Below are positions 1 to 64,000 of a DNA stretch of 64,000 nt, in pieces (within the stretch, counting starts at the first letter, position 1; the number at the start of each line of letters is the position of its first letter). The position numbers and the translations under genes are program-made. Below the pieces are notes generated by a model. The model made no database searches. It saw only the letters and a list, made by a program, of their open reading frames with translations, and had not been told where the DNA came from. The stretch spans positions 1 to 64,000 of the forward strand of contig JBMFRC010000006.1 of NCBI GenBank assembly GCA_049968235.1. Reading direction: 5' to 3'. The stretch is from Candidatus Hydrogenedens sp. (GTDB taxonomy: Bacteria; Hydrogenedentota; Hydrogenedentia; Hydrogenedentales; Hydrogenedentaceae).

Positions 1-226
1 TATGAACAATATAGATATGTGTAATTTTTTCTTATGGGAAATAAATAATTTGATTTTTGTCGTATATTCGTAAATGAATTTTTCTTTTTATATTTTCTTT
101 AAATTCACTTGAGAAATAAGAAAAGAAGGCGTCATTTTCAATTATCTCATCAAATTCTTTTTTCTCTCTTGAATTTTGCATAAAATCCTAACTATTTTCA
201 TACTTACAACTCGATAATAAAAATCA

Positions 227-817
227 CTACTTACTAATTGCCTTTTTATAGTTTTCTTCTACAAACACCCAATTAATTAAATTTTGTAATACATTCTGGA
301 CATATTTAGCCCTGTCATTTCTAACATCTATATAATATGCATGTTCCCAAACATCTATTGTGAATAATGCAACTTGATTATGTTTCATAGGCAAATCTGC
401 ATTACTTGTTTGTGTTATCTTTAATGAACCTGAATCATATACCAGCCAGGTCCAACCGGAACCAAATAAAGAAACTGCAGACTGTTGCAGATTTTCTATC
501 ATTTTCCCTATACTGCCAAAGTTTTTTTCTATTTCTTTTATTATTTCGCTTCCGGGTTCTGTCTTTTTAGGGCTTAAACAGTTCCAATAGAATGTATGGT
601 TCCATACCTGTGCTGAGTTATTAAAAATAGGACCATCAGAATTCATAATGATTTCTTCTAAATTTTTATCTTTCAAAGGAGAATTTTCTAATAATCTGTT
701 GGTGTTATTAACATAAGTTTGATGGTGCTTACCATAATGGTAATTAATTGTTTCTGAACTGATATAAGGCTCTAAGGCATTGTTTTCAAATGGAAGTTGT
801 GGAAGGGATATACTCAT
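227..817 (-). CDS. Superoxide dismutase [Fe/Mn]
   Basis: 196 aa. Classic Fe/Mn-SOD motifs (HYGKHH...; DVWEHAYYID) with metal-ligand His and Asp residues. Confidence 0.9.
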   Translation of the reverse strand: MSISLPQLPFENNALEPYISSETINYHYGKHHQTYVNNTNRLLENSPLKDKNLEEIIMNSDGPIFNNSAQVWNHTFYWNCLSPKKTEPGSEIIKEIEKNFGSIGKMIENLQQSAVSLFGSGWTWLVYDSGSLKITQTSNADLPMKHNQVALFTIDVWEHAYYIDVRNDRAKYVQNVLQNLINWVFVEENYKKAISK

Positions 818-961
818 TTTTATACTCCTTACTAAATATAAAAGTTGAAATAATTTTTTATCATATATTGTAGTATAATATTATTATTAAGATTGTCATA
901 AAAAATCAATAATAGAGTTTTGAAGCAAAAATAATTAAAATATGTTTTTAAGGAGGATAAT

Positions 962-2188
962 ATGGCTGTATTTAGTTATGTAGCAAGAGATACCAAAGGA
1001 ACCAAGCAAAGAGGGACAATTAATGCAGATAGCCGACAAAATGCCCTACAACAACTTCAATTAAGGGGATTATCGGTTGATAAGTTAGTTGAAGAAGAGA
1101 AAAAAATTTTAGGTTTTTCTTTGGGAGGTGGGGCTAAATTAAAAAGAGTAAAAACTGCAGACCTGCTTGTTTTTACCCGTCAATTATCAACAATTGTAAG
1201 TGCCGGATTACCTCTTTTACAAGGGCTTGATATTTTAGCGGACCAAACAGAAGACCCCAACTTTGCAGTAGTAATAGATTCTGTTGCGCAAGATGTAGAA
1301 GCAGGGGAAACATTTTCGGATGCTTTACGAAAATATCCCCGGACTTTTCCGGATCTGTATGTGAGTATGGTACGGGCAGGAGAAGCCGGCGGAGATTTAG
1401 ACGGAGTACTCATGCAACTTGCGGATTATCTGGAAGCCTCTGAAGATTTAAAACGGAGAATTCGTTCTGCAATGACTTATCCTGTTGTAGCATTCAGTAT
1501 GATAATTTTAATTGCAACGGGTTTGATTATTTTTGTAGTTCCTCAATTTGCGGAGATTTTTGGAAGTTTTGGTAAAAAGTTACCTGCACCTACACAGTTT
1601 CTTATTAATTTAAGTCATGCATTAAGGACACTGTATGCATGGTTTATTATAATCGGTTCTATTGTTGGAATAGTTGCATTTCTACGCATTTATGGTTCGA
1701 CTGAAATAGGAAGATATAATCTTGACCTGATAAAACTAAGATTACCTGTATTTGGTGATTTAATTCGAAAGGTATCAATAAGCCGATTTACGAGAACACT
1801 TAGTACTCTTATAAAAAGTGGTGTCCCAATATTACAGGCGTTAGAAATTGTAGAAAGAACGGCAGGGAATGAAGTGTTTGCTCGTGCTGTTCGCCAGTCA
1901 GGCGAAAGTGTTCGCAATGGTGAGGCACTATCAGAACCTTTAGGTCGTTCAGGTGTATTTCCACCTATGGTAACGCGAATGATTGCTGTAGGTGAAAAAA
2001 CAGGTGAACTGGAGGCAATGTTGAAGAAAATATCTGACTTCTACGATTCCGAAGTACGAGCTAAAGTAGATGGGCTAACAAGTCTTATTGAACCGATGCT
2101 TATCGGTTTAATGGGTATTGTAGTAGGTTCTATTATTGTTGCTTTGTTCCTACCTATACTTCAATTATCCAGCCTTGTCCAGGTGTAA
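962..2188 (+). CDS. Type IV pilus assembly / type II secretion platform protein (PilC/GspF family)
   Basis: 408 aa polytopic membrane protein with the duplicated T2SSF architecture. A GGAGG-like RBS (aaggagg) lies 6 nt upstream of the ATG. Confidence 0.8.
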   Translation: MAVFSYVARDTKGTKQRGTINADSRQNALQQLQLRGLSVDKLVEEEKKILGFSLGGGAKLKRVKTADLLVFTRQLSTIVSAGLPLLQGLDILADQTEDPNFAVVIDSVAQDVEAGETFSDALRKYPRTFPDLYVSMVRAGEAGGDLDGVLMQLADYLEASEDLKRRIRSAMTYPVVAFSMIILIATGLIIFVVPQFAEIFGSFGKKLPAPTQFLINLSHALRTLYAWFIIIGSIVGIVAFLRIYGSTEIGRYNLDLIKLRLPVFGDLIRKVSISRFTRTLSTLIKSGVPILQALEIVERTAGNEVFARAVRQSGESVRNGEALSEPLGRSGVFPPMVTRMIAVGEKTGELEAMLKKISDFYDSEVRAKVDGLTSLIEPMLIGLMGIVVGSIIVALFLPILQLSSLVQV

Positions 2189-2316
2189 GATTTTGTAAAC
2201 TAACATTAAAATTTATCGATTTTTATAAAGTATTTAAGATTATTTGTGTATATATTTTTGTTTACTAATTCGTTTATTTTTTGATAAAAAGTGTTTTTTA
2301 TTGTAAAATTTTAATA

Positions 2317-2690
2317 CTCTGAGAGTAATCTGGACGGTCGCGGCAGAAATGTCGAGGAAAGTCCGGACTCCATAGGGCACAGTGCTTCGTAACACGAAGG
2401 CGGGGTGACCCGACGGAAAGTGGAACAGAAAAAACACAGCCTAAATAGTTATCTGTGATAACTATCGGCAAAGGTGAAAAGGTGCGGTAAGAGCGCACCA
2501 GCATCATGGTGACATGATGGCTTGCCAAACCCCACTGGGAGCAATTCCAAATAGGGGAACTATAGCGTGTGCCCGCGCTGTTCCCGGGTAGGAAGCTTGA
2601 GGTATAGGGTAACCTATATCCCAGAGGAATGACCGTCTCGAAGGGTTTCCCTTTAGACAGAATCCGGCTTATAGGATTACTCTCAGAGTA
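2317..2690 (+). ncRNA. rnpB: RNase P RNA, bacterial type A
   Basis: A P1 helix (ACTCTGAGAGTAATC ... GATTACTCTCAGAGT) closes the molecule. The conserved CR-I/P4 element GGAAAGTCCGGACTCCATAGGGCA is present. The 3' conserved ACAGAATCCGGCTTATAGG region is nearly identical to E. coli rnpB. The GGTGCGGTAAGAGCGCACC module is also present. Confidence 0.93.
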
Positions 2691-2793
2691 ATTTTTATCT
2701 AAATTAGCTTTTTATTCTATGTTTTTTGTATTATTTTATGTCTAATCAAAAATTAACCAATCATAATATCCAACTTTCTATGAGGAAAAGGTT

Positions 2794-4161
2794 ATGAACG
2801 ATTACTACTATAATATACTTTTAGACCCCGCAAAACTTCCTGATGCATGGTATAATATTAATCCTGATTTACCTTCTCCGCTACCTCCTCCGCTTCATCC
2901 TGCAACAAAGCAACCTATCTCTCCATCAGATTTGCAGGCTATTTTTCCGAATGCTTTGATAGAGCAGGAGGTATCCAATCAACAATTTATCTCTATTCCG
3001 GGGGCAATAATGGACATCTATCGTTTATGGAGGCCTACTCCATTACGTAGAGCATATCGTTTAGAAAAAGCGTTAGGAACGCCTGCAAAAATTTTCTATA
3101 AAAATGAAAGCGTAAGTCCTTCAGGTAGTCATAAATTGAATACAGCCGTTGCTCAGGCATATTACAATCAGCAAGAAGGGATTCATGGACTTACCACAGA
3201 GACAGGTGCTGGACAATGGGGAACTGCTTTATCTATTGCATGCAGTATGTTTGATATGACCTGTATTGTATATATGGTTAAAATTAGTTTCCAACAGAAA
3301 CCTTACCGCAGGACATTGATGCAAAGTTATGGTGGGAAAGTCATTGCAAGTCCCAGTGACACGACAGATTTTGGTAAAGAAATACTTAATAAGTACCCTG
3401 ATAGTACTGGAAGTTTGGGAATTGCCATTTCTGAAGCAATAGAAGTGGCAGTAAAAAGTGAAGGAAAAATGAAATACACATTAGGTAGTGTATTAAATCA
3501 TGTATTATTACATCAGACTATAATTGGAGAGGAAGCTAAACTTCAAATGGACAGTGTTGGAGAATATCCTGATATTGTTATAGGTTGTGTAGGTGGCGGT
3601 TCTAATTTTGCTGGACTTGCTTTTCCTTATGTACATGATGTATTGAAAAACGGCAAAAAGATTAAATTCCTTGCGGTAGAACCTGCAGCATGTCCAACAA
3701 TGACTCGCGGTCTTTATGCATATGATTTTGGTGATACTGCTGGTATGACACCTTTGTTGAAGCAATATACATTGGGGCACAATTTCATGCCTCCTGGAAT
3801 CCATGCTGGTGGTTTAAGATATCATGGTGTTGCGGCACAACTTGCTCATCTTATACTTCATGGTATTATTACGCCTGTTTCGGTTCTACAGAATCCTGTT
3901 TTTGAAGCAAATATGTTATTTGCAAAATGTGAAGGAATTATACCCGCACCTGAAAGTGGTCATGCTATCCGTGTTGCCATTGATGAAGCACTAAAATGTA
4001 AAGAAACCGGCGAAACCAAGACCATTCTTTTCAATCTGAGTGGACATGGTCATTTTGATATGACTGCATACGAAGCATATATAAACAAAAATCTACCTGA
4101 TTATGAATTGAGCGAGGATATATTGAAATCTGGTTTTGAAAGTATTCCGAAGGTAGAATAA
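2794..4161 (+). CDS. TrpB2-type tryptophan synthase beta-like PLP-dependent enzyme
   Basis: 455 aa, the length typical of the TrpB2 subfamily. It carries the PLP-lysine motif (SGSHKLN) and a glycine-rich loop ([11 protein letters not shown]). No trpA is adjacent. Confidence 0.7.
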
Positions 4162-4184
4162 TCATTTTTTTTTTTGTTGAGTAT

Positions 4185-5543
4185 TTACTTTAAGAAAATG
4201 TATCTTAATAAAAACGCAAGAGCAATGGGATACATCCATACATTGATTTCACGGTATTTTCCGACTAAACATTTGATAACGACATAAGATACACAACCGA
4301 TACTGATACCTTCTGTTATTCCATATCCAAACGCCATAAATATAATTGTTAAAAAAGCAGGGAAGCCTTCTGAAATATTTTCCCATAGTATTCTTTTTAC
4401 ACTACCCATCATTAAAAAACCAATTACTATTAAAGCAGGTGCAACAGCAGGATACATACTAAAATTAATTCCCTCCATTCCGATTTGTTTATAGTATTCA
4501 GGACCTACATTATAGCCTAAGATTGATAGGATGGGTATGATAGGTATAGTTATTAAAAAACAAATACCTGTAACAACTGAGGCAAGCCCCGTTCTTGCTC
4601 CAACAGCAACTCCAGAAGCACTTTCCACATAACTTGTTACTGTGGATGTGCCACAAAGCGCTCCTATGCATGTCCCTAAAGCATCTGAAAGAAATGCGCC
4701 GCCGGCTCTGGGTAGTTTTCCTTCTTTCATAAATCCGGCGGTATTGCTTACACCTACCAAAGTACCTACAGTATCAAATAAATCGAGAAAGAAAAAAATC
4801 AAAACGGCAGGGATAGCATCATGCCACCTATCTATAAATGGGTAAAAGTCTAATTTGAAAAATGTAGAAAAAGAGTAATTAAATTCAAGTCGTGTTAAAG
4901 GGATAATACCTAATATCAAATAAGCAATTGAGGAAAAGAATATACCAACTAAGATAGCACCTGTAAATCGGATACTTTGTAAAAAAAGTATTATAAACAA
5001 AGAACAAATAGTTATTAATGGAATAACCATTTTTAAGTTTCCGACTGATACCATTGTCCCTTGATTTATTACGATAAGTCCAGCCCATTGCAACCCGACA
5101 AATGTAATTAATAATCCAATCCCTGCAGGTATGGCATTTTTCAGGCAATCTGGAAATATCTCTATTATTTTTTCTCGTGTCTTAAATAGTGATAGGAAAA
5201 CAAACAAAAGACCCGAAACAAATACAATTGTTAATGCAAATTGCCATGTAAATCCCATCCCAAGACATAATGTAAAAGTAAACAAGAAATTTTCACCCAT
5301 TCCGGGTGCTAATGCAAACGGATAGTTTGCTAAAATAGCCATAAGAAAGCATGCTATTGCGGATGATATACAGGTAGCGAGTATGACAGAGTTATAATCC
5401 ATTCCTGCAATTGATAATATTGCAGGTTGAACAAATATAATATAACTCATTGTGCAAAATGTTGTTATCCCACCTATAACTTCCTTTTTTACAGTGGTTT
5501 TTTCATCTTCTAACTTAAACACATGGTTTAATAATAGATACAT
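4185..5543 (-). CDS. NCS2-family nucleobase permease (AzgA/PurP-like guanine/hypoxanthine or adenine permease)
   Basis: 452 aa with about 13 TM segments. The N-terminal region (LAPGMGENFLF...) resembles AzgA/PurP family transporters. Confidence 0.7.
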   Translation of the reverse strand: MYLLLNHVFKLEDEKTTVKKEVIGGITTFCTMSYIIFVQPAILSIAGMDYNSVILATCISSAIACFLMAILANYPFALAPGMGENFLFTFTLCLGMGFTWQFALTIVFVSGLLFVFLSLFKTREKIIEIFPDCLKNAIPAGIGLLITFVGLQWAGLIVINQGTMVSVGNLKMVIPLITICSLFIILFLQSIRFTGAILVGIFFSSIAYLILGIIPLTRLEFNYSFSTFFKLDFYPFIDRWHDAIPAVLIFFFLDLFDTVGTLVGVSNTAGFMKEGKLPRAGGAFLSDALGTCIGALCGTSTVTSYVESASGVAVGARTGLASVVTGICFLITIPIIPILSILGYNVGPEYYKQIGMEGINFSMYPAVAPALIVIGFLMMGSVKRILWENISEGFPAFLTIIFMAFGYGITEGISIGCVSYVVIKCLVGKYREINVWMYPIALAFLLRYIFLK

Positions 5544-5561
5544 TGTTTTCCTCTTTCCTTT

Positions 5562-7460
5562 TTATTCTAAATCTATCCCACTTAATATTTTACTTACAAT
5601 AATAACAAAATTTTCTTCATTAGCTTCCCAATTTCTTGGCTCTTTGTTGTATATCATTAATATTTTATTCATTTTTTCACTCTTATTATGGCGAATAGAA
5701 GTAAAGATAAAAGATTCTGCTTCTAATGATTTTGTCCATAAATCGGAACGATAATCCTGTTGAGCAGAGCTGATTGTCAATATCTCAGACCATTCAAGGT
5801 TTTCGATAATAACCTTACAATTATGAATATGATATTTTTCTTCATCATTGACTATATAAATAGGCGACAAAATGTCATTTTCTCTGTCTATTTTCCAAAT
5901 CCCTACATTTTCTATTTTTAATGCGTTCTTCATTATTTCTAAAATGTTTCTCATTTTTTCTTCGTATGTTTTATTTTTATCATTGGAAATCAAAATCATA
6001 TCTCTTAATGCTATGACAAAACCCTGTATCTTTGATTTTTCTTTTGTATCAGCATCTATCTTTTTTATGTAATATTGATTTAACGATTCTATTTGTCTTT
6101 GGAGTCTGATATTTTCTCTGTATAAACTATTTACCGTTTCAATAGGAATTCCTCCTTTGCCTTCCTCGGAAAAGATAAATATGCTTTTATCTTTTTCTGT
6201 TTTGAATTCTTTGCCCGATATACCTTCTTTGTCAGTTTTTATATCTACGGTCCAAAATTTCCAGAAATATAAAATAGAGTATATTTTGTTCATTAATGTT
6301 TCATATTCAATAATCCAGAAATGTATGGGTGATTCTTGTCCTTCGACTTTTGGATTTTCCAACCAATGCGATATTTCTTTAATAGGATTTGTCAATAGAT
6401 AGCCCAGCAGAATTGCCAAAAGAACAATTACAAAAAAACAGATTAAAAATAAAAAAATAATATTCCTGTTTGTATTCGTTATATCGGAACTTTGTGGAAT
6501 ATTAAAAACACATATTAATGGAATGTTATACATAAATAAATATTCTTGCACTACAAGCAAACCATGTATTGTTTTCTGGAAATAAGGAGTTTCTCTTCTT
6601 TTATTTAATATGATATTTTTTATTTCATCAGGAAGATTTTGTAAAGAAGATGAGCGAACAATATCACGATTTGAAACACTTTCCATTCCCAACTTGCAGA
6701 CAATATACTTATCACTAAGGATATATGTATATACTGAACAATCTCTATATATATCCGATATAATAGTCTGCAACCATGACCAATCTATTTCCCATGATAC
6801 CACTGAAAATGGAGAATCATCGAACCCAATAGCCATAGCCAATCTCGAATTTATAGAAGGTCCAATTTCATTTATTTCGGGGGATGTAAACCAAATTTTA
6901 GGTATCCCTTCTCTATTCTGCATATTTTGTTGTAAACATAATGCAACAGATTCTTTATACCATTCATTATTTGTCATACTCTGGTCAGGAGATACCTCTT
7001 CCACTTCTTCATCCAATAATTGTGTTCCATCTTCTGTCCATGTAGCTGTTTTTTTTATAAAGCCTTTAGCCCCACCTGTAGTAAGAGAGACCGTTTTCCA
7101 ACCTGTATTTGCACGAAGAATTTTATACTCATATTTATTCGATAATACTAACTCAAAAGATTTTATAAACTTGTTTTTTTGTAATATTGTTGCAAAAAAA
7201 AGATTTAATAATATTCTGTCTGTTGTATTAATTGTTTTTTTAGATAATGATGTTCTAAGGGTTTCAATAATGTCACATAATTGTTCATCCGATTTTTCTA
7301 TTCTTTCTAAAGATATTTTATAATTGCTTTTTGTAATGGAATCGAAACTTGTAGAGTTGTAAAAAACAACATCCTTTTTCCAGAATGAAATAAATATAAT
7401 GGATACGAACAAAAAACAGATTATAAATATTACAATTATAATACCTCTTATAAGAATCAT
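5562..7460 (-). CDS. Two-TM sensor-like membrane protein (extracytoplasmic domain plus cytoplasmic coiled-coil and GAF-like domain; no output domain)
   Basis: 632 aa. There is an N-terminal TM helix, a loop of about 290 aa, then a second TM helix. A coiled-coil region follows (RENIRLQRQIESLNQYY), and the C-terminal ~150 aa look GAF-like. No kinase, GGDEF or HD motifs are seen. Confidence 0.4.
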   Translation of the reverse strand: MILIRGIIIVIFIICFLFVSIIFISFWKKDVVFYNSTSFDSITKSNYKISLERIEKSDEQLCDIIETLRTSLSKKTINTTDRILLNLFFATILQKNKFIKSFELVLSNKYEYKILRANTGWKTVSLTTGGAKGFIKKTATWTEDGTQLLDEEVEEVSPDQSMTNNEWYKESVALCLQQNMQNREGIPKIWFTSPEINEIGPSINSRLAMAIGFDDSPFSVVSWEIDWSWLQTIISDIYRDCSVYTYILSDKYIVCKLGMESVSNRDIVRSSSLQNLPDEIKNIILNKRRETPYFQKTIHGLLVVQEYLFMYNIPLICVFNIPQSSDITNTNRNIIFLFLICFFVIVLLAILLGYLLTNPIKEISHWLENPKVEGQESPIHFWIIEYETLMNKIYSILYFWKFWTVDIKTDKEGISGKEFKTEKDKSIFIFSEEGKGGIPIETVNSLYRENIRLQRQIESLNQYYIKKIDADTKEKSKIQGFVIALRDMILISNDKNKTYEEKMRNILEIMKNALKIENVGIWKIDRENDILSPIYIVNDEEKYHIHNCKVIIENLEWSEILTISSAQQDYRSDLWTKSLEAESFIFTSIRHNKSEKMNKILMIYNKEPRNWEANEENFVIIVSKILSGIDLE

Positions 7461-7520
7461 AAATATTGCCCTAATTTATTAGTATATATTAAAGAAACTT
7501 AAATATGAAAGGAAAATATA

Positions 7521-9680
7521 ATGTTTACATTTTTATTATTATCTTTAACTCTTTTCCATCAATCTCAAGAACAACCAATTGAGAATATAACAGTAACAAA
7601 AGAATCGTTTATGAATTTCAGAACTTGTTTTCAAACTTCTCAGGATTTCGACCCTTTAATGGATATAGCATCAGATGTAGCCATTGTATATGGAACATCA
7701 CATGATTTTCAGGAAAAAATAACCAGTTGGAGAGAACAAGGATATCGAACTGCTTATATGACCGGGATTTCCTGGGGTAATTATGCAAGTTATTATCAAA
7801 CAGAAAATGGATTAAAAAAGGAAGAGATACAAACAGATAAAACTGGTAAACTATGGATGCATGGGCACAGCACTACTGTTGGTTATAATGTTCCTACACC
7901 CAACTATGTTGAATATATTAAAACTATATTAATACCTCCATTAGAAAACCGTGTAGAAAGTATATACTTAGAAGAACCTGAATTTTGGGCAGTTACAGGA
8001 TGGAGTGATGCTTTCAAACAACTCTGGGAAAAATATTATGGTGAGCCATGGTCTCCCCCTAATCAATCCATTGAAACACAGTACAAAGCCAGTTTATTAA
8101 AATATAAATTGTATACAAATGTTTTAACAGAAGTATTTAAATTTGTAAAAGAATATGCAAAGAAAAATAATTTTCAAATAGGTTGTTATGTTCCTACACA
8201 TTCTTTAATTAACTATGCCCAATGGCGAATTGTAAGTCCGGAGTCACGATTGACGCAGATTGAATATTGTGATGGCATAATTGCTCAGGTATGGACAGGA
8301 ACAGCACGCTCAAAACACCATTATAAAGGTATTGCCCGGGAAAGGACTTTTGAGACAGCATATTTAGAATATGCACAAATGGTTGGGATGGTTTCATCTA
8401 CACAAAAGCATCTTATTTTCCTCGCTGACCCCATTGAGGATAATCCCAACTACGATTGGCATGATTATAAATACAACTACGAATGTACTGTATTGGCATC
8501 ATTATTATTCCCAGAAGTTTCCACATTTGAAGTAATGCCTTGGCCTGAAAGAATTTTCAAAGGTAAATACTCAAAATCTAAAGAAGAACGGGATATAAAA
8601 ATAAATATTATTCCTGAGTTTGCAACGGAACTGCTCACTATAATTAATACATTAAATGATATGAAACAGGAAAAAGTCGAGTGGATTTCCGGTAATTATC
8701 CTATAGGAGTAATAGTATCCGACACATTGATGTTTCAACGGGCAGAACCCTATCCAAGTCATCCCAATTTGAACTGTTTCTATGGAGTAGCAACACCCCT
8801 TATCAAAAATAGTATCCCATTAAAAATTATACAAATGGAGCATTTATTGACCTACCAGCCTCTTAAAAATATAAAAATTTTATTACTAACCTATGAAGGG
8901 CAAAAACCATTAAATAAAGAGTATCACAATATTATTAGAGATTGGGTAATAAACGGAGGAAGTTTACTTATTATTGATGATAATTCAGACCGATATAATG
9001 AACTTAATAATTGGTGGAAAAATGAAGGATACAATTCGCCGCTTGAACACTTAATCAAAACTCTCTGGGGTGATAAAGAACCTGATGAGGATATGACGCA
9101 AGTAGGTAAAGGATATGTTCGGTGGATAAAACGTAGTCCATCTATATTAAGTCTTGATAATGAGGGAGCAGAACACCTGTTAAATTGGGTAAAGGAGTTA
9201 TCTAATAAATCAGGAATAAATGTGGATTATAAGAATTACATTCACTTAAAAAGGGGGCCTTATCATATTTGTTCAGTTCTGGATGAATCTGTATCTGATT
9301 TACCTTATAAAATATCGGGTAAATTTATCAATCTTTTCAATCCTGAATTAAAAGTTGAAGAAGATGTTTTGTTGTATCCTTCTAATCGTGCTTTGCTTTT
9401 AGACATCAATTCTCTGCAATCAAAGAAAAGAGTTCCGTCCATAATTGCTTCTGCAGGGAGGATAAGAAGTCAAAAAGTAGGAGGGAATCGGTTTCATTTT
9501 ACTGTACGCGGACCTTCAGGAATACCAGGTAAAGTTGTTATTTTCTATGAGAAACAACCACAAAAAATTGTAACATCAGATATGACAGAGTTCCAACAAT
9601 ATTATGATAGTAAAAACCATTTACTTTATATTGATTTTACCCATCAGGGTAAGGACATTCATTTTGAGATTGACTTGTAA
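7521..9680 (+). CDS. Large secreted hypothetical protein with signal peptide
   Basis: 719 aa with a hydrophobic N-terminal leader (MFTFLLLSLTLFHQSQEQ). It is rich in aromatic residues, like glycan-active enzymes, but no catalytic family is recognised. It sits divergent to the sensor-like gene. Confidence 0.5.
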   Translation: MFTFLLLSLTLFHQSQEQPIENITVTKESFMNFRTCFQTSQDFDPLMDIASDVAIVYGTSHDFQEKITSWREQGYRTAYMTGISWGNYASYYQTENGLKKEEIQTDKTGKLWMHGHSTTVGYNVPTPNYVEYIKTILIPPLENRVESIYLEEPEFWAVTGWSDAFKQLWEKYYGEPWSPPNQSIETQYKASLLKYKLYTNVLTEVFKFVKEYAKKNNFQIGCYVPTHSLINYAQWRIVSPESRLTQIEYCDGIIAQVWTGTARSKHHYKGIARERTFETAYLEYAQMVGMVSSTQKHLIFLADPIEDNPNYDWHDYKYNYECTVLASLLFPEVSTFEVMPWPERIFKGKYSKSKEERDIKINIIPEFATELLTIINTLNDMKQEKVEWISGNYPIGVIVSDTLMFQRAEPYPSHPNLNCFYGVATPLIKNSIPLKIIQMEHLLTYQPLKNIKILLLTYEGQKPLNKEYHNIIRDWVINGGSLLIIDDNSDRYNELNNWWKNEGYNSPLEHLIKTLWGDKEPDEDMTQVGKGYVRWIKRSPSILSLDNEGAEHLLNWVKELSNKSGINVDYKNYIHLKRGPYHICSVLDESVSDLPYKISGKFINLFNPELKVEEDVLLYPSNRALLLDINSLQSKKRVPSIIASAGRIRSQKVGGNRFHFTVRGPSGIPGKVVIFYEKQPQKIVTSDMTEFQQYYDSKNHLLYIDFTHQGKDIHFEIDL

Positions 9681-9785
9681 TGATTGATAGTATATATATC
9701 TTAATTTTGAATTATTTTGTTAATAAATTATCATATTTTAACTTTGTCATATTTTGGGCAAATTGAATTGAAGGTGTAAGAAACT

Positions 9786-12206
9786 ATGTTAACACAAGAA
9801 CAAATCCACAAATTTACAGAAAAAATTCGTTTCAATTCTCAGAAGATTGAATCATTAATAAACTTTATTAATAAAGGATTGCACTTAGAATATATATACC
9901 ACTACTATCGAGATGAGATAGGCGTAGATAATTGGGGTTTTCTTACCCATATTATCGACGAATATAGAAAATTTGTAGAAATTGAGAATAAGAAAAACAG
10001 TGTATTAACACAATTAGAAAAGAATAACCTTTTAACCGAAGAATTAAAACAACTTATTTCTAATACATCGGATACTGCATTGTTAGATGATTTACTTCTT
10101 CCGTTGAAGAAAAAGAATCGTAGTCGTTCACAAAAACCTATACAGCAGGGATTGCAGGAATTAGCGGATTTTATATGGCAACAATTGCCTGTAAATCAGC
10201 CCATTGAAATAACCGCAGAAGCATTTGTGGAATCATCAAAATTATCTATTACTCCACAAGAAGCCATTGAAGGTGCTTTAATTATCCTTGCGGAAAGAAT
10301 TGAACAAGACTATAAAGCAAGAATGATTATTAAAGAAATGTTCTGGAGGAAAGGGCTTTTAGTCTCCACATCGACAAAAACAGCACAAAATCAAAAGACT
10401 CAATTTGAAGCCTTTTATAATTATTCGGAATCGATTCGTAAAATCTCTTCAATTCGTTTCCTTCAAATTTTAAGAGGAATGCGTTTAGGCTTCTTGAAAG
10501 TTAGTTTAGAAATTAATGAGGATGAAGCTATTGAAGAGTTAATCAAAATATATGTTAAAGATAAGGGAAGCGTATTTGAGCCTCTTATTCGTATAAGTGT
10601 ACAGGATGCTTTTCGCAAACAATTAAAAACGGTCTGTGAAAACAGAGTATTTATTGAATTAAAGGAAAATATAGAACAACAATTTATCTCTGAGTTGCGT
10701 GATGATTTAATAGATACATTAATGTTCCCCCCTGCAAATTTAGAAACTGTTATATCGATAATCCCCGGCATTGAGGAAGAATGGGCAGTGTGTGTTGTAG
10801 ACCGTGATGGCAATCTATTGGAATCTTCTCTTATTTTCCCGATGGCTCCTAGAAACGAAGTTAAGGAGGCACAGGATATTATCAAATTCTATATTGAAAG
10901 GTATCAATCAAAACATATTGTAATAGGAAACGGTGCAGGTGTTGATGAAGCCTTTCAATTTGTTGGTGAATTAGCCTCTCAATATACAAATCCGCGCGTT
11001 CGTTTTGTTACATTTGAGCAACGATTTGCTCAAAGTTTTGCCCATTCCAAAATGGCTGAAATTGATTTACCTAATCATTCCGAAAAGATACGGGAAGCAT
11101 ATTATCTTGCTCGTTACTTTAATTCTCCCCTAAAAGAACTTATAAAGTTAAATCTTTTAAGTTTACCTGAAGGTATTCTTCATAAAGAAATTAATGAAAG
11201 GAAATTTACTGCTGTTGCCCATCAAATAATCGAACATTGTATTAATAGCATAGGTGTTGACATTAATAAAGCCAGTATAAATGAGTTGCGTCATATTGCA
11301 GGACTAAAACACGATACCGCACAAAATATAATTGAATATCGAACTGCAAAAGGTGGATTTAAAAACCGTAAAGAACTCCTTGAAGTCCCCGGTATAGATG
11401 AAACTATATTTCAACAATGTGCAGGTTTTCTTTTTATAAAAAATGGAGATAATCCCTTAGACCAAACACGAATACATCCTCAATGGTATGAATATATTGA
11501 AACTGCGGTACAAGACTTAAATATTGAAATTCCGTCTTTATTCCGTTCATTTAAGAGTGCCAGAACATTAATACGACATCTTGAAACAAAAAATATACTC
11601 GGAAAACATGCAATAAGAACCATTCTAAAAGAGTTAAAGACACCAGGACGTGACCCACGAGGATATTTTGTTTTTCCAAGATATACCGAGGGGATTTATC
11701 GCGTATCTGATTTGAAGGTAGGTATGCAAACAGAAGGGATTATTAAGAAAATTTTAAATAATCTAATTGTGGTAGATATCGGAATTCCAATTGATGCAGT
11801 TATACATTTGAAAAATAATCCTTCATTAACAAAAACACTAAAAAGGAACTTGTTAGATAAGAAAATTGGAGAATTCTTAAAGGTTAATATCGAATCTATA
11901 GATTTCGATAATCAAAAAGTAATTTTAATACCTTATTTCCCTCCTAAAAAAGATAAAAAAGAAGAAGGGAAAAAAGAGAGGAAAGAAAAATCTTTTACCT
12001 CTAAGAAAGAGAATACAGCAGTTGGAACGGGTTTCAGAGACCTGCCAGTTAGCGAAAAGCCTAAATTTGATAGAAAGGTACCAAAATTTCAAAAACCTAA
12101 TATAGAAAAAGATATTAAGAAATCATCTTCTATTTTAGAGAATCAATTATTAAATACGCAATTAGCAGACCAATTAGCAATACTTAAAGATAAATTACAA
12201 CCTTAA
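9786..12206 (+). CDS. tex: Tex-like transcription accessory protein (YqgF/RuvC-like, HhH and S1 domains)
   Basis: It has a YqgF-like block (WAVCVVDRDGNLL...HIVIGNGAG), tandem HhH elements (INKASINELRHIAGL...ELLEVPGIDE) and an S1 domain (DLKVGMQTEGIIKKI). The C-terminal ~100 aa form a Lys/Glu-rich low-complexity tail. Confidence 0.8.
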   Translation: MLTQEQIHKFTEKIRFNSQKIESLINFINKGLHLEYIYHYYRDEIGVDNWGFLTHIIDEYRKFVEIENKKNSVLTQLEKNNLLTEELKQLISNTSDTALLDDLLLPLKKKNRSRSQKPIQQGLQELADFIWQQLPVNQPIEITAEAFVESSKLSITPQEAIEGALIILAERIEQDYKARMIIKEMFWRKGLLVSTSTKTAQNQKTQFEAFYNYSESIRKISSIRFLQILRGMRLGFLKVSLEINEDEAIEELIKIYVKDKGSVFEPLIRISVQDAFRKQLKTVCENRVFIELKENIEQQFISELRDDLIDTLMFPPANLETVISIIPGIEEEWAVCVVDRDGNLLESSLIFPMAPRNEVKEAQDIIKFYIERYQSKHIVIGNGAGVDEAFQFVGELASQYTNPRVRFVTFEQRFAQSFAHSKMAEIDLPNHSEKIREAYYLARYFNSPLKELIKLNLLSLPEGILHKEINERKFTAVAHQIIEHCINSIGVDINKASINELRHIAGLKHDTAQNIIEYRTAKGGFKNRKELLEVPGIDETIFQQCAGFLFIKNGDNPLDQTRIHPQWYEYIETAVQDLNIEIPSLFRSFKSARTLIRHLETKNILGKHAIRTILKELKTPGRDPRGYFVFPRYTEGIYRVSDLKVGMQTEGIIKKILNNLIVVDIGIPIDAVIHLKNNPSLTKTLKRNLLDKKIGEFLKVNIESIDFDNQKVILIPYFPPKKDKKEEGKKERKEKSFTSKKENTAVGTGFRDLPVSEKPKFDRKVPKFQKPNIEKDIKKSSSILENQLLNTQLADQLAILKDKLQP

Positions 12207-12256
12207 ACTTAATCAAGGATTTATCAAAATTTGACTTTCTTATAAGGAGTAACCTG

Positions 12257-12661
12257 ATGAAGAAAAAAAATACGACCTCGAAAGGCATAAATAAAAAAGA
12301 TTATAAATATTTTGAAACATTGCTGTTAACAGAGAGAAAAAAAGTTATTGAAAATCTAACAAATTTAGACACGACTGATTTAGTGGAAAAAAATTCGGGG
12401 ACAGGCGAAGATATATCTGATTATGCAGAAACGGGCACAGATGCTTTTGATATTCAAATTGCCCTGTCTCTGGCAAGTGGTGAATCTCAACAGTTACAAG
12501 AAATTGATGATGCATTAGGAAGAATCAAAAATAAAACTTATGGTATATGTGAAATGTGTAAAGAGCCTATCCCCCGAAAAAGATTAGAGGTACTTCCTCA
12601 TGCTCGGTTTTGTATACAATGTCAAAGTGAGTATGAGAAACAACAAGATTCCCAATACTAA
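12257..12661 (+). CDS. DksA/TraR-family C4-type zinc-finger protein
   Basis: 134 aa with a C-terminal CxxC-(17)-CxxC motif (CEMCKEPI...CIQCQ) and an acidic coiled-coil N-terminal half. Confidence 0.7.
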   Translation: MKKKNTTSKGINKKDYKYFETLLLTERKKVIENLTNLDTTDLVEKNSGTGEDISDYAETGTDAFDIQIALSLASGESQQLQEIDDALGRIKNKTYGICEMCKEPIPRKRLEVLPHARFCIQCQSEYEKQQDSQY

Positions 12662-12682
12662 TATCCTTTTACAATTTATATT

Positions 12683-13519
12683 ATGTATCCTACACTCTTA
12701 GAATTTGGCTGGATTAAAATACATAGTTATGGTTTATGTATCGCCATAGCTTTTTTATTATCTTTATATCTTACCCAACGCGATGCACGAAAACGCGGAA
12801 TTGACCCGGATATTATTCAAAGCGAAGCTATATTTGCACTTCTTGCCGGTATTATAGGAGCACGTTTTTTCCACATTATCATGTTCCCTTATGAGTACTC
12901 TTTAACCAACCCCATCGGTTGGATTGCGTTATGGCAAGGTGGACTTGTATTTCAAGGAGCTCTTCCTTTCGCTTTCGGTTATGTTATCTGGGCAATGCGT
13001 CGAAAGAAAGTTTCTTTCTTATTAGTATCAGACTGTGCAGTTCCTTATTTAGCCTTAGGACAAGGGATTGGTAGAATAGGTTGTTTTTTTAATGGTTGTT
13101 GTTATGGGAAACCCTCCAATCTCCCCTTTGCCATCTCCTTCCCTGAAGGCTGTCCTGTTTACCAGTCTTATCCTGGAAATAATGGATGGTCTCTCCCTGT
13201 TCATCCCACGCAACTTTATGCAGTAGTGGGGCTTGTTTTCCTTTGTGTATTATTGATATATCTTCGGGATGAATGGAATCCCATTACAGGTTTTACCATT
13301 CCTGAATATTTCTTTTTACATGGCATTCTCCGATTTATCAACGAATTTTTCCGTGGAGACCATAATCCTACCGTGCTTGGTTTTGGGGTTTTAACCGACC
13401 AACAAATGTTTTGTATCATCGAGATTCTATTAGGAATTTTTCTCTTCTGGCTAATTCGAACCTATCATATAATTCAAAAAGATTTCACAGAACTACAAAA
13501 AAGCCCTAAGAAAAAATAA
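12683..13519 (+). CDS. lgt: Prolipoprotein diacylglyceryl transferase
   Basis: 278 aa membrane protein carrying the Lgt signature G-R-I-G-C-F-x-N-G-C-C-Y-G. Confidence 0.88.
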   Translation: MYPTLLEFGWIKIHSYGLCIAIAFLLSLYLTQRDARKRGIDPDIIQSEAIFALLAGIIGARFFHIIMFPYEYSLTNPIGWIALWQGGLVFQGALPFAFGYVIWAMRRKKVSFLLVSDCAVPYLALGQGIGRIGCFFNGCCYGKPSNLPFAISFPEGCPVYQSYPGNNGWSLPVHPTQLYAVVGLVFLCVLLIYLRDEWNPITGFTIPEYFFLHGILRFINEFFRGDHNPTVLGFGVLTDQQMFCIIEILLGIFLFWLIRTYHIIQKDFTELQKSPKKK

Positions 13520-13582
13520 CCTTTTACCTATCTCATTTTTTATAATATTATAATCATATTAATTTTATAAGTAGGTCCCATC

Positions 13583-15517
13583 ATGTCAGTTCAAGAACCA
13601 AAAATAAGAATACTTCCTGAAGAGATAACAAATAAAATCGCTGCGGGAGAAGTTGTTGAAAAACCGGCATCTGTAGTTAAAGAACTTATTGAAAATAGTA
13701 TAGATGCCGGTGCCAAACATATTACAATTCGTCTATCTGCATCAGGTTTAAGACTCATCGAAATTATTGATGATGGTATTGGAATGTCAGAACAGGATGC
13801 AATTCTTGCTATAGAGAGACACGCAACAAGTAAGATTACAACGTCTAAGGACCTTGAATCGATACATACCTTTGGATTTCGTGGTGAAGCATTAAGTAGT
13901 ATTTCAGCGGTATCACAGTTCGTTTTAACCACAAAACGCTCGCAAGATAACACCGGCACACAAATTGTCGTTCATGGAGGCATATTAAAATCCGTCTCCC
14001 CGATAGGTAGCCCACAAGGAACTAAGATATCGGTAAATCGTCTTTTTTTTAATACGCCTGTAAGATTAAAATTTTTAAAAGGTTTAACAACGGAATTAAG
14101 TCATTGTATTGACATCGTCCAGAAATATGTCCTTTCTCATGAAAATATCGGATTTAAACTATTTCACAATGATAAACTTCTTTTTGATATACCTCCTGAC
14201 ATGAATTTGTATAATCGTATCTCTCTTATTTGGGGTAAATCTACGATTTCTGAGATGCTTCATATAAAACCGATAACACATAACCTCTTCTCTAATGAAT
14301 CTGAAATGGTACCTGTTCATATTTATGGATACATTGGATTGCCTTCGCTTACCCGTTCCCATCGTTCCCATCAGTTATTTTTTGTCAATAAAAGACCTAT
14401 TTATAGTCGAACTTTACAATATAGTCTGGAAGAAGCATATAGAAACCTTATTATGGTTGGAAGGTATCCTGTGGCTATTCTTTTTATAGAACTTCCCCCA
14501 CAATGGATTGATGTCAATATTCATCCTACAAAAAAAGAAATTAAATTTAGAGATGAAAGAATTATTTCAAAACATATTTCAACCACTCTTCGTAATCAGT
14601 TATCTTTGATTCCGGACCAGAAACATTACACTTCCTCGCAAATAAATATACAAACAACCATAAATCGCCACATAAACCCTACTGTCTCTTCTAACGATAA
14701 TATAGATACTCCATCGGTATTTTTAAATAAACTTAATAATCATACACTTCCTGAAATTACTAAGGATTTAGTAGAAAATGAAAAAATAGAAACTCAACAA
14801 AAAAGTATATCCTTCGATACTAACCTCTTCTCTAATACAGAAAGAGATGATGTCTCTACTTCTTATTTTGATGATACACAAGAACAGCAGGAGCCTACTA
14901 CCCTTCACCCCTCGCCTATTTTTTCTGAATTTATTCCCGGAGAGGAAATACCCATACAAGTCTTTGATTCTTATTTAGTTCTACCTGAGAAAGACCGTAT
15001 TTTAATTATTGACCAACATGCACTTCATGAACGACTAAATTTTGAGCAGTTAAAGAAACAATTGCAAAATAAGGATTTTGTATTTCAACGGCTTGTTATA
15101 CCGCTTCTTATTGAAGTTCCATCGAATTATTCAAAACTTTTAGAAGATAAAAAAGAAATATTTCAGAAGATAGGTATTGATATTGAACCGTTTGGAGAGA
15201 ACACATTTCAAATAACATCTATATGTGAATTATATGACGAGGGTAAAATAAAAGATACTATTTTTGAACTACTTGAAGAAATGGTGCAGGGAGATTTATT
15301 TGAAAAAGAAAATTATTTTGAATCCCTATTGAGTATTGCAACAAAAGCATGTAAGAAATCGGTCAAGGCAGGTGATAAATTAGAACCTATGGAGCGATTA
15401 TACTTAATTAAGGGATTTAAATCATTAACACCTCCTTATACATGCCCTCATGGAAGACCCATTTTAATAGAATTAACCTTGCAACAAATGGAAAAAAGTT
15501 TCCGGAGAAGGCAATAA
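13583..15517 (+). CDS. mutL: DNA mismatch repair protein MutL
   Basis: N-terminal GHKL ATPase motifs (ILPEEITNKIAAGEVVEKPASVVKELIENSIDAGA; GFRGEALSSI) and a C-terminal dimerisation domain. Confidence 0.95.
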   Translation: MSVQEPKIRILPEEITNKIAAGEVVEKPASVVKELIENSIDAGAKHITIRLSASGLRLIEIIDDGIGMSEQDAILAIERHATSKITTSKDLESIHTFGFRGEALSSISAVSQFVLTTKRSQDNTGTQIVVHGGILKSVSPIGSPQGTKISVNRLFFNTPVRLKFLKGLTTELSHCIDIVQKYVLSHENIGFKLFHNDKLLFDIPPDMNLYNRISLIWGKSTISEMLHIKPITHNLFSNESEMVPVHIYGYIGLPSLTRSHRSHQLFFVNKRPIYSRTLQYSLEEAYRNLIMVGRYPVAILFIELPPQWIDVNIHPTKKEIKFRDERIISKHISTTLRNQLSLIPDQKHYTSSQINIQTTINRHINPTVSSNDNIDTPSVFLNKLNNHTLPEITKDLVENEKIETQQKSISFDTNLFSNTERDDVSTSYFDDTQEQQEPTTLHPSPIFSEFIPGEEIPIQVFDSYLVLPEKDRILIIDQHALHERLNFEQLKKQLQNKDFVFQRLVIPLLIEVPSNYSKLLEDKKEIFQKIGIDIEPFGENTFQITSICELYDEGKIKDTIFELLEEMVQGDLFEKENYFESLLSIATKACKKSVKAGDKLEPMERLYLIKGFKSLTPPYTCPHGRPILIELTLQQMEKSFRRRQ

Positions 15518-16494
15518 TGGATGCGATAGCAGTAGTAGGACCCACTGCATCCGGAAAAACCGCTCTTTCTATTCGATTGGCAGAAGAATTCAATAGTGAA
15601 ATTATATCGGCGGATTCTATGCAATTCTATCAAGGGATGGAAATTGGGACGGCGGTTCCTTCATTAGAAATACGAAAAAGGATACCCCACCATTTTTTAG
15701 TTTTTGTTCCTCCCGATTTTCATATGAATGCGGGATTATTTCAGGATTTAGCAAGAAAAGAATTGCATAGAATCAAAGATGAAGGTAGAATTCCTATTAT
15801 TGTAGGAGGTTCAGGTCTTTATTTATCCGCTTTAATTGATGGATTATTTGAAGGTCCAGCATCCTCCGACGCGATAAGGAATAAACTAAAAAAACAATTA
15901 TCGGAACAGGGTCCTGAGTATCTTATACAAATATTAAAAGATGTTGACCCTATATACTTTTCTAAATTGACAAGTCCCAACGATATTACTCGTGTTATTC
16001 GTGCATTAGAAGTATATGAGTTAACAGGAATCCCTTTTTCAGAATGGCATAAAAAACATCAACAACAAGCACAACCATTACATGTATTACAAATCGCTTT
16101 AAACTGGGAACGGGATATTCTCTATGAGCGAATCAATAACCGGGTGGATGAAATGATTGAAAAAGGTTGGATAGATGAAGTGAAAACTTTATTAGAAAAA
16201 GGTTATGAAAAAGATATACACCGATTAAAAGCGTTAGGATATAGAGAGATTCTTTATTTTTTGAAGGGAACACAGAATATTTCAGAAACTATAGCCAATA
16301 TAAAATTGCATCATCGCAGATATGCTAAACGCCAGATAACATGGTTTAGGTCTGATAAACGGGTGCAATGGATTGATGCAAACACTGACAAATCTATGAA
16401 TGACTTACTAAATTCTATTTATTCTCTAATAGAAAGTTTTAATAAAAATAGTATTTCCGAAAACTATCGCTGTTTTTTATTTAGAAATTATTAG
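15517..16494 (+). CDS. miaA: tRNA dimethylallyltransferase
   Basis: P-loop VVGPTASGKT and the QFYQGMEIGTA motif. The start is taken at the ATG in a TAATG overlap with the mutL stop. The mutL-miaA adjacency is the classic arrangement. Confidence 0.9.
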   Translation: MDAIAVVGPTASGKTALSIRLAEEFNSEIISADSMQFYQGMEIGTAVPSLEIRKRIPHHFLVFVPPDFHMNAGLFQDLARKELHRIKDEGRIPIIVGGSGLYLSALIDGLFEGPASSDAIRNKLKKQLSEQGPEYLIQILKDVDPIYFSKLTSPNDITRVIRALEVYELTGIPFSEWHKKHQQQAQPLHVLQIALNWERDILYERINNRVDEMIEKGWIDEVKTLLEKGYEKDIHRLKALGYREILYFLKGTQNISETIANIKLHHRRYAKRQITWFRSDKRVQWIDANTDKSMNDLLNSIYSLIESFNKNSISENYRCFLFRNY

Positions 16495-16619
16495 TAATTT
16501 ATTTTATTTTTTTCTGCTCTAATATCAAGCGGTTTTTTGCAAATTACATATCAATAATGTTAAATTTTAATCAACTATTTATTAAATTATTTTATTATTT
16601 ATATTCGTTAGGTTTTTAC

Positions 16620-17267
16620 ATGGAGCAGTATAAAGAAGTATTTCATTTTTTTAGAAATTATAAAAAAGATAACATAATACAAATACGATGGCATGGTAGG
16701 GGTGGACAGGGTGCTGTAACATCTGCCAAAATTCTTGCGGTAGCGGGATTTCTCTCGGGATACAAAGGTGTTACTTCAGCCCCGTTTTTTGGTGCGGAGA
16801 GAAGGGGTGCTCCTGTTATAGCAACAACAAAATTGAGTAAAGATACAATTTATGATTTTAGCCAGATTGATTCACCGGATGTTGTAGTTATACTTGATAA
16901 CACCCTATTAAAATCTACAGATATTACACAGGGATTAAAAACTAATGGATGGGTAATTCTAAATACTCCCTCTCATCTGGAATATAACTTTCCACAGAAA
17001 CACTTTAATTTTATAATAGTAAATGCAACACAAATAGCAGAAGAATCGGGTCTTATCTATGCAGGGATACCATTAGTAAATACACCTATGTTAGGAACTT
17101 TTCTCCATGTCTTACCCCATATAGATTTTTCACATATCCATAGAGCATTAGAACAATTTTTTTCATCGACAGCCGTATCAAAGAATTTTGACGTTATTTC
17201 CCGTGTTTATAAAGAGTGTATTGTAGAAAAAACAGAAAGTAATGTTCAGGAGTTACAACAATCATGA
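16620..17267 (+). CDS. porG: Pyruvate/2-oxoacid:ferredoxin oxidoreductase, gamma subunit
   Basis: WHGRGGQGAVTSAKILA...FGAERRGAPV is typical of PorG/VorG. An internal Met (MEQYK) is preferred over the ORF-track start at 16557. Confidence 0.85.
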   Translation: MEQYKEVFHFFRNYKKDNIIQIRWHGRGGQGAVTSAKILAVAGFLSGYKGVTSAPFFGAERRGAPVIATTKLSKDTIYDFSQIDSPDVVVILDNTLLKSTDITQGLKTNGWVILNTPSHLEYNFPQKHFNFIIVNATQIAEESGLIYAGIPLVNTPMLGTFLHVLPHIDFSHIHRALEQFFSSTAVSKNFDVISRVYKECIVEKTESNVQELQQS

Positions 17268-17575
17268 ATACACGCGATTGTGGGCATATAATCTCAGCTT
17301 CATCCCCTGCCAAAGGAGAAGCCGGAAAAACGGGTGAATGGAGGACACAAAGACCTGTTCTAAATAGAGAAAAATGTTTAGCAGTAAAAGCCAATAAAGA
17401 TATATGTTATCAATGCTGGGCGTTTTGTCCCGAATGTGCTATAGAAAGAAAACCGGGAGGTGCCGTAGATTTGACTTATTGTAAAGGTTGTGGAATTTGT
17501 GCACAAATTTGTCCTGCGGACGCTATACAAATGGAAAAAGAATATGACAGTTCAGAACAAAGAAAAAACGATTAA
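17264..17575 (+). CDS. porD: Pyruvate/2-oxoacid:ferredoxin oxidoreductase, delta (ferredoxin-like) subunit
   Basis: 103 aa with two Cys clusters (CYQCWAFCPECA; CKGCGICAQICP) forming a 2x[4Fe-4S] binding domain. It overlaps porG by ATGA. Confidence 0.85.
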   Translation: MNTRDCGHIISASSPAKGEAGKTGEWRTQRPVLNREKCLAVKANKDICYQCWAFCPECAIERKPGGAVDLTYCKGCGICAQICPADAIQMEKEYDSSEQRKND

Positions 17576-18827
17576 TATTCATAATCACTTTTCTAACCCT
17601 AAAGCCTATCCTCCAGGGCAACATGTCATTACTGGAAATCAATCCGCAAGTATAGGAGCATTTCTTTGTGGTGTTCAGGTTATTGCTGCATACCCTATTA
17701 CTCCACAGTCGCCTGTTGTAGAGGAATTGGCTAAATTTGTTGAAGATGGCGAATTATCGGCGGAATTCGTTCCTGTGGAAAGTGAACACAGTGCTATGGG
17801 GGTATGTATAGGTGCATCAATTGCGGGGGCACGCGTTTTTACAGCAACGAGTGCAAACGGATTGGCATATATGTGTGAACAACTTCATTGGGCATCGGGT
17901 TCCCGTTTACCCATCGTAATGGCTTGTGTAAATCGGGCAATGGCAGCACCGTGGAGTGTTCTTAATGACCAACAGGATTCGATGTCTCAGAGAGATGCTG
18001 GATGGATACAATTATTCTGTAAAGATAATCAAGAAATAATTGACACTGTTATACAAGCATATCGCATTGCAGAAAAGGTATATCTTCCGGTTATGGTTTG
18101 TTATGACGGTTATATCCTTTCTCACACAGTAATGCCTGTTGAAGTTCCGGATGGGAATAAGGTAAAAAAATTCTTACCCATGTACATTCCTCATACTCCA
18201 TTGGATATAAATAAGCCGGTTAATATTAATCCTGTTACTCTCGCAGAACCCCGATATAATGCAGAAGGGGTTCTCTGCCACGGATATATGGAACACAAAT
18301 ACCTACATCACAAAGCTCTTCGAGATAGTCTGGAGATAATTGAACAAGTTGACGATGAATATGAAAATACTTTTGGAAGAAGTGCTGGAGGATTATTTTC
18401 ACTCTATAAAACCGATGATGCAGAGGCTATTATTATTTGTGCTGGCAGTTTGTCTAAAATGGTCATTTTAGTTATAGATATGTTGCGTGAACAAAATGTT
18501 CCTATAGGATTGGTTGCTTTAAGAGCATATAGACCTTTCCCTAATCAAAAATTATCCGAAGCGTTGAAGAATAAAAAATTAATATTAACCATAGATAAAA
18601 GCCTTAGTTATGGATACCAGGGTCCTATATGCATTGATGTAAAATCCTGTTTGTTCGAAGCAGGTATCTCATCTACTGTCATCAGTTTTATTGCGGGACT
18701 TGGCGGAAGAGATATAAAACCTTATGAAATTGCAGAAATAGCCTACAATTACTGGAAGAAGTACTTAGATAAAAAATTAACTCTTGAATATATATATGAA
18801 TCCCAATGGATTAACTGTAAATATTAG
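17544..18827 (+). CDS. porA: Pyruvate/2-oxoacid:ferredoxin oxidoreductase, alpha subunit
   Basis: PorA-like N-terminus (GNQSASIGAFLCGVQVIAAYPITPQS). The start is taken at the in-frame Met at codon 19 of the 17490 ORF. The longer ORF cannot be excluded. Confidence 0.85.
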   Translation: MTVQNKEKTINIHNHFSNPKAYPPGQHVITGNQSASIGAFLCGVQVIAAYPITPQSPVVEELAKFVEDGELSAEFVPVESEHSAMGVCIGASIAGARVFTATSANGLAYMCEQLHWASGSRLPIVMACVNRAMAAPWSVLNDQQDSMSQRDAGWIQLFCKDNQEIIDTVIQAYRIAEKVYLPVMVCYDGYILSHTVMPVEVPDGNKVKKFLPMYIPHTPLDINKPVNINPVTLAEPRYNAEGVLCHGYMEHKYLHHKALRDSLEIIEQVDDEYENTFGRSAGGLFSLYKTDDAEAIIICAGSLSKMVILVIDMLREQNVPIGLVALRAYRPFPNQKLSEALKNKKLILTIDKSLSYGYQGPICIDVKSCLFEAGISSTVISFIAGLGGRDIKPYEIAEIAYNYWKKYLDKKLTLEYIYESQWINCKY

Positions 18828-18836
18828 GAAAGTAGT

Positions 18837-19742
18837 ATGATATCTATTCTTGAATTACCTGTTGATGAATATATGTTACCGGGCAACCGTTCCTGTGCGG
18901 GATGCGGTCTTGGAATAGGCTTGAGATATATCTTAAAAGCATTAGAAGGAAAATGTGTCATGACTGTTCCGGCTTCCTGCCTTACAGTATTAGGTGGGAT
19001 GTATCCTGTCTCTTCTGTTTCGGTACCATGGATTAACTCTGTTTTCCCGGGAACTGCTGCTATGGCATCAGGCGTTGTCGCAGGTTTGAAAGCATTGAAA
19101 AAAGAAGATATTACAGTATTAGCCATGGCAGGAGATGGCGGAACTTATGATATTGGCATACAGGCTCTCAGTGGTGCAGCAGAAAGAAATGCTAACTTTT
19201 TATTCATTTGTTATGATAATGAAGCCTATATGAATACAGGGACACAACGGTCAGGTGCAACTCCGAAAGGGGTTAAGACGACAACGACCCCTATTTTAGG
19301 GAAACTACACAGTCCCAAAGATATGGGTCAAATTATGGAAGCACATCGCATTCCTTATGTTGCAACAACATGTGTATCATATCCCACGGATTTATATGAC
19401 AAAGTAAAAAAAGCAAAAGATATATATGGGTTAAGATATATTCATCTCTGTGTCCCCTGTCCTTCTGGCTGGCAATATGACCCTCAAAATACGGTAACAA
19501 TAGGACAATTAGCTGTAGAAACAGGTGCCGTTGTTCTTTATGAAATTGAACATGGGGTATTTCGGTTAACAGGGAGAAGCAGACGGCTTGCTAAAGATGG
19601 TAAATTAAAGCCCATTAATGAGTATTTATCTACTCAAGGACGATTTGGAAATATTAACTCGGATGCATTAGCGGAATTACAGGAATACATATATAAACGA
19701 TGGAATGAATTTGTAGCAAAAGATAGAACACTTGTTGAATGA
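18837..19742 (+). CDS. porB: Pyruvate/2-oxoacid:ferredoxin oxidoreductase, beta (TPP-binding) subunit
   Basis: TPP-binding motif GDGG...NEAYMNTGTQRS and an N-terminal Cys cluster CAGCG. Confidence 0.88.
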   Translation: MISILELPVDEYMLPGNRSCAGCGLGIGLRYILKALEGKCVMTVPASCLTVLGGMYPVSSVSVPWINSVFPGTAAMASGVVAGLKALKKEDITVLAMAGDGGTYDIGIQALSGAAERNANFLFICYDNEAYMNTGTQRSGATPKGVKTTTTPILGKLHSPKDMGQIMEAHRIPYVATTCVSYPTDLYDKVKKAKDIYGLRYIHLCVPCPSGWQYDPQNTVTIGQLAVETGAVVLYEIEHGVFRLTGRSRRLAKDGKLKPINEYLSTQGRFGNINSDALAELQEYIYKRWNEFVAKDRTLVE

Positions 19743-19743
19743 A

Positions 19744-21042
19744 TTATATTGTTTTATTCACCCCACAACATTTCTTAAATTTCTTTCCACTCCCACAGGG
19801 GCATAAATCATTCGGGCTAATATTGAGAAGGGAATTTACTTTTTGCTTTGAACGAATCTCATTCATAATATTTGCAGGTGCCTGCCCTTTACGAAGTTGG
19901 TTAGCCATATATTGCATATAGGCTTCGGTATGTTTGAAGAAATGAATATATCCTTTGCATAAATAGTTCTGCTTTGCATCTTCACCCGGAAGGCTTATAA
20001 AACGATGTTTTGGACAACCTCCATTACAAACAAAGAGATACTTACACCTCCGACATTTATTTGTTAAGTGCGATTTTTCTACTGCAAAATTATTCTGGAA
20101 TTCTGAATTTATCATTTCAGAGAGTGATGTTTCTAAAATATTTCCAAGATAATATTCAGGATATACAAAATGGTCACAGGAATATACATTTCCATTAGAT
20201 TCTAAGATAATTGCTTTTCCACAATTTTTACTATGAACACACAAAGGAGGTTCTATACCCATCCAACCTGCAAGGGTTATATCAAACATCTGTACAAATA
20301 TTTTTCCTACATCCTCCCGAACCCACTCATCAAAAACGGCATTAAGAAAATACCCCCAGTGTTCCGGTAATAATGTCCAATCCGTTGTTTTCGCTTCTTC
20401 GTTCCCCGGATGAACCAGTTTTAACCCATCAGAACGACAATTCCCTATTCTTTCTACAATAGGAATAAATTGCAAGTATTGACTTCCTATTGTTTTTAAG
20501 AATTTATATATTTCTTTTCCTCTCATCCAATTTCTTCGATGAATACAAGTAAGTGTATTAAATTCTACACCCGCTTCTTTTAATAATTGAATTACCTCTA
20601 CTACTTTATTAAATGTTCCATGTCCATTACTATCTATTCTGAACGAATTGTGTATTTCTTCAGGTCCATCGATAGAGATACCCACTAAAAAGTGATTATC
20701 CCTTAGAAAATTTATCCAATTTTCATCTAATAATGTTCCATTTGTTTGTAGCGTATTCAATATTTTTTTAGAACCTTTATACTTTCCCTGTAATTCAATA
20801 ACTTTTTTAAAGAACGGAAGTCCTGCCAGAGTGGGCTCTCCTCCCTGCCACCCAAAAATAATTTCTTCAGCAGGATTATTTTTAATATAGTCTTCTATAT
20901 AATGGTTGAGGACATCATCTGTCATTATTAATTGTTTTGTAAAAATATTCTTCTTTTCGTAATAAAAACAATAGATACATCTTAAATTACAAGCAGGACC
21001 CGCAGGCTTTGCCATTACATGAAAAGGAACTTTTTTTTCCAT
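19744..21042 (-). CDS. Radical SAM / SPASM-domain maturase-like enzyme (anSME family) with C-terminal SEC-C motif
   Basis: CNLRCIYC (CxxxCxxC) lies near the N-terminus. SPASM-type C-terminal Cys clusters are present (CxxxxxC...CRRCKYLFVCNGGCP). The extreme C-terminus is CPCGSGKKFKKCCG, a SEC-C metal-binding motif. Confidence 0.8.
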   Translation of the reverse strand: MEKKVPFHVMAKPAGPACNLRCIYCFYYEKKNIFTKQLIMTDDVLNHYIEDYIKNNPAEEIIFGWQGGEPTLAGLPFFKKVIELQGKYKGSKKILNTLQTNGTLLDENWINFLRDNHFLVGISIDGPEEIHNSFRIDSNGHGTFNKVVEVIQLLKEAGVEFNTLTCIHRRNWMRGKEIYKFLKTIGSQYLQFIPIVERIGNCRSDGLKLVHPGNEEAKTTDWTLLPEHWGYFLNAVFDEWVREDVGKIFVQMFDITLAGWMGIEPPLCVHSKNCGKAIILESNGNVYSCDHFVYPEYYLGNILETSLSEMINSEFQNNFAVEKSHLTNKCRRCKYLFVCNGGCPKHRFISLPGEDAKQNYLCKGYIHFFKHTEAYMQYMANQLRKGQAPANIMNEIRSKQKVNSLLNISPNDLCPCGSGKKFKKCCGVNKTI

Positions 21043-21129
21043 AAGTTTTGCATTATTTGTTATTATATTGTTAACTTATATTATGTAATTATAAGCAAAA
21101 AGAAACCTTAATTATAAAGGAGTTAATAT

Positions 21130-21555
21130 ATGGGATATGAAATTAAAAAGGTAGATGTTTGGTCAGTAGAAATATTAGACCAACCTGGTGGATTAAGTAC
21201 TGTCCTTCAACCTTTAGTGGAGGCAGGTGCTAATTTTAATTTTTTATTAGCCCGTAGAACCTCTTCGGGTAAGGGAGTAGCCTTTTTATGTCCATTGGAA
21301 GGAGCCACTATTCTTAAAAAAGCAAAACAGATGGGCTTTCAGAAGAATAAAGATATTGCAGTGATAAAAATAATCGGACCGGATAAAGCGGGGTTGGGTT
21401 TGCTTATATTGAATACCCTTAGTGCATCAGGAATTAACATTCGGGGTATATCCGCTTCATCTATCGGAAAGAATTGTAATATCTGGATTTCTTTTGATAA
21501 CAGCAAGGATGCAGGTAAAGCATTAAAATTAATCCAAAAAATTCTGGTAAAATAG
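21130..21555 (+). CDS. Tandem ACT-domain small regulatory protein
   Basis: 141 aa with two repeats of an ACT-like beta-alpha-beta-beta-alpha-beta pattern (VEILDQPGGLSTVLQPL...; IKIIGPDKAGLGLLILNTL). A strong AAGGAG RBS is present. It lies upstream of the Cys/Met-metabolism gene. Confidence 0.55.
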   Translation: MGYEIKKVDVWSVEILDQPGGLSTVLQPLVEAGANFNFLLARRTSSGKGVAFLCPLEGATILKKAKQMGFQKNKDIAVIKIIGPDKAGLGLLILNTLSASGINIRGISASSIGKNCNIWISFDNSKDAGKALKLIQKILVK

Positions 21556-21645
21556 TTTCTTCTAATTTCATCTCCCACTTGCTTTTTATTTATAAAAGGG
21601 GATTGATTTAGAATATGTATATTTCCCGGATATTGGAGTTTTTTT

Positions 21646-22878
21646 ATGAGTAAGAAAAAGTCAAAAGCGTTAAATGATAACACAATATTTCACTCTCAAA
21701 CTCTCGGAATGTCAACTCAATCCGTGCATGCAGGTGAAGACCGTACCCGTTATGCGGATTCAATAACCACACCTATTGTTCAGACCAGCACTTATGTGTT
21801 TAAAAATTCTAAAGAAATAGAAGATTATACAAAACATGGAAAAACACGATTTGAATATGGTAGATACGGGAATCCAACTGAATTAGTAGCAGAACGGCGA
21901 CTGTCTGCTTTAGAAGGAGCGGAGGACTGTCTTGTTTTTGGTTCTGGGATGAGTGCAATTACTACAACGATTCTTGCACTGGTTCATAGTAATGACCATA
22001 TTGTTATCACAGATGATGCATACAAAAAAACACTAGAATTTTGCAGTTTGTATCTCCAGAGATTTGGTGTAGAATGCACAATAGTTCCCTTTGGGGATTA
22101 TGATGCTCTTGAGAAAGCAATAAAGCCAAATACAAAATTTATCTTTTCAGAATCTCCGACCAATCCGTATTTAAATATATTTGATCTGGAAAGACTTTAT
22201 ACAATTGCAAAAAAACATGGAGTTTTGACTTTAATTGATTCTACTTTTAGCACACCTTACAACCAAAGACCTTTAGAGTTTGGTGTTGACCTTGTTCTAC
22301 ATAGTTGCACAAAATATCTTGCAGGACATAATGATATATTGGCAGGGGCTGTATTAGGTCGCAGTGAATTAGTTGATAAAGTAAGGAAACTTCATAAAGC
22401 AATGGGAGGAGTTATTGACCCTCATTGTTGCTATCTTCTTTTAAGAGGATTGAAGACCTTTTCATTAAGAATGGAACGGCAAAATAATACTGCTATGTTA
22501 ATAGCACGATTTTTAGAAGGTCATCCCCAAATTAAAAGAGTGTATTATCCGGGATTAGAAAGCCATCCGCATCACCAAATAGCCCAAGCACAGATGAAAG
22601 GATTTGGCGGGGTTGTAACCTTTGATATAAAAGGGAATTTAAATACAGCAAAAAAATTCATGGATTCTTTACAATTATGTTATATTGCCCCAAGTTTAGG
22701 TGGTGTGGAAACACTTATTACTCATCCCGCCCTTGTTAGTTATTATGATTACACACGAAAAGAACGATATGAATTGGGAATAACGGACACCTTATTCCGT
22801 CTGGCTGTGGGGATTGAAGAGCCAGAGGATATTATCGCGGATATTGACCAGGCATTAAAAAAGAGCGTTAAAAAGTAA
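21646..22878 (+). CDS. Cys/Met-metabolism PLP-dependent enzyme (cystathionine gamma-synthase / methionine gamma-lyase / O-acetylhomoserine sulfhydrylase family)
   Basis: 410 aa with a PLP lysine in SCTKYLAGH and the family-wide motifs (YGRYGNPT; GGVETLITHPA). Confidence 0.85.
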   Translation: MSKKKSKALNDNTIFHSQTLGMSTQSVHAGEDRTRYADSITTPIVQTSTYVFKNSKEIEDYTKHGKTRFEYGRYGNPTELVAERRLSALEGAEDCLVFGSGMSAITTTILALVHSNDHIVITDDAYKKTLEFCSLYLQRFGVECTIVPFGDYDALEKAIKPNTKFIFSESPTNPYLNIFDLERLYTIAKKHGVLTLIDSTFSTPYNQRPLEFGVDLVLHSCTKYLAGHNDILAGAVLGRSELVDKVRKLHKAMGGVIDPHCCYLLLRGLKTFSLRMERQNNTAMLIARFLEGHPQIKRVYYPGLESHPHHQIAQAQMKGFGGVVTFDIKGNLNTAKKFMDSLQLCYIAPSLGGVETLITHPALVSYYDYTRKERYELGITDTLFRLAVGIEEPEDIIADIDQALKKSVKK

Positions 22879-22884
22879 TCATAT

Positions 22885-23535
22885 TTATTTATTGGAATTT
22901 TCTTTTGTCCCTGGAGAAGAAGGGGTATCCACACCTTCCAACAACTGTTCTTGAGGGGCAGGTTGTACATGCATCATATGTTGTGGCTGAACAGATTTAA
23001 TAGTTAAGGAACCACCTTCTTTTGCAGGTCCGATATGTGCTTCCGTTATAACATAGAAGAATTTAACACCTTTACCCTTCTGAAGATTTAATGTGCCATT
23101 AATGAGGACAGGTTCTCGATATAAATTGGTCTTTTCATTTTCTGCCATCTGTACAATAACAACATCTCTCATAGGTGGAGCCTGACAAAAATAGCATTCG
23201 ATTGGCAATGGTAGTAGTAAGAATTCCTTTATATTGCGAAATTCATTTAAAGGGACCATGAAACCAACGATATGTATATTCTGCTTATCATAAGGTAAAA
23301 GTTCTTCATCAAAGGTAGGACCTGAACGCATGTTCCCTTTGGTCTTCTGTAACAATTTCCAAGAAATTATATTAATACCTTTTTTCTGTCTTTCCTTTTC
23401 AACTATTTGCCTCCATTTTTCACTTCGTTCTGCCAAACTACTTCGTTCAAAAAAGTTATTCATTAAGGCAACAACAGAAATAATAAAAATGACCCCTACA
23501 AAAATAGTTAAATCTCTTTTTGCTCTAAATCTCAT
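22885..23535 (-). CDS. Membrane-anchored periplasmic accessory protein of the ABC/FtsX module (possibly DUF3299-like)
   Basis: 216 aa with a single N-terminal TM helix. It is the last gene of the ATPase-permease-accessory operon. The DUF3299 assignment is from memory only. Confidence 0.4.
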   Translation of the reverse strand: MRFRAKRDLTIFVGVIFIISVVALMNNFFERSSLAERSEKWRQIVEKERQKKGINIISWKLLQKTKGNMRSGPTFDEELLPYDKQNIHIVGFMVPLNEFRNIKEFLLLPLPIECYFCQAPPMRDVVIVQMAENEKTNLYREPVLINGTLNLQKGKGVKFFYVITEAHIGPAKEGGSLTIKSVQPQHMMHVQPAPQEQLLEGVDTPSSPGTKENSNK

Positions 23536-23553
23536 ATTACTCCAAACTATTTT

Positions 23554-24849
23554 TTATAGCTCCATTAAATCTCTTGCAATATTTCGCTTATAGGCTTGCC
23601 AGGCAGGGATTATTCCTGCTAATAAACCCACCACTGCTACTGTTGCAAATGATGTAATATGTTCTGATGTTAATATAAAAGAAGTTATACTTAATCCATA
23701 TTTCTGGGATAAATAATACCCTACAATACGGGATATAATTCCACCTAAGAGATAGCCCGCCAGGATACCTAATGCAGTTACCCAAAAAGCCTCGATAAGT
23801 ACAGAACCAAAAATCTCTATTCTTGATGCACCTAATGCTCTCATTATGGCTAAATCTCTTCTTCTTTGGATAATGGCTAAGTATAAACCTATCATAATTG
23901 ATAATGCTGATATTATAACAACTAAATACCCCACAGCTAAAAGTACTGTTTTTGCTGTACCCAAAAACTGTTCGAATAATTTAGAAATTTCTTCTACAGG
24001 TGTTGCAGACATTGCTACTGTAGATTCTCTAATCATTTCTCGATATTGGAAACGTAATGCCGGACTTTTTAATTGAACTAAAATAGCAGTAATCATAGAA
24101 TGTGGGTCATTTCCCCACTCTTCATATCTAATATTGCTTTCTTCCTGTAAATTATCGTTTTCTTCATGATTAGTTTCGTGATGTTCCCCATGAATGTCCC
24201 ATACGGAATTGACCGATGTAAAAATAGCCCTATCAAAAGGAGAGTTCGAATAGTCGAATATTCCTACTACCGTATAAGGATTCTGTTCATGCTGATGTCC
24301 ACCTAACATTTCCGGGAGTTTCATAAATCCATGACTACTTATAAAAGTGTCACCAATATTCAAACCTGTTTCTCGTGCTACTAACGCACCTAATACGGCT
24401 TCAAAGGGTTTTTCAAAGATTTTTCCTTCCCTTAATTTAAAGGGATGTCGTTCTTCCCCTGATATAGGGCTTATCCATTTATGTTCAAACAAACTCGCGT
24501 CTGTTCCAACAATTCGAAATCCTTGAAAATTATCTCCAAGAGCAATTGGGTATGCGGATTGTACATACTCTTTATCACTCTTTATCTGCTCATAAACCGT
24601 CCATGGAATATTTCCTGTCGGATTGTCCATAAAATATACACTACTTAAAACAAGTTGTAAGGGACTTCCTTTTGCTCCCACAACCAAATCAAATGCTTGT
24701 CCTTCTTCCTCAAATCTCTTTCTCGTTTCTTCTCTTAAAGTTAGAACCGAACTGATAAGCGCAACTGCTAAAGCTACAGACAAAATAGTCAAAAATGTTG
24801 TAAACTTTCTATTCCATAAATATCCCCATGCTATACCCCATAAAGTCAT
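23554..24849 (-). CDS. ABC transporter permease, FtsX-like (MacB/LolCE family)
   Basis: 431 aa. It has an N-terminal TM helix, a large periplasmic domain and three C-terminal TM helices typical of the FtsX fold. It overlaps the ATPase gene by 4 nt. Confidence 0.8.
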   Translation of the reverse strand: MTLWGIAWGYLWNRKFTTFLTILSVALAVALISSVLTLREETRKRFEEEGQAFDLVVGAKGSPLQLVLSSVYFMDNPTGNIPWTVYEQIKSDKEYVQSAYPIALGDNFQGFRIVGTDASLFEHKWISPISGEERHPFKLREGKIFEKPFEAVLGALVARETGLNIGDTFISSHGFMKLPEMLGGHQHEQNPYTVVGIFDYSNSPFDRAIFTSVNSVWDIHGEHHETNHEENDNLQEESNIRYEEWGNDPHSMITAILVQLKSPALRFQYREMIRESTVAMSATPVEEISKLFEQFLGTAKTVLLAVGYLVVIISALSIMIGLYLAIIQRRRDLAIMRALGASRIEIFGSVLIEAFWVTALGILAGYLLGGIISRIVGYYLSQKYGLSITSFILTSEHITSFATVAVVGLLAGIIPAWQAYKRNIARDLMEL

Positions 24850-25511
24850 ACATCCATCTCCTCATTTACTAAATTTGAACAATCATAAATTTGGGGAAGT
24901 CTTTCAGCTATTGCTCTATCATGGGTTACTAATAACAATGTTAAGTCTTGTTCTTCACAAAGTTTTAATAACAAATCCATAACACTGTTGGCTGTTTTTG
25001 GGTCAAGGCTTCCTGTAGGTTCATCCGCCACAATTAACTTCTGTTTATTAGCAACAGCCCTGGCAATGGCTACCCTCTGTTGTTCGCCCACGCTTAATTG
25101 TGAGGGTTTGTTATTTAATCGATTACCTAAACCAACATAATTTAATAGATTTTTTGCATTCTTTTTCCATTCTATTGCGGGTATTGTATCACTAAAACGC
25201 ATTCCCAATACTACATTTTGTAAAGCGGTAAAAGGGGGAAGGAGATTAAATGTTTGAAATATAAAACCTATATTTTCACCTCGAAATTGGTCTAACTTTG
25301 ATTCGGAAAGGGAGGTTATTTCCACTCCATTGACGACAATTTTACCTCTATCGGGTCTTAATAAACCAGAAATTAAATTTAACAATGTGCTTTTTCCACA
25401 CCCACTTGGTCCCCATAGAGCAATCTTTGATTTAGGTGGTGCATAAAATTTTTCACAATAAAATTTCGTCTTAGGACCTAATTTTATAAAACAATTTTCT
25501 ACTCGAACCAT
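24846..25511 (-). CDS. ABC transporter ATP-binding protein (LolD/MacB-ATPase-like)
   Basis: Walker A GPSGCGKST, the signature LSVGEQQRVAIARA and Walker B LIVADEPTGSLD. Confidence 0.9.
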   Translation of the reverse strand: MVRVENCFIKLGPKTKFYCEKFYAPPKSKIALWGPSGCGKSTLLNLISGLLRPDRGKIVVNGVEITSLSESKLDQFRGENIGFIFQTFNLLPPFTALQNVVLGMRFSDTIPAIEWKKNAKNLLNYVGLGNRLNNKPSQLSVGEQQRVAIARAVANKQKLIVADEPTGSLDPKTANSVMDLLLKLCEEQDLTLLLVTHDRAIAERLPQIYDCSNLVNEEMDV

Positions 25512-25649
25512 AAAATCCTCATAATATTCGTTATATATAACGGAACAAATATTACATGGTAATACAAATTAATACTTTATATCATGGAAACCGTTTTATT
25601 TGCAAATCATGCTAAAATATAAATTTAAGTTATAACAAAAGGGCAGTTT

Positions 25650-28600
25650 ATGAGATTATTTTGTCTATTATATGCTTTTTCCTTTCTCTTTTTTCTTTTA
25701 CTTCCAATTTTCTACTCTTTTTCCGAAGAAATGGATATCAGTACTGAATCCATTGAATCTTTACGTGCTGAAATCCAAAAAGATACTTCTTTATCGGATG
25801 ATTTAAAAAGTTCTGCTGACAAAATGTTAAATGAAACGCTTACATTTATACAATCTTTGAATGATTGGAGTAAAAAATTAGAAGATTTAAACCAGGAGAT
25901 AAAAAATTCTCCTCTGGAAATTAAAAACAATGAAGATTTTCTCTCCGCCCCCCCTAAAATAGAACAACCTATTACTAAAAATTTATCTGTTGATGAAATT
26001 AATCAATATTTAATTCAATCTGAAGCAGAGTATCAGCAAAAGCAATCTGAATTTGAAACTCTTTATAAGGACTTTGAAAATAGAAATGAATATCGCAAAT
26101 CTATTTTATCAAGAATAAGCGATATAAAAAAGCAACTTACATCCTTAAAAGATACCCCATCCACATCTTCTCAAGACCCTCCTTTAATTCAAAAAGCAAA
26201 ACTTCTTTTTAATAATGCTCAAATTTTATCTTTAGAAAAAGAGCAAGAATATTTAAATAAAGAGTTTGATAGTTTTGAACTAAAAACAAACCTAATATCA
26301 TCAAGAATTGAGAAACTTCGATTTGAACTAAGAGAAAAAGAAAGGATTTATAATTTTTGGAACAATGAATTCAATAATAGAAAGCAGGAAGAGGTACAGA
26401 AAAATATTAGTAATTCATTAAATCTCTTAAAATCGTTAACAAAAACAAGTTCATTATTTACTGATGAACTTTCTCTTTTAGCACAGGAAAACTTAAAACT
26501 GGCTTTAAAAGCCCGTGAACCTGATGGTATAGAGAACAAAATATTATCCATAAACGATAAATACAAAAATTATAATCAGGAATACAAAAAGCAGAAAAAC
26601 CAATTAGATTTATTAAAACAAAAGTCATTAACGGAGGTTTCTACATCAGGATGGGCATTTTCTTTACGACAGGAAAAGTCGAAATTACCCAATCCCAATG
26701 ATATAAATAATCTTTTAAAAAATTTTAATAACGAATTGTTATTAATTGAAAATGAATATAATGATTTACTATCAAGAAGGCTAAAAATATCAGAAATTGA
26801 AAATCAGTTATGGAACACATTTAATCAATATACGCAGGATATTTCAGAGTTTGAAAAAAAGAATATAAGAAAATCTATCGATGATTTAATAAAGACACAA
26901 AAGAATATTTTATCTACATTAATTAGTGATTATGAAAACTATATCTCAATGCTATCTCAAACAATAGAGACATTAAATCTTTGGGGACAGCATACTTATG
27001 AATTTAAGAATTTTATTGATGAAAATATTATATGGATTCGCTCTCCTTTTCCTCGTTTAGTTTTATTAAAATCCGAATTCAATAAATTGTATGAAACATT
27101 ACTCCAAATAAACTTATACTCCTATCAAGAATTCATATACAAAATTGTTTTCATCTCTTCTATCGGGCTATTAGGTCTTATTATTTTGGTTCTTTTAAAT
27201 AATCGTTTTGAACAACAAATAGAAACTGCAACTATACAAATAAAAATTCCATTAAATTTTAGTATAAGTAAATTAATCCGCTTTTTATACCTCTATCTGA
27301 TACGGATATTATTAATTCCATTGTGGCTTTTTTTAATTGGTATGTATTTAGATACCTTTTCTCAAGGTGCCGAATTAGTCCACATCATTGCTAATGGACT
27401 AGAATTACTTTTCTTCCCCATTCTTTTCTTTCAAATATTATATACTCTCGTCAGAGTTCATTCTCTTTCTGAAATAATCCTTAAACCTATAAAACATAAT
27501 CTCATTGAATTACGATTTAAATTCCGTATTGCCTTTATCTGGCTAACAATCAATCTTTTTATAATTCTACTCAGTAGTCAACTTATTCCGGAGTTTGTGC
27601 TTGCAGATCTTGTATTTAGAATTTCCTTTTCTTTGTTTCTGTTATCTTCCGCCATCATTTCTTTTTATGTTTCCTTATTTTTAAAGAATAAGAGTCAGTC
27701 TCCTGAATGTAAAAATCAAATTGTAAAATTTATAAGTAACTTTTTGATTATTATATCCATAATTTGTACTTCCCTCGTTATATTAAATTTTACCGGTTAT
27801 AATTACGGGAGTCTTGAAATAACAAAGAAATTATTTTTTACGCTATTTTTCATTACCATTTTTTTTGTTTTATATCGTGTATCGGAAATAACCTTAAATT
27901 ATTATCGCTGGAAGTTTGCATTAAATACATCCATTGCTACTCATACAACATTATCACACTCTATACAGGTAAAAGATTCAAGTTTACAGGAATCATCTTT
28001 ACAGACAGATAACGGAGAAACTTTGTTTTATCATGTAGAGAGATTTATTCGATATTTACTTTTTATACTGTTCTTTGTCGTAACCATCTATATCTGGTCT
28101 GATACATTCCCTGCCTTGACCTATTTAGATAAAATCCATCTTTGGCGTGCTTCTTCTGTAACGGAAGTAATTAATACCGCTAATACACAAACAACCCAGA
28201 GTAATACAGGACAAGTATCTGCACCACCTATGGTGGAAGAGTGGATAAGTTTATTAGACCTTCTGGCATCTGTTATTACAATCATCATTACATTTGTGAT
28301 AATCAGAAACATTTCATTTTATTCAGATTATCTACTTTCAAAATATACTAAGATACAGCATGGTGAACGATATGCTATCATTACTTTATCTAAATATATC
28401 ATTTTTACAATTGGTTTTTTAATTTCTTTGGGGTTAATTAATATTACATGGAACAAAGTTCAATGGCTTGTAGCAGGTTTAGGCATAGGTTTCGGATTTG
28501 GATTGCAAGAAATTGTTGCCAATTTTGTCTCAGGATTAATAGTTCTTTTTGAAAGACCTTTGCGAATAGGTGATATTGTTACTATTGGAGATATTTCTGG

Positions 28601-29099
28601 AAAAGTCAAATCTCTACAAATGCGTTCAACAACCATCGTCAATTGGGACAATAAGGAACTGATAGTCCCAAACAAAGATTTGCTTACCCAGCAATTAATT
28701 AATTGGACAAGAAATGAACCCAAAATCCGTTTATGTATTCCGATTGGTGTAAGTTACCATTCAGATATAAACAAAGTTATCTCTATCTTAACAGAAATAG
28801 GACAGTCGCATCCTTTTGCAGAAACAGACCCACCTCCACGTGCCTATTTCTTGCGATTTGGTTCCAGTTCATTAGATTTTGAACTTCGTCTTTTTACTCA
28901 TTCGTCCTATTATTTAGACATACAACATGAATTATTATGTACCATATTTAACCGATTTAAAGAAGAAAACATTGAAATTTCCTATCCTCAATTAGATGTT
29001 CACATACGAAGTGAACATAGACTAACCGACAATAATAATGATTTGAATACAAGAGAACTTAATGATACTCAAGAATTAGCAAAAGATGAGCCAAAATAA
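25650..29099 (+). CDS. MscK/KefA-like large mechanosensitive channel (MscS family)
   Basis: 1149 aa. It has a signal peptide, a ~450 aa periplasmic coiled-coil region and about 11 TM helices. The C-terminal MscS domain carries GLQEIVANFVSGLIVLFERPLRIGDIVTIGDISGKV. Confidence 0.8.
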   Translation: MRLFCLLYAFSFLFFLLLPIFYSFSEEMDISTESIESLRAEIQKDTSLSDDLKSSADKMLNETLTFIQSLNDWSKKLEDLNQEIKNSPLEIKNNEDFLSAPPKIEQPITKNLSVDEINQYLIQSEAEYQQKQSEFETLYKDFENRNEYRKSILSRISDIKKQLTSLKDTPSTSSQDPPLIQKAKLLFNNAQILSLEKEQEYLNKEFDSFELKTNLISSRIEKLRFELREKERIYNFWNNEFNNRKQEEVQKNISNSLNLLKSLTKTSSLFTDELSLLAQENLKLALKAREPDGIENKILSINDKYKNYNQEYKKQKNQLDLLKQKSLTEVSTSGWAFSLRQEKSKLPNPNDINNLLKNFNNELLLIENEYNDLLSRRLKISEIENQLWNTFNQYTQDISEFEKKNIRKSIDDLIKTQKNILSTLISDYENYISMLSQTIETLNLWGQHTYEFKNFIDENIIWIRSPFPRLVLLKSEFNKLYETLLQINLYSYQEFIYKIVFISSIGLLGLIILVLLNNRFEQQIETATIQIKIPLNFSISKLIRFLYLYLIRILLIPLWLFLIGMYLDTFSQGAELVHIIANGLELLFFPILFFQILYTLVRVHSLSEIILKPIKHNLIELRFKFRIAFIWLTINLFIILLSSQLIPEFVLADLVFRISFSLFLLSSAIISFYVSLFLKNKSQSPECKNQIVKFISNFLIIISIICTSLVILNFTGYNYGSLEITKKLFFTLFFITIFFVLYRVSEITLNYYRWKFALNTSIATHTTLSHSIQVKDSSLQESSLQTDNGETLFYHVERFIRYLLFILFFVVTIYIWSDTFPALTYLDKIHLWRASSVTEVINTANTQTTQSNTGQVSAPPMVEEWISLLDLLASVITIIITFVIIRNISFYSDYLLSKYTKIQHGERYAIITLSKYIIFTIGFLISLGLINITWNKVQWLVAGLGIGFGFGLQEIVANFVSGLIVLFERPLRIGDIVTIGDISGKVKSLQMRSTTIVNWDNKELIVPNKDLLTQQLINWTRNEPKIRLCIPIGVSYHSDINKVISILTEIGQSHPFAETDPPPRAYFLRFGSSSLDFELRLFTHSSYYLDIQHELLCTIFNRFKEENIEISYPQLDVHIRSEHRLTDNNNDLNTRELNDTQELAKDEPK

Positions 29100-30939
29100 A
29101 TTAAAGGATACTATTCTTAATACCCTGGTAAATATTGATAAAATTCCTGCAAGTCCGGGTTGTTATATTTTTTATGATGACAAAAATAAAGTTATCTATG
29201 TTGGTAAAGCAAATAACTTAAAGTCGCGGATTCGCTCATATCTCCAAAATACAGACGCACGTTATCATGTTCGTTTCCTTATATCTAAAGCCAAAAAGAT
29301 TGATTATATGGTTACGAATACAGAGCGGGAATCTCTTTTATTGGAAAATACGCTTATTAAACAATATAAACCTCGCTATAATATCCGATTAAAAGATGAT
29401 AAGAATTATTTATCTCTCCGTATAGACCCCTCTGAAGATTTTCCCCGTTTAACTTTTACCCGCCAACCTAAAAAAGATAATGCAGTTTATTTTGGTCCTT
29501 TTCATTCTGCATCAATAATACGCGATGCGTATAAACATCTCCATTTTATTATTCCACTAAGAAGATGCTCCGATAATAATTTTCGGAATAGAACACGTCC
29601 CTGTCTATACTATGAATTAGGAACATGTTTGGCACCCTGTGTCCAACGAATTTCCCGTGAACAATACTCTGAACTGGTTCAACAGGCAATTTTACTATTA
29701 CAAGGTAAAACAGATGTCTTAGAGCAGGAATTTTTACAACAAATAAAAAGGCTATCTGATGAGTTACAATTTGAACAGGCAGGGATGATGAGAGACCGCC
29801 TTTTTGCTTTACGCAAGATTATGGAACCCCAAAAAACCCTGCTGTTCAACCAATCTCATAATTTAGATGTATGGGGTATATACACTTCAGATAACCATCT
29901 TGTCATTTACATTCTGTTCTATAAAGAAGGCAAACTTATTAGTTCTCGAGTTTTCAGTTCAAAAATACCTATAGAAATACCTCTATCTGAATTTTTAGGT
30001 TCTCTAATTTTTGAGACTTACACACAAAAATTGCCTGTTCCTCAGGAAATACTTCTGCCTGTTGAAATTGAAGAAAGAAATACTTTATCTGAATTACTTC
30101 TTTCTAAAACAGGTAAGAAAATAGTTATTCATTGCCCTAAACGTGGAGACAAAGAAGAGTTAGTGAAATTGGCATGTAAAAATGCCGAATCCAAATTCCT
30201 TGAAGAAAAAGAATTACAAACGAGCAAGGGTACAATACTTCAAGAAATACAGCGACTTCTATATCTTCCTAAGATTCCCCGGAGAATTGAATGTTTTGAC
30301 GCATCAACCTATCAAGGTAATAATACAGTTGTGGGCATGGTCGTTTTCGAGAATGGAAATGCATACAAATCACATTATAGAAAATTTGCTATAAAAAAGG
30401 AGAATATACATGATGATTATTATTCCCTTCGGGAGGCACTTACCCGTCGATTTAAAGATTTAACGGATATTCCATTACCTGATTTATTACTTATTGATGG
30501 GGGCAAAGGGCAACTGGGCATTGCTATTTCTGTGCTTGGTGATTTGGGCATAGATGGTATAGCATGTGCAAGTATAGCAAAAGCAAGAAATAAACCTTCT
30601 AATAAAATAACCTCTTTAACACAAGACCGTTTTTTCATTCCCAATAGGTCAAATCCGATTATTATTCATTCTAAAAACTCTCCTGCACTCTTATTACTCC
30701 AACAAATTCGTGATGAAGCACATCGGTTTGCCATACAGTATCAAAGAAAAAAGAAATTAAAAACAGATTTCACATCAAATATTAAAATTCCTGGAATAGG
30801 TACTAAAAAATTTGAACAAATTCTTTCTAAATTCAAATCCATTGAGAATCTCAAGAATGCTACAGTTGAACAACTTAGCAATGTTGAAGGTATTGGTCCT
30901 CATTTAGCATTGAATATATTTAATTATTTTCATAAATAA
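29086..30939 (+). CDS. uvrC: Excinuclease ABC subunit C
   Basis: GIY-YIG N-terminus (PGCYIFYDDKNKVIYVGKANNLKSRIRSY), a UvrBC-interaction region, an RNase H-like endonuclease domain and C-terminal HhH elements. Confidence 0.93.
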   Translation: MSQNKLKDTILNTLVNIDKIPASPGCYIFYDDKNKVIYVGKANNLKSRIRSYLQNTDARYHVRFLISKAKKIDYMVTNTERESLLLENTLIKQYKPRYNIRLKDDKNYLSLRIDPSEDFPRLTFTRQPKKDNAVYFGPFHSASIIRDAYKHLHFIIPLRRCSDNNFRNRTRPCLYYELGTCLAPCVQRISREQYSELVQQAILLLQGKTDVLEQEFLQQIKRLSDELQFEQAGMMRDRLFALRKIMEPQKTLLFNQSHNLDVWGIYTSDNHLVIYILFYKEGKLISSRVFSSKIPIEIPLSEFLGSLIFETYTQKLPVPQEILLPVEIEERNTLSELLLSKTGKKIVIHCPKRGDKEELVKLACKNAESKFLEEKELQTSKGTILQEIQRLLYLPKIPRRIECFDASTYQGNNTVVGMVVFENGNAYKSHYRKFAIKKENIHDDYYSLREALTRRFKDLTDIPLPDLLLIDGGKGQLGIAISVLGDLGIDGIACASIAKARNKPSNKITSLTQDRFFIPNRSNPIIIHSKNSPALLLLQQIRDEAHRFAIQYQRKKKLKTDFTSNIKIPGIGTKKFEQILSKFKSIENLKNATVEQLSNVEGIGPHLALNIFNYFHK

Positions 30940-30998
30940 CAAATTACTAAAACAGAGTTATTTTATCTTAAAATAATAAAGTAAAAGAGGAAAACTTT

Positions 30999-32240
30999 AT
31001 GGTTACTATTTTGTTCTTTTTTATTTTATTAATATTGTTTGCTATTTCCTTTTACGCTTATCTTGTATGGAATATATCCAATCAAGAAACTTTAAACACA
31101 AACGAGATATACTATGTCCGTAGTAAAGATTTATGGGAAATTCGTTTGTGCAGATTTAGAAATAATTCTGAAAAGAACATACCTATTTTATTTGTCCATG
31201 GATTTGGCTCAAATCAGAACAATTTCCTGCTACCTTCTGAACAAAGTATCGTCTCATACTTAAAAAGTCATAACTTTGACTGCTGGACTATAGATTTACG
31301 AGGTTGCAAATCATCCAGACCTCCCTTCGGGAGAACACATTGGGACGCTTCTATTGATGATATTCTTGTTTTTGACTTACCAGTGGTTATCGAATTCATA
31401 TTAAATATAACGGGATACAAAAAACTTTTCTGGATAGGACATTCATTGGGGGGTATGTTACTTTATGCTTATCTTATTCACAAGGGTAATGAAAAAATTG
31501 CTGGGGGAATTACTTTAGGCGCTCCTATTGGATTTCTGCATACAAAAATATATGTACCATCTTTTCTCGTTCAATTCCAAAAACGGTTTCCTAATATAGT
31601 CTTTTTACTATTCCGAATGTTAATTCCCATACTTAAATTTTTCAAAATAGGAAACTCTGTTTTTCCTGTTAATCCTTCAAATATCAATATTAATATGACT
31701 TCGTGGGATTTGTGTAAGATGGTTGAACCGCCTCCACCCAAAATGGTAGATGAAATGATGTCATGGGTAAACGAGAAAAAATGGATTATGTTAAATGGTC
31801 AATTAAATATTCTTGAGCATTTATCAGAATTAGATATTCCTCTTTTGCTTTTCTATGCATCTGATGATCCCTTTGTTAATTTAGACACTGCAAAAGAATT
31901 TTTTAACTCATTAAGATCTGCAGACAAAGAAATGTTTATCCTATGCACGGAAACAGGCTGTAAACATAATTATAATCATTGTGACCTGGCTTTTGGGGAA
32001 AATGGTGAAAAAGAAGTTTTTGAACCTATTAAAGTCTGGTTAGATAAACATGAAGCATGTCTTTATAATTCGCCTGATAGTAATGAGAAATCGAAATTGA
32101 ACAAAACATTAACTAATAGAAGTCCCATGACACAGGAAGAAAGAAAAACTATCTTATCTGGAAGAGCCTATAAAAAAACAACAAAAAATAATTCTAGTAA
32201 AAAAACAAAGGTAAATCCTAAAAGTAAGGAGGATACATAA
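30999..32240 (+). CDS. Alpha/beta-fold hydrolase (membrane-anchored esterase/lipase-like)
   Basis: N-terminal TM helix, a nucleophile elbow GHSLGG and an HGFGSN oxyanion region. The C-terminus is Lys-rich. Confidence 0.6.
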   Translation: MVTILFFFILLILFAISFYAYLVWNISNQETLNTNEIYYVRSKDLWEIRLCRFRNNSEKNIPILFVHGFGSNQNNFLLPSEQSIVSYLKSHNFDCWTIDLRGCKSSRPPFGRTHWDASIDDILVFDLPVVIEFILNITGYKKLFWIGHSLGGMLLYAYLIHKGNEKIAGGITLGAPIGFLHTKIYVPSFLVQFQKRFPNIVFLLFRMLIPILKFFKIGNSVFPVNPSNININMTSWDLCKMVEPPPPKMVDEMMSWVNEKKWIMLNGQLNILEHLSELDIPLLLFYASDDPFVNLDTAKEFFNSLRSADKEMFILCTETGCKHNYNHCDLAFGENGEKEVFEPIKVWLDKHEACLYNSPDSNEKSKLNKTLTNRSPMTQEERKTILSGRAYKKTTKNNSSKKTKVNPKSKEDT

Positions 32241-33152
32241 ATGCAATATTTTTCTCGAAGAAATTTTTTAACCTCTACAACATTATCTACCCTTTTTCTT
32301 TCTCAGTCATTTCATAAAGCACATTCAATAGATAAAACAAACCATAGTGAAACATCTTCTAATAAAATCGTTGTATTTTCAAAATATCTTCAAAATCTTA
32401 ATTGGGAAGAACTGGCAATTGCATGTAAGAATTGTGGACTTGATGGAATTGATTTAACGGTTCGAGATGGAGGACATGTATCCCCGGATAAAGTAGAAGA
32501 GGATTTACCGAAAGTTGTTGATATTTTCCGCAAAAATAATATGGATGTAATAATGATAACAACTCGTCTTCTTAATGTTAACGAGCCTTATGCGGAACAG
32601 ATATTAAAAGCCGCAGGCTCATTAAAAATTCCCTATGCTCGTATTGGTTACCATCAATATAAAAACAAATTAGACATTAAAGAACAAATCTTAACTGTAA
32701 AAAAAGACCTACAAGGATTATCTATTCTGGCTGAAAAATACAATGTAATTTTGGGTTATCATAATCATAGTGGATTAAATAATTTTGGAGGACCCATTTG
32801 GGACCTTATGGAAGTGTTTCAAGAAATTAATTCACCTTATTTAGGTTCTAATTTTGATATAGGGCATGTTAAAGCAGAAGGATTTGGTGGAGCATGGAAA
32901 ACAAACACAATAGCGATGCTTCCATGGATACGTATGGTAGCAGTAAAAGATTTTATAATTGAGAATAATAAAACTGTGTGGGTTCCTTTAGGAAAAGGTT
33001 GTGTCCCTGTAAAAGAAATCCTCGATATTATAGTTAAACAAGGAACATTTAAAGGACCCATATCTGTTCACATGGAATACGATACAAAATCCGAAGCAGA
33101 AAAATTGGATTATATTAAAAATTCAGCACAAATAATTAAAAATATAATTTAA
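32241..33152 (+). CDS. Xylose-isomerase-like TIM-barrel sugar phosphate isomerase/epimerase, Tat-exported
   Basis: The N-terminus SRRNFLTSTTLSTLF matches the twin-arginine S/T-R-R-x-F-L motif. The body resembles AP-endonuclease-2/xylose-isomerase-like TIM barrels (GYHNHSG...FDIGH). Confidence 0.6.
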   Translation: MQYFSRRNFLTSTTLSTLFLSQSFHKAHSIDKTNHSETSSNKIVVFSKYLQNLNWEELAIACKNCGLDGIDLTVRDGGHVSPDKVEEDLPKVVDIFRKNNMDVIMITTRLLNVNEPYAEQILKAAGSLKIPYARIGYHQYKNKLDIKEQILTVKKDLQGLSILAEKYNVILGYHNHSGLNNFGGPIWDLMEVFQEINSPYLGSNFDIGHVKAEGFGGAWKTNTIAMLPWIRMVAVKDFIIENNKTVWVPLGKGCVPVKEILDIIVKQGTFKGPISVHMEYDTKSEAEKLDYIKNSAQIIKNII

Positions 33153-33176
33153 TAAATAAAGAGAAAGGAATGTCCC

Positions 33177-34034
33177 ATGTTTTATTCAGGTATCAGTGAT
33201 GAAGCGGGCAAATCTATTCAAAAACAAATACAAGCTCATAAGGAATTAGGCTGGTCCTACATGGAATTGAGAATGATTGAAGGTGTTAATTTTACACAAG
33301 TTTCAGATGAAATATTCAACCATGTAAAAGATGAATTGGAAAAGAACCAGATGAAGGTTTCATGCTTTGCCAGCGCCATAGCCAATTGGGCTCGTCCTAT
33401 CACATGTGACCCTCAAATTGATATTAATGATTTAAAAACTGCCATACCCCGAATGCACCAACTTAATACAAAGTTTATCCGTGTAATGAGTTATCCCAAT
33501 GACCCCAAAAATCCCATTGATGAAAAAGAATGGAGAGATGAGGCAATCCGCAGAATGAAGGTATTATCAAAAATTGCAGAAGATGGTGGTATTACCCTTG
33601 TTCACGAAAATTGTAGTGGTTGGGGAGGTTTATCTGCTGAAAATAGCAATATTCTACTGGCTGAAGTTAATAGTCCTGCACTTAAAGTAGTGTTTGACAC
33701 AGGAAATCCAGTTACTTATGGGCAAAATGCATGGGAGTATTATCAGAGTGTGAAAAAAGATATAGTTTATGTGCATATAAAAGATGCAAAAAAGATAAAT
33801 GGAGAGGATGTATATTGCCTGTGTGGTGAAGGCGATGGTTATATCCCCGAAATTGTTACAGACTTATTACAATCTGGTTATGATGGCGGTTTTTCTATAG
33901 AACCGCACCTTGCCGCAATTATTCATACAGGGCAACAAGCAGAAAATGAGGAGCAATTATACAATTCATATATCAAATATGGGAAAAAATTAATGGAGAT
34001 TGTTAACATATCTTTAGAAAAATTATCAAAATAA
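33177..34034 (+). CDS. Xylose-isomerase-like TIM-barrel sugar phosphate isomerase/epimerase (cytoplasmic paralogue)
   Basis: 285 aa with an LVHENCSGWGG...FDTGN pattern. It is co-oriented with the upstream TIM-barrel gene. Confidence 0.6.
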   Translation: MFYSGISDEAGKSIQKQIQAHKELGWSYMELRMIEGVNFTQVSDEIFNHVKDELEKNQMKVSCFASAIANWARPITCDPQIDINDLKTAIPRMHQLNTKFIRVMSYPNDPKNPIDEKEWRDEAIRRMKVLSKIAEDGGITLVHENCSGWGGLSAENSNILLAEVNSPALKVVFDTGNPVTYGQNAWEYYQSVKKDIVYVHIKDAKKINGEDVYCLCGEGDGYIPEIVTDLLQSGYDGGFSIEPHLAAIIHTGQQAENEEQLYNSYIKYGKKLMEIVNISLEKLSK

Positions 34035-34069
34035 TTTTTGATATCCATTTCCCATTCAGGAGGTTAGCC

Positions 34070-34213
34070 ATGAAAATGACGAAAATTCGAGAAGCAATAG
34101 CAGGTATATTTGCTATCTTATTTGTTTTAATTATGGCAGGTGTAGGTGCTACGATGGCAGGCTGGAATATTCCAATACTAAGCAATATTATTAAAACAAT
34201 TATAAGCAGGTAA
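34070..34213 (+). CDS. Small hydrophobic peptide (47 aa), candidate membrane micro-protein
   Basis: An AGGAGG RBS lies 6 nt upstream of the ATG. A single predicted TM helix (IAGIFAILFVLIMAGVGATMAGW) is present. It is too short for the ORF track (<60 aa). Confidence 0.35.
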   Translation: MKMTKIREAIAGIFAILFVLIMAGVGATMAGWNIPILSNIIKTIISR

Positions 34214-34214
34214 A

Positions 34215-35537
34215 TTACTGTAAACTTTCCCTTGTTAGTTCATAGATAACTAATCCACTCGGGATTTTAGGAAAGAAGTAGGTTGCTTTTTGAGGCATAA
34301 ATTCCCCGTTATCTGCACATTTTTTAATAACTTCCGGGCATATTGGATTAATCAAAAAAGTCATTTCTGCTTTTTCCTTTTCTACCATTTCAATGCAACG
34401 GAAGGGATTTGTTTCATATAACAATTGAGTATTAGGCTCCAATTTCATTATTTCTTCAAAAATAAGTTTATGAAGAATATATACATTTACATCATGTAAA
34501 GCATGGGTACCTTTTTCCTCCGTTACTCGTTTATATCCTTTATCGTTAAGTTCAATCAAGAATCGTCCCCTATTCTTTACTACTAACCCGAAACAATGGA
34601 AATATTTTCGATTATTATTTTCACACTCTTTTTGCTTTTGCATAATATATTCAACGGGATTATTTTCTACCTGTGTTATTTTGAAATATTCATTTAAATA
34701 TTTAAAAAACTGTTCATAATTAATATCTGGGACATTATTTATTACACGATGAGGGGCATAAATTATTAACCCCGGGTCTTCAAAGGCTACAAAACCTGTT
34801 AAAACATATCGATAAGGTTCTATTTCATTTTCTTTATCCACGGATAAATTATTCTTTTTCTCTTCTAAAATCTTTTTTGCTGTCTGGAATCGATGATGCC
34901 CATCCGCAATATACAAAGTTTTATTTTCAAATAAATCTGTTAACTCATCATTCCATTTAGTTTGCCAGAGTTCATTTAGAACGCCATCTATTGTTACAAC
35001 ACTTATATCCGGGTATTTTCCTGCATCTTTAACATATTTTATAAAAAATTGTTGTAGTGCTTTTTCCTTATCGGAAAATATGAAGAAAATAGGACTTAAT
35101 TGAGCATTGGTTGCACTTAGCAAAGCCATCCTATCTTCTACAGGTTTGTTAAATGTTCTTTCATGAGGCAATATTTGAGAATTACCTTCTTGCTCTTCGG
35201 GTATTTTTGTAAGAGCCAATAAGGTAAGTCTTTCCATCTGTATGCCTCGAATGTCCGTAAACCTCTGCCGCAACCAATAAGCACTTACTTCCACCTCACG
35301 AATTAATATATTTTTATTCTGCCATTCCTGAAATAATTCATTAGCTTTTTCATACTTTGTCTTATGTGAATTTTCAACCGGCAAATCTATGTGAACAAAA
35401 TTATACTCACTCCTTTTCGCCAAATCTTCTCTTATTTCAGGAGTTATAATGTCATAAGGAGGTGTTATTACATTACTAAAATCATTTATTTTGTTATCGT
35501 TATATCTTAACGCCCGTAATCCTCTTACTAATGGCAT
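34215..35537 (-). CDS. DUF1015-family conserved protein
   Basis: 440 aa. The N-terminal pattern (P..G..ALRY...ITPPYDII) is the hallmark I recall for DUF1015 proteins. Confidence 0.5.
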   Translation of the reverse strand: MPLVRGLRALRYNDNKINDFSNVITPPYDIITPEIREDLAKRSEYNFVHIDLPVENSHKTKYEKANELFQEWQNKNILIREVEVSAYWLRQRFTDIRGIQMERLTLLALTKIPEEQEGNSQILPHERTFNKPVEDRMALLSATNAQLSPIFFIFSDKEKALQQFFIKYVKDAGKYPDISVVTIDGVLNELWQTKWNDELTDLFENKTLYIADGHHRFQTAKKILEEKKNNLSVDKENEIEPYRYVLTGFVAFEDPGLIIYAPHRVINNVPDINYEQFFKYLNEYFKITQVENNPVEYIMQKQKECENNNRKYFHCFGLVVKNRGRFLIELNDKGYKRVTEEKGTHALHDVNVYILHKLIFEEIMKLEPNTQLLYETNPFRCIEMVEKEKAEMTFLINPICPEVIKKCADNGEFMPQKATYFFPKIPSGLVIYELTRESLQ

Positions 35538-35630
35538 AAAAAATCCTCTTTCTTTATTTATTTCATGGGGAATACAAGGTTATTATATTATTCTTTAGTG
35601 ACATTTTTCTAAAAAGAATTTTTTTACTTT

Positions 35631-36008
35631 TCAATTTCTTTCATTTTTTTCTTTTATATATAGATAGGTAGAATTAATGAGCACGCAAACAAATATCGTT
35701 AGAGTAACATAATCTACCAAAACATCATTAAAGTCCTTCCCCGTTATTTTATCAAGTATATATTTTATAAACGAAATGGGTAAATTTTCTTCTCCCAAAA
35801 CTGTTTTTATCTGCCAATGAATATCTGTAAGGAAACAGTATCCAAAGCCATACAACAATCCCAGAAGAAACCACGAAATCGCAATTATAATCACTAAAAT
35901 ATAATGAATTTTTCTTGTTTTCTTAAAAATCCAGCCTGAGATAAAAAATAGTATCAGTCCCACATGTAGTATTGTTAAAAAAATATCAACAATTTTTATC
36001 CAGAACAT
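35631..36008 (-). CDS. Small integral membrane protein (3-4 TM), function unknown
   Basis: 125 aa and strongly hydrophobic. It sits immediately downstream of the mpl-like gene on the same strand. Confidence 0.45.
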   Translation of the reverse strand: MFWIKIVDIFLTILHVGLILFFISGWIFKKTRKIHYILVIIIAISWFLLGLLYGFGYCFLTDIHWQIKTVLGEENLPISFIKYILDKITGKDFNDVLVDYVTLTIFVCVLINSTYLYIKEKNERN

Positions 36009-36017
36009 TTATTTCTT

Positions 36018-37412
36018 TCACCTATAATGAGCAATTAATCTCTCTCTAATATTCCCACATGCTCCATTACTCATAAGGACGATAACAGAATTTGATTTAA
36101 CACCAGAAAGCAAATATTTAAATACCTCTTCAAAATTCTCTGCTAATTTGCCTGTTTTCCTCTTATTCTTGATTGAATTTATTAGCTCTTCCTTGTTTAA
36201 TCTTTTCTCAATGGGTATTTTTTCTTCGCGATAAATAGGAGTTAACCATATCTCATCTGCTATTGAGAGCGATTCTGCTATCTCATGCTGAAATATATTA
36301 GTAACGGTAGTATTCGAGCGTGGTTCAAATATTGCCACAAGGTATTTATCGGGATACTTTGCTTTGAGTGCTTTTAATGTTTCTTGTATCGCTGTCGGAT
36401 GATGTGCAAAATCGTCAATATATATTTTATCTTCTACCTCTAAAAATACCTCCTGACGCCTGCGAACACCACGAAACTCCTCTATTCCATCTACAATACT
36501 ATTTACAGGAATACCTATCGTATTAGCCACAGCCACAGCACATAGAATATTTAATGCATTATGTATTCCGAAAAGTTTTGTCCTTAATACACATAATTCT
36601 TTACCTTTATACAAAATATGTAATTTCATCATAGTTTTTTCTAATTCTATTTCAGTTATAACCCGCCACTCCGCATTGTCGGATGTCCCATATAACTGAC
36701 ATGTGGAAAAGCAATGTTGTTTTAGTGTTCGAGCGTGATTGTCGTTACACAATATAACAAACCCTTGGGATGGAACTATTCTTAAAAGTAATTGAAAAGT
36801 TTTTTCTATTTCCTGAAGATTACTATATATATCGCTATGGTCATATTCAAGAGATGTTATGACCAGTATTTGAGGTAAATAATGTAAAAATTTCGCTCGT
36901 TTATCAAAAAATGCAGTGTCGTATTCATCTCCTTCTATTACAAAATAAGAGTTCTCTTTGCCTGAATAAGCCGGTATTTCAAAATTTATTGGGAACCCCC
37001 CTATTAAATACCCGGGGTCATAACCTGCATATTTTAGTAGCCATGCAATTATAGAAGTTGTTGTCGTTTTTCCGTGCGTTCCTGAAACAACAATGGGCTT
37101 TCTCTTGAATAATACATGATGTTTTAGCCACTCGGGTAAACTGTAATATGGCATACCTCTATTTAATATAGTTTCAACTTCTTCATTTCCTCTACTTAGA
37201 ACATTACCTATTATGGCATAATCTGGTTTCCATTCCAGATTTGTAGAATAATATCCTTCATAAACGGGAACATTTAATTTTTCTACAAGGATGGAAGTCG
37301 GCGGATACAGTTGATTATCGCTTCCCTGAATTTCATGACCTAATTGCTTGGCAATATATGCTCCCCCAATCATGGCGGTACCGCCTATACCTGAAAAATG
37401 AATTTTTGCCAT
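36018..37412 (-). CDS. Mur ligase family protein, Mpl-like (UDP-MurNAc:tripeptide ligase) or MurC
   Basis: N-terminal IHFSGIGGTAMIGGAYIAKQLGHEIQGSD...YPPTS is Mpl/MurC-like. The P-loop GTHGKTTTTS and central and C-terminal Mur ligase domains are present. Confidence 0.75.
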   Translation of the reverse strand: MAKIHFSGIGGTAMIGGAYIAKQLGHEIQGSDNQLYPPTSILVEKLNVPVYEGYYSTNLEWKPDYAIIGNVLSRGNEEVETILNRGMPYYSLPEWLKHHVLFKRKPIVVSGTHGKTTTTSIIAWLLKYAGYDPGYLIGGFPINFEIPAYSGKENSYFVIEGDEYDTAFFDKRAKFLHYLPQILVITSLEYDHSDIYSNLQEIEKTFQLLLRIVPSQGFVILCNDNHARTLKQHCFSTCQLYGTSDNAEWRVITEIELEKTMMKLHILYKGKELCVLRTKLFGIHNALNILCAVAVANTIGIPVNSIVDGIEEFRGVRRRQEVFLEVEDKIYIDDFAHHPTAIQETLKALKAKYPDKYLVAIFEPRSNTTVTNIFQHEIAESLSIADEIWLTPIYREEKIPIEKRLNKEELINSIKNKRKTGKLAENFEEVFKYLLSGVKSNSVIVLMSNGACGNIRERLIAHYR

Positions 37413-37500
37413 TTATACAAATACCTCAAAATAGGAATTATAACTTTTGGGTATTAGTATAAATTAACAATTGAAATTACTACCATTAAGAAGGATAAAA

Positions 37501-37761
37501 TTATTTTGATAGGTTGGAGGTTAAATTCGCAGGGTGTGGTTTCAAACCTAAAATACGACGAGACATCTCAAGACATGTTGGACAGTATGTATGTGAAACC
37601 TGAGTATAAATTTTTGTTGTTTGAATCCATTCATTTGTCTCACGATTCAATATCTTTTTACATACACAGCATTGTGTAACCATAGTAGACTTCCTTGTCT
37701 TTGTATATTCAATTGTTCCTTCTATATAATGTATCGGCACTATTATGAGAAACTTTAACAT
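37501..37761 (-). CDS. Small zinc-ribbon protein (CxxC...CxxC), hypothetical
   Basis: 86 aa with QCCVCKK and CPTC separated by about 30 residues. It is divergent from the mazG-like gene. Confidence 0.35.
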   Translation of the reverse strand: MLKFLIIVPIHYIEGTIEYTKTRKSTMVTQCCVCKKILNRETNEWIQTTKIYTQVSHTYCPTCLEMSRRILGLKPHPANLTSNLSK

Positions 37762-37779
37762 TTTTTTAACTGGATTTTT

Positions 37780-38205
37780 ATGGATAAAAATGAATTTTTA
37801 AATTTTGATATATGTAAAGAAGGAGATATTTTTGAACTTCTTATAAGCCTTGCCCGTTATTTACGAAGTCCAGAAGGATGTCCCTGGGATAGAAAACAGA
37901 CTTCTTTAGATTTTGCAAAATATGCTAAAGAAGAGTGTGAAGAATTTATTGAAGCACTTGAAAAAGGAAGTATTGATGAAATAAATGAAGAGTTTGGAGA
38001 TGCCTTATTTATATTACTTGCTTCTGCTGTGGCAGGAGAATTCGAAGGTAAAATGAATTTATTAAAAGCTTTGCAATGTGCTCATAAAAAAATGATAAGG
38101 AGACATGAGCATGTTTTCGGAGATAAAAAAGCAGTTACCGAAGAAGAGGCATGGAACTCATGGCATAAAGTAAAAGAATCTGAAAAGAAAAATAAATCTA
38201 CTTGA
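37780..38205 (+). CDS. MazG-family nucleoside triphosphate pyrophosphohydrolase
   Basis: 141 aa with the EExxE / EFGDxLF metal-binding motif pair (EECEEFIEALEKG...EEFGDALFILLA). Confidence 0.75.
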   Translation: MDKNEFLNFDICKEGDIFELLISLARYLRSPEGCPWDRKQTSLDFAKYAKEECEEFIEALEKGSIDEINEEFGDALFILLASAVAGEFEGKMNLLKALQCAHKKMIRRHEHVFGDKKAVTEEEAWNSWHKVKESEKKNKST

Positions 38206-38206
38206 T

Positions 38207-39610
38207 TTATTTTTTTAGTTCTGGCAAACTTGCAGCTGCAATAGATTGTCCTACTCTTCTATTTTTTTCGTCCGGCAATTGGACATTAATTTTTTCATTT
38301 ATCTCAGGAAACTCTGTTTTTAATACTTTTAGACATTCTTCTAACATGATAGGACCTCCATTGCCGGAGGTACACCGTCCTAAAATGAGTACATGCTTTA
38401 TATCATAGAAATCATTGTAATGAGCAAGAGTATATCCCAAATAGGTACCCATAGTTTGCCAAATTTTAATAACTTCGGGATTCCCTTTTTCCAATTCTTC
38501 TTGTATTAGTTTCAATTTTTCTGCATCGGTGATATTTTCAGGAATTTTTATGCCTGCTTTCGGAGCAAGACGAAACACACATTGTTGAGAAAAATAATTG
38601 GCACCTACTCCCCTATCTCCTGACCATTCTTCTACGGGAGCATCGGGATTATAATCCACAGGGGCAAAGGCAAGTTCATTTAACCAATCTGTTATATTCC
38701 CTGCAGTGGTAACATAGCCACCCGCTTCACTGGAACCCATAGCAATTCCTAATACAGCATTGTCACCAATAGACATCGAACCTGCCAATGCTGTAACCTC
38801 TCCATCATTAACAACAACCAGCGGTACTCCCAGTTCTTTTGACATACGATTAAACAATTCATGCACCTCACCAAAACGTTCTTTAGGAACCCCTCTAAAT
38901 AATGATGCTATCATGGCACGATTATTGACATATACTCCAGCAGCACTTCCACCGACAGCATCCAATCTCGGCATTTTTGATGCGGCTGTTTTTATGGCTG
39001 TCATTATTTCATTATAGTGATAGTTGGGGTCTGTCTGTTTACGGGGTTCCCATATTGTCTCTTCGCTATATACCACTTCTCCATCTATGACAGCGGATGC
39101 TTTACGGTCAGAAGCACCTAAATCAAATCCGACACGACAACCATCCATGTGCCTACCCAAACGTTGTGATGTCTCGTTTGCATGAGGGACATCATTTTCC
39201 GATTTACATGGAACTATCGTAAATGGATTTTCATACACATCTTCTCCCATAAATTTATAGTCGAAGGCTCTCGCTCCTTGTAAAGAATAAGTTGCCTCTA
39301 AATAACGAATTAATGGTTTTGGAGCATAAACATATACCTTCCATCCTCCTTTTTGCCATAGTAAAAACTTTAATATTCTTTCTATATAATAAAATCCTGA
39401 TTCAAATAAAGGATGTCCTTCTGGAAATACTTCTGTCTCAAAACAAGATATAGAATTGTTTAACCTTTCTAAAGCAATAATAACTTTTACTGCATCTTTT
39501 GTTTCTTTCACTTTCTTTTTAAATTGGTCGTTTACTAATTTTGGTGGAATAAAACCGGGGTCCATAGGAGGAACTATTTGTGGTTTTACTAACATCCAAT
39601 CCAGATTCAT
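38207..39610 (-). CDS. ASKHA-superfamily sugar-kinase-like protein (ROK-like, lacks Zn Cys motif; ~150 aa N-terminal extension)
   Basis: It has a phosphate-1-like GFDLGAS motif and a VVVNDGEVTALAG motif resembling ROK ENDANAAALGE. No CxCGxxGC motif is present. Confidence 0.45.
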   Translation of the reverse strand: MNLDWMLVKPQIVPPMDPGFIPPKLVNDQFKKKVKETKDAVKVIIALERLNNSISCFETEVFPEGHPLFESGFYYIERILKFLLWQKGGWKVYVYAPKPLIRYLEATYSLQGARAFDYKFMGEDVYENPFTIVPCKSENDVPHANETSQRLGRHMDGCRVGFDLGASDRKASAVIDGEVVYSEETIWEPRKQTDPNYHYNEIMTAIKTAASKMPRLDAVGGSAAGVYVNNRAMIASLFRGVPKERFGEVHELFNRMSKELGVPLVVVNDGEVTALAGSMSIGDNAVLGIAMGSSEAGGYVTTAGNITDWLNELAFAPVDYNPDAPVEEWSGDRGVGANYFSQQCVFRLAPKAGIKIPENITDAEKLKLIQEELEKGNPEVIKIWQTMGTYLGYTLAHYNDFYDIKHVLILGRCTSGNGGPIMLEECLKVLKTEFPEINEKINVQLPDEKNRRVGQSIAAASLPELKK

Positions 39611-39638
39611 ATACTTTCTCCTATATCAATATCATTTT

Positions 39639-40628
39639 TTATAGTTGATCGTTCTTTTTTGCACACAAAAGAGCCGAGCCTAATGCTACTGCATCATCAC
39701 CTAATTTTCCTATTTCTAACGATACTTTTTTTCTTAGAAATGGCATGGCATGTTCTTTAATGGCCCGTTGAATTTCTGCTTCGTATATTTTCCCAACTGC
39801 TTCTATCAGTCCCCCACCTAATATAACCAATTCTGGACTCATTACATTTATAAGATTTGCGATACCCACCCCTGTTAAATATGCCGCTTTTCTCACGATA
39901 TCCTCAACTTTTTTCTCTCCATGTTCTATTGCATCTGCAATCACACTACTTCTTATTTTAGAAATATCTGTCCCTACTTTTTCTGCAAGGTATGTTGACT
40001 CACCGCGAAGAATTAGTGCGGAAATTTCCCGTGTTATTGCTATTCTCGATGCCAATGCTTCCAAGCATCCTCTTTTACCACAACCACATAATGGACCATC
40101 TATTTGTAATGTCATATGCCCAACTTCTCCTGCACCACCAGAAGCACCATGAACAATCTTGCGATTCACAATTAGTCCTCCACCAATACCTGTTCCCGGA
40201 AAAACACCCACAACATGTTTTGCTTCTCTATTATTACCTAATAGCCACTCCGCATAAGTTCCTAAATTTACATCATTATCTAATACAACAGGAACGGCAA
40301 AATGTTTTGAAAGAATATCGGCAATAGGAAAATTTTCCCATCCAAGATTTGGTGTATTTATTACAATTCCATTTTTCGGGTCAACAGGTCCAGGGGCTCC
40401 AATTCCTATCCCTACAATTTTAGGATTTCCCGCTTTTTCAATCGATTCTTCTATAGTTTGAATGATTTTATTTTCGGGTTTTGTATCTTTTAACCAACCT
40501 TTTGTTTTTTTACGACATCTTGAGATAATTTCAAATTTGTTATTAACAACAATAGATAGTATTTTTGTACCTCCGACATCCACACCTACAATATATTCAT
40601 CTGATTTCATAAATTTTCCTTTTGACAA
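39639..40628 (-). CDS. ROK-family glucokinase
   Basis: VGVDVGGTK, ENDxN-like LDNDVNLGTYAE, HGASGGAGEVGHM and the ROK zinc motif CGCGKRGCLE. Confidence 0.88.
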   Translation of the reverse strand: MSKGKFMKSDEYIVGVDVGGTKILSIVVNNKFEIISRCRKKTKGWLKDTKPENKIIQTIEESIEKAGNPKIVGIGIGAPGPVDPKNGIVINTPNLGWENFPIADILSKHFAVPVVLDNDVNLGTYAEWLLGNNREAKHVVGVFPGTGIGGGLIVNRKIVHGASGGAGEVGHMTLQIDGPLCGCGKRGCLEALASRIAITREISALILRGESTYLAEKVGTDISKIRSSVIADAIEHGEKKVEDIVRKAAYLTGVGIANLINVMSPELVILGGGLIEAVGKIYEAEIQRAIKEHAMPFLRKKVSLEIGKLGDDAVALGSALLCAKKNDQL

Positions 40629-40682
40629 TTATAGGTTTAAATAATATAGGTTAATTATACAAATTGTGAGAGGTGAAAAATA

Positions 40683-41216
40683 CTATTTTATTTTTACAGA
40701 TTCCGTTAACTTTATTCCATATTCAAATACTTCTTTATTCTGGTCATGGACTTTCCTGGGTAAATTAGAAAATATTGCATTTTGCCAGCATTCATAGGGA
40801 ATATTCATGTAATTACTTAAAGCACCTAAGAGACATATATTAAAATTTTTTTGATTTACAGGCAGATATTTTTCTCCTTTGAGAAGTGATAGTTCCCTAC
40901 TTTCTCCGACAATAAGAGAAATATCTATCACGATCCCATCTGGTTTTAACCGATACAAATTGTTTTCCAATTCGTCAGGATGCATTAAAACAAGAAAATC
41001 TGCCTCTCCATATGGAACCATAGGGCTAAAAACCTTTTTCCCGAAACGCACATCACTGGATACAGAGCCCCCTCGTTGACTCATACCATGTATTTCACTT
41101 TTTCGGACATCATATCCAGCAAGAAACGCTGAATCCGCCAGGATATTTGAAGATAAAATAACTCCAGTTCCACCAATACCTGTTAAGACAATATTAATTA
41201 CTTCCTGTTGCGACAT
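40683..41216 (-). CDS. iorB: Indolepyruvate:ferredoxin oxidoreductase, beta subunit
   Basis: 177 aa with an IorB/PorG-like fold (INIVLTGIGGTGVILSSNILA...GMSQRGGSV). It lies immediately downstream of iorA. Confidence 0.75.
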   Translation of the reverse strand: MSQQEVINIVLTGIGGTGVILSSNILADSAFLAGYDVRKSEIHGMSQRGGSVSSDVRFGKKVFSPMVPYGEADFLVLMHPDELENNLYRLKPDGIVIDISLIVGESRELSLLKGEKYLPVNQKNFNICLLGALSNYMNIPYECWQNAIFSNLPRKVHDQNKEVFEYGIKLTESVKIK

Positions 41217-42822
41217 TCGATTTTTCTCCTGTTGTCTGTTGTATTTCAGTTTTTTGTTGTTTCTTTCTTAACAAGGCACATGTTTTTCTCATAACAATAA
41301 GATTCGTCTTGTTATTATCAAGAGCTTCTTCCAACGTTTTTTTGAGAACAGAAACACGATCAGTAACAACTACATTTTCCACTCCGATGGCTTTTGCAAT
41401 ATCTTCAATTACTACTTGATTCGTTGGTTCATGATTTAATTTTTTACCCGTGCCTGGATGCTCTTGCATACCTGTCATTGCAGTTGTATTATTGTCAAGG
41501 ACAATAATGATATGTCCTGTTGGAGGTGGATTGTAAACCATTTCCACGACACCGGGCAAACCACTATGGATAAAAGTGCTGTCTCCGATTACACTAACCA
41601 CTTTCTTTGCTTCTTCAGGTGGCAATGAGTGTCTTAAACCAAGCCCAACGGTAATACTGGCACCCATACAAACACACGAGTCCATAGTCTGAAAAGGAGG
41701 CAATACACTTAAAGTATAACAACCGATATCACCTGTAACGATACAGTTCATTTTCCCTAACAAAGTAAAGGTTGCTCTATGTGGACAACCATCACATAAT
41801 CTTGGTGGTCTTTCTCGTTTTATCGGTGGTTCTGGCGAAATATCCCCTTTCAGAATTCGGCGTACCCTATTAACATTCAGTTCTCCAAAACGATACATTT
41901 CTGGCTTTTCTTCCACAGGGATACCATAATATCGACAATTTTCTACTAAAAATGGGTCTCCTTCCTCGATGACTATGCACCTTTTATGTTTTTGCACAAA
42001 ATGACGAACTTTCTCTTCGGGAAATGGATAACACATCCCTATTTTCAAAACAGAAGCATTCGGTTCCGCTTCCAGAACATGGAGATATGAGACACCGGAG
42101 GTTATAATTCCTAACTCTTCAGATTTAATTTCTTCTTTATTAAGTTTACAGATTTCATTCCATTTCTTTATTTGTGCCAATTTTTCTCTTAACTTTCTAT
42201 GTGCCGGTCTTGCATAACCAGGAATCATAACCCTCCCCGGTTTATCTGGATTATATTTAACAGGTAATACGGGGCTGTATTTCTTTTCTTCATATTCCAC
42301 AATAGACATCGAATGACATACTCTTGTAGTGGGTCTGAGTATAACAGGCAACTTCCATTCCTTTGAAAGACGAACTGCTTCAAAAAAGAAATCATAACAT
42401 TCTTGACTATCACATGGTTCCAACATCATTAGCCCTGCAGAACGGGCATAATTGCGGTTATCCTGTTCATTCTGACTGGAATGCATATCAGGGTCATCAG
42501 CAGAGATAATAACAAGAGCACCTTCAACACCTGTATAAGCCACAGTAAATAATGGGTCCGATGCTACATTTAGACCCACATGTTTCATTGTCACCAAAGC
42601 ATGTCCGCCGGCAAAAGCAACGCCAATACCCACTTCGAGAGCTACTTTTTCATTTGGACACCACTGTGCCTTACCACCATACTCTGAAAAATACTCTAAA
42701 ATCTCTGTTGAAGGTGTTCCAGGATAACCCGTCCCCAAAGTAATCCCGGAATGAATCCCTGCTAATGCAATCGCCTCATTTCCAAACATTAATTTTTTCA
42801 TAACACTACTCCCAAAAATCAA
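41194..42822 (-). CDS. iorA: Indolepyruvate:ferredoxin oxidoreductase, alpha subunit
   Basis: N-terminus FGNEAIALAGIHSGITLGTGYPGTPSTEILEYF, a TPP-binding GDSTF...DNNTTAMTGMQ region and the Cys cluster CDGCPHRATF. Confidence 0.8.
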   Translation of the reverse strand: MIFGSSVMKKLMFGNEAIALAGIHSGITLGTGYPGTPSTEILEYFSEYGGKAQWCPNEKVALEVGIGVAFAGGHALVTMKHVGLNVASDPLFTVAYTGVEGALVIISADDPDMHSSQNEQDNRNYARSAGLMMLEPCDSQECYDFFFEAVRLSKEWKLPVILRPTTRVCHSMSIVEYEEKKYSPVLPVKYNPDKPGRVMIPGYARPAHRKLREKLAQIKKWNEICKLNKEEIKSEELGIITSGVSYLHVLEAEPNASVLKIGMCYPFPEEKVRHFVQKHKRCIVIEEGDPFLVENCRYYGIPVEEKPEMYRFGELNVNRVRRILKGDISPEPPIKRERPPRLCDGCPHRATFTLLGKMNCIVTGDIGCYTLSVLPPFQTMDSCVCMGASITVGLGLRHSLPPEEAKKVVSVIGDSTFIHSGLPGVVEMVYNPPPTGHIIIVLDNNTTAMTGMQEHPGTGKKLNHEPTNQVVIEDIAKAIGVENVVVTDRVSVLKKTLEEALDNNKTNLIVMRKTCALLRKKQQKTEIQQTTGEKSNVATGSN

Positions 42823-42905
42823 TTAAAATAACAAATAATACAATAAAGGGGGTATTATAATAATTTCCATTCATATTATTCCATTAGAAATCCATATAAA
42901 TTGTA

Positions 42906-44324
42906 CTACACAACAAATAAGTTCTTTGTCATTCGATAAAGATAAATAGGAACATATCTTATAAGTGATAAAGGTCGGGGATAAATTTTTAGTAATCTGT
43001 AAATTCTATTTGGCCTTAAAAAGAACTGTCTATTTGCTTTTCGCTGGTAATAGAAAAGAACATCATCAGGTAAGTCAGTAAGATTAATTCTCACACCAGC
43101 AAAATCTATGTTCATATAATCAAAATTCTTCAATTTTTCCGGTTTATTTTGTTTAAGCCACTCAAATAATGGTGTTCCTGGGAAAGGTACCACCGTAAAA
43201 AAACTTGCAGTATGTAACATCGAATTTGTTGCAATATCTATTGTCATTTGAAGTTCTTCTTCTGTTTCTGTCGGGAAACCCATCATACAAAAGCCATTAG
43301 CATATACCCCTTTATTGACCATTATTTCTATTCCTTTTATAAATTTTGGAATATCAAGATTTTTACAGGTAAACTTTTGCATTCGTGGTGAACCTGTTTC
43401 TAAAGCAAAAGAAGACATATAAGTTCCTGCGGAGCATAAAGCCTCCGCAATATCTTCTGTAACTAAATCCCCTCTAATCGCATTGGGAAATGTTAATTTA
43501 ATATTTAATCCTTTTTGTCTCACTAATTCAGAAAATTGTATTACCCTCTGTTTGTTAAAATTAAAATTATCATCAAGAAATTCAAATTCATTAACACCAT
43601 ATTTGTGGTTTAACCATTCAATTTCTTCAATAATTCGTTCAGGTGAACAAAATCGTATCTTTTTCCCAAATATAGAATGACACCACATACACTGGTATGG
43701 ACAACCTCTACTAGTAACTAAACACATATACTTTCTTGGAGGTAAAGGGGTCATAGATTGTAAACCCCAGTATTGCTGTATATTAATTAAATCGTATTCA
43801 GGAAACGGAAGTTTATCCAAATCCGGTTCAACTGGTAATAACCCCGGATTTTCTATAACTTCCTCTGTTTCATCTTTCCATATTATCCCTGAAATATTTT
43901 TAAGATTCTTTTTATGTGGATAACTTTCCACGATTTGCTTAAATGCTATTTCACCTTCTCCTGGCACCACTATATCTAAATGCCTGCAGTCTGAAAAAGC
44001 CTGTACCTTTACAGATGAAGCATGTGGACCACCTAAAACAATCCAACAATTAGGAAGTGATTCTTTTATTTTTTCAGCGATTAGGGGTATCAAACCTGCA
44101 AAAACTGTAGATGATGATAAGCCAACAATATCCGGTAAAAACTGATATATTTCTTTTGTTAGTTCTTTAGGTGTATCATTTTTTACTTTTTGATTGATTA
44201 ATTTTATTTCTACATCTTTAATTTCCCTTTTTAAATAGCCTGCAAGATACATAATTCCCATAGGTGGTGTAGCCAATGGATACATCGGTTTCCTATACCC
44301 CAGATTTATCAATACTATCTTCAT
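42906..44324 (-). CDS. B12-binding-domain radical SAM enzyme (class B rSAM-like), paralogue A
   Basis: 472 aa. It has an N-terminal cobalamin-binding Rossmann-like domain and a CxxxCxxC motif (GCPYQCMWC). Its central ~370 aa are identical to the neighbouring paralogue. Its 80-aa C-terminal tail and 20-aa N-terminus are unique. Confidence 0.8.
   Translation of the reverse strand: MKIVLINLGYRKPMYPLATPPMGIMYLAGYLKREIKDVEIKLINQKVKNDTPKELTKEIYQFLPDIVGLSSSTVFAGLIPLIAEKIKESLPNCWIVLGGPHASSVKVQAFSDCRHLDIVVPGEGEIAFKQIVESYPHKKNLKNISGIIWKDETEEVIENPGLLPVEPDLDKLPFPEYDLINIQQYWGLQSMTPLPPRKYMCLVTSRGCPYQCMWCHSIFGKKIRFCSPERIIEEIEWLNHKYGVNEFEFLDDNFNFNKQRVIQFSELVRQKGLNIKLTFPNAIRGDLVTEDIAEALCSAGTYMSSFALETGSPRMQKFTCKNLDIPKFIKGIEIMVNKGVYANGFCMMGFPTETEEELQMTIDIATNSMLHTASFFTVVPFPGTPLFEWLKQNKPEKLKNFDYMNIDFAGVRINLTDLPDDVLFYYQRKANRQFFLRPNRIYRLLKIYPRPLSLIRYVPIYLYRMTKNLFVV
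43147..44268. repeat. Direct repeat copy 1 (~1.12 kb, virtually identical to 44731..45852)
   Basis: Nucleotide-level identity was observed by eye along the whole core. Only one difference was noticed (CATTCGTGGTG vs CATTCGCGGTG), and it is synonymous. The period is 1584 bp. Confidence 0.9.
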
Positions 44325-44489
44325 TTATTCCTCATAAAGTATTCAATATATTTTATAACATTCTAAATAATATATTACTTCCTGAATAATTAAAATTATA
44401 TGCTTTTTTTTATAATAGTTAAGCACCACTATTTAGAATTGCTTCTTTATATAAGGATATGGTTCTAATATTGTATTACACTTTATGAT

Positions 44490-45914
44490 TTATTTTACAA
44501 TAATTCCTTTCAATAATCGCTGTAATAGCATAGGAAAATACATAGTAAGATGTAATGGATGAGGATAAATTTTGATAATTCTATATATTCTATCAGGTTT
44601 AGAGAAAAACTTTATGTATGCTCTCCGTTGATATTTATAAAATACTTCATCTGGAAGGTCTGTTAAATTAACTTTGATACTCCCATATTCTGCATTATTG
44701 TAATTTATATTTTTAACCTTATTCGGGCGATTTTGTTTAAGCCACTCAAATAATGGTGTTCCTGGGAAAGGTACCACCGTAAAAAAACTTGCAGTATGTA
44801 ACATCGAATTTGTTGCAATATCTATTGTCATTTGAAGTTCTTCTTCTGTTTCTGTCGGGAAACCCATCATACAAAAGCCATTAGCATATACCCCTTTATT
44901 GACCATTATTTCTATTCCTTTTATAAATTTTGGAATATCAAGATTTTTACAGGTAAACTTTTGCATTCGCGGTGAACCTGTTTCTAAAGCAAAAGAAGAC
45001 ATATAAGTTCCTGCGGAGCATAAAGCCTCCGCAATATCTTCTGTAACTAAATCCCCTCTAATCGCATTGGGAAATGTTAATTTAATATTTAATCCTTTTT
45101 GTCTCACTAATTCAGAAAATTGTATTACCCTCTGTTTGTTAAAATTAAAATTATCATCAAGAAATTCAAATTCATTAACACCATATTTGTGGTTTAACCA
45201 TTCAATTTCTTCAATAATTCGTTCAGGTGAACAAAATCGTATCTTTTTCCCAAATATAGAATGACACCACATACACTGGTATGGACAACCTCTACTAGTA
45301 ACTAAACACATATACTTTCTTGGAGGTAAAGGGGTCATAGATTGTAAACCCCAGTATTGCTGTATATTAATTAAATCGTATTCAGGAAACGGAAGTTTAT
45401 CCAAATCCGGTTCAACTGGTAATAACCCCGGATTTTCTATAACTTCCTCTGTTTCATCTTTCCATATTATCCCTGAAATATTTTTAAGATTCTTTTTATG
45501 TGGATAACTTTCCACGATTTGCTTAAATGCTATTTCACCTTCTCCTGGCACCACTATATCTAAATGCCTGCAGTCTGAAAAAGCCTGTACCTTTACAGAT
45601 GAAGCATGTGGACCACCTAAAACAATCCAACAATTAGGAAGTGATTCTTTTATTTTTTCAGCGATTAGGGGTATCAAACCTGCAAAAACTGTAGATGATG
45701 ATAAGCCAACAATATCCGGTAAAAACTGATATATTTCTTTTGTTAGTTCTTTAGGTGTATCATTTTTTACTTTTTGATTGATTAATTTTATTTCTACATC
45801 TTTAATTTCCCTTTTTAAATAGCCTGCAAGATACATAATTCCCATAGGTGGAGATATAACGCGATATAGGAAAGAACTCCTTCCCATATTTACTAATATT
45901 ATCCTACTTTTCAT
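44490..45914 (-). CDS. B12-binding-domain radical SAM enzyme (class B rSAM-like), paralogue B
   Basis: 474 aa with the same core as paralogue A. Its C-terminal tail is divergent (RPNKVKNINYNNAEYGSIKVNL... versus KPEKLKNFDYMNIDFAGVRINL...). Confidence 0.8.
   Translation of the reverse strand: MKSRIILVNMGRSSFLYRVISPPMGIMYLAGYLKREIKDVEIKLINQKVKNDTPKELTKEIYQFLPDIVGLSSSTVFAGLIPLIAEKIKESLPNCWIVLGGPHASSVKVQAFSDCRHLDIVVPGEGEIAFKQIVESYPHKKNLKNISGIIWKDETEEVIENPGLLPVEPDLDKLPFPEYDLINIQQYWGLQSMTPLPPRKYMCLVTSRGCPYQCMWCHSIFGKKIRFCSPERIIEEIEWLNHKYGVNEFEFLDDNFNFNKQRVIQFSELVRQKGLNIKLTFPNAIRGDLVTEDIAEALCSAGTYMSSFALETGSPRMQKFTCKNLDIPKFIKGIEIMVNKGVYANGFCMMGFPTETEEELQMTIDIATNSMLHTASFFTVVPFPGTPLFEWLKQNRPNKVKNINYNNAEYGSIKVNLTDLPDEVFYKYQRRAYIKFFSKPDRIYRIIKIYPHPLHLTMYFPMLLQRLLKGIIVK
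44731..45852. repeat. Direct repeat copy 2 (~1.12 kb)
   Basis: See copy 1. The ORF-track duplicates 43483..43680 and 45067..45264 (identical 65-aa antisense ORFs) are by-products of this repeat. Confidence 0.9.
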
Positions 45915-45956
45915 AATAGAAATAATACTCCCTTATATTTTCCTAATTTTTTACCT

Positions 45957-48032
45957 TTACCTATTTAACAATACTTCTAAACTATCTCCTAAAGGGAAAA
46001 GGCAAGATTTATTCAATTTTTTACAATAATTATATATGTAACTTTTACTCCTATATTCTATCAATGGTTTAATAAATTTTTTTAATACCTCTTTTTCTTT
46101 ATATGCTATGGTAAGGTAATGTTCACAATCATCATTTTTTTTATTCATATAACAAATAATAGATTTCAACAAATATATGTCTCCAAATCGAGGATATTTA
46201 CTCAAAAGGTAATCACACATTTTGTCTGCAATATAATAATGTCCATCTTTTATTAATCCTGAAATTGTATAAATATTAATCCACGATAATATAGGCCAGG
46301 TAGCAATATATTTTTGAAGAATATATAGGTTTTCTCTTTTCGCTTTTTCGTTGTTCGAAACAATACCTATTTCATCCAATAATTTATCATAATTAATATT
46401 GTTTGTATTTATAAGGACATCACAGGTATTTTTTCCCACATTCCTAAAATTTTTTGCAACTTGACCTATATATAAATTATATTGACCCGGGTATACTTTC
46501 CAGTATACATCCAAACTATTATTATTAATACACTCTGTCAACTTAGCAATAGGGTCAGAATTATAAATAGCATATAATGTTATTGGCTCAATAACTATCC
46601 ATATCCTATTTTTTTCGTTTTCATTTAATTTTTCTTTTATTTCTTCCATTGCTCCGAATAAAGTAAAAAAAGATTGATATTTCAGGTCATTCCTTTTTAT
46701 ATAAATCTTATTTATATCCCAGAATGTGGTTGTTCTTTGTCCCAGAATAATGTCATTTAACCCTGCATTCGCCTCTATAAACTCCGTTGCATTTTTATAA
46801 TCCGTTCTATTCTTAAATGATATAAAACTAACACATTGTCCTAAATAAACAGACATTAAAAGAATTGCAAGAAAATATGACAGTATTTTAGGATTAAATT
46901 TAAAGATAATCGCAGAAGATATGATATAAATCAATGGTAAGGCATAGTAGTTATACAAAGGATGGAAAACAGGTTTATGGGTAATAACTACAATACTTAA
47001 TAATGATATAACGGGAACAAGTAAAGATAAAGTAATAAAAACTTCTCCCCTATTTTTTATATCCTTATTTTGTTTTATTTTCCATAAAATACTTAAAATA
47101 TAAATAATTGTTGTTATCACAAAAATTCCAAGAATGAAATAATCGAGAACAAATATTTTTCTTACCAATATACTTAAAATAAGGCTATCTATATTCAGGA
47201 TATTTGTCTTCCATGCAGGGATTAATTCCTCAGATATTCCAACACTATCAAAACCGAATAATCTATAAAATAATACTTTTATTTCAGTCCCTCCTCTACT
47301 GTCTATAACATTAAATAAAAATGGAGACATTTTGATATACCAAATTATCCATGGAATAACAGATAAAATGGACAGCACAGACCACAACATTTTTTTTCTT
47401 AGTAACGGTTTTGGAAAACTAAAAAGAAGTACAGGAATTTGGAACAATGGTGTTAGAACATATATCGCATGGAACCATGGCAAAATCAAATTGGAAATGA
47501 AACTAACAAGACACCACTTCCAGTTTTCTTTCTTATGGCTAAAATACATCCACAATCCTGAAAAAGAAAGAATAGCAAAAAATTGAATAAATGCATAACA
47601 TTTCAGTTCTTGATGAAACCATATATTAAAAGGAGATAAACAGAAAAGTAAACAGGCAAGGAAAGATGCTTTTCTTCCTACCAATAATTTTCCAAGAAAA
47701 TAGGTCGTTACAATTGCTAAAACACCAAAGGTTATGGGTAATACCCTCCATAACCAATCGATTTCTGGAAATAAATTTATCCAGTAATACAGAATAAAAG
47801 CAGAGGCAGGGGATATACCATAATCAGGACTATTGATATATAAAAGTCTAAAATAATCAAGTATATTACAAAATTTCGCATTACCAATGACTACATATTC
47901 ATCAAACCAAACCGATTGTTCATTTAATTTATATAAACGAAATATAAAGGAAAGAAAAATTATAACTATAATATATAATAAATCACTTTTAGTAAATTGT
48001 TCTCTGGCATTTTTAGTTTGATTCGTTTGCAT
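45957..48032 (-). CDS. GT-C fold membrane glycosyltransferase (family 39/83-like, ArnT/PMT-type) with C-terminal TPR-like domain, paralogue 2
   Basis: 691 aa with more than 10 TM helices. The first extracytoplasmic loop carries RLYKLNEQSVWFDEY, an ArnT/PMT-type DE motif. The C-terminal ~150 aa are soluble and helical-repeat-like. Confidence 0.65.
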   Translation of the reverse strand: MQTNQTKNAREQFTKSDLLYIIVIIFLSFIFRLYKLNEQSVWFDEYVVIGNAKFCNILDYFRLLYINSPDYGISPASAFILYYWINLFPEIDWLWRVLPITFGVLAIVTTYFLGKLLVGRKASFLACLLFCLSPFNIWFHQELKCYAFIQFFAILSFSGLWMYFSHKKENWKWCLVSFISNLILPWFHAIYVLTPLFQIPVLLFSFPKPLLRKKMLWSVLSILSVIPWIIWYIKMSPFLFNVIDSRGGTEIKVLFYRLFGFDSVGISEELIPAWKTNILNIDSLILSILVRKIFVLDYFILGIFVITTIIYILSILWKIKQNKDIKNRGEVFITLSLLVPVISLLSIVVITHKPVFHPLYNYYALPLIYIISSAIIFKFNPKILSYFLAILLMSVYLGQCVSFISFKNRTDYKNATEFIEANAGLNDIILGQRTTTFWDINKIYIKRNDLKYQSFFTLFGAMEEIKEKLNENEKNRIWIVIEPITLYAIYNSDPIAKLTECINNNSLDVYWKVYPGQYNLYIGQVAKNFRNVGKNTCDVLINTNNINYDKLLDEIGIVSNNEKAKRENLYILQKYIATWPILSWINIYTISGLIKDGHYYIADKMCDYLLSKYPRFGDIYLLKSIICYMNKKNDDCEHYLTIAYKEKEVLKKFIKPLIEYRSKSYIYNYCKKLNKSCLFPLGDSLEVLLNR

Positions 48033-48036
48033 ATCA

Positions 48037-50130
48037 TTATCTATTTTTCAAAAGAACAGATAGTATGGATTTATTCAATATATGATAGCCCTTTTGTTCT
48101 AATTCTTGAATGAGCAACACATCCTTATCTCCTATTCCAGAGATATTTCCTCCGTTCCACAAGTTTTTATACATATCCTTAAAAATATAATTATTTCTAA
48201 AAATACCCTCTATTATTTTTCGGGATTCATCTTGTTTGTGTTTAGAAAATAAAATTAATCCTTTTAATAATATTACATGATAGAATTCCGGAGATTTATT
48301 TATAAGATAATCACATATTTTCTCTGCAACATCTATATCTCCATTCTGTATCATCGAATTTATAATTAAAATATAATTATATGAATAAAAAGGTTGCCAA
48401 ATAGCGAAGTATCTTTGAAGTATTTCTTTTCTTCGTTGCTTTTCTATCTCATCGTTAACTTTCATTTGAAACTCTTCTATAAGGTTATCATAATCTATTT
48501 CGCCAAAGGGGCAATTTTGAATCTTTTCTTTATTAATATTTTTGTAAGAGTCCTTCTCTATTCTTAAAACATAGAGGTTAAACTTTCCCGGGAAGTGTTT
48601 TATATTCACATTAAAACCATGAGGAGATAAATTCTTTACTAATATAAATGTTGGATCTTTCTTATAAATCCATGTAATTAATGTTGTTTCCATTAATACC
48701 CATATTGAGTTACTAATCTTTTCTTCCTCCAGTGAAAGTGTGTCAACTACTGTATCAGCAATAGCCTGCAAAGAAAATACAGGATTTAATGAGTAGTCAA
48801 CTCTTTTTTTGTATACCTTCCATGTGTCAAAAACATTGGCTCCTAATTGTAGGTCAAGAACGATATCTCCTTTTTTCACATTCTCTTCCATATATGCTAC
48901 TGCCCTTTTATAATCGGGTCTTAAATTAAAATTTATAAAACCTAAACATTGAAAGGTAAATAAAAAAATAATCATTACTAAAAAAGTGGCTTTAATTAGA
49001 TGTTTATCCCATATAAAAATAGAATACGCAATAATAAGGTATAGAAACGCAAAAGCATGATAGAAATATAAAGGTAGAAAAAATGATTTCCCTGTAATAA
49101 CTCTCAAAGTAAAAAAAGGAAGTATAGAAAAGACAAAAGAATAAAGTAGCAAATACTTTTTTATTTCTCCACACTCTTTTCGCAAATTTGGTATATTTTT
49201 TACCAAATATAAACAGAACACAATAAAAAGAAAAATAGTCGATATAAATAATAAATAGTCAATAAATACCCATTTGTTTAATAAATTATCCCATATTGTG
49301 TTTCTAACTATTTCGACTGTATTTGTTTTCCAATACGGTAATAATTCATTAGAAAGACCAACACAATCAATTCCGAATAAACTTGTCACAATAAATTTTA
49401 TATTTAATGATTCCATTTCAGTAAGAGAAAGATTATATGCAGGTGGTTTTATCCAGAATATCCACAAAATGTAAGGAATTAAAACGGCAATATTTGCTAT
49501 TCCACATAAGATAGTGTCCCTAACTTTATTCTGTCTTGTAAACCATATCAACAAAAAAAACTGTATAAATGGAACTGCAAAATATACAGCATGGAACCAG
49601 GGAAGCAATAAATTAGATAGTGTTCCTATAAAAAACCATTTCTTACTTTTGCCACTACTAATGTAATTTAGAAAGGCAAACCATGATAGTAAAGAAAGGA
49701 ATAGTATAAAAGCATATCCTTTCAGTTCCTGGTGAATATAAATGTTAAATGGTGATAATACCATCAATAACCCTGCAAGAAAGCCAACCTTCCAGTCTTT
49801 TACCCATTTCCCAAGAAAATAAAGAAGTACTATAGACAGAACTCCAAAGCAGATAGGTAAAAGCCTCCATAGCCAGATATTATCCGGAAAAATATGTATC
49901 CAAAAATAATATAGAACTAACCCTCCCGGTGAAATCCCATATTCAGGGACATTTATAAACAGTAATTTAATATTTGTCCACAAATCACATATTTTGATAT
50001 TTGCTATATATACATATTCTTCATGCCATATAGACTGTTCTGTAATACGGTATAATCGCAAAGCAAAAGCAATAAGAATTAGAATAATTAGGAGAAATAT
50101 ATCTCTGTATTTGGAAATGTAATCATTCAA
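48037..50130 (-). CDS. GT-C fold membrane glycosyltransferase (family 39/83-like, ArnT/PMT-type) with C-terminal TPR-like domain, paralogue 1
   Basis: 697 aa. It carries RLYRITEQSIWHEEY and is roughly 40-50% identical to the downstream paralogue throughout. The two genes are 4 bp apart. Confidence 0.65.
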   Translation of the reverse strand: MNDYISKYRDIFLLIILILIAFALRLYRITEQSIWHEEYVYIANIKICDLWTNIKLLFINVPEYGISPGGLVLYYFWIHIFPDNIWLWRLLPICFGVLSIVLLYFLGKWVKDWKVGFLAGLLMVLSPFNIYIHQELKGYAFILFLSLLSWFAFLNYISSGKSKKWFFIGTLSNLLLPWFHAVYFAVPFIQFFLLIWFTRQNKVRDTILCGIANIAVLIPYILWIFWIKPPAYNLSLTEMESLNIKFIVTSLFGIDCVGLSNELLPYWKTNTVEIVRNTIWDNLLNKWVFIDYLLFISTIFLFIVFCLYLVKNIPNLRKECGEIKKYLLLYSFVFSILPFFTLRVITGKSFFLPLYFYHAFAFLYLIIAYSIFIWDKHLIKATFLVMIIFLFTFQCLGFINFNLRPDYKRAVAYMEENVKKGDIVLDLQLGANVFDTWKVYKKRVDYSLNPVFSLQAIADTVVDTLSLEEEKISNSIWVLMETTLITWIYKKDPTFILVKNLSPHGFNVNIKHFPGKFNLYVLRIEKDSYKNINKEKIQNCPFGEIDYDNLIEEFQMKVNDEIEKQRRKEILQRYFAIWQPFYSYNYILIINSMIQNGDIDVAEKICDYLINKSPEFYHVILLKGLILFSKHKQDESRKIIEGIFRNNYIFKDMYKNLWNGGNISGIGDKDVLLIQELEQKGYHILNKSILSVLLKNR

Positions 50131-50188
50131 TTCAAAAGGACTCCTTTGTAAAAATTTATAGCATATATTGTCAAATTAAATGTATATT

Positions 50189-51463
50189 TTAACCAATTTG
50201 AGCGAGGATTTTTGCCAATCTTCTTTCTGATTGTATGGCTGAACGGACAGTATGATAGTTAATTTTCCACGCATGAGCCATGTAATCCCATAACAGATTA
50301 TTATTTTCATCAAATAAGGGGAACCATTCCCCAACTGCATGATTAATCACATAATCCATAACAAAACGATGTACATTTTCATATGCATCAAAGTATTTTT
50401 CATCACCAAATAATAAATAAGCATCTAACATAGCCACAAGTGTTTCTGCCTGTTGCCAAAATTCTTTATTCCTTTCCCGTGCAGGGCCATCATTAGGTCC
50501 TTCACAATATACACCCCCTTTTTCCCAATCAATTCCGTATTTTAAACAATGGTCAAACATCTTCTTCATTTTTTCTTTATAAGGTTCTACATCTTCTCCA
50601 ATAATATTCAATGTATGATTTAACAACCAACAAAATTCTACATTATGACCGAAACTGGTATTATTTAATGGCCTCCCTTCCGGGTCATCTGCATCACGGT
50701 CAGAACCCCAAACATTTTTAAATATGATAGCCCGTAAAGGTTTCCAGTCAAAACTGAATTGTGCCATCCCTGTTCCATATTCCGGATGAACCATTTTATC
50801 GTAAATTAGTTTAATTACATTTAAGGTGTCCTGCTTATGTTTAAATGCACCTGTTGCTTCATACAAATTTGTAAAGGCTTCCATCAAATGCATGTGGACA
50901 TCAAATGACTTTCTATCACCACCATACACCCCTGGCTTTTTAGGCGTCCAATCTTTCTCAAAAAATTCGCCAAATCCTCCATGTGCAATATCTACAGCCT
51001 GAGCCTTAATTGTTCTCCATGTTTCTTCAGCAAGTTCAAGGGCTTCTTCATCACCTGATGCCATCGCATACTCACTCAAGCAATAAATACCAAAGGATTG
51101 ACCATACATAATTTTACTTGGGTCAACCGGTGTTCCATCTTTTTCCGTTATCCATATCCAGCCTCTATATTGATTATCCCAAAAATGTTTCTTTAAGAAT
51201 TCTACGCCTTGTTCTGCTATTTTCAGGTATTTCCCATCTCCTAAATTGGCTCGATGTGCAGATGAATAAGTATAAATCATCCGTGCCTGACAAATAAGTG
51301 TTTTTTTTGTCTCGCCTGTTGGTCGCCCTTCACGGTCAAGGTATGTTAAAAAGCCACCATATTCTTCATCAACACCATGCGTTTCCCAGAATGGAAGTAG
51401 TTCATTAAATAAGTGGTTTTGCATTTCTTTCAAAAGTTTTTCCACGCGTTCTTTTGTAACCAT
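50189..51463 (-). CDS. AGE-family (N-acylglucosamine 2-epimerase / cellobiose-2-epimerase / sugar isomerase-like) (alpha/alpha)6-barrel enzyme
   Basis: 424 aa with an N-terminus (LPFWETHGVDEEYGGF...QARMIYTYSSAH) typical of the AGE superfamily. It is the first gene of the minus-strand cluster. Confidence 0.7.
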   Translation of the reverse strand: MVTKERVEKLLKEMQNHLFNELLPFWETHGVDEEYGGFLTYLDREGRPTGETKKTLICQARMIYTYSSAHRANLGDGKYLKIAEQGVEFLKKHFWDNQYRGWIWITEKDGTPVDPSKIMYGQSFGIYCLSEYAMASGDEEALELAEETWRTIKAQAVDIAHGGFGEFFEKDWTPKKPGVYGGDRKSFDVHMHLMEAFTNLYEATGAFKHKQDTLNVIKLIYDKMVHPEYGTGMAQFSFDWKPLRAIIFKNVWGSDRDADDPEGRPLNNTSFGHNVEFCWLLNHTLNIIGEDVEPYKEKMKKMFDHCLKYGIDWEKGGVYCEGPNDGPARERNKEFWQQAETLVAMLDAYLLFGDEKYFDAYENVHRFVMDYVINHAVGEWFPLFDENNNLLWDYMAHAWKINYHTVRSAIQSERRLAKILAQIG

Positions 51464-51667
51464 AGATATATATCCTTCTTTTTATTATTGTTATTTTCAC
51501 TCCTTAAACTTTATTATATTATGAATGTTTAATATAAATCACTTTATTAAAAAGTCTGACGAATTAAACTCATTCTAAAAAATGTATATGAATACCATTT
51601 TCACTTGCAATATTTAACTAAAAATTGATATACTATGTTTCCAATTTAATAGTTTATTACTTACGGT

Positions 51668-51744
51668 GTTCCCGTAGCTCAATTGGATAGAGCGCTTGGC
51701 TACGGACCAAGAGGCTGGGGGTTCAACTCCCTCCGGGAACGCCA
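51668..51744 (+). tRNA. tRNA-Arg (anticodon ACG)
   Basis: Cloverleaf folded by hand. Acceptor GTTCCCG/CGGGAAC. D-arm GCTC-AATTGGATA-GAGC. Anticodon stem CTTGG/CCAAG with loop CTACGGA. T-arm GGGGG-TTCAACT-CCCTC. Discriminator G and an encoded CCA. Confidence 0.88.
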
Positions 51745-51775
51745 TTTTTCTTTTTAAACAACTTTTGGTAAATTC

Positions 51776-51804
51776 TTGACAATAGTATTAAAATAGTATA
51801 TAAT
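51776..51804 (+). promoter_or_regulatory. Consensus sigma70-type promoter upstream of clpX
   Basis: TTGACA, a 17-nt spacer, then TATAAT. Both hexamers match consensus perfectly, about 75 nt upstream of the clpX ATG. Confidence 0.55.
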
Positions 51805-51879
51805 TGTTAAACACACAATATAATGTAAACCAAAATACTAAATATGGTATTATATAAGTAATACTTATTGGAGTAGTTT

Positions 51880-53160
51880 ATGAACCATCAAAGAATTAAA
51901 TCAGAAATCCCTACATGTTCTTTTTGTGGTAAGAAACATAATGAAGTGTCTAAACTCATTGCTGGTCCTGATGTTAATATATGTGATGAATGTGTTCGAC
52001 TTTGTGCTGATATAATTCGTGATGACCAAAATCGTAAAAAGCATCGTCGAACAATTAAAATTCCTACACCTCGAGAAATAAAAGAATTTTTAGACCAATA
52101 TGTTATAGGGCAGGAACAATCAAAACGAATTCTCTCTGTAGCCGTCCATAATCATTATAAAAGAATAGCCTATGGTGGTGAGATTCAGGGTATAGAAATT
52201 CAGAAATCAAATGTATTACTTATTGGACCTTCGGGAAGTGGAAAGACATTACTTGCAGAGACATTAGCACGAATGTTAGATGTCCCCTTTGCTATAGTGG
52301 ATGCAACAACATTAACAGAAGCAGGTTATGTGGGTGATGATGTGGAAAATATAATACTCAAACTTTTACAAAATGCGGAATTTGACATTGCTCGTGCTGA
52401 AACTGGGATTGTTTATATTGATGAGATAGATAAAATAGCTCGCAAGAGTGATAGCCCATCAATAACCCGTGATGTATCAGGTGAAGGGGTTCAACAGGCA
52501 CTTCTAAAAATTTTGGAGGGAACCATGTCCAATGTTCCACCTCAAGGGGGCAGAAAACATCCCCAACAAGAATGTATACAGGTAGATACTCGAAATATTT
52601 TATTTATTTGTGGTGGAGCCTTTAATGGTTTAGAAAGAATTATTCAAAAACGCGTGGGTAAGAATATTATCGGTTTCAAAGCAGACATCAAATCGAAAAA
52701 TGAATACAGCATCGGTGAATTGCTTGCTATGGTCAAGCCAGAAGATTTGATTTCTTTTGGTATGATTCCTGAATTTGTGGGTAGAATTCCCATTGTTGCA
52801 ACTCTTCACGAACTTAATATTAGCGATTTAAAGAAAATCCTGGTAGAACCCCGAAATGCTATAACTAAACAATATGAAAAATTATTTGAACTCGAAAATG
52901 TAAAACTTCGCTTTCCGGAGGAAACCATTGAGGCAATTGCTGAGTATGCAATAAAGAAAGAAACAGGAGCTAGAGGATTAAGAAGCATTTTAGAAGAAAT
53001 TATGTTAGATGTGATGTTTGAATTACCCTCACGAAAAGATATACGTGAATGTATCATTACACCCGGCGTTATCACAAAATCTGAGGAACCACTCTTTGTA
53101 TATGAACAAGATAACCGCACTAAAACAGAATCTAAAAATCGTAATTCAGCTACAGCATAA
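51880..53160 (+). CDS. clpX: ATP-dependent Clp protease ATP-binding subunit ClpX
   Basis: N-terminal C4 zinc finger (CSFCGK...CDEC), Walker A GPSGSGKT and Walker [10 protein letters not shown]. Confidence 0.95.
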
Positions 53161-53269
53161 ATAACTATCGCATTTTCCTGTATAATACTTTCTCTTCAAT
53201 AATATCTATTTTATCTTTTATGTTATTCTATTTAATTAAATCTTAAAATTATTTAATCTGGTTTAATTT

Positions 53270-55654
53270 ATGGGAAAAAAAAACAAAGTAACAAAAAACT
53301 CTGCGGAAAACCTACTCCCACATCAGGAACTTCCCGTACTTCCATTAACGGACATTGTATTATTTCCTAAAAATACAGTTCCTATTTTAGTATCAAAAGA
53401 TACATCCATCCATGCTATTCAAGAATCGATGCAAACATCAGAAAAGATTTTTTTAGCCTATCAGACATATTCCAAATTTGAAACTAAGGAGCCATCTTAT
53501 TTAGAAATTGGAACCATTGCACAAATTCAACAAGCCCTTATTTTGCCCGATAATACAATTAAAATTGTTATCGATACACAATCCCGTGCAAAAATTATAA
53601 ATTGGATTCAAGAAAAACCTTTCATGAAAGCGGAAGTGCAACCTTTTTCATTAGAATCTATCCATCCTTCTAATAAACGAAATAAAAAATCCTTTAATAC
53701 TTTTAAATCTGTATTGATAAAAGAATTTGAGATTTATGCAACAGAAAATACAAAAATACCTTCAGAAACACTTAAATTAATCCAACAATGTTCCAATTTT
53801 GAAGAAATTATAGATATTATTTGCACATATCTTAACATTCCTGTTTATGATAAGCAGGACTTAATAAAACTTACTCTATTAAAGGATATTTTTTCTACAT
53901 TAATATACATACTTCGGCGTGAAAATTCTAATTACACAAAAGAAAAAAAAGTAATTTCACATATAAAATATTGTTTTGGTGATGATACCAAATCATGGAT
54001 TTTGGATGACTCGGAGGATTCCCCCTTAGATGTGCAAAGTATTTCCGATTATTCATCTGACATAGATGAATTGAAACAACTTATAAAAAAATCCCATTTA
54101 CCTCCTCATGTTCTTGAAAAAGCTAATGCAGAAATAAAACACATGGAAAAAGTTCAGTCTTACAGTCCAGAATATTCAACTATCATGGAATATATTGAAT
54201 GGCTTTGCAATCTTCCATGGAATAAAAGAACAAAAGATAGAATGGACCTGAATCGTGCTAAAAAAATTCTGGACCGAGACCATTACGGTCTGGATAAAGT
54301 CAAAGAACGAATATTGGATTTTCTTGCCATTCGTATCCTTAGTAATAATTTAACCAAAGGCCCTGTCTTATGTCTTGTCGGCCCTCCAGGAGTTGGAAAA
54401 ACTTCATTAGGAAAATCTATCGCTTTGGCCTTAAACCGTAAATTCATTCGTATGTCGTTAGGCGGAATTCGTGATGAAGCAGAAATTCGTGGACATATTC
54501 GCACCTATGTAGCATCCATGCCCGGGAAAATTATTCAAAACATTAAAACAGTTAAAGTGAAAAATCCGGTTTTTGTCCTTGATGAAGTCGATAAAATAGG
54601 AACTGATTTTCGTGGAGATCCCGCATCTGCTTTATTAGAGGTATTAGACCCTGAACAAAATAAATATTTTACCGACCACTATTTAAATGTAGAATTTGAT
54701 TTATCCGAAGTCTTCTTCATAGCCACTGCAAACAACGAATATAATATTCCACATCCATTATTTGACCGTATGGAAGTTATACGAATACCCGGTTATACTC
54801 CAACAGAAAAATATGAAATTGCTCGAAAACATTTGATACCGAGACAAATAAAACTAAGTGGGCTTAAGAAGAATAATATCTCATTTAAATCCGAATCCAT
54901 CAAATATCTGATTACAAAATATACTGAAGAAGCAGGTGTTCGTGAATTAGAAAGACAAATTTCAGGTGTGGTTCGAAAAGTTGCTCGATGGATAGTTACA
55001 AAAGAAAAAAAATATCCAATCATAATTACAAAAAATGAAGTAGAAAATATTTTAGGTTCACCTATCTATTCGCATATTCAGATGACAAAAAACCTTTCAC
55101 CGGGAATGGCTGTGGGAATGGCATGGACCCCCTATGGAGGCACAATCCAAATAATTGAAACAAGTATCATGGAAGGAAAAGGAAAACTTCTCTGCACAGG
55201 ACAATTGGGTTCTGTTATGACAGAGTCGGCTCAGACTGCATTAACATTTATCCGCTCTAATTCATCAATGCTGAATATATCTGCAAACTTTTACAAAGAT
55301 ATGGATATACATATCCACGCCCCGGAGGCTTCTATACCTAAAGATGGGCCTTCCGCTGGTATCACCATTGCAGTTTCTTTATTATCTGCATTACTAAAAC
55401 GACCCATACCCGAAGGAATTGCAATGACAGGTGAAATTACCCTGACGGGTAGAGTCCTACCCGTTGGGGGTATTCGTGAAAAACTTCTTTGTGCTTATAT
55501 GGCAGGCATAAAAAACATCATCCTTCCTAAAGATAATGAAAAAGAATTAAAAGAAATCTCAGAAGAAATAAAAGAACATTTACATTTTCATTTTGTTGAA
55601 AATATAACACAAGTTTTCGATATTGTTTTTCCCGATATAGAGAAAAAGAAATAA
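53270..55654 (+). CDS. lon: ATP-dependent Lon protease
   Basis: N-terminal LON domain, AAA+ motifs (GPPGVGKTS; VFVLDEVDK) and a protease domain with the catalytic-Ser context DGPSAG. Confidence 0.95.
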   Translation: MGKKNKVTKNSAENLLPHQELPVLPLTDIVLFPKNTVPILVSKDTSIHAIQESMQTSEKIFLAYQTYSKFETKEPSYLEIGTIAQIQQALILPDNTIKIVIDTQSRAKIINWIQEKPFMKAEVQPFSLESIHPSNKRNKKSFNTFKSVLIKEFEIYATENTKIPSETLKLIQQCSNFEEIIDIICTYLNIPVYDKQDLIKLTLLKDIFSTLIYILRRENSNYTKEKKVISHIKYCFGDDTKSWILDDSEDSPLDVQSISDYSSDIDELKQLIKKSHLPPHVLEKANAEIKHMEKVQSYSPEYSTIMEYIEWLCNLPWNKRTKDRMDLNRAKKILDRDHYGLDKVKERILDFLAIRILSNNLTKGPVLCLVGPPGVGKTSLGKSIALALNRKFIRMSLGGIRDEAEIRGHIRTYVASMPGKIIQNIKTVKVKNPVFVLDEVDKIGTDFRGDPASALLEVLDPEQNKYFTDHYLNVEFDLSEVFFIATANNEYNIPHPLFDRMEVIRIPGYTPTEKYEIARKHLIPRQIKLSGLKKNNISFKSESIKYLITKYTEEAGVRELERQISGVVRKVARWIVTKEKKYPIIITKNEVENILGSPIYSHIQMTKNLSPGMAVGMAWTPYGGTIQIIETSIMEGKGKLLCTGQLGSVMTESAQTALTFIRSNSSMLNISANFYKDMDIHIHAPEASIPKDGPSAGITIAVSLLSALLKRPIPEGIAMTGEITLTGRVLPVGGIREKLLCAYMAGIKNIILPKDNEKELKEISEEIKEHLHFHFVENITQVFDIVFPDIEKKK

Positions 55655-55708
55655 ATTCCTTATTTACCCTTATATCGTTACCTTTTTTATGGATATAAAG
55701 TAAAAAAT

Positions 55709-55717
55709 TGGTATAAT
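55709..55717 (+). promoter_or_regulatory. Possible extended -10 promoter element (TGgTATAAT) upstream of leuS
   Basis: TGGTATAAT lies about 55 nt upstream of the leuS start. No good -35 element is present. Confidence 0.3.
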
Positions 55718-55772
55718 TTATTACTCTTTTAATTTTCCGAATCAAACAAATCCATAAGGAGGTCTTTTTTAT

Positions 55773-58301
55773 ATGTCAAACGGACTGTATAATCACAATG
55801 AAATTGAGAAAAAATGGCAAAAATATTGGATAGATAATAAAACATTTAAATCTGTTATAGACACATCTAAACCCAAATATTATGTTTTAGATATGTTTCC
55901 TTATCCCAGTGGTGATGGTCTACATGTAGGACATCCTGAAGGCTATACCGCTACAGATATAGTAGCACGATATAAAAGAATGAAAGGATTTAATGTGTTG
56001 CATCCTATGGGTTGGGATGCATTCGGCTTACCTGCAGAAAGACATGCAGTCCGCACAGGTGAACATCCCGCAGTTGTAACGAAAAAAAACTGTGATACAT
56101 TCCGAAGACAAATTCAAGCACTTGGGCTTTCCTATGATTGGGACCGTGAAATCAATACTACTGACCCTTCTTACTATAAATGGACACAATGGATATTTAC
56201 CGTGCTATTTGAACGGGGACTTGCCTATGAAACAGAAGCACCTGTCAACTGGTGTCCTGCTCTGGGAACGGTTTTAGCCAACGAAGAGGTCAAAGATGGT
56301 AAGTATGTTGAAACAGGGGACCCCGTAGAAAAAAGAATGATGCGTCAATGGATGTTAAAAATTACTGCTTACGCGGAAAGATTATTAGAAGACCTTAATG
56401 AGTTAGACTGGCCTCCGGGCATAATAGCCATGCAAAGAGAATGGATTGGTAAAAGTGAAGGGGCTGATGTAGATTTTGGAATTGATGGAACTGATATGAA
56501 ATTTACTGTATTTACCACACGCCCTGATACCCTTTTTGGTGCCACCTATTGCGTATTAGCCCCGGAACATCCTTTCGTATTACAAATAACAAAACCTGAG
56601 CATATGGATAATGTAAAACGATATATTGAACAAACCACAAGAAAAAGTACTCAGGAACGCATGAAGGATGAAAAGGAAAAAACAGGTGTTTTTACCGGAG
56701 CCTATGCTATTAATCCTGTAAATAACGCTAAAATACCTATCTGGATTGCTGATTATGTTTTAGCTGAATATGGCTATGGTGCAATCATGGCTGTACCTGC
56801 CCATGACACACGTGACTACGAATTTGCAAAAAAATATAACCTTCCTATTATAGAGGTAGTCTCCGGTGGAGATATTTCAAAGGAAGCCTATACAGGAGAT
56901 GGTACTCTGGTCAATTCGCCAATAATCAATGGACTTACAGTCCCTGAAGCAAAGAAAAAAATCACAAAATGGTTAGAAGAAAAAGGTTTGGGTAAAGCAA
57001 CGGTAAATTACAAACTTCGTGATTGGCTTTTCTCCCGACAGAGATATTGGGGCGAACCTTTCCCCATTATTCGCTTATCTGATGGCACTATTAAAGTGGT
57101 TCCCTTAAAAGATTTACCTGTCCTTTTGCCTGAATTGGATAACTATAAACCTACAGAAACTGGAGAACCTCCCCTTGCCCGGGCTAAAGACTGGGTTCAG
57201 ACGGTTGACCCCGAAACAGGTCAACCCGCAACACGAGAAACAAATACCATGCCTCAATGGGCAGGTTCTTGTTGGTATTTCTTGAGATTTGTTGACCCTC
57301 AAAATGATAAAGAAGCATGGTCAAAAGAAGCAGAACGATATTGGATGCCTGTTGACCTATACATCGGTGGGGCAGAACATGCGGTCTTACACCTTCTCTA
57401 TTCAAGGTTCTGGCATAAAGTCCTGTATGACGCAGGCTATGTTTCCACCAAAGAACCCTTCAAAAAACTGTTCAATCAAGGAATGATTCTTGCATATTCT
57501 TATCAGGATAAAAATGGAAAATACTATTATCCCCATCAGGTCGAGCAAAAAGAAGGACAATGGTTTATTAAAGGCACAGATATTCCTGTGGAAACGAAAA
57601 TCGAAAAAATGAGCAAATCCCGCTACAATGTGGTCAATCCTGATGAAGTTATCGAAAAATACGGGGCAGATGCCATGCGTATGTACGAAATGTTTATGGG
57701 ACCTCTGGATAGAGATAAGCCATGGACAGATGAAGGAATACAAGGTGTTTATAGATTTCTACGAAGAATCTGGTCTCTTTTTATTGACGAAAATGGCTCT
57801 CTTTCCACAAGATTTGTATATTCCGGTGGTAACCCCAGTTTAGAAAAGGAACTCCATAAAACGATTAAATCCGTTTCCGAAGATATTGAAAATTTACAGT
57901 TTAATACTGCTATCGCCAAAATGATGGAATTTGTGAACTTCGCAAATAAGGTAGAAAAAATTGATAAGCATATCGGTGAAAAATTCATACTGATTTTATC
58001 TCCATTTGCCCCCCATATCGCTGAAGAAATCTGGCAAAAGTTAGGACATAATCAAACATTAGCATACGAACCCTGGCCAGAATATGACAAAGACCTTATT
58101 AAAGAAGATGCCATAGAGATACCTATTCAGGTTAATGGGAAATTAAGAGGAAAAATTACAATATCTATCAATTCAAAAACCGAAGAAATTCTGGAACAAG
58201 CACGAAAAGAAGAAAAAATACTTCCTCACATTTCGGGAAAACAAATTGTTAAAGAGATATATGTTCCCGGAAAGTTAATAAACTTTGTTGTAAAAGGATA
58301 G
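55773..58301 (+). CDS. leuS: Leucine--tRNA ligase
   Basis: HIGH motif ([16 protein letters not shown]), KMSKS motif (KMSKSRYN), and editing (CP1) and anticodon-binding domains. Confidence 0.95.
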
Positions 58302-58318
58302 TTAAGGAAAATATCACT

Positions 58319-59758
58319 GTGTCATTTTCCTCAAAAAAAACTACTGTTCTTATTATAACTTATTATGTTATTTCTTTTTTTTGTATTTTCCCCTTGTTCG
58401 GAGAAAATATTCCATGTTCGGATATATACAATGTCAAAGAACTTGGTGCCAGGGGTGATGGGATTACTGATGATACAGAGACTATCCAGAAGGCTCTAAA
58501 TATTGCTGGTGAAAAAAAAGGAGGCATAGTTTTTCTTCCTATAGGTTCTTATCTTATAAAAGGAAACCTAATTGTCCCAGAAAATGTAACACTTGAAGGA
58601 ATATGGCGTTCTCCATTTCGCGGTGAATCATCTAAAGCAGGTAGTGTTTTGCTTGCAGTTTCAGGCAAATGCGAAACAGATGGAATTCCCTTGATTCGTG
58701 TTAATACAAGTTCAACATTAAAAGGATTTGCAGTTTTTTACCCTGAACAAACAAGAACAGACCCTCCTATTCCCTATCCGTGGACAATTCAATGCAATGG
58801 TCCAGCAGATGATGTCTCATTGATAGACTTAACACTTATTAATCCCTATAAAGCCATAGACTTTGGAACATTTCCCGCAGGTAGACACAAAATAAAAAAT
58901 ATACATGCATATCCATTATATCGTGGGCTGTATATCAATCAGTGTTATGATGTCGGCAGAATTGAAGATATTCACTTTTGGCCCTTCTGGGATTTAAATC
59001 CCAATAGTCCTCTCTGGAAATTTACTCAAAGAGAAGGTATTGCTTTTATCATAGGAAAAACTGATGGTGAAATGGGACATAACCTTTTCAGTATCTTTTA
59101 TTCTATTGGTATGCAATTCATTGCAGGACCTATATATGATGAAAATAAAAATGTAATAAAAAATCTACCAGGCAGTGGAACTTATACACATTGTTATATG
59201 GATATTACACCTTGTGCGGTAAAAGTGGATAGTGCAATGGAAAATGCAGGCATTACCTTTCTAAACTCATCTTTTATGGCTAAAGTTGTAGTAAGTCCTT
59301 CCAATCGGGGTCCTGTAAAATTTGTCGGTTGCGGTTTCTGGGGAACTAAAGATTCCGATTATCAGGTTTTAACAGAAGGACAGGGAAGTGTTACCCTCGA
59401 TGCCTGTCATTTTAGTGGTTGGGACCGTATCTCAAAAGGGCTTCCATGTATCAACGCTAATAATAGATATTTAATCATATCAAATTGTGAGTTTATCGGT
59501 ACTTCTATAGAGAATTCCATCATCCAATTAGGACCTCGTCTTCGTTCCGGAATTATCACTTCCAATATAAGTCACGGAAGTTTTGAAATAACAAACAACA
59601 CATTAAAATCCGCTCAAATTATCATTAAAGATAATTTAGCAACACCTAAAACAAACTTCGTTTTAGATTGGACACTAGTAGGTCCTTTTCCAAATTCACA
59701 AATAATACATCAACAGATACAGAAATTTCTCGAGAAGGATTTAATAAAGACTTTTTAG
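58319..59758 (+). CDS. Secreted right-handed beta-helix protein (pectate-lyase superfamily / GH28-GH55-like or AlgG-like)
   Basis: GTG start with an N-terminal hydrophobic leader. It has the canonical N-terminal motif of this fold (VKELGARGDGITDDTETIQKALN). The downstream ORF overlaps it in another frame. Confidence 0.6.
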   Translation: MSFSSKKTTVLIITYYVISFFCIFPLFGENIPCSDIYNVKELGARGDGITDDTETIQKALNIAGEKKGGIVFLPIGSYLIKGNLIVPENVTLEGIWRSPFRGESSKAGSVLLAVSGKCETDGIPLIRVNTSSTLKGFAVFYPEQTRTDPPIPYPWTIQCNGPADDVSLIDLTLINPYKAIDFGTFPAGRHKIKNIHAYPLYRGLYINQCYDVGRIEDIHFWPFWDLNPNSPLWKFTQREGIAFIIGKTDGEMGHNLFSIFYSIGMQFIAGPIYDENKNVIKNLPGSGTYTHCYMDITPCAVKVDSAMENAGITFLNSSFMAKVVVSPSNRGPVKFVGCGFWGTKDSDYQVLTEGQGSVTLDACHFSGWDRISKGLPCINANNRYLIISNCEFIGTSIENSIIQLGPRLRSGIITSNISHGSFEITNNTLKSAQIIIKDNLATPKTNFVLDWTLVGPFPNSQIIHQQIQKFLEKDLIKTF

Positions 59759-60216
59759 AAATTATAGGAGGAGAAACAAAAACAGAGTTGCTGTCAAATA
59801 AAGATATAAAAAAACTTAAAGAAATATATAAAGATATAAAAATTGTTAATTATAATTCCTTACATACAAAGTCTGTAAAGATTAAACTTCATGAAATATT
59901 TGGTATGGAACCCGCTACCGCTTATGCCATTACTTATATTTATTCAAAAGAGAAACAAAATGTATTGCTCGAATTAGGGATGAATGATGGCGGAAAAGTT
60001 TTCTTAAATGGAAAAGAGGTTTATTCAAGATTTTCAAGAGACGGGATGACTTGTGAACCTGGCACCGATACTTTTACATCTGAATTAATGAAAGATTATA
60101 ATACTCTCCTTCTGAAAATCGCAAATTCAGGTGGAAAGTGGGAATTTATGGTAGAAATATATCCCGATATAAAAGAAGACATATCAATTACAACACAAAA
60201 ACCGATAAATAATTAA
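59668..60216 (+). CDS. Hypothetical protein (possible frameshifted C-terminal domain of the preceding beta-helix protein)
   Basis: TTG start inside the preceding gene with a 91-nt overlap. Coding-like sequence runs through the whole overlap in this frame. The C-terminal half looks like a compact beta-rich domain. Confidence 0.4.
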   Translation: MDTSRSFSKFTNNTSTDTEISREGFNKDFLEIIGGETKTELLSNKDIKKLKEIYKDIKIVNYNSLHTKSVKIKLHEIFGMEPATAYAITYIYSKEKQNVLLELGMNDGGKVFLNGKEVYSRFSRDGMTCEPGTDTFTSELMKDYNTLLLKIANSGGKWEFMVEIYPDIKEDISITTQKPINN

Positions 60217-60244
60217 TTATAAACATAAATATATACAAATAATT

Positions 60245-61717
60245 ATGCTGTTCAACTCTGTTCATTTTGCTATATTTTTTCCCATAGTAGTTACTTTATA
60301 TTTTTTATTGCCTCATAAATTCCGTTGGCTTTTACTACTTATTGCCAGTTATTACTTCTATATGGCATGGATACCTATTTATGTTCTACTTTTACTTGCT
60401 TCAACAATTGTGGATTATATTAGTGGATTGTTATTTGAAAAAACAAAGATAGAATATAAACGCAAATTAATTCTAATTTTTAGCCTTTTAATAAATTTGG
60501 GGATACTTTTTACTTTCAAATATTACAATTTTTTTATGGATAGCGTCGAAAAACTATCTATTTATCTAAATATCCCTATAAATATTCATTACTCTTCCCT
60601 TCTATTACCCATTGGCATTTCTTTCTATACATTTCAAACTTTAGCATATACCATTGATGTATATCGTCGTAAAATAAAACCAGAAAAACATTTCGGCATT
60701 TTCGCTCTCTATGTTACCTTCTTCCCGCAATTAGTGGCTGGTCCCATTGAGAGAGCAGATACATTAATTCCTCAACTTAAACAATATCATAATTTTGATA
60801 CAAAACGAGTCACTGATGGATTAAAACTTATGGCATGGGGACTTTTCAAAAAAGTCGTTGTTGCAGACCGGTTAGGGATGATGTCCGCTTATGTTTTTGC
60901 AAATCCCCAATCACATGATGGGATGGGGCTTCTCTTTGCTATGGTTTTTTCCAGTTGGCAAATATATTGTGATTTTTCGGGCTATTCTGACATTGCAGTA
61001 GGTTCTGCAAAAGTATTAGGAATTAATTTAATACAAAATTTTGAACGACCTTATTTTTCCCGTTCCTTCCCTGAATTATGGAGAAGATGGCATATTTCGC
61101 TCATGAATTGGTTTCGAGATTATGTTTTCTACCCTCTGGGAGGCAGTCGTTATGGTGTCCTCAATACATGCAGGAATTTAATTATCGTTTTTACATTAAG
61201 CGGTGTATGGCACGGTGCAAATTGGACCTATATATTCTGGGGTTTCCTGATGGGACTATGTCTGGTCATATCTCTCCTGACCCGTGATATACGGAAAATT
61301 ATTGTTGAAAAAATTGGCTTAACGCATTTCCCTAAAATCCATCAGGGAATACAAATGTTAATAACCTACTCCATTTTCTTATTCTTTGGTGTTCCATTCC
61401 GATCAGAAAAAATAGGCGATGTATTTTATATATGGTCGCACCTATTAACAGGTTGGACACATCCTACTCATGGATTGGATTTTGATGATTTTGTCGTAAG
61501 TTTAGGTATGCCAACAGAACAGGAGTTCCATGTAGCAATAATATCTCTCTTATTTTTGATAATAGTAGAAGCATTTCAAGCATATGGAATCTCTTTACGA
61601 GAAAAACTTGAACAGCGGAATATAGCAATACGATGGGCTTGCTACTATATTTTTCTTTTTTTAATTGCATTTTATGGTGTATGGAACAGTTCACCTTTTA
61701 TTTATTTCCAATTTTAA
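60245..61717 (+). CDS. MBOAT-family membrane-bound O-acyltransferase (AlgI/DltB-like)
   Basis: 490 aa with about 10 TM helices. The AlgI/DltB-like N-terminus (MLFNSVHFAIFFPIVV) and the MBOAT His region (RRWHISLMNWFRDYVFYPLGG) are present. Confidence 0.85.
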   Translation: MLFNSVHFAIFFPIVVTLYFLLPHKFRWLLLLIASYYFYMAWIPIYVLLLLASTIVDYISGLLFEKTKIEYKRKLILIFSLLINLGILFTFKYYNFFMDSVEKLSIYLNIPINIHYSSLLLPIGISFYTFQTLAYTIDVYRRKIKPEKHFGIFALYVTFFPQLVAGPIERADTLIPQLKQYHNFDTKRVTDGLKLMAWGLFKKVVVADRLGMMSAYVFANPQSHDGMGLLFAMVFSSWQIYCDFSGYSDIAVGSAKVLGINLIQNFERPYFSRSFPELWRRWHISLMNWFRDYVFYPLGGSRYGVLNTCRNLIIVFTLSGVWHGANWTYIFWGFLMGLCLVISLLTRDIRKIIVEKIGLTHFPKIHQGIQMLITYSIFLFFGVPFRSEKIGDVFYIWSHLLTGWTHPTHGLDFDDFVVSLGMPTEQEFHVAIISLLFLIIVEAFQAYGISLREKLEQRNIAIRWACYYIFLFLIAFYGVWNSSPFIYFQF

Positions 61718-61726
61718 GGGATACTT

Positions 61727-62803
61727 ATGAATACGTTTAAATATAAAGAATTACTTCCCATTATTCTTTTAATTCCCTTCTTCCTGTTTTTTATTTCTGT
61801 TAATATTTTAATTGACCCTTCCGGACTTCTGAGGAAAAGTCAGGAAAAACAAATAGCACAATGGCTCAATGATGGCTATGGTGTCATAAATGCAATCAAT
61901 GTAGATTACCGTAAAATTGTTAAAGAACGAATCAGATTAATGGAAACAATGCCGGATATTATAGTCATGGGGTCAAGCCGTGCCATGATTATTGATTCAT
62001 CCTTTTTCCCCAATCGACATCTTTTGAATTGTAGTCTTCCTTCTGCAAATTTAGAAGATATTATTGCAAATTATCAGGTACTTTACGAAGCCAATAAACT
62101 GCCTGCAAAACTTATTTTATGTCCCGATCTACATTACTTTAATGCTTATGCAAAAAGTAATTTTCATCTCTTTCAAGAGTTCGATAACGCTATGGAACGT
62201 ATGGAAATAGTTCAAAATACCACATTAAAAGATTTTATTATAAAATGGATAGACCCAAGATATTTTCAGATACTTTCCCCGGGGTATTTTCAAGAATCTA
62301 TTCGATTCCTCCCTGCATGGGTAGTGGGTAAAATTCCTCGCCCCCAACCTATTGAACATTATGAAACAGAAGAAAAAGTCATCCGTCCCGATGGGAGTAT
62401 CATCTACGAATCCTCCCGACGTCAAAAAACACTTCAGGAAATCGAATTTAAAGCAGAACGGTATGCCTTCAAACATCCCGAAGGATTAATCAATTACAGA
62501 AATTTAGACCCAACTCGAAAACAAATTTTTGAAGAGTTTTTAAAGATGGTAAAGAAAGATAGCATTGAAATAGAAGTGATTCTTATTCCTATTCATCCTC
62601 GCTCCTATGAGATTCTTACTCAAAATAAAATATATAAAATCATCATTGATGTGGAAAAATATATGAGAACGGTATTTCATTCCTTAGGCATTCCTGCTTA
62701 TGGTAGTTTCGACGCCACAAAATGCGGGTGTTATTCAATAGATTTTTATGATGCAGTACACGCAAAGCCTGAAGCCATTAAAAGAATTTTGTCCTTTTCA
62801 TAA
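61727..62803 (+). CDS. AlgJ/DltD-like single-pass partner protein of the MBOAT (putative SGNH-like O-acyltransferase component)
   Basis: 358 aa with an N-terminal TM anchor and a candidate nucleophile block (VMGSSRA) near residue 85. It lies 10 nt downstream of the MBOAT gene, the canonical MBOAT-partner arrangement. Confidence 0.45.
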   Translation: MNTFKYKELLPIILLIPFFLFFISVNILIDPSGLLRKSQEKQIAQWLNDGYGVINAINVDYRKIVKERIRLMETMPDIIVMGSSRAMIIDSSFFPNRHLLNCSLPSANLEDIIANYQVLYEANKLPAKLILCPDLHYFNAYAKSNFHLFQEFDNAMERMEIVQNTTLKDFIIKWIDPRYFQILSPGYFQESIRFLPAWVVGKIPRPQPIEHYETEEKVIRPDGSIIYESSRRQKTLQEIEFKAERYAFKHPEGLINYRNLDPTRKQIFEEFLKMVKKDSIEIEVILIPIHPRSYEILTQNKIYKIIIDVEKYMRTVFHSLGIPAYGSFDATKCGCYSIDFYDAVHAKPEAIKRILSFS

Positions 62804-62859
62804 AGTAACAACAAGTAATTTTTCTAAAACTGTCTTTTACTTGATTTATGATTGAAAAA

Positions 62860-63663
62860 TTAATTTGAGGTTTCTTCCAATATTTTTAGCAATTCATCAT
62901 GGATATACCCATTTGTTGCAATAATTCCATCATTTTTTGAGAACAAATGTATAGGTGTCCCGTCTTTTTGTGTTATTTTTCCATGTGCTTCTTCTAAAAT
63001 CAATTTACCGGCTAAAAAATCCCACGGTTGTAGTGAAGCATGAACATAAGCGTCAGCAATTCCCATAGCGACCTGTATTATTGCCAATATCGCAGAACCA
63101 ATACAGCGGACCTGCCCAAAGTGAAGTAATGGATTTATAAAAAAAGGCAGTCTTTCTTTCCTTGATGATTTTCTACCAAAATCTAATAGAACACATGATT
63201 CGTCTAATTCTTTTTTGGTAGATACTTCTATTCTTTGTCCATTACGCCATGCACCCTTCCCCTTTTTAGCAATAAATACATCTCCTGTAATAGGCACTAA
63301 TACACCAGAACAAACTAATTCACCCTTATCCGCAAAAGCAATGGCAACTGCAAATGCAGGAAAATAACTCCTTACAAAATTTGCCGTTCCATCAATAGGG
63401 TCAATAATCCATACACGCCCGTTGTAAGTATCGTTATATTGCGAAAATCCTGCTTCTTCACCAATGATGAGGTCTTGATGGAAGAAATTCTTTATTTTTT
63501 TTATAAAAGAACTCTGGACAAAAAGGTCTACTTCGGTTAAGAAGTCTGTTGCATCCCTTTTTGTGGAGATAGTTAACTCATCTTTTCTTTTATAACTATC
63601 TACAATATAAGGTGTTATTTCATCAAAAAACTCTTTTATAGCTTCTATTTCTGTTTTCTTCAT
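62860..63663 (-). CDS. Inositol monophosphatase family protein (SuhB/CysQ-like)
   Basis: The IMPase metal-binding motifs are present (EEAG...; WIIDPIDGTANF; WDFLAG). Confidence 0.85.
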   Translation of the reverse strand: MKKTEIEAIKEFFDEITPYIVDSYKRKDELTISTKRDATDFLTEVDLFVQSSFIKKIKNFFHQDLIIGEEAGFSQYNDTYNGRVWIIDPIDGTANFVRSYFPAFAVAIAFADKGELVCSGVLVPITGDVFIAKKGKGAWRNGQRIEVSTKKELDESCVLLDFGRKSSRKERLPFFINPLLHFGQVRCIGSAILAIIQVAMGIADAYVHASLQPWDFLAGKLILEEAHGKITQKDGTPIHLFSKNDGIIATNGYIHDELLKILEETSN

Positions 63664-63733
63664 AAAAGCATCTTTTAGGCTTATTTATACAAAAAAATGA
63701 TTGTGAACTTTCAGAAATTAGTATTTCTTTTAA

Positions 63734-63967
63734 TTAATCAGGTAAATATCCTTCGGGGTTTTTTGTGAGTATTGCCCAGGAGGCTTTGTCTACCCATTCA
63801 TATAATTTTTCTATTGTTAAACTTAAAGTATACCATACAGGCACAAATTCTAATGTTATTTGACCATGAAGATTATACCGGAATTGTGAGTAGTTCCATA
63901 TATTTAAGCCAAGAATTTTATGGAATATGAGTCCGGAAAAATATTCCACAATAAAAATTATCAGCAT
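63734..63967 (-). CDS. Small hypothetical membrane-associated protein, possibly N-terminally truncated by the window edge
   Basis: 77-aa ORF. The reading frame may continue upstream past position 64000. Confidence 0.25.
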   Translation of the reverse strand: MLIIFIVEYFSGLIFHKILGLNIWNYSQFRYNLHGQITLEFVPVWYTLSLTIEKLYEWVDKASWAILTKNPEGYLPD

Positions 63968-64000
63968 GTAAACAAACGCCCTAACAGGGAAAGGGATACC

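What the first reader, a model, noticed from the sequence alone, without database searches (positions are those of the whole stretch)
19744..21042. Orphan anSME-like radical SAM/SPASM maturase carrying a C-terminal SEC-C metal-binding tail
The protein has the anaerobic sulfatase-maturase architecture: CxxxCxxC close to the N-terminus and auxiliary-cluster cysteines in the SPASM region. No sulfatase, peptide precursor or other obvious substrate gene is adjacent. The neighbours are porB, which converges on it, and an ACT-domain gene. The protein ends with CPCGSGKKFKKCCG, the SEC-C zinc motif known from the SecA C-terminus. Its substrate is unknown and could be encoded elsewhere, or could be a small unannotated peptide nearby.
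Basis: partly seen in the sequence, partly recalled or inferred. Interest (0 to 1): 0.5.

Follow-up and report, generated by a model that had tools for sequence, protein, structure and literature searches.

The report
Sulfatase maturase with SecA-type tail
This gene encodes an ordinary-looking anaerobic sulfatase-maturating radical SAM enzyme whose C-terminus carries the small metal-binding domain that SecA uses to dock on ribosomes and SecB; the combination turns out to be widespread but unstudied, and may place the enzyme where its unfolded substrates emerge.

Summary
ORF 19744-21042 (-) encodes a 432-aa protein with a CxxxCxxC radical SAM motif, a full SPASM domain and a C-terminal SEC-C motif (CPCGSGKKFKKCCG).

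The "orphan" reading is overstated:
- The protein passes NCBIfam's anaerobic sulfatase maturase equivalog (502 bits, cutoff 349).
- Its model superposes on anSMEcpe (TM 0.91), and every cluster cysteine is conserved.
- NCBI already names it and its orthologs anaerobic sulfatase maturase in Candidatus Hydrogenedens MAGs.
- Standing alone is normal for this family. Only 20 of 73 tailed relatives and 11 of 29 tail-less relatives have a sulfatase within 10 kb. Eight tailed ones sit directly beside a sulfatase.
- No precursor peptide is hidden nearby.

The tail is not a peculiarity of this gene. Essentially all close homologs have it, as do 34 of the 150 nearest 50%-identity clusters, across more than ten phyla. 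It is under purifying selection.

The tail most likely acts as a tether to the ribosome exit site or to SecB, as shown for SecA and AscA/YecA. That would give the enzyme access to unfolded sulfatases, but this is inferred, not shown. Whether a sulfatase exists elsewhere in this genome could not be tested here. Interest is modest.

The parts
19744..21042 (-). Complete CDS (432 aa plus stop codon) of the anaerobic sulfatase-maturating enzyme with a C-terminal SecA-like metal-binding domain
   Evidence: ORF list. TIGR03942 scores 502 bits against a cutoff of 349. PDB anSMEcpe matches with E 4e-65. Foldseek target-normalised TM-score is 0.91 to 4k39.
20968..20991 (-). Radical SAM cluster motif C18-x3-C22-x2-C25
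   Evidence: Aligns with C15/C19/C22 of anSMEcpe. Invariant in 32 homologs.
20497..21000 (-). Radical_SAM core domain (residues 15-182)
   Evidence: Pfam PF04055, E 2e-21.
19957..20223 (-). SPASM domain (residues 274-362) holding most of the eight auxiliary-cluster cysteines (C268 lies just upstream of it): C268, C274, C289, C343 (Aux I positions) and C330, C333, C339, C362 (Aux II positions), plus D290
   Evidence: TIGR04085 matches residues 274-362, E 1e-19. All eight Cys and D290 are invariant in alignment A1. They align with the corresponding Cys and Asp of anSMEcpe.
19813..19887 (-). Linker (residues 386-410): a conserved 'QAPANIM' segment and helix, followed by a stretch that varies in sequence and length
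   Evidence: The variable columns are visible in A1. AlphaFold gives a helix at 391-404 and pLDDT falls to 62-71 after residue 400. Tail-less relatives stop shortly after the PPANVM segment.
19762..19812 (-). SEC-C / SecA-like metal-binding domain (residues 411-427: NDLCPCGSGKKFKKCCG)
   Evidence: Pfam PF02810, E 2e-8. Matches YchJ C-terminal MBD 9l6b_C and SecA MBD 1sx0/1tm6/1ozb. N411, C414, C416, G417, S418, G419, K423, C425 and C426 are invariant. dN/dS is about 0.2 against the closest orthologs.
21062..21089 (-). Promoter-like site (ATTACA-16-TATAAT, 10 of 12) in the 87-bp divergent spacer upstream of the CDS
   Evidence: Consensus scan. This is weak evidence, because the region has fewer such sites than shuffled sequence.

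Best explanation
The gene encodes a functional anaerobic sulfatase-maturating enzyme (anSME). This is a radical SAM enzyme with three [4Fe-4S] clusters that oxidises the Cys or Ser of the C/S-x-P/A-x-R motif in unfolded sulfatase polypeptides to C-alpha-formylglycine. Its substrates are most likely sulfatases encoded elsewhere in the Candidatus Hydrogenedens genome. Attached to the catalytic core through a roughly 25-residue linker is a SecA-like metal-binding domain (MBD). By analogy with SecA and AscA/YecA, the MBD most likely docks the enzyme on the ribosome near the exit tunnel (uL23), on SecB, or on both. The maturase would then meet sulfatase chains while they are still unfolded, before folding or export. 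Shown here: family membership by sequence and by predicted structure, conservation of the cluster and catalytic residues, identity of the tail as a SecA-type MBD, purifying selection on the tail, its wide distribution, and genomic linkage of tailed relatives to sulfatases. Inferred: the presence of sulfatases in this genome, metal binding by the tail, and ribosome or SecB tethering. My estimates are about 0.85 for 'it is an anSME acting on sulfatases' and about 0.4 for the tether mechanism of the tail. The 0.55 below is a compromise between those two estimates, not their product.
For: Enzyme identity:
- TIGR03942 scores 502 bits against a cutoff of 349. The next non-anSME family, DynA, scores only 224 bits.
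- The protein aligns with anSMEcpe over residues 6-385 (E 4e-65), with all RS, Aux I and Aux II cysteines and the CDH motif conserved.
- The AlphaFold model has pLDDT 89.7. Its best PDB matches are all anSMEcpe chains, TM 0.91.
- NCBI names it and its orthologs anaerobic sulfatase maturase.
- Core dN/dS is about 0.1, and the por-anSME-ACT synteny holds down to 56% identity.
- Of deduplicated tailed relatives, 20 of 73 have a sulfatase within 10 kb and 8 are directly adjacent.
- Some Hydrogenedentes MAGs are reported to carry FGly-dependent sulfatases (PMC9723792; PMC10866078).

Tail:
- Pfam SEC-C matches at E 2e-8.
- The tail is identical to the YchJ C-terminal MBD at 16 of 20 positions and to the E. 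coli SecA MBD at 13 of 20. This includes the four metal ligands and the conserved Ser and aromatic residue (10.1101/613315).
- The MBD is invariant while the linker varies.
- The tail has lower pLDDT, as expected for a tethered module.
- Published data show that the SecA tail co-sediments with 70S ribosomes in a manner that depends on the MBD cysteines, and that it crosslinks to uL23 (PMC6620043).
- AscA/YecA binds SecB (KD about 150 nM) and ribosomes only when its MBD is present. Those authors propose that MBDs are a portable module for bringing functions to the Sec and ribosome machinery (10.1101/2020.07.21.215244).
- Independent domain fusions point the same way. P0188 is SurA_N + parvulin PPIase + anSME core + MBD in one ORF, and P0172 is the same without the MBD.
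Against: - No sulfatase was found in the 64-kb window, in the about 10-kb flanks of any Hydrogenedens-lineage ortholog, or in the short extensions beyond the window ends. The substrate in this genome is therefore not demonstrated.
- Tail presence does not track the export route of neighbouring sulfatases. Sulfatases beside tailed maturases include Tat-like, Sec- or lipoprotein-like and apparently signal-less forms, and the same mix occurs beside tail-less maturases (the signal predictor was crude). This argues against a role specific to Sec export.
- The characterised anSMEs (anSMEcpe, the Bacteroides type) work without a tail, so it is not needed for catalysis.
- No paper in the searchable library links SEC-C to anSME.
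- Whether Hydrogenedens has SecB, or a SecA with an MBD, was not determined.
Confidence: 0.55

Rival explanations
1. The enzyme is the same, but the tail is a redox or metal module and not a tether. It could be an oxidant-sensitive Cys4 Zn/Fe switch that regulates or protects an oxygen-labile enzyme. Alternatively it could be a rubredoxin-like Fe(Cys)4 centre on a flexible arm that passes electrons to or from the auxiliary and radical SAM clusters.
For: SecA-like MBDs bind iron preferentially in vivo (10.1101/613315). In Salmonella YchJ, whose C-terminal MBD is identical to this tail at 16 of 20 positions, the C-terminal Cys149/Cys150 pair forms a ROS-induced intermolecular disulfide (PMC13377102). 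Tailed maturases are common in lineages that include many aerobes, such as Acidobacteriaceae, Verrucomicrobiota and Armatimonadota. The tail shows no association with the substrate's export route.
Against: No redox-carrier role has been shown for any SecA-type MBD. The polybasic surface (KKFKK) is conserved together with the ligands, as in the ribosome- and SecB-binding MBDs. A variable, low-confidence linker is unusual for a fixed electron-transfer geometry. The chaperone fusions P0188 and P0172 point to substrate handling.
Confidence: 0.2
2. The protein is not a sulfatase maturase in this organism. It would instead modify another protein or a ribosomal peptide, making it a true orphan. The MBD would serve that unknown pathway.
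For: No sulfatase is visible in any accessible Hydrogenedens-lineage sequence. The neighbourhood is housekeeping genes. SPASM enzymes related to anSME do act on peptides: DynA scores 224 bits and DarW 183 bits. The score to the Bacteroides-type equivalog PRK13745 (459) is below its cutoff of 484.
Against: The score to TIGR03942 is 150 bits above its cutoff and more than twice that of any RiPP family. There is no RiPP recognition element or leader-binding domain, since Pfam finds only Radical_SAM, SPASM and SEC-C, plus a sub-threshold Fer4_12 match over the radical SAM region. No conserved short ORF lies nearby. Tailed relatives sit directly beside sulfatases in eight independent loci. Standing alone is equally common for tail-less relatives (Fisher p 0.34).
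Confidence: 0.12
3. The tail is a polybasic anchor that binds the membrane or nucleic acid. It would localise the enzyme to anionic phospholipids near the translocon, or it has no current function.
For: The motif is strongly basic (KKFKK). In YchJ the equivalent lysines form a DNA-binding cluster (PMC13377102). Disrupting the SecA MBD affects SecA's membrane binding (10.1101/613315 abstract).
Against: A vestigial tail is excluded by invariance across phyla and by dN/dS of about 0.2. Simple charge-based binding would not need the invariant Cys, Ser and Gly scaffold. No DNA-binding context is apparent.
Confidence: 0.08

Closest known systems
anSMEcpe (Clostridium perfringens anaerobic sulfatase-maturating enzyme; PDB 4K36-4K39)
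   Same: It has the same fold (Foldseek target TM 0.91, rmsd about 3 A). Identity is 34-35% over residues 6-385. It has the same CxxxCxxC motif, and all eight auxiliary-cluster cysteines and the C-D-H/F segment align.
   Different: anSMEcpe ends at about residue 370 and has neither the PPANVM helix, the linker nor the MBD. The window protein is 62 residues longer at the C-terminus.
Bacteroides-type anaerobic sulfatase-maturation protein (NCBIfam NF010308 / PRK13745, 412-aa profile)
   Same: The profile aligns to residues 6-401, so it includes the C-terminal helix after the SPASM domain. Its score is 459 bits.
   Different: The score is below that model's cutoff of 484, and the profile ends before the MBD, so this is a different subfamily that carries an extra module.
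SecA C-terminal tail (flexible linker plus metal-binding domain)
   Same: It has the same C-x-C-x8-C-[CH] ligand pattern, the conserved Ser and aromatic residue, and a basic patch. Identity to the E. coli SecA MBD is 13 of 20 positions. In both cases the MBD lies at the extreme C-terminus after a poorly conserved linker.
   Different: The carrier is a radical SAM enzyme and not a translocation ATPase. Binding to ribosomes or SecB is untested here.
AscA/YecA and YchJ (other bacterial proteins carrying SecA-like MBDs)
   Same: A C-terminal MBD is appended to an unrelated functional domain. AscA is a chaperone whose MBD mediates ribosome and SecB binding. The YchJ C-terminal MBD is identical to this tail at 16 of 20 positions.
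   Different: The N-terminal domains differ (UPF0149, UPF0225). YchJ has been assigned a role in ROS-sensing transcription.
Eukaryotic formylglycine-generating enzyme (SUMF1/FGE)
   Same: It produces the same product (FGly) on the same sulfatase motif. From my own knowledge of the sulfatase literature, it acts on unfolded, newly translocated chains, so it works on the substrate before folding.
   Different: FGE has an unrelated fold and chemistry (copper- and oxygen-dependent) and is not homologous. This is a 'works like' comparison only.

Membership tests
Anaerobic sulfatase-maturating enzyme (anSME; TIGR03942) | Whole-protein score above the curated equivalog cutoff | tested here: met
   502.2 bits against a cutoff of 349.45, aligned over residues 8-381 and profile positions 1-362 of 363.
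Anaerobic sulfatase-maturating enzyme (anSME; TIGR03942) | N-terminal CxxxCxxC motif for the SAM-binding [4Fe-4S] cluster | tested here: met
   C18, C22 and C25 align with C15/C19/C22 of anSMEcpe and are invariant in 32 homologs.
Anaerobic sulfatase-maturating enzyme (anSME; TIGR03942) | SPASM domain with eight cysteines that fully ligate two auxiliary [4Fe-4S] clusters | tested here: met
   C268, C274, C289, C330, C333, C339, C343 and C362 are all invariant and align with the anSMEcpe cysteines. SPASM scores: TIGR04085 70 bits, PF13186 43 bits.
Anaerobic sulfatase-maturating enzyme (anSME; TIGR03942) | Conserved Asp directly after the third auxiliary-cluster Cys. It is the proposed catalytic base, D277 in anSMEcpe; that role is from my own knowledge of the 2013 structure paper. 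| tested here: met
   D290 in the motif S-C289-D290-H is invariant in A1 and aligns with the P-C-D-F segment of anSMEcpe.
Anaerobic sulfatase-maturating enzyme (anSME; TIGR03942) | anSME three-dimensional fold | tested here: met
   AlphaFold pLDDT is 89.7. The top eight PDB matches are all anSMEcpe chains, TM 0.86-0.91 normalised to the target. The RiPP maturases ChlB, CteB and SuiB score clearly lower.
Anaerobic sulfatase-maturating enzyme (anSME; TIGR03942) | A sulfatase substrate with a C/S-x-P/A-x-R motif encoded in the same genome | not testable with these tools
   There is none in the 64-kb window or in the accessible flanks of orthologs. The rest of the genome cannot be read. Indirect support: 20 of 73 tailed relatives have a sulfatase within 10 kb.
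Anaerobic sulfatase-maturating enzyme (anSME; TIGR03942) | SAM-dependent oxidation of Cys or Ser to formylglycine | not testable with these tools
   This requires a biochemical assay.
SecA-like metal-binding domain (SEC-C motif, PF02810) | Score above the Pfam gathering threshold | tested here: met
   34.4 bits against a threshold of 20.4, E 2e-8, residues 411-427.
SecA-like metal-binding domain (SEC-C motif, PF02810) | Ligand pattern C-x-C-x8-C-[C/H], with the conserved Ser (SecA S889) and aromatic residue (SecA Y893) | tested here: met
   C414, C416, C425 and C426 are the ligand positions, with S418 and F422. The alignment to SecA and YchJ MBD structures is, and the definition of the motif is.
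SecA-like metal-binding domain (SEC-C motif, PF02810) | Location at the extreme C-terminus after a poorly conserved flexible linker | tested here: met
   Residues of about 393-408 vary in sequence and length while the MBD is invariant. pLDDT is 62-71 in the tail against more than 90 in the core.
SecA-like metal-binding domain (SEC-C motif, PF02810) | Binds Zn or Fe, and binds ribosomes and/or SecB | not testable with these tools
   This is known only for SecA, AscA/YecA and YchJ. It needs biochemistry for this protein.
RiPP-type radical SAM/SPASM peptide maturases (DynA, DarE/DarW, sactisynthases and others) | Score above the family cutoff, an adjacent precursor peptide gene and usually a leader-recognition element | tested here: not met
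   The best score is DynA at 224 bits against a cutoff of 450, and all other families are far below their cutoffs. No RRE-type domain is found. No conserved short ORF lies beside the gene.

The most novel reading that the evidence does not exclude
MBD-tailed anSMEs are ribosome-associated enzymes that install formylglycine co-translationally, on sulfatase chains as they leave the exit tunnel. This would be a radical SAM enzyme acting on nascent polypeptides, and it would extend the proposed 'MBD toolkit' from chaperones and SecA to a protein-modifying enzyme. The SurA/PPIase-anSME-MBD fusions would be a more elaborate version of the same solution.
Probability: 0.3. Interest if true: 0.7.

Novelty: new variant of a known kind. 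Interest (0 to 1): 0.35.

Why it matters
Sulfatases are inactive until one residue is converted to formylglycine, and the converting enzyme can only reach that residue while the chain is unfolded. How bacterial anSMEs win this race against folding and export is not established. A large share of anSME-family proteins carries the same module that docks SecA and AscA on ribosomes and SecB: all close homologs of this one, and about a quarter of the nearest sequence clusters, across more than ten phyla. That gives a concrete, testable answer to the question. It also matters in practice. Heterologous production of active sulfatases, and of aldehyde-tagged proteins, often suffers from incomplete FGly formation, and a ribosome-tethered maturase might do better. 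For this window itself the result is mainly a clarification: the gene is a normal, correctly annotated anSME and not an orphan system.

Tried and rejected
1. Sulfatase in the window. A regex for C/S-x-P/A-x-R in all six frames, plus Pfam and NCBIfam scans of all long ORFs, found none.

2. Hidden precursor peptide. The 87-bp spacer 21043-21129 has no ORF. The 60-aa ORF 19739-19921 (+), whose ATG overlaps the porB stop codon, is antisense to the tail and is broken or lacks its ATG in orthologous loci. It is rejected as an artefact.

3. Sulfatase elsewhere in a Hydrogenedens genome.
- I examined about 10-kb flanks of orthologs at 81%, 66% and 56% identity and of other Hydrogenedentes-labelled relatives, and found none.
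- The metagenome scan added only the same syntenic region.
- Lookups of window-end proteins added only a few kb.
- Literature searches found sulfatases in other Hydrogenedentes MAGs but nothing for the genus.
- The question remains open.

4. Hypothesis that the tail marks maturases of Sec-exported sulfatases. It is not supported, because neighbouring sulfatases show mixed Tat-like, Sec-like and signal-less N-termini for both tailed and tail-less enzymes. The signal predictor was a crude hydrophobicity and RR heuristic.

5. Hypothesis that tailed forms are one clade. An NJ tree with Fitch parsimony on 126 cluster representatives gave 25 changes against 28.4 +/- 1.8 for shuffles. The tail is therefore either scattered or the tree is unresolved at this depth. 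This is not conclusive.

6. Tailed homolog in annotated E. coli genomes: none, only a weak match to a tail-less maturase.

7. Census of other MBD architectures. One literature search and a scan of 1.76 Mb of fetched loci gave nothing beyond maturase fragments.

8. Two literature searches for the classical AtsB and signal-peptide work returned nothing useful. Statements about that work rest on my own knowledge.
Full report
**1. What is there**

The ORF 19744..21042 on the minus strand (ATG start, 432 aa) exists as described.
- Pfam assigns Radical_SAM to residues 15-182, SPASM to 276-334 and SEC-C to 411-427. The SEC-C match has E 2e-8 and 34.4 bits, against a gathering cutoff of 20.4.
- The SEC-C pattern occurs once in the six-frame translation of the whole window.
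- porB (18837..19742, +) converges on the gene, with one base between the stop codons.
- An ACT-domain gene (21130..21555, +) diverges from it across an 87-bp spacer. That spacer contains one promoter-like site for the maturase, at 21089-21062.

The window has about 33% G+C. It belongs to Candidatus Hydrogenedens: a partial protein that is 100% identical is deposited under that name, and members of the same and of the neighbouring 90%-identity cluster are all named 'anaerobic sulfatase maturase [Candidatus Hydrogenedens sp.]'. Window-end proteins are found identically in the NCBI MAGs GCA_049971155.1 and GCA_049969095.1.

**2. The enzyme is an anSME**

- NCBIfam's equivalog TIGR03942 (anaerobic sulfatase maturase) scores 502 bits against a cutoff of 349. 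The best peptide-maturase family, DynA, reaches 224 bits against a cutoff of 450.
- The protein aligns with anSMEcpe (PDB 4K36) over residues 6-385 at E 4e-65.
- In that alignment C18/C22/C25 match the radical SAM cluster cysteines. C268, C274, C289 and C343, and C330, C333, C339 and C362, match the two sets of auxiliary-cluster cysteines. D290 matches the Asp that follows the third auxiliary cysteine. All of these are invariant in an alignment of 32 homologs.
- An AlphaFold model (mean pLDDT 89.7, pTM 0.86) has anSMEcpe chains as its eight best PDB matches (target-normalised TM 0.86-0.91). The RiPP maturases ChlB, CteB and SuiB come well behind.

**3. Is it an orphan?**

No sulfatase lies in the 64-kb window, judged both by motif scan and by Pfam and NCBIfam scans of all long ORFs.

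The gene sits in a housekeeping block: Tex, DksA-like, Lgt, MutL, MiaA, porGDAB, anSME, ACT, a Cys/Met PLP enzyme, DUF3299, FtsX/ABC, MscK, UvrC. This block is collinear in orthologous loci at 81%, 66% and 56% protein identity. The gene has therefore been inherited vertically in this position for a long time. It is under purifying selection, with dN/dS about 0.1 for the core.

To judge whether standing alone is unusual, I collected 117 loci from metagenomes and from species-representative genomes. I then built local HMMs for sulfatases and for the maturase.
- After removing duplicates, 20 of 73 tailed maturases and 11 of 29 tail-less maturases have a sulfatase within 10 kb (Fisher p 0.34).
- Eight tailed maturases are directly adjacent to a sulfatase: L051, L053, L054, L060, L074, L078, L083 and L109.

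A solitary maturase is thus the majority condition, and the tailed clade as a whole is clearly linked to sulfatases. From my own knowledge, Bacteroides thetaiotaomicron uses one maturase for many dispersed sulfatases, which fits this picture.

Other Hydrogenedentes MAGs have been reported to encode FGly-dependent sulfatases (PMC9723792 and PMC10866078). I could not read the rest of a Hydrogenedens genome, so the decisive check remains open.

**4. No hidden peptide**

The upstream spacer has no ORF. The only short ORF at the 3' end (19739-19921, +, 60 aa) is antisense to the conserved tail. It loses its ATG or its open frame in orthologous loci. It is an artefact.

**5. The tail**

The last 22 residues match solved SecA-type metal-binding domains:
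- YchJ C-terminal MBD (9l6b_C), E 3e-7, 16 of 20 positions identical.
- E. coli SecA MBD (1sx0), 13 of 20 positions identical.

The metal ligand positions are present (C414, C416, C425, C426). So are the Ser and the aromatic residue that Cranford-Smith et al. consider diagnostic, here S418 and F422 (10.1101/613315).

In the 32-sequence alignment, N411, C414, C416, G417, S418, G419, K423, C425 and C426 are invariant. The preceding 15 or so residues vary in sequence and length. This mirrors the flexible-linker-plus-MBD layout of the SecA tail. AlphaFold confidence drops from above 90 to 62-71 in the tail. Where synonymous sites are not saturated, dN/dS for the MBD is about 0.2.

**6. How common is the tail?**

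- Of the 120 best hits to the full protein, 115 carry the Pfam SEC-C flag. The four unflagged full-length ones also show the motif on inspection. This list is biased, because the tail itself helps to recruit hits.
- A search with the core alone (residues 1-393) against 1.84 billion cluster representatives found 1,675 clusters at E <= 1e-30. Of the best 150, 34 (23%) have the tail.
- Named genomes with tailed maturases include Hydrogenedentota, Acidobacteriota, Latescibacterota, Verrucomicrobiota, Bacteroidota, Ignavibacteria, Armatimonadota, Planctomycetota, Fidelibacterota, Gemmatimonadota, Dehalococcoidia/SAR202 and two Enterobacteriaceae, Superficieibacter and Buttiauxella.
- On a rough NJ tree the tail is scattered: 25 parsimony changes against 28.4 +/- 1.8 for shuffles. 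That is consistent with repeated gain and loss, but the tree is weak at this depth.
- Complete E. coli genomes have no tailed homolog.
- Two literature searches found no paper that discusses SEC-C together with anSME.

**7. What the tail probably does**

Published work provides the analogy:
- The isolated SecA tail co-sediments with 70S ribosomes, this depends on the MBD cysteines, and it crosslinks to uL23 beside the exit tunnel (PMC6620043).
- AscA/YecA is a chaperone whose MBD is required for binding SecB (KD about 150 nM) and ribosomes.
- The authors of that study propose that MBDs are a portable module that brings new functions to the Sec and ribosome machinery (10.1101/2020.07.21.215244).

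An anSME is a natural client for such a module, because its target residue is accessible only in the unfolded chain.

Two further observations fit this. Some family members are fused to a SurA-N chaperone domain and a parvulin PPIase: P0172, and P0188, which also carries the MBD. P0188 is a continuous ORF seen on two contigs.

One prediction failed. If the tail served Sec export specifically, sulfatases next to tailed maturases should carry Sec signals. Instead they are a mix of Tat-like (RRxF), Sec- or lipoprotein-like and signal-less proteins, as are those next to tail-less maturases (heuristic predictor).

I therefore favour ribosome docking, which would help whatever the later route of the sulfatase. 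I give the tether idea about 0.4.

Rivals:
- A redox or ROS switch, as reported for the C-terminal cysteines of YchJ (PMC13377102).
- An iron redox centre that serves the clusters (iron binding).
- A charge-based membrane or nucleic-acid anchor.

**8. Comparison with what is known, and novelty**

The catalytic part is a member of the anSME family by every sequence and structure criterion I could test. The two functional criteria, a substrate in the same genome and enzymatic activity, are untestable here. The tail is a member of the SecA-like MBD family by the same standard.

The combination is already visible in databases, as precomputed Pfam architectures and NCBI names. As far as the searchable literature shows, it has not been described or explained. 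I therefore class it as a new variant of a known kind, of modest interest. The gene in this window is ordinary, and the tailed clade as a whole is the interesting object.

Noticed in passing
P0188 (locus L115 8001-10160), P0172, P0223: Some anSME-family proteins are fused at the N-terminus to a SurA-N chaperone domain and a parvulin-type PPIase. P0188 (719 aa) also ends with a SEC-C/MBD. P0188 is a continuous ORF on two contigs.
   Followed up: partly
L018 14673-16421 (-) and 16414-17886 (-): Two sulfatases lie about 3.4 kb from a tail-less maturase. Both start directly with the sulfatase domain and have no signal peptide, so they look like cytoplasmic sulfatases. Similar signal-less sulfatases lie next to tailed maturases in L051, L065, L068 and L110.
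   Followed up: partly
window 42906-44324 (-) and 44490-45914 (-): Two tandem paralogous B12-binding radical SAM genes share long identical stretches (for example IFGKKIRFCSPERIIEEIEWLNHKY). They score below the cutoff of every named NCBIfam family; the best is ApyD at 164 bits against 750.
   Followed up: partly
window 45957-48032 (-) and 48037-50130 (-): Two adjacent ORFs of about 690 aa lie downstream of the B12-radical SAM pair and have no Pfam family. One has a faint match to membrane mannosyltransferase/Agl23-like models. This may be a glycan or lipid modification cluster.
   Followed up: no
window 5562-7460 (-), 7521-9680 (+), 38207-39610 (-), 61727-62803 (+): These large ORFs (632, 719, 467 and 358 aa) have no Pfam or NCBIfam match at E <= 1e-3.
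   Followed up: no
window 19740-19746: porB and the maturase converge with one base between their stop codons, and no terminator-like hairpin was found in 19400-21400. Transcripts from the two strands may overlap.
   Followed up: no
window 40683-42822 (-) versus 16557-19742 (+): A second 2-oxoacid:ferredoxin oxidoreductase set (a fused POR_N/TPP_enzyme_C protein of 542 aa plus a gamma subunit) is present in addition to the four-gene porGDAB operon.
   Followed up: no
window 15442-16494 (+) and 17490-18827 (+): The longest-ORF starts of miaA (350 aa) and porA (445 aa, GTG) overlap the upstream genes. Gene calls in the ortholog L001 are shorter (325 and 427 aa), so the true starts are probably further downstream.
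   Followed up: no
L077 (Superficieibacter sp.) and L110 (Buttiauxella sp.): Tailed maturases also occur in Enterobacteriaceae. L110 has two signal-less sulfatase-like ORFs within 10 kb. Complete E. coli genomes lack this form. These could be tractable hosts for experiments.
   Followed up: partly
L033 / P0012 versus P0024: Maturases that are 83% identical are labelled 'Nitrospirales' in one MAG and 'Candidatus Hydrogenedentes' in another. MAG taxonomy labels around this clade are therefore unreliable.
   Followed up: no
P0143 (563 aa): This cluster representative joins a signal peptide and the N-terminal third of a sulfatase domain (PF00884, residues 58-196) to a complete maturase core. It could be a real fusion or a frameshifted sulfatase-maturase gene pair.
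   Followed up: no

What the first reader, a model, noticed from the sequence alone, without database searches (positions are those of the whole stretch)
43147..45852. Two tandem B12-radical SAM genes share a virtually identical 1.12 kb nucleotide core but have unrelated termini
Bases 43147-44268 and 44731-45852 (period 1584 bp) look identical nucleotide for nucleotide. I noticed a single synonymous difference. The core encodes about 370 identical residues: the whole cobalamin-binding domain and the radical SAM core including CxxxCxxC. The first ~20 codons and last ~80 codons differ between the paralogues at both DNA and protein level. The neighbouring GT-C paralogues are only about 45% identical. 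The rSAM cores are therefore far more uniform than expected for old tandem paralogues. Possible explanations are very recent duplication with recombination at the borders, ongoing gene conversion that homogenises the catalytic core while the tails stay distinct, or an assembly artefact. If real, it is a natural domain-swap experiment: one catalytic core with two alternative C-terminal substrate-recognition or partner-docking modules.
Basis: seen in the sequence. Interest (0 to 1): 0.8.

Follow-up and report, generated by a model that had tools for sequence, protein, structure and literature searches.

The report
Recent gene conversion between tandem genes
Two neighbouring, anciently duplicated vitamin-B12-dependent radical SAM enzyme genes in a Candidatus Hydrogenedens genome share an almost identical 1.12 kb middle because one gene recently overwrote the other's core. 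This is a clean example of gene conversion, an ordinary, well-known process, not a new kind of system.

Summary
The repeat is real. Window 43146-44267 equals 44730-45851 (1122 nt, offset 1584) apart from one synonymous difference at 43386/44970. Both genes lie on the minus strand: rSAM-A at 42906-44324 and rSAM-B at 44490-45914. The termini are diverged homologues, not unrelated.

Three other Hydrogenedens lineages carry the same B-A tandem pair, but only 66-71% identical in DNA, with a longest exact run of 29 nt or less. Both window cores are A-type: 90% aa identity to the sister species' A orthologue against 72% to its B. The head and tail of rSAM-B are B-type (tail 84% to sister B, 50% to sister A). 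Core dS between the copies is 0.004, against 0.43 to the sister orthologue and about 2.8 in the tails.

This is therefore one recent A-to-B gene conversion, ending in the conserved PPMG and FEWLKQN motifs. It is not a fresh duplication, and no other lineage shows homogenisation. Two further MAGs of the same species carry a single B-head/core/A-tail gene, which is either a collapsed assembly or a real deletion between the repeats.

An artefact is unlikely, but reads could not be checked. Fixed paralogue-specific residues are four times denser in the termini than in the core. Interest is modest. The conserved, uncharacterised rSAM/GT-C pairing may be the better lead.

The parts
42906..44324 (-). 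rSAM-A: class B (B12-binding) radical SAM gene, 472 aa; donor of the converted tract
   Evidence: ORF. Pfam B12-binding and Radical_SAM hits above cut-off. 90% aa identical along its whole length to the sister-species A orthologue P0003. It is NCBI protein MGC8738152.1.
44490..45914 (-). rSAM-B: class B radical SAM gene, 474 aa; recipient, now a B-head / A-core / B-tail chimera
   Evidence: ORF and Pfam hits. Diagnostic nucleotide sites read B-type up to alignment column 59, A-type over columns 76-1003, and B-type from column 1201. It is MGC8738153.1.
43146..44267 (-). Repeat copy 1: native A core, 1122 nt, aa 20-393 of A
   Evidence: In 90-nt windows it is 73-99% nt identical to the sister A orthologue, highest (about 92-99%) over codon-alignment columns 586-1125.
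44730..45851 (-). Repeat copy 2: converted core inside rSAM-B, aa 22-395 of B
   Evidence: Core is 90% aa identical to sister A and 73% to sister B. dS to copy 1 is 0.004.
43386..43386 (-). The only difference between the copies, A-copy allele (CCA Pro). Its partner is 44970 in the B copy (CCG Pro).
   Evidence: The A allele matches the sister A orthologue and the two single-copy MAG contigs. The B allele matches none of the six orthologues, so it is most likely a mutation that arose after the conversion.
42906..43145 (-). A-type C-terminal tail (aa 394-472): an extended linker followed by three helices
   Evidence: 88% aa identical to the sister A tail and 49% to the window B tail. Secondary structure from the AF2 model.
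44490..44729 (-). B-type C-terminal tail (aa 396-474)
   Evidence: 84% aa identical to the sister B tail and 50% to the sister A tail. dN/dS against sister B is 0.12. It carries the B-specific EYGSI motif.
44268..44324 (-). A-type head (aa 1-19), beta-strand 1 of the B12-binding Rossmann domain
   Evidence: 94% identical to the sister A head. Model shows strand E2-7.
45852..45914 (-). B-type head (aa 1-21)
   Evidence: 50% identical to the sister B head against 33% to sister A. Diagnostic sites at columns 48, 57 and 59 are B-type. The junction of this head to the A-type core appears in three assemblies.
44325..44489 (-). Intergenic spacer between rSAM-B and rSAM-A. Together with the B tail and A head it forms the 462-nt unique segment that forces a two-copy topology.
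   Evidence: Sequence. This segment is absent from the single-copy contigs L025 and L026.
45957..50130 (-). Two GT-C-like membrane glycosyltransferase paralogues upstream (45957-48032 and 48037-50130), 36% identical and not homogenised
   Evidence: Weak PMT_2, Agl23 and mannosyltransferase hits, all below cut-off. BLASTP between them. Orthologues elsewhere carry precomputed PF13231 hits.

Best explanation
The tandem pair rSAM-B / rSAM-A is an old duplication that predates the split of several Candidatus Hydrogenedens species. In the lineage of this MAG, a single recent non-reciprocal recombination event (intrachromosomal or sister-chromosome gene conversion) copied 1.12 kb of rSAM-A over the matching part of rSAM-B.

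The tract ends fall in two short stretches that the paralogues already shared: the PPMG motif at the 5' end and FEWLKQN at the 3' end. This is the pattern expected if a double-strand break or gap in B was repaired from A, with homology needed only at the two ends. That mechanism is inferred, not shown.

The result is a chimeric rSAM-B: its own first beta-strand, an A-type B12 domain and radical SAM barrel, and its own C-terminal linker and three-helix tail. rSAM-A is unchanged. One synonymous mutation has since accumulated in the B copy.

The resulting 1.1 kb perfect direct repeat is now a substrate for deletion, or for assembler collapse. That accounts for the single B-head/core/A-tail gene in two other MAGs of the same species.

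The core was probably exchangeable because A and B cores differ at only nine fixed, conservative positions. The fixed radical differences (DFAG[A/V] against EYGSI at aa 407-411, plus Y/Q at 463) lie in the unconverted tail.
For: Shown:
- 1121 of 1122 nt are identical, and the one difference is synonymous.
- The same B-A tandem pair exists in the sister species (L027-L032, L035, L036), in Ca. H. terephthalaticus and relatives (L002, L039-L041) and on contig FWWL01012887 (L033). Identity there is only 66-71% nt, with a longest exact run of 29 nt or less.
- Segment identities: both window cores are 90% aa identical to sister A and 72-73% to sister B. The WinB tail is 84% to sister B and 50% to sister A. 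The WinA tail is 88% to sister A.
- Diagnostic sites give WinB a B|A|B mosaic and WinA an almost wholly A-type pattern.
- dS: core A-B 0.004; WinA-sisA core 0.43; other paralogue pairs' cores 1.4 or more; window tails 2.8. Tail dN/dS against orthologues is 0.08-0.12.
- The tract borders coincide with paralogue-conserved motifs. A 16-nt exact run between WinA and sister B sits at the 3' border.
- The B-copy SNP allele is derived.
- L025 and L026, from two other MAG assemblies, are 99.96% identical to the window. They show the same B-head to A-type-core junction and continue into the A tail.
- Fixed paralogue-specific residues occur at 0.10 per site in head and tail against 0.024 in the core.
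Against: No reads were available, so the two-copy structure with identical cores rests on one assembly, a 171,865-bp MAG contig.

The core to B-tail junction is seen only in that contig. No other contig of this species turned up in the metagenome collection.

Recombination between sequences about 30% diverged is expected to be very rare in bacteria (general knowledge of RecA and mismatch-repair barriers). The event is therefore unusual, and its mechanism is inferred only.

A roughly 45-nt patch (codon-alignment columns about 415-460) looks B-like in both copies. The history may therefore involve more than one event.
Confidence: 0.85

Rival explanations
1. Assembly artefact. The genome has only one gene (B-head/core/A-tail, as in L025 and L026), or two diverged genes. 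The identical second core was then produced by mis-joining strains, by loop over-expansion, or by polishing that homogenised the paralogues.
For: Two MAGs of the same species assemble a single chimeric gene. The core to B-tail junction is seen in only one contig. Read and coverage data are unavailable.
Against: - The 462-nt B-tail / spacer / A-head segment is genuine Hydrogenedens sequence, orthologous to the same segment in sister genomes. It has to be flanked by a core on both sides.
- Any assembler needs reads that join A-type core to the B tail.
- In relatives, A and B cores share exact runs of 29 nt or less (18 nt or less in the sister species). That is too short for a k-mer mis-join, and paralogues about 30% diverged are too different for bubble-popping or polishing to merge (inference).
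- The copies differ by one SNP, so they were not simply pasted.
- The B-head to A-core junction is reproduced in three assemblies.
Confidence: 0.07
2. Recent tandem duplication of one gene, followed by rapid divergence or replacement of the termini.
For: The cores are near-identical.
Against: - The tandem pair is present, with both types, in three other lineages.
- The head and tail of rSAM-B group with B orthologues (tail 84% aa to sister B).
- Tail dS between the window copies is saturated at 2.8, while tail dN/dS against orthologues is 0.08-0.12.
- A more distant Hydrogenedentota genome (L062) has a single rSAM gene, which places the duplication deep in the clade rather than recently.
Confidence: 0.02
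3. Sustained concerted evolution. Repeated bidirectional conversion keeps the catalytic cores homogenised over long periods, while selection keeps the tails distinct.
For: A short B-like patch lies inside the otherwise A-type core of both window copies, which hints at an earlier B-to-A event. Paralogue-specific residues concentrate in the tails.
Against: None of the other neighbouring pairs shows a homogenised tract. Cores in the three other Hydrogenedens lineages have dS of 1.4 or more. One tract with one SNP is a single recent event. With a single event, selection on where the tract ends cannot be demonstrated.
Confidence: 0.06

Closest known systems
Gene conversion between the duplicate tuf genes (tufA/tufB) of Salmonella
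   Same: Non-reciprocal transfer between two paralogous protein-coding genes on one bacterial chromosome. It gives near-identical tracts bounded inside the gene (PMC5485169 abstract).
   Different: The tuf copies are kept nearly identical along their whole length by continual conversion. By my own knowledge they are distant and inverted on the chromosome. Here the paralogues are adjacent direct repeats that were about 30% diverged. Only the middle 79% of the gene was converted, apparently once, and the relatives are not homogenised.
Domain-level conversion between the old paralogues RF1 and RF2 (class-I release factors) in Bacteroidia and Chloroflexi
   Same: Partial conversion between anciently diverged, functionally distinct paralogues. 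It is restricted to the region whose function the two share, while the specificity-determining parts keep their identity. It was detected by sliding-window and phylogenetic incongruence (PMC4530459 abstract).
   Different: The RF conversions are old and were inferred phylogenetically. This one is so recent that only one synonymous change separates donor and recipient. The genes are tandem, and the functions of the paralogues are unknown.
Class B (cobalamin-dependent) radical SAM enzymes with solved structures: MgmA (9ccb), AprD4 (6fd2), TsrM (6wte), OxsB (5ul2), TokK (7kdx), CysS (9n1b)
   Same: The architecture matches: an N-terminal Rossmann B12-type domain, a CxxxCxxC radical SAM barrel and a C-terminal helical region. 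Foldseek E values are about 1e-20 and TM-scores 0.64-0.72. The profile hits the same PDB entries.
   Different: Sequence identity is only 16-20%. No NCBIfam equivalogue reaches its cut-off: the best are ApyD at 164 bits against a 750 cut-off and BchE at 142 against 481. Substrate and reaction are unknown. The family is characteristically paired with GT-C membrane glycosyltransferases, which I do not know to be the case for any of the solved enzymes (my own knowledge).

Membership tests
Gene conversion / concerted evolution between paralogues | Within a tract, the paralogues are more similar to each other than either is to its orthologue | tested here: met
   Core: A against B is 100% aa with dS 0.004. 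WinA against sister A is 90% with dS 0.43. WinB against sister B is 73% with dS 1.4.
Gene conversion / concerted evolution between paralogues | Outside the tract, each copy keeps its orthologous affinity (phylogenetic incongruence along the gene) | tested here: met
   WinB tail is 84% to sister B and 50% to sister A. WinA tail is 88% to sister A. Diagnostic sites give a B|A|B mosaic in WinB.
Gene conversion / concerted evolution between paralogues | Non-reciprocal: the donor is unchanged and only the recipient is altered | tested here: met
   WinA is A-type from head to tail, apart from a short ambiguous patch. WinB has lost its B-type core, and no B-type core remains in the window.
Gene conversion / concerted evolution between paralogues | The duplication predates the homogenised tract (both paralogues present and diverged in outgroups) | tested here: met
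   B-A pairs with 66-71% nt identity occur in the sister-species loci (L027 and others), in L002 and L039-L041, and in L033.
Gene conversion / concerted evolution between paralogues | The structure is physically real on one molecule (reads or amplicons span the junctions; twofold depth of the tract) | not testable with these tools
   No reads were available. Indirect support only: the B-head/A-core junction appears in three assemblies, and no contig of this species was found in the metagenome collection.
Class B cobalamin-dependent radical SAM enzymes | CxxxCxxC motif in a radical SAM domain | tested here: met
   C207-x3-C211-x2-C214 (CPYQCMWC) is invariant in 105 homologues. PF04055 scores 65.6 bits against a 29.5 cut-off.
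Class B cobalamin-dependent radical SAM enzymes | N-terminal B12-binding Rossmann-type domain | tested here: met
   PF02310 scores 53.3 bits against a 32.1 cut-off. The AF2 model (pLDDT 94.5) aligns with MgmA, TsrM, OxsB, TokK and CysS.
Class B cobalamin-dependent radical SAM enzymes | Actually binds cobalamin and carries out methyl transfer or another radical reaction | not testable with these tools
   This needs biochemistry. AprD4, one of the two closest structures, has the fold but by my own knowledge does not use cobalamin.
Specific named equivalogues (BchE, HpnJ, ApyD, PhpK, MCR Gln methylase) | Score at or above the curated NCBIfam cut-off | tested here: not met
   ApyD 164 against 750; BchE 142 against 481; HpnJ 121 against 578; MJ_0865 84 against 360. 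The 'BchE' names given by JGI to homologues are therefore generic.
GT-C fold glycosyltransferases (the two upstream genes) | Match to a GT-C family profile (PMT_2, YfhO or ArnT-like) above cut-off | tested here: inconclusive
   In the window, PMT_2 scores 21.7 bits against a 26.1 cut-off for one paralogue and gives no hit for the other. NCBIfam hits are weak. Orthologous or neighbouring genes in other loci carry precomputed PF13231 or PF09586 hits.

The most novel reading that the evidence does not exclude
The window's chimeric rSAM-B (B-head/A-core/B-tail) and the single B-head/A-core/A-tail gene of two sibling MAGs are real, functional natural domain swaps. They lie in a widespread, uncharacterised envelope-modification module made of a B12-radical SAM enzyme and a GT-C glycosyltransferase, found in Hydrogenedentota and Planctomycetota. 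On this reading the catalytic core is generic, and the C-terminal linker and helices (aa 407-411 DFAG[A/V] against EYGSI, and others) alone set the substrate or GT-C partner. Selection then limits conversion to the core, and the species is polymorphic for one or two copies.
Probability: 0.15. Interest if true: 0.55.

Novelty: new member of a known kind. Interest (0 to 1): 0.3.

Why it matters
This is an unusually clean snapshot of bacterial gene conversion between diverged tandem paralogues:
- donor, recipient, direction and both borders are identifiable;
- the event is dated to about 1% of the synonymous divergence from the sister species;
- the predicted follow-on product, deletion or collapse between the new repeats, is seen in sibling MAGs.

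In practice, it warns that short-read MAGs of this species may misreport the locus as one chimeric gene. It also shows which residues distinguish the two paralogues, since they cluster in the tail. That is a starting point for working out what this uncharacterised rSAM/GT-C module does. It does not reveal a new mechanism.

Tried and rejected
- Exact look-ups of both window proteins among gene positions found nothing. The cluster look-up later showed they are NCBI MAG proteins on a 171,865-bp contig.
- An exact 38-mer from the unique B-tail segment found no metagenome contig. A protein-based metagenome scan returned only other species. No independent two-copy assembly of this species was therefore obtained.
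- Literature searches found nothing for Hydrogenedentes with radical SAM and glycosyltransferase, for cobalamin rSAM with GT-C, or for the MAG accessions.
- Rfam found no riboswitch or other RNA near the locus, only RNase P RNA and one tRNA elsewhere.
- The promoter and terminator scan gave nothing above shuffled expectation on the coding strand. The four terminator-like hits are on the non-coding strand, and they are two sites duplicated by the repeat.
- Rejected, 'unrelated termini': the termini align and group with orthologues.
- Rejected, recent duplication.
- Rejected, a third copy or a mobile element: there is no other repeat in the window.
- Tail-to-active-site contacts could not be measured because the model coordinates are not exposed to scripts.
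Full report
**1. The observation**

An offset comparison at 1584 nt shows window 43146-44267 identical to 44730-45851. The single mismatch is 43386 T against 44970 C. BLASTN gives 99.911% and finds no other repeat in the 64 kb window.

Both genes are on the minus strand: rSAM-A at 42906-44324 (472 aa) and rSAM-B at 44490-45914 (474 aa). The mismatch is CCA against CCG, Pro in both. The identical tract is 374 codons, aa 20-393 of A and 22-395 of B. It spans the B12-binding domain (PF02310) and the radical SAM domain (PF04055), including CPYQCMWC.

The termini differ but are not unrelated. The tails align without gaps at 49% aa identity and roughly 55-75% nt identity. The heads are about 28% aa identical. 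The neighbouring GT-C-like paralogues are 36% identical, not about 45%.

**2. Source and relatives**

Both window proteins exist as NCBI MAG proteins, MGC8738152.1 and MGC8738153.1, from 'Candidatus Hydrogenedens sp.', on a contig of 171,865 bp. Homologues are named Hydrogenedens, Hydrogenedentes or Planctomycetota.

The same gene order occurs in a sister species: AGE-type 2-epimerase, GT-C, GT-C, rSAM of 475 aa, rSAM of 472 aa, then IOR alpha/beta and a ROK kinase (L027-L032; flanks 77-81% nt identical to the window). The sister species carries an extra inverted insert, described in section 8. The tandem pair is also present in Ca. H. terephthalaticus (L002), its relatives (L039-L041) and contig FWWL01012887 (L033). 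A more distant Hydrogenedentota genome (L062) has the same synteny but a single rSAM gene. The duplication is therefore old within the Hydrogenedens clade.

**3. What the repeat is**

Across every other neighbouring pair of this family that I could collect, the two genes are 49-72% identical in DNA, with a longest exact run of 32 nt or less. The Hydrogenedens B-A pairs are 66-71% identical with runs of 29 nt or less. The window pair is 91% identical with an 881-nt exact run.

| Segment | Comparison | aa identity |
|---|---|---|
| Core | either window copy vs sister A | 90% |
| Core | either window copy vs sister B | 72-73% |
| Tail | WinA vs sister A | 88% |
| Tail | WinB vs sister B | 84% |
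| Tail | WinB vs sister A | 50% |
| Head | WinB vs sister B | 50% |
| Head | WinB vs sister A | 33% |

I took nucleotide sites that are fixed and different between three A orthologues and three B orthologues. At those sites WinA reads A-type almost throughout. WinB reads B-type up to alignment column 59, A-type over columns 76-1003, and B-type from column 1201.

Synonymous divergence tells the same story:

| Comparison | dS |
|---|---|
| Window cores, A vs B | 0.004 |
| WinA core vs sister A core | 0.43 |
| Cores of the paralogue pairs in relatives | 1.4 or more |
| Window tails, A vs B | 2.8 |

The tails remain under purifying selection against their own orthologues, with dN/dS of 0.08 for A and 0.12 for B.

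The repeat is therefore a non-reciprocal A-to-B replacement of the B core, that is, gene conversion. It happened within roughly the last 1% of the synonymous divergence from the sister species. At the one differing site, the A allele matches sister A. The B allele matches none of the six orthologues, so it is most simply a mutation that arose after the conversion.

**4. Borders and mechanism**

The 5' border lies in CCACCTATGGGA (PPMG). The 3' border lies in TTTGAGTGGCTTAAACAAAAT (FEWLKQN). Both are among the few stretches conserved between the A and B types. WinA and sister B share a 16-nt exact run exactly at the 3' border.

The tract has no mosaic of mismatch-corrected patches. I infer repair of a break or gap in B using A as template, anchored by short homology at the two ends (synthesis-dependent strand annealing or gap repair). 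This step is inference and is not shown. Recombination between sequences about 30% diverged is expected to be rare, by general knowledge of RecA homology requirements and mismatch-repair barriers, so the event is unusual in degree but not in kind.

A roughly 45-nt patch (codon-alignment columns about 415-460, encoding ..KNLKNISGIIWK..) resembles B orthologues more than A orthologues in both window copies. This is a weak hint of an earlier small B-to-A event. It could equally reflect fast change in the sister A gene.

**5. Is it an assembly artefact?**

Reads were not available. Several arguments speak against an artefact.

- The 462-nt unique segment 44268-44729 (B tail, spacer and A head) is bona fide orthologous sequence. 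It must have a core on each side.
- The B-head to A-type-core junction recurs, without a single mismatch, in two other assemblies. These are L025 (GCA_049969095.1) and L026 (GCA_049971155.1), both 99.96% identical to the window and sharing two private SNPs.
- In relatives, A and B cores share exact runs of 29 nt or less, 18 nt or less in the sister species. A k-mer mis-join, or polishing that homogenises a genuinely B-type core, is therefore implausible. This last point is inference.

L025 and L026 carry one gene, P0001, which is exactly B-head + core (with the A allele) + A-tail. This is the product expected either from assembler collapse of the 1.1 kb repeat or from a real deletion by recombination between the repeats. 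I cannot tell which. Either way, it requires the B head to be joined to an A-type core in that population.

The core to B-tail junction is documented only in the window contig. Two metagenome scans found no further contig of this species. I put the artefact reading at about 7%.

**6. The proteins**

An AlphaFold2 model of rSAM-A, built with 105 homologues, has mean pLDDT 94.5. The head (aa 1-19) is beta-strand 1 of the Rossmann-type B12 domain. The tail (aa 394-472) is an extended linker (about 394-418, with lower confidence at 401-410) followed by three helices.

Foldseek places the model among class B radical SAM enzymes: MgmA, AprD4, TsrM, OxsB, TokK and CysS (E about 1e-20, TM 0.64-0.72, 16-20% identity). 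A profile search of PDB sequences recovers the same set. No NCBIfam equivalogue comes near its cut-off, so this is an uncharacterised class B subfamily.

Comparing three A with three B orthologues gives 19 fixed type-specific residues. Nine are in the 373-residue core, and all are conservative (I/V, A/S, K/E, N/D, M/L and similar). Eight are in the 79-residue tail, including DFAG[A/V] against EYGSI at 407-411 and Y/Q at 463. Two are in the head. The density is thus 0.10 per site in the termini against 0.024 in the core.

With only one conversion event, selection on the tract borders cannot be shown. The tail's role in substrate or partner recognition is inferred from what is known of C-terminal domains in solved class B enzymes, which is my own knowledge.

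**7. Comparison with known cases**

The phenomenon is ordinary gene conversion. The best-studied bacterial example is tufA/tufB in Salmonella (PMC5485169). The closest analogue in logic is the conversion of the shared domain 3 between the old paralogues RF1 and RF2, which leaves the specificity domains untouched (PMC4530459).

This case differs in that the genes are tandem, the event is extremely recent, and it is accompanied by a putative deletion or collapse product in sibling MAGs. I classify it as a new member of a known kind and score interest at about 0.3.

**8. Seen in passing**

- *rSAM/GT-C pairing.* This rSAM family is repeatedly adjacent to GT-C-fold membrane glycosyltransferases (PMT_2 or YfhO), often with overlapping stop and start codons. 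This holds in Planctomycetota, Phycisphaerae and Hydrogenedentota, with several modules per genome. I found no literature on the pairing. My best guess, at low confidence, is a cobalamin-dependent radical modification of a polyprenyl-phosphate-linked sugar or envelope glycoconjugate handled by the GT-C partner.
- *Frameshifted B orthologue.* The sister species' B orthologue carries the same 1-nt frameshift deletion in two independent assemblies. This suggests that B can be lost.
- *Extra insert in the sister species.* An inverted GT-C + rSAM + sulfatase insert lies between rSAM-A and IOR in the sister species and is absent from the window.

Noticed in passing
L063 8001-15013; L065 8001-17434; L062 3518-9449; window 42906-50130: This roughly 477-aa B12-radical SAM family is recurrently paired with GT-C-fold membrane glycosyltransferases (PF13231 PMT_2 or PF09586 YfhO). 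Stop and start codons often overlap, for example rSAM 8001-9434 with PMT_2 9418-11397 in L063. The pairing occurs in Planctomycetota, Phycisphaerae and Hydrogenedentota, with several modules per genome. No curated family or paper that I could find describes it. It looks like an uncharacterised conserved two-gene module.
   Followed up: partly
L025 2539-3963 and L026 587-2011 (GCA_049969095.1, GCA_049971155.1): Two MAGs of the same species are 99.96% identical to the window and share two private SNPs, at window 41813 and 41455. They carry a single chimeric gene, B-head + core + A-tail (P0001), where the window has two genes. This is either a collapsed assembly or a real deletion allele.
   Followed up: partly
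L034 148-1574 and L038 3882-5308 (sister species): The sister species' rSAM-B orthologue has the same 1-nt deletion (TATAATT to TAT-ATT, about 190 nt into the gene) in two independent assemblies, ERZ27257437 and ERZ795045. The deletion frameshifts the gene. Other assemblies of that species have it intact. B may be dispensable or decaying in some strains.
   Followed up: partly
L027 11521-17384 against the window 42823-42905 junction: The sister species has an inverted insert between rSAM-A and the IOR alpha gene: a GT-C-like gene (698 aa), a more distant B12-rSAM (524 aa, 29% identical) and a sulfatase-family protein (672 aa). The window lacks this insert.
   Followed up: no
L062 (GCA_017880035.1) 2164-14441: A more distant Hydrogenedentota genome keeps the whole synteny: epimerase, two GT-C genes, rSAM, IOR, a ROK kinase and a 468-aa protein. 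It has only one rSAM gene, and its IOR alpha is split into two ORFs.
   Followed up: no
window codon-alignment columns about 415-460 of both rSAM genes (roughly 43870-43915 and 45454-45499): A roughly 45-nt patch inside the otherwise A-type core resembles B orthologues (sister B and the L033 B gene) more than A orthologues. It may be a trace of an earlier, short B-to-A conversion.
   Followed up: partly
window 40683-42822: Indolepyruvate:ferredoxin oxidoreductase alpha and beta genes sit immediately downstream of the rSAM pair, on the same strand, throughout the clade. NCBIfam IOR alpha scores 540 bits, below its 651 cut-off. This could be coincidental synteny or a local source of reduced ferredoxin for the radical SAM clusters (speculation).
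   Followed up: no
window 2322-2687 (+) and 51668-51741 (+): Bacterial RNase P class A RNA (311 bits) and one tRNA. These are the only Rfam matches in the window, and there is no cobalamin riboswitch near the B12-dependent genes.
   Followed up: no

What the first reader, a model, noticed from the sequence alone, without database searches (positions are those of the whole stretch)
42906..51463. Candidate undescribed glycan/lipid-modification cluster: AGE epimerase, two GT-C glycosyltransferases and two B12-radical SAM enzymes
Five co-directional genes with tiny intergenic gaps occupy 42906-51463. The first is an AGE-superfamily sugar epimerase/isomerase. The next two are paralogous GT-C enzymes with the ArnT/PMT-type W(F/H)(D/E)EY first-loop motif and C-terminal TPR-like domains. 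The last two are paralogous cobalamin-dependent radical SAM enzymes. GT-C enzymes of this family transfer sugars from polyprenyl-phosphate donors onto periplasmic acceptors such as lipid A, proteins or glycans. Class-B rSAM enzymes usually methylate or otherwise modify unactivated carbons. I know of no described pathway that links these two families in paired stoichiometry. The 2+2 arrangement suggests two parallel glycosyltransferase/rSAM pairs acting on different acceptors. The products could be C-methylated or otherwise radical-modified glycoconjugates or polyprenyl-linked sugars.
Basis: inference. Interest (0 to 1): 0.75.

Follow-up and report, generated by a model that had tools for sequence, protein, structure and literature searches.

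The report
Radical SAM plus GT-C glycosyltransferase module
A Candidatus Hydrogenedens genome carries two membrane glycosyltransferases next to two vitamin-B12-type radical enzymes, and this pairing recurs across many uncultured bacterial phyla, which points to an undescribed way of making radical-modified cell-surface sugars.

Summary
Five co-directional minus-strand genes occupy 42906-51463: an AGE-family epimerase, two GT-C glycosyltransferases (35% identical) and two B12-binding radical SAM (rSAM) enzymes. The organism is a Candidatus Hydrogenedens (Hydrogenedentota).

It is rSAM plus GT-C. Orthologues of this rSAM (45-50% identity) sit beside PMT_2-type GT-C genes in Phycisphaerae, Nitrospirales, Desulfosudaceae, Calditrichaeota and many metagenome contigs. 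Of genes within 1 kb of an orthologous rSAM, 32 of 123 are GT-C; at 4 kb or more, 3 of 96 are (p = 1.5e-6). The epimerase, IorAB and ROK kinase travel with the module only in Hydrogenedens, so they are probably synteny.

Stoichiometry is loose: 2+2, 2+1, 1+2 and 3+3 all occur.

The two rSAM genes share a 1122-nt core with one mismatch. Their N- and C-termini keep separate ancient identities, which indicates recent gene conversion.

Most likely mechanism (inferred): the cytoplasmic rSAM tailors a polyprenyl-phosphate-linked sugar, and the GT-C transfers it to a periplasmic acceptor. I found no paper describing the pairing. Function is untested.

The parts
50189..51463 (-). AGE-family sugar 2-epimerase (mannose/mannobiose/cellobiose 2-epimerase type), 424 aa. 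It is adjacent to the module but probably not a core component.
   Evidence: PF07221 E 4.9e-52. E 1.9e-139 to PDB 8H1K. JGI names relatives mannobiose or mannose 2-epimerase. Linkage to GT-C/rSAM is seen only in Hydrogenedens-type contigs.
48037..50130 (-). GT-C glycosyltransferase #1, 697 aa. About 11 TM helices, a periplasmic alpha/beta domain (405-530) and a helical-repeat tail (547-695).
   Evidence: PMT_2 21.7 bits, sub-threshold. AF2 pLDDT 80.9. All top 36 Foldseek PDB hits are GT-C enzymes. hhalign 99.1% to PMT_2 partners of rSAM in other phyla.
50014..50028 (-). WHEEY motif (W35-Y39) at the start of the first periplasmic loop of GT-C#1. Putative catalytic acidic pair E37/E38.
   Evidence: (E38 invariant; position 37 is E or D in at least 90% of sequences).
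45957..48032 (-). GT-C glycosyltransferase #2, 691 aa, 35% identical to #1. An old paralogue with the same architecture.
   Evidence: PMT_2 19.7 bits. Orthologues present in L001, L003 and L005.
47895..47909 (-). WFDEY first-loop motif of GT-C#2.
44490..45914 (-). Class-B (B12-binding domain) radical SAM enzyme A, 474 aa. A chimera: A-type N-terminal 20 aa and C-terminal 80 aa around a B-type core.
   Evidence: AF2 pLDDT 92.3. Foldseek top hits are MgmA, AprD4, TsrM, OxsB, CysS and TokK.
42906..44324 (-). Class-B radical SAM enzyme B, 472 aa. The ancestral type in this lineage.
   Evidence: By its printed C-terminal sequence, the single rSAM of L005 (P0040) looks B-type (my reading).
44730..45851 (-). 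1122-nt gene-converted core of rSAM-A. Identical to 43146-44267 except C/T at 44970/43386.
   Evidence: The A and B copies are only about 60-80% identical at DNA level in L001 and L003.
43146..44267 (-). Matching 1122-nt core of rSAM-B, the donor of the conversion.
45264..45287 (-). CxxxCxxC [4Fe-4S] motif (CPYQCMWC) of rSAM-A. The same motif lies at 43680-43703 in rSAM-B.

Best explanation
The conserved unit is a two-component module: a cytoplasmic class-B (B12-domain) radical SAM enzyme and a PMT_2-type GT-C membrane glycosyltransferase.

Proposed pathway:
1. A sugar is first loaded onto a polyprenyl phosphate carrier by a GT2 synthase encoded elsewhere in this genome.
2. The rSAM, held at the membrane by its basic amphipathic C-terminal tail, modifies that lipid-linked sugar by radical chemistry. 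C-methylation is most likely. Deoxygenation or rearrangement are also possible.
3. The modified donor is flipped across the membrane.
4. The GT-C transfers it to a periplasmic acceptor selected by the GT-C's variable C-terminal domain.

GT-C#1 and GT-C#2 would deliver the same kind of modified sugar to two different acceptors. rSAM-A and rSAM-B perform the same chemistry, because their catalytic cores are interchangeable.

Shown: gene content, folds, conserved linkage and gene conversion. Inferred: substrate, reaction, topology and acceptor.
For: 1. Linkage across phyla. rSAM orthologues at 45-51% identity sit next to PMT_2 genes: Phycisphaerae L006, the alternating rSAM-PMT_2-rSAM-PMT_2 locus L008, Nitrospirales L012, Calditrichaeota L018, and Desulfosudaceae L011, which carries PMT-like and Dpy19+TPR proteins.
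2. Frequency. 28 of 45 orthologous rSAM genes with full flanks have a GT-C within 3 kb. 32 of 123 genes within 1 kb are GT-C, against 3 of 96 at 4 kb or more; Fisher p = 1.5e-6.
3. GT-C is the only dominant recurrent neighbour family, found in 32-34 of 69 loci.
4. Start/stop overlaps in several loci (L006, L008, L011, L099) suggest translational coupling.
5. The rSAM is highly conserved across phyla (64% mean column identity). The GT-C partners align only over the N-terminal catalytic module. This fits a universal donor and lineage-specific acceptors.
6. GT2 genes beside the rSAMs in L007 and L011 best match polyprenyl-phosphate sugar synthases (AglJ, PpgS, ArnC; weak). L141 carries NDP-heptose genes.
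7. All invariant polar residues of the GT-C map to the inferred periplasmic face.
8. The rSAM tail has 11 K/R against 3-4 D/E and is amphipathic.
9. The nearest NCBIfam and structural relatives include enzymes acting on sugars or lipid-linked sugars: AprD4 and HpnJ.
10. Replacing the A core with B sequence left an intact ORF.
Against: - No biochemical data exist for any member.
- No polyprenyl-phosphate sugar synthase (GT2) or flippase lies in the 64-kb window. GT2 is not a recurrent neighbour overall.
- About a third of well-flanked orthologous rSAMs have no GT-C within 3 kb. Some occur as rSAM-only arrays.
- The best NCBIfam score is to a RiPP enzyme, ApyD, and the best fold match is a protein methylase, MgmA. 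A peptide substrate is therefore not excluded.
- The topology was inferred from helix positions and charge, not computed from coordinates.
- Cobalamin binding itself is unproven. AprD4 has the same fold, and to my recollection does not use B12.
Confidence: 0.4

Rival explanations
1. Acceptor-side model. The rSAM modifies a protein or peptide in the cytoplasm before export, as a RiPP or MCR-type modifier does. The GT-C, using its TPR-like periplasmic domain to bind that protein, then glycosylates it after export.
For: The best NCBIfam hit is the RiPP rSAM ApyD (165 bits). The best fold match is MgmA/QCMT, a protein glutamine C-methylase. GT-C partners in other phyla carry large TPR arrays, as in the eukaryotic protein O-mannosyltransferases TMTC. 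Dpy19-like and TMEM260-like partners also occur.
Against: No conserved small ORF or candidate substrate gene accompanies the module. Pfam finds no RRE or SPASM domain in the rSAM. The rSAM is far more conserved across phyla than the GT-C periplasmic domains, which is unexpected if both recognise the same lineage-specific protein. All hits to ApyD and MgmA are far below family cut-offs.
Confidence: 0.2
2. Lipid-side model. The rSAM methylates or otherwise alters the polyprenyl carrier, or another membrane lipid, rather than the sugar. The GT-C uses or handles that lipid.
For: Full-length similarity to hopanoid enzymes HpnJ and HpnR and to 'lipid biosynthesis B12-binding/radical SAM protein'. 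One locus has an IspH-UbiA fusion next to the rSAM. Others have LPG-synthase-TM, Wzy_C or sulfatase-type lipid-headgroup enzymes. The rSAM tail is basic and amphipathic. Tandem rSAM arrays resemble multi-site lipid methylation.
Against: Those neighbours are single cases, whereas GT-C is the recurrent partner. Scores to the lipid families are 70-120 bits against cut-offs of 360-650.
Confidence: 0.15
3. No functional link in this genome. The five genes are neighbours through lineage synteny, the epimerase serves mannan or sugar catabolism, and the rSAMs and GT-Cs act in separate processes.
For: Within Hydrogenedens the whole stretch, including IorAB, the ROK kinase and a 467-aa gene, is syntenic, so local conservation alone is weak evidence. 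The epimerase is a widespread, highly conserved enzyme found in many other contexts.
Against: The rSAM/GT-C adjacency recurs in unrelated phyla with different gene orders and flanks, and is statistically enriched. One Hydrogenedens contig has a third, divergently oriented GT-C+rSAM pair whose rSAM belongs to a different subfamily.
Confidence: 0.1

Closest known systems
Arn pathway (ArnC, ArnD, ArnT) for lipid A aminoarabinose modification
   Same: A sugar is placed on undecaprenyl phosphate and tailored while lipid-linked on the cytoplasmic face (ArnD deformylation). It is then flipped and transferred by a GT-C enzyme (ArnT) in the periplasm. ArnT is among the fold matches.
   Different: The tailoring enzyme here would be a B12-type radical SAM enzyme, not a deformylase. 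No ArnC, ArnD or flippase genes are present. Sequence similarity to ArnT is at fold level only. The acceptor is unknown.
Three-component Gtr, CsbB/YfhO and GtlA/GtlB type glycosylation systems (GT2 polyprenyl-P-sugar synthase, flippase, GT-C)
   Same: Modular logic with a GT-C transferring a monosaccharide from a polyprenyl-phosphate donor. GT2 genes of this type lie next to the rSAMs in L007 and L011.
   Different: Those systems have no radical SAM component. The GT2 and flippase are not linked in the window.
Hopanoid side-chain pathway HpnI/HpnK/HpnJ
   Same: HpnJ is a B12-domain radical SAM enzyme thought to rearrange a sugar already attached to a membrane lipid. The window rSAMs align with the HpnJ model over nearly full length (E 2.4e-35).
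   Different: 122 bits against a 578-bit cut-off, so not an orthologue. No hopanoid genes are present. The partner here is a GT-C, not a GT2.
Class-B radical SAM enzymes of aminoglycoside pathways (GenK and GenD1 C-methylases, AprD4 diol dehydratase)
   Same: Same fold (AprD4 is the second-best structural match) and radical chemistry on unactivated sugar carbons.
   Different: Those act on soluble pseudo-oligosaccharides in antibiotic clusters. There is no membrane glycosyltransferase partner and sequence identity is below 20%.
PMT, TMTC, TMEM260 and DPY19 protein mannosyltransferases (GT-C with repeat domains)
   Same: GT-C catalytic module with an acidic pair in loop 1. C-terminal or loop repeat domains select protein acceptors. 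Partners of the rSAM in other phyla show PMT_2+TPR and Dpy19+TPR architectures.
   Different: No known member works with a radical SAM enzyme. The Hydrogenedens proteins score below the PMT_2 threshold and have a distinct alpha/beta plus short helical-repeat tail.

Membership tests
GT-C glycosyltransferase superfamily (GT-C_A; PMT_2, ArnT, STT3-like) | Polytopic membrane fold with the conserved N-terminal TM module shared by solved GT-C enzymes | tested here: met
   AF2 model pLDDT 80.9, pTM 0.81. The top 36 Foldseek PDB hits are all GT-C enzymes at probability 1.00 and TM about 0.4.
GT-C glycosyltransferase superfamily (GT-C_A; PMT_2, ArnT, STT3-like) | Conserved acidic residue(s) at the start of the first extracytoplasmic loop | tested here: met
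   WHEEY and WFDEY follow TM1 directly. E38 is invariant, and position 37 is E or D in at least 90% of 16-20 homologues.
GT-C glycosyltransferase superfamily (GT-C_A; PMT_2, ArnT, STT3-like) | Use of a polyprenyl-phosphate-linked sugar donor | not testable with these tools
   Needs biochemistry.
Pfam PMT_2 (PF13231) | Score at or above the gathering threshold (26.1 bits) | tested here: not met
   21.7 and 19.7 bits for the two window proteins. 17 of 20 family members hit at E of 0.01 or better, best 1.7e-8. hhalign to true PMT_2 proteins gives 99.1% probability. They are divergent relatives, not formal members by score.
TPR repeat domain | Recognisable TPR repeats in the C-terminal tail | tested here: inconclusive
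   Helical repeat at 547-695 in the model. OGT TPR at E 0.5 and Foldseek probability 0.97 over 137 columns. Pfam TPR_17 in 1 of 20 members.
Class-B (cobalamin-domain) radical SAM enzymes | N-terminal B12-binding Rossmann domain plus radical SAM TIM barrel with CxxxCxxC | tested here: met
   PF02310 E 4e-14 and PF04055 E 1e-17. CPYQCMWC motif. Foldseek top 17 hits are class-B enzymes, E 1e-21 to 1e-17.
Class-B (cobalamin-domain) radical SAM enzymes | Actual cobalamin binding and use | not testable with these tools
   To my recollection AprD4 shares the fold without using B12. Needs spectroscopy or an activity assay.
Any curated rSAM equivalog (ApyD, BchE, HpnJ, HpnR, PhpK, KedN5, MgmA, ladderane/lipid rSAM) | Score above the NCBIfam curated cut-off | tested here: not met
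   Best is ApyD at 165 bits against 750. BchE 139 against 481. HpnJ 122 against 578. All others are lower.
AGE superfamily (N-acylglucosamine, cellobiose or mannose 2-epimerase) | Full-length match to PF07221 and to solved AGE-fold enzymes | tested here: met
   177.7 bits against 23.4. E 1.9e-139 to 8H1K over residues 3-420. Exact substrate not determined. NCBIfam equivalogs (EpiA, AGE, mannose isomerase) are all below cut-off.
ArnT lipid A modification system | Presence of ArnA/B/C/D/E/F partners, or ArnT-level sequence similarity | tested here: not met
   No Arn-type genes in the window. No ArnT NCBIfam hit. ArnT appears only as a fold-level match at rank 23-24.

The most novel reading that the evidence does not exclude
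A widespread and so far undescribed class of bacterial (and possibly DPANN archaeal) envelope glycosylation systems. In it, a B12-dependent radical SAM enzyme installs a C-methyl or other radical modification on a polyprenyl-phosphate-linked sugar. Dedicated GT-C transferases then place that sugar on lineage-specific periplasmic proteins or glycans.
Probability: 0.35. Interest if true: 0.8.

Novelty: new variant of a known kind. Interest (0 to 1): 0.66.

Why it matters
GT-C enzymes build or decorate most bacterial surface glycoconjugates. Class-B radical SAM enzymes perform some of the hardest C-H functionalisations known. A conserved partnership between them would define a new route to modified surface sugars in large, mostly uncultured anaerobic lineages: Hydrogenedentota, Phycisphaerae, Nitrospirota, Desulfobacterota, Calditrichota and probably Omnitrophota. 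More distant class-B rSAM relatives with GT-C neighbours occur in Chloroflexota and DPANN contigs.

It would give a functional handle on thousands of class-B rSAM proteins that JGI labels 'BchE' (anaerobic Mg-protoporphyrin cyclase) or 'YgiQ', and on orphan PMT_2/TPR membrane proteins. It also offers new enzymology, namely radical chemistry on a membrane-anchored sugar.

The gene-converted rSAM pair works as a natural domain-swap experiment. It points to the N- and C-terminal segments as the specificity determinants.

Tried and rejected
1. I looked for placement in a known pathway. NCBIfam, Pfam and PDB sequence searches gave only superfamily-level hits.
2. Ten full-text literature searches covered rSAM with PMT_2, GT-C, ArnT, polyprenyl or Hydrogenedentes, plus PDB codes. 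None found a paper on the pairing or the 8H1K source paper.
3. I tested the epimerase as a core component and rejected it. IorAB, ROK and the 467-aa gene were rejected likewise (L001 lacks them downstream).
4. I looked for a rSAM-GT-C gene fusion in 174 loci and found none.
5. I looked for a precursor-peptide ORF in the 165-nt rSAM-A/B spacer and across the cluster. Only chance-sized ORFs appeared.
6. The promoter and terminator scan was uninformative, with counts at shuffle level.
7. I looked for a GT2 polyprenyl-phosphate sugar synthase in the window and found none.
8. I tried to test linkage from the GT-C side with three distant family members. The contigs were too short (3-9 kb). They showed GT-C tandem arrays and non-B12 rSAMs, but no class-B rSAM.
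I rescued this with a metagenome scan using the family-specific C-terminal region.
10. I considered an assembly artefact as the cause of the identical rSAM cores and judged it unlikely. The A and B copies differ by roughly 20-40% in sister genomes, one mismatch separates the two copies here, and an A/B hybrid in another assembly fits a real repeat.

Full report
**What is in the sequence.** Region 42906-51463 holds five minus-strand ORFs.

| Gene | Coordinates | Length |
|---|---|---|
| AGE-family epimerase | 51463-50189 | 424 aa |
| GT-C#1 | 50130-48037 | 697 aa |
| GT-C#2 | 48032-45957 | 691 aa |
| rSAM-A | 45914-44490 | 474 aa |
| rSAM-B | 44324-42906 | 472 aa |

- The intergenic gaps are 58, 4, 42 and 165 nt.
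- Upstream lie a plus-strand tRNA-Arg(ACG) at 51668-51744 and a divergent clpX-lon-leuS block.
- Downstream on the same strand lie iorA, iorB, a ROK kinase, a 467-aa unknown gene and, further on, mpl.
- Best hits name the organism as Candidatus Hydrogenedens, phylum Hydrogenedentota. G+C is about 33%.

**Checking each family call.**
- The epimerase is solid: PF07221 E 4.9e-52 and E 1.9e-139 to the solved 'N-acylglucosamine 2-epimerase' 8H1K. It is closer to cellobiose/mannose 2-epimerases than to true GlcNAc 2-epimerases. JGI names relatives mannobiose or mannose 2-epimerase.
- The rSAMs have B12-binding and Radical_SAM domains and a CPYQCMWC cluster motif. Their AlphaFold model is confident (pLDDT 92.3).
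- The 17 best structural matches of that model are all class-B enzymes: MgmA/QCMT, AprD4, TsrM, OxsB, CysS and TokK.
- No curated NCBIfam equivalog is reached. The best is ApyD at 165 bits against a 750-bit cut-off.
- The GT-C call needed more work, because PMT_2 scores 21.7 and 19.7 bits, below the 26.1-bit threshold.
- Three results support it:
  - 17 of 20 family members hit PMT_2.
  - The AlphaFold model (pLDDT 80.9) matches only GT-C enzymes in its top 36 PDB hits: STT3/AglB/PglB, ALG9/12, Pmt4, DPY19, ArnT and AftA/B.
  - A profile-profile comparison with bona fide PMT_2 proteins gives 99.1% probability over the N-terminal 214 columns.

**Inferred GT-C topology.** From helix positions and charge distribution I infer 11 TM helices with the N-terminus inside.
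- This places every invariant polar residue on the periplasmic face. These are E37/E38, Q134-E135-x-K137, W178/H180 and R404-P-D406-Y407. The conserved, low-confidence loop 228-286, which ends in the WKTN motif, lies there too.
- It also places the C-terminal alpha/beta domain (405-530) and the helical-repeat tail (547-695) in the periplasm.
- This is an inference, not a computed topology.

**An unreported feature: gene conversion.** rSAM-A and rSAM-B are 89% identical as proteins, but the identity is very uneven.
- Nucleotides 44730-45851 and 43146-44267 (1122 nt) differ at a single base. The first roughly 57 nt and the last roughly 240 nt are only about 50-67% identical.
- In two sister genomes (L001, L003) the A and B copies are about 60-80% identical at DNA level along their whole length.
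- The window's A core is 90% identical to the L001 B copy and 72% to the L001 A copy. Its C-terminal 80 aa remain A-type, at 84% to L001 A.
- So an old paralogue pair recently underwent B-to-A conversion of the catalytic core. Only the termini stayed distinct.
- A protein in another assembly (P0024) has the A N-terminus, the shared core and the B C-terminus. That is what a collapsed repeat, or a recombinational deletion, would give.
- By its printed C-terminal sequence, the single rSAM of the more distant genome L005 looks B-type, so B is probably ancestral (my reading).
- Functionally, the cores are interchangeable. Any difference between A and B must lie in the N-terminal 20 and C-terminal 80 residues.

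**Is the co-localisation conserved?** Within Hydrogenedens the order epimerase - GT-C - GT-C - rSAM (- rSAM) recurs. That alone is weak evidence, because IorAB, ROK and the 467-aa gene are syntenic too. The informative test is outside the lineage.
- Orthologues of the rSAM (45-51% identity) were traced in other phyla. PMT_2-type GT-C genes sit beside them:
  - Phycisphaerae L006: one rSAM followed by two PMT_2 genes.
  - L008: rSAM-PMT_2-rSAM-PMT_2 with overlapping stop/start codons.
  - Nitrospirales L012, Calditrichaeota L018 and Omnitrophota L014 (weak).
  - Desulfosudaceae L011: a PMT-like gene overlapping the rSAM start, plus a Dpy19+TPR protein.
- A metagenome scan with the family-specific C-terminal region gave 80 more loci.
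- Among orthologous rSAM genes with at least 2.5 kb on both sides, 28 of 45 have a GT-C within 3 kb and 20 have one within 500 nt.
- Of genes within 1 kb of an orthologous rSAM, 32 of 123 are GT-C. At 4 kb or more, 3 of 96 are (odds ratio 11, p = 1.5e-6).
- Unsupervised clustering of neighbours shows GT-C as the only dominant recurrent family, in 32-34 of 69 loci. The next families are a TAT-signal GFO/IDH/MocA oxidoreductase (9 loci) and non-B12 rSAMs (6 loci).
- More distant class-B rSAMs keep a weaker association, 19 of 81. These loci include Chloroflexota, Bacteroidales and DPANN contigs.
- A third, divergently oriented GT-C+rSAM pair in L001 uses a different rSAM subfamily, at 178 bits to the orthogroup model.
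- The epimerase, by contrast, co-occurs with the module only in Hydrogenedens-type loci. Its 70-74% orthologues elsewhere in the phylum have other neighbours.
- Stoichiometry varies: 2+2, 2+1, 1+2, 3+3 and rSAM-only arrays of 3-6 genes.

**How it most likely works.** The rSAM is a soluble cytoplasmic enzyme. It needs SAM, a reductant and probably cobalamin. The GT-C active site and acceptor-binding domain face the periplasm. The simplest coupling between them is a shared membrane-embedded intermediate.
- Known GT-C pathways offer precedents. In the Arn pathway, ArnD tailors a lipid-linked donor. In the decaprenyl-phospho-arabinose pathway, DprE1/E2 do so. In both, tailoring happens on the cytoplasmic face, before flipping. 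This rests on my established knowledge, not on a test here.
- HpnJ and AprD4 show that this rSAM class can act on sugars, including a sugar attached to a membrane lipid.
- Four observations favour donor tailoring here:
  - The rSAM is highly conserved across phyla, while the GT-C partners are alignable only in the catalytic module and carry very different periplasmic domains. These range up to 1426-aa PMT_2+TPR proteins. This suggests a universal substrate and lineage-specific acceptors.
  - GT2 genes next to the rSAMs in L007 and L011 best match polyprenyl-phosphate sugar synthases (AglJ, PpgS, ArnC; weak). L141 carries NDP-heptose genes.
  - The rSAM's last 60 residues are basic (11 K/R against 3-4 D/E) and amphipathic, as expected for interfacial membrane binding.
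  - Occasional neighbours are other lipid-carrier enzymes: Wzy_C, an IspH-UbiA fusion and sulfatase-type transferases.
- I therefore put about 0.4 on 'rSAM modifies a polyprenyl-phosphate sugar that the GT-C then transfers'.
- The rivals are:
  - a protein or peptide substrate (0.2);
  - a lipid-carrier or membrane-lipid substrate (0.15);
  - no functional link (0.1).
- That the rSAM and GT-C are functionally linked in some way I rate at about 0.85.

**Comparison with what is known.** The logic resembles the Arn, Gtr/CsbB-YfhO and DPA systems, but none of these includes a radical SAM enzyme.
- The proteins are members of the GT-C and class-B rSAM superfamilies. They belong to no characterised family within either.
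- Ten literature searches found nothing on the pairing. A 2026 review of B12-rSAM enzymes contains no occurrence of 'lipid' or 'glycosyl' in its main text.
- The library excludes most subscription journals, so prior description cannot be ruled out.
- I classify the module as a new variant of a known kind. The scheme is lipid-linked sugar glycosylation, with a new type of tailoring enzyme.

**Verdict.**
- The conserved unit is rSAM plus GT-C, not the five-gene set.
- The epimerase is probably a bystander.
- The 2+2 arrangement is one of several.
- The proposed TPR-tail/rSAM-tail contact is topologically implausible.
- The cross-phylum linkage and the gene-converted rSAM pair make this a good experimental target.
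- Interest 0.66.

Noticed in passing
window 44730-45851 and 43146-44267: A 1122-nt direct repeat with a single mismatch (44970 C against 43386 T) lies inside the two rSAM genes. Sister genomes show about 60-80% DNA identity between the same paralogues, so this is a recent B-to-A gene conversion of the catalytic core.
   Followed up: yes
P0024 (NCBI MAG Candidatus Hydrogenedens sp., contigs up to 7.7 kb): This database protein is an exact hybrid: rSAM-A N-terminus, shared core and rSAM-B C-terminus. It is either a collapsed repeat in that short-read assembly or a real recombinational deletion in a sister strain.
   Followed up: partly
window 58319-60216: A pectate-lyase/RHGA-epimerase-like gene is split into two overlapping ORFs (479 aa and 182 aa) by a frameshift near 59650-59755. 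The orthologue in L003 is one intact 638-aa gene. This is a pseudogene or a sequencing error.
   Followed up: yes
window 38207-39610 (minus): A 467-aa protein with no family assignment apart from a sub-threshold ROK-like stretch. It always lies directly downstream of the ROK kinase in Hydrogenedentota contigs, including the distant L005.
   Followed up: partly
window 60245-62803: An MBOAT membrane O-acyltransferase (490 aa) is followed by a 358-aa protein with one TM helix and no Pfam hit. This looks like an AlgI/DltB-type two-gene O-acylation unit for a surface polymer.
   Followed up: no
window 5562-7460 (minus) and 7521-9680 (plus): Two large divergent ORFs (632 aa with 3 hydrophobic segments, and 719 aa with a signal-like N-terminus) have no Pfam match. 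They sit in a low-GC stretch (29%). They are not GT-C-like by my HMMs.
   Followed up: partly
window 19744-21042 (minus): A radical SAM/SPASM protein with a C-terminal SEC-C motif (432 aa). It is unrelated to the class-B pair and lies next to a four-subunit 2-oxoacid:ferredoxin oxidoreductase operon (16557-19742).
   Followed up: no
L001 17365-21051 and L089 3360-7046: One Hydrogenedens contig carries a third GT-C (698 aa, 34% identical to GT-C#1). It is paired with a 524-aa class-B rSAM of a different subfamily, followed by a sulfatase-type membrane enzyme. This block sits where IorAB sits in the window.
   Followed up: partly
L105 353-11566; also L010, L013, L162, L163: Some contigs hold tandem arrays of 3-6 class-B rSAM paralogues of this orthogroup with no GT-C in view. 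This suggests multi-step or multi-site modification pathways.
   Followed up: no
L005 16291-17881: In the distant Hydrogenedentota genome, iorA is called as two ORFs (271 aa and 262 aa). In the window it is a single 542-aa gene.
   Followed up: no
window 46001-50000: The two GT-C genes have the lowest G+C of the cluster (27-29% against about 33% for the window). I did not test whether this reflects membrane-protein codon bias or foreign origin.
   Followed up: no
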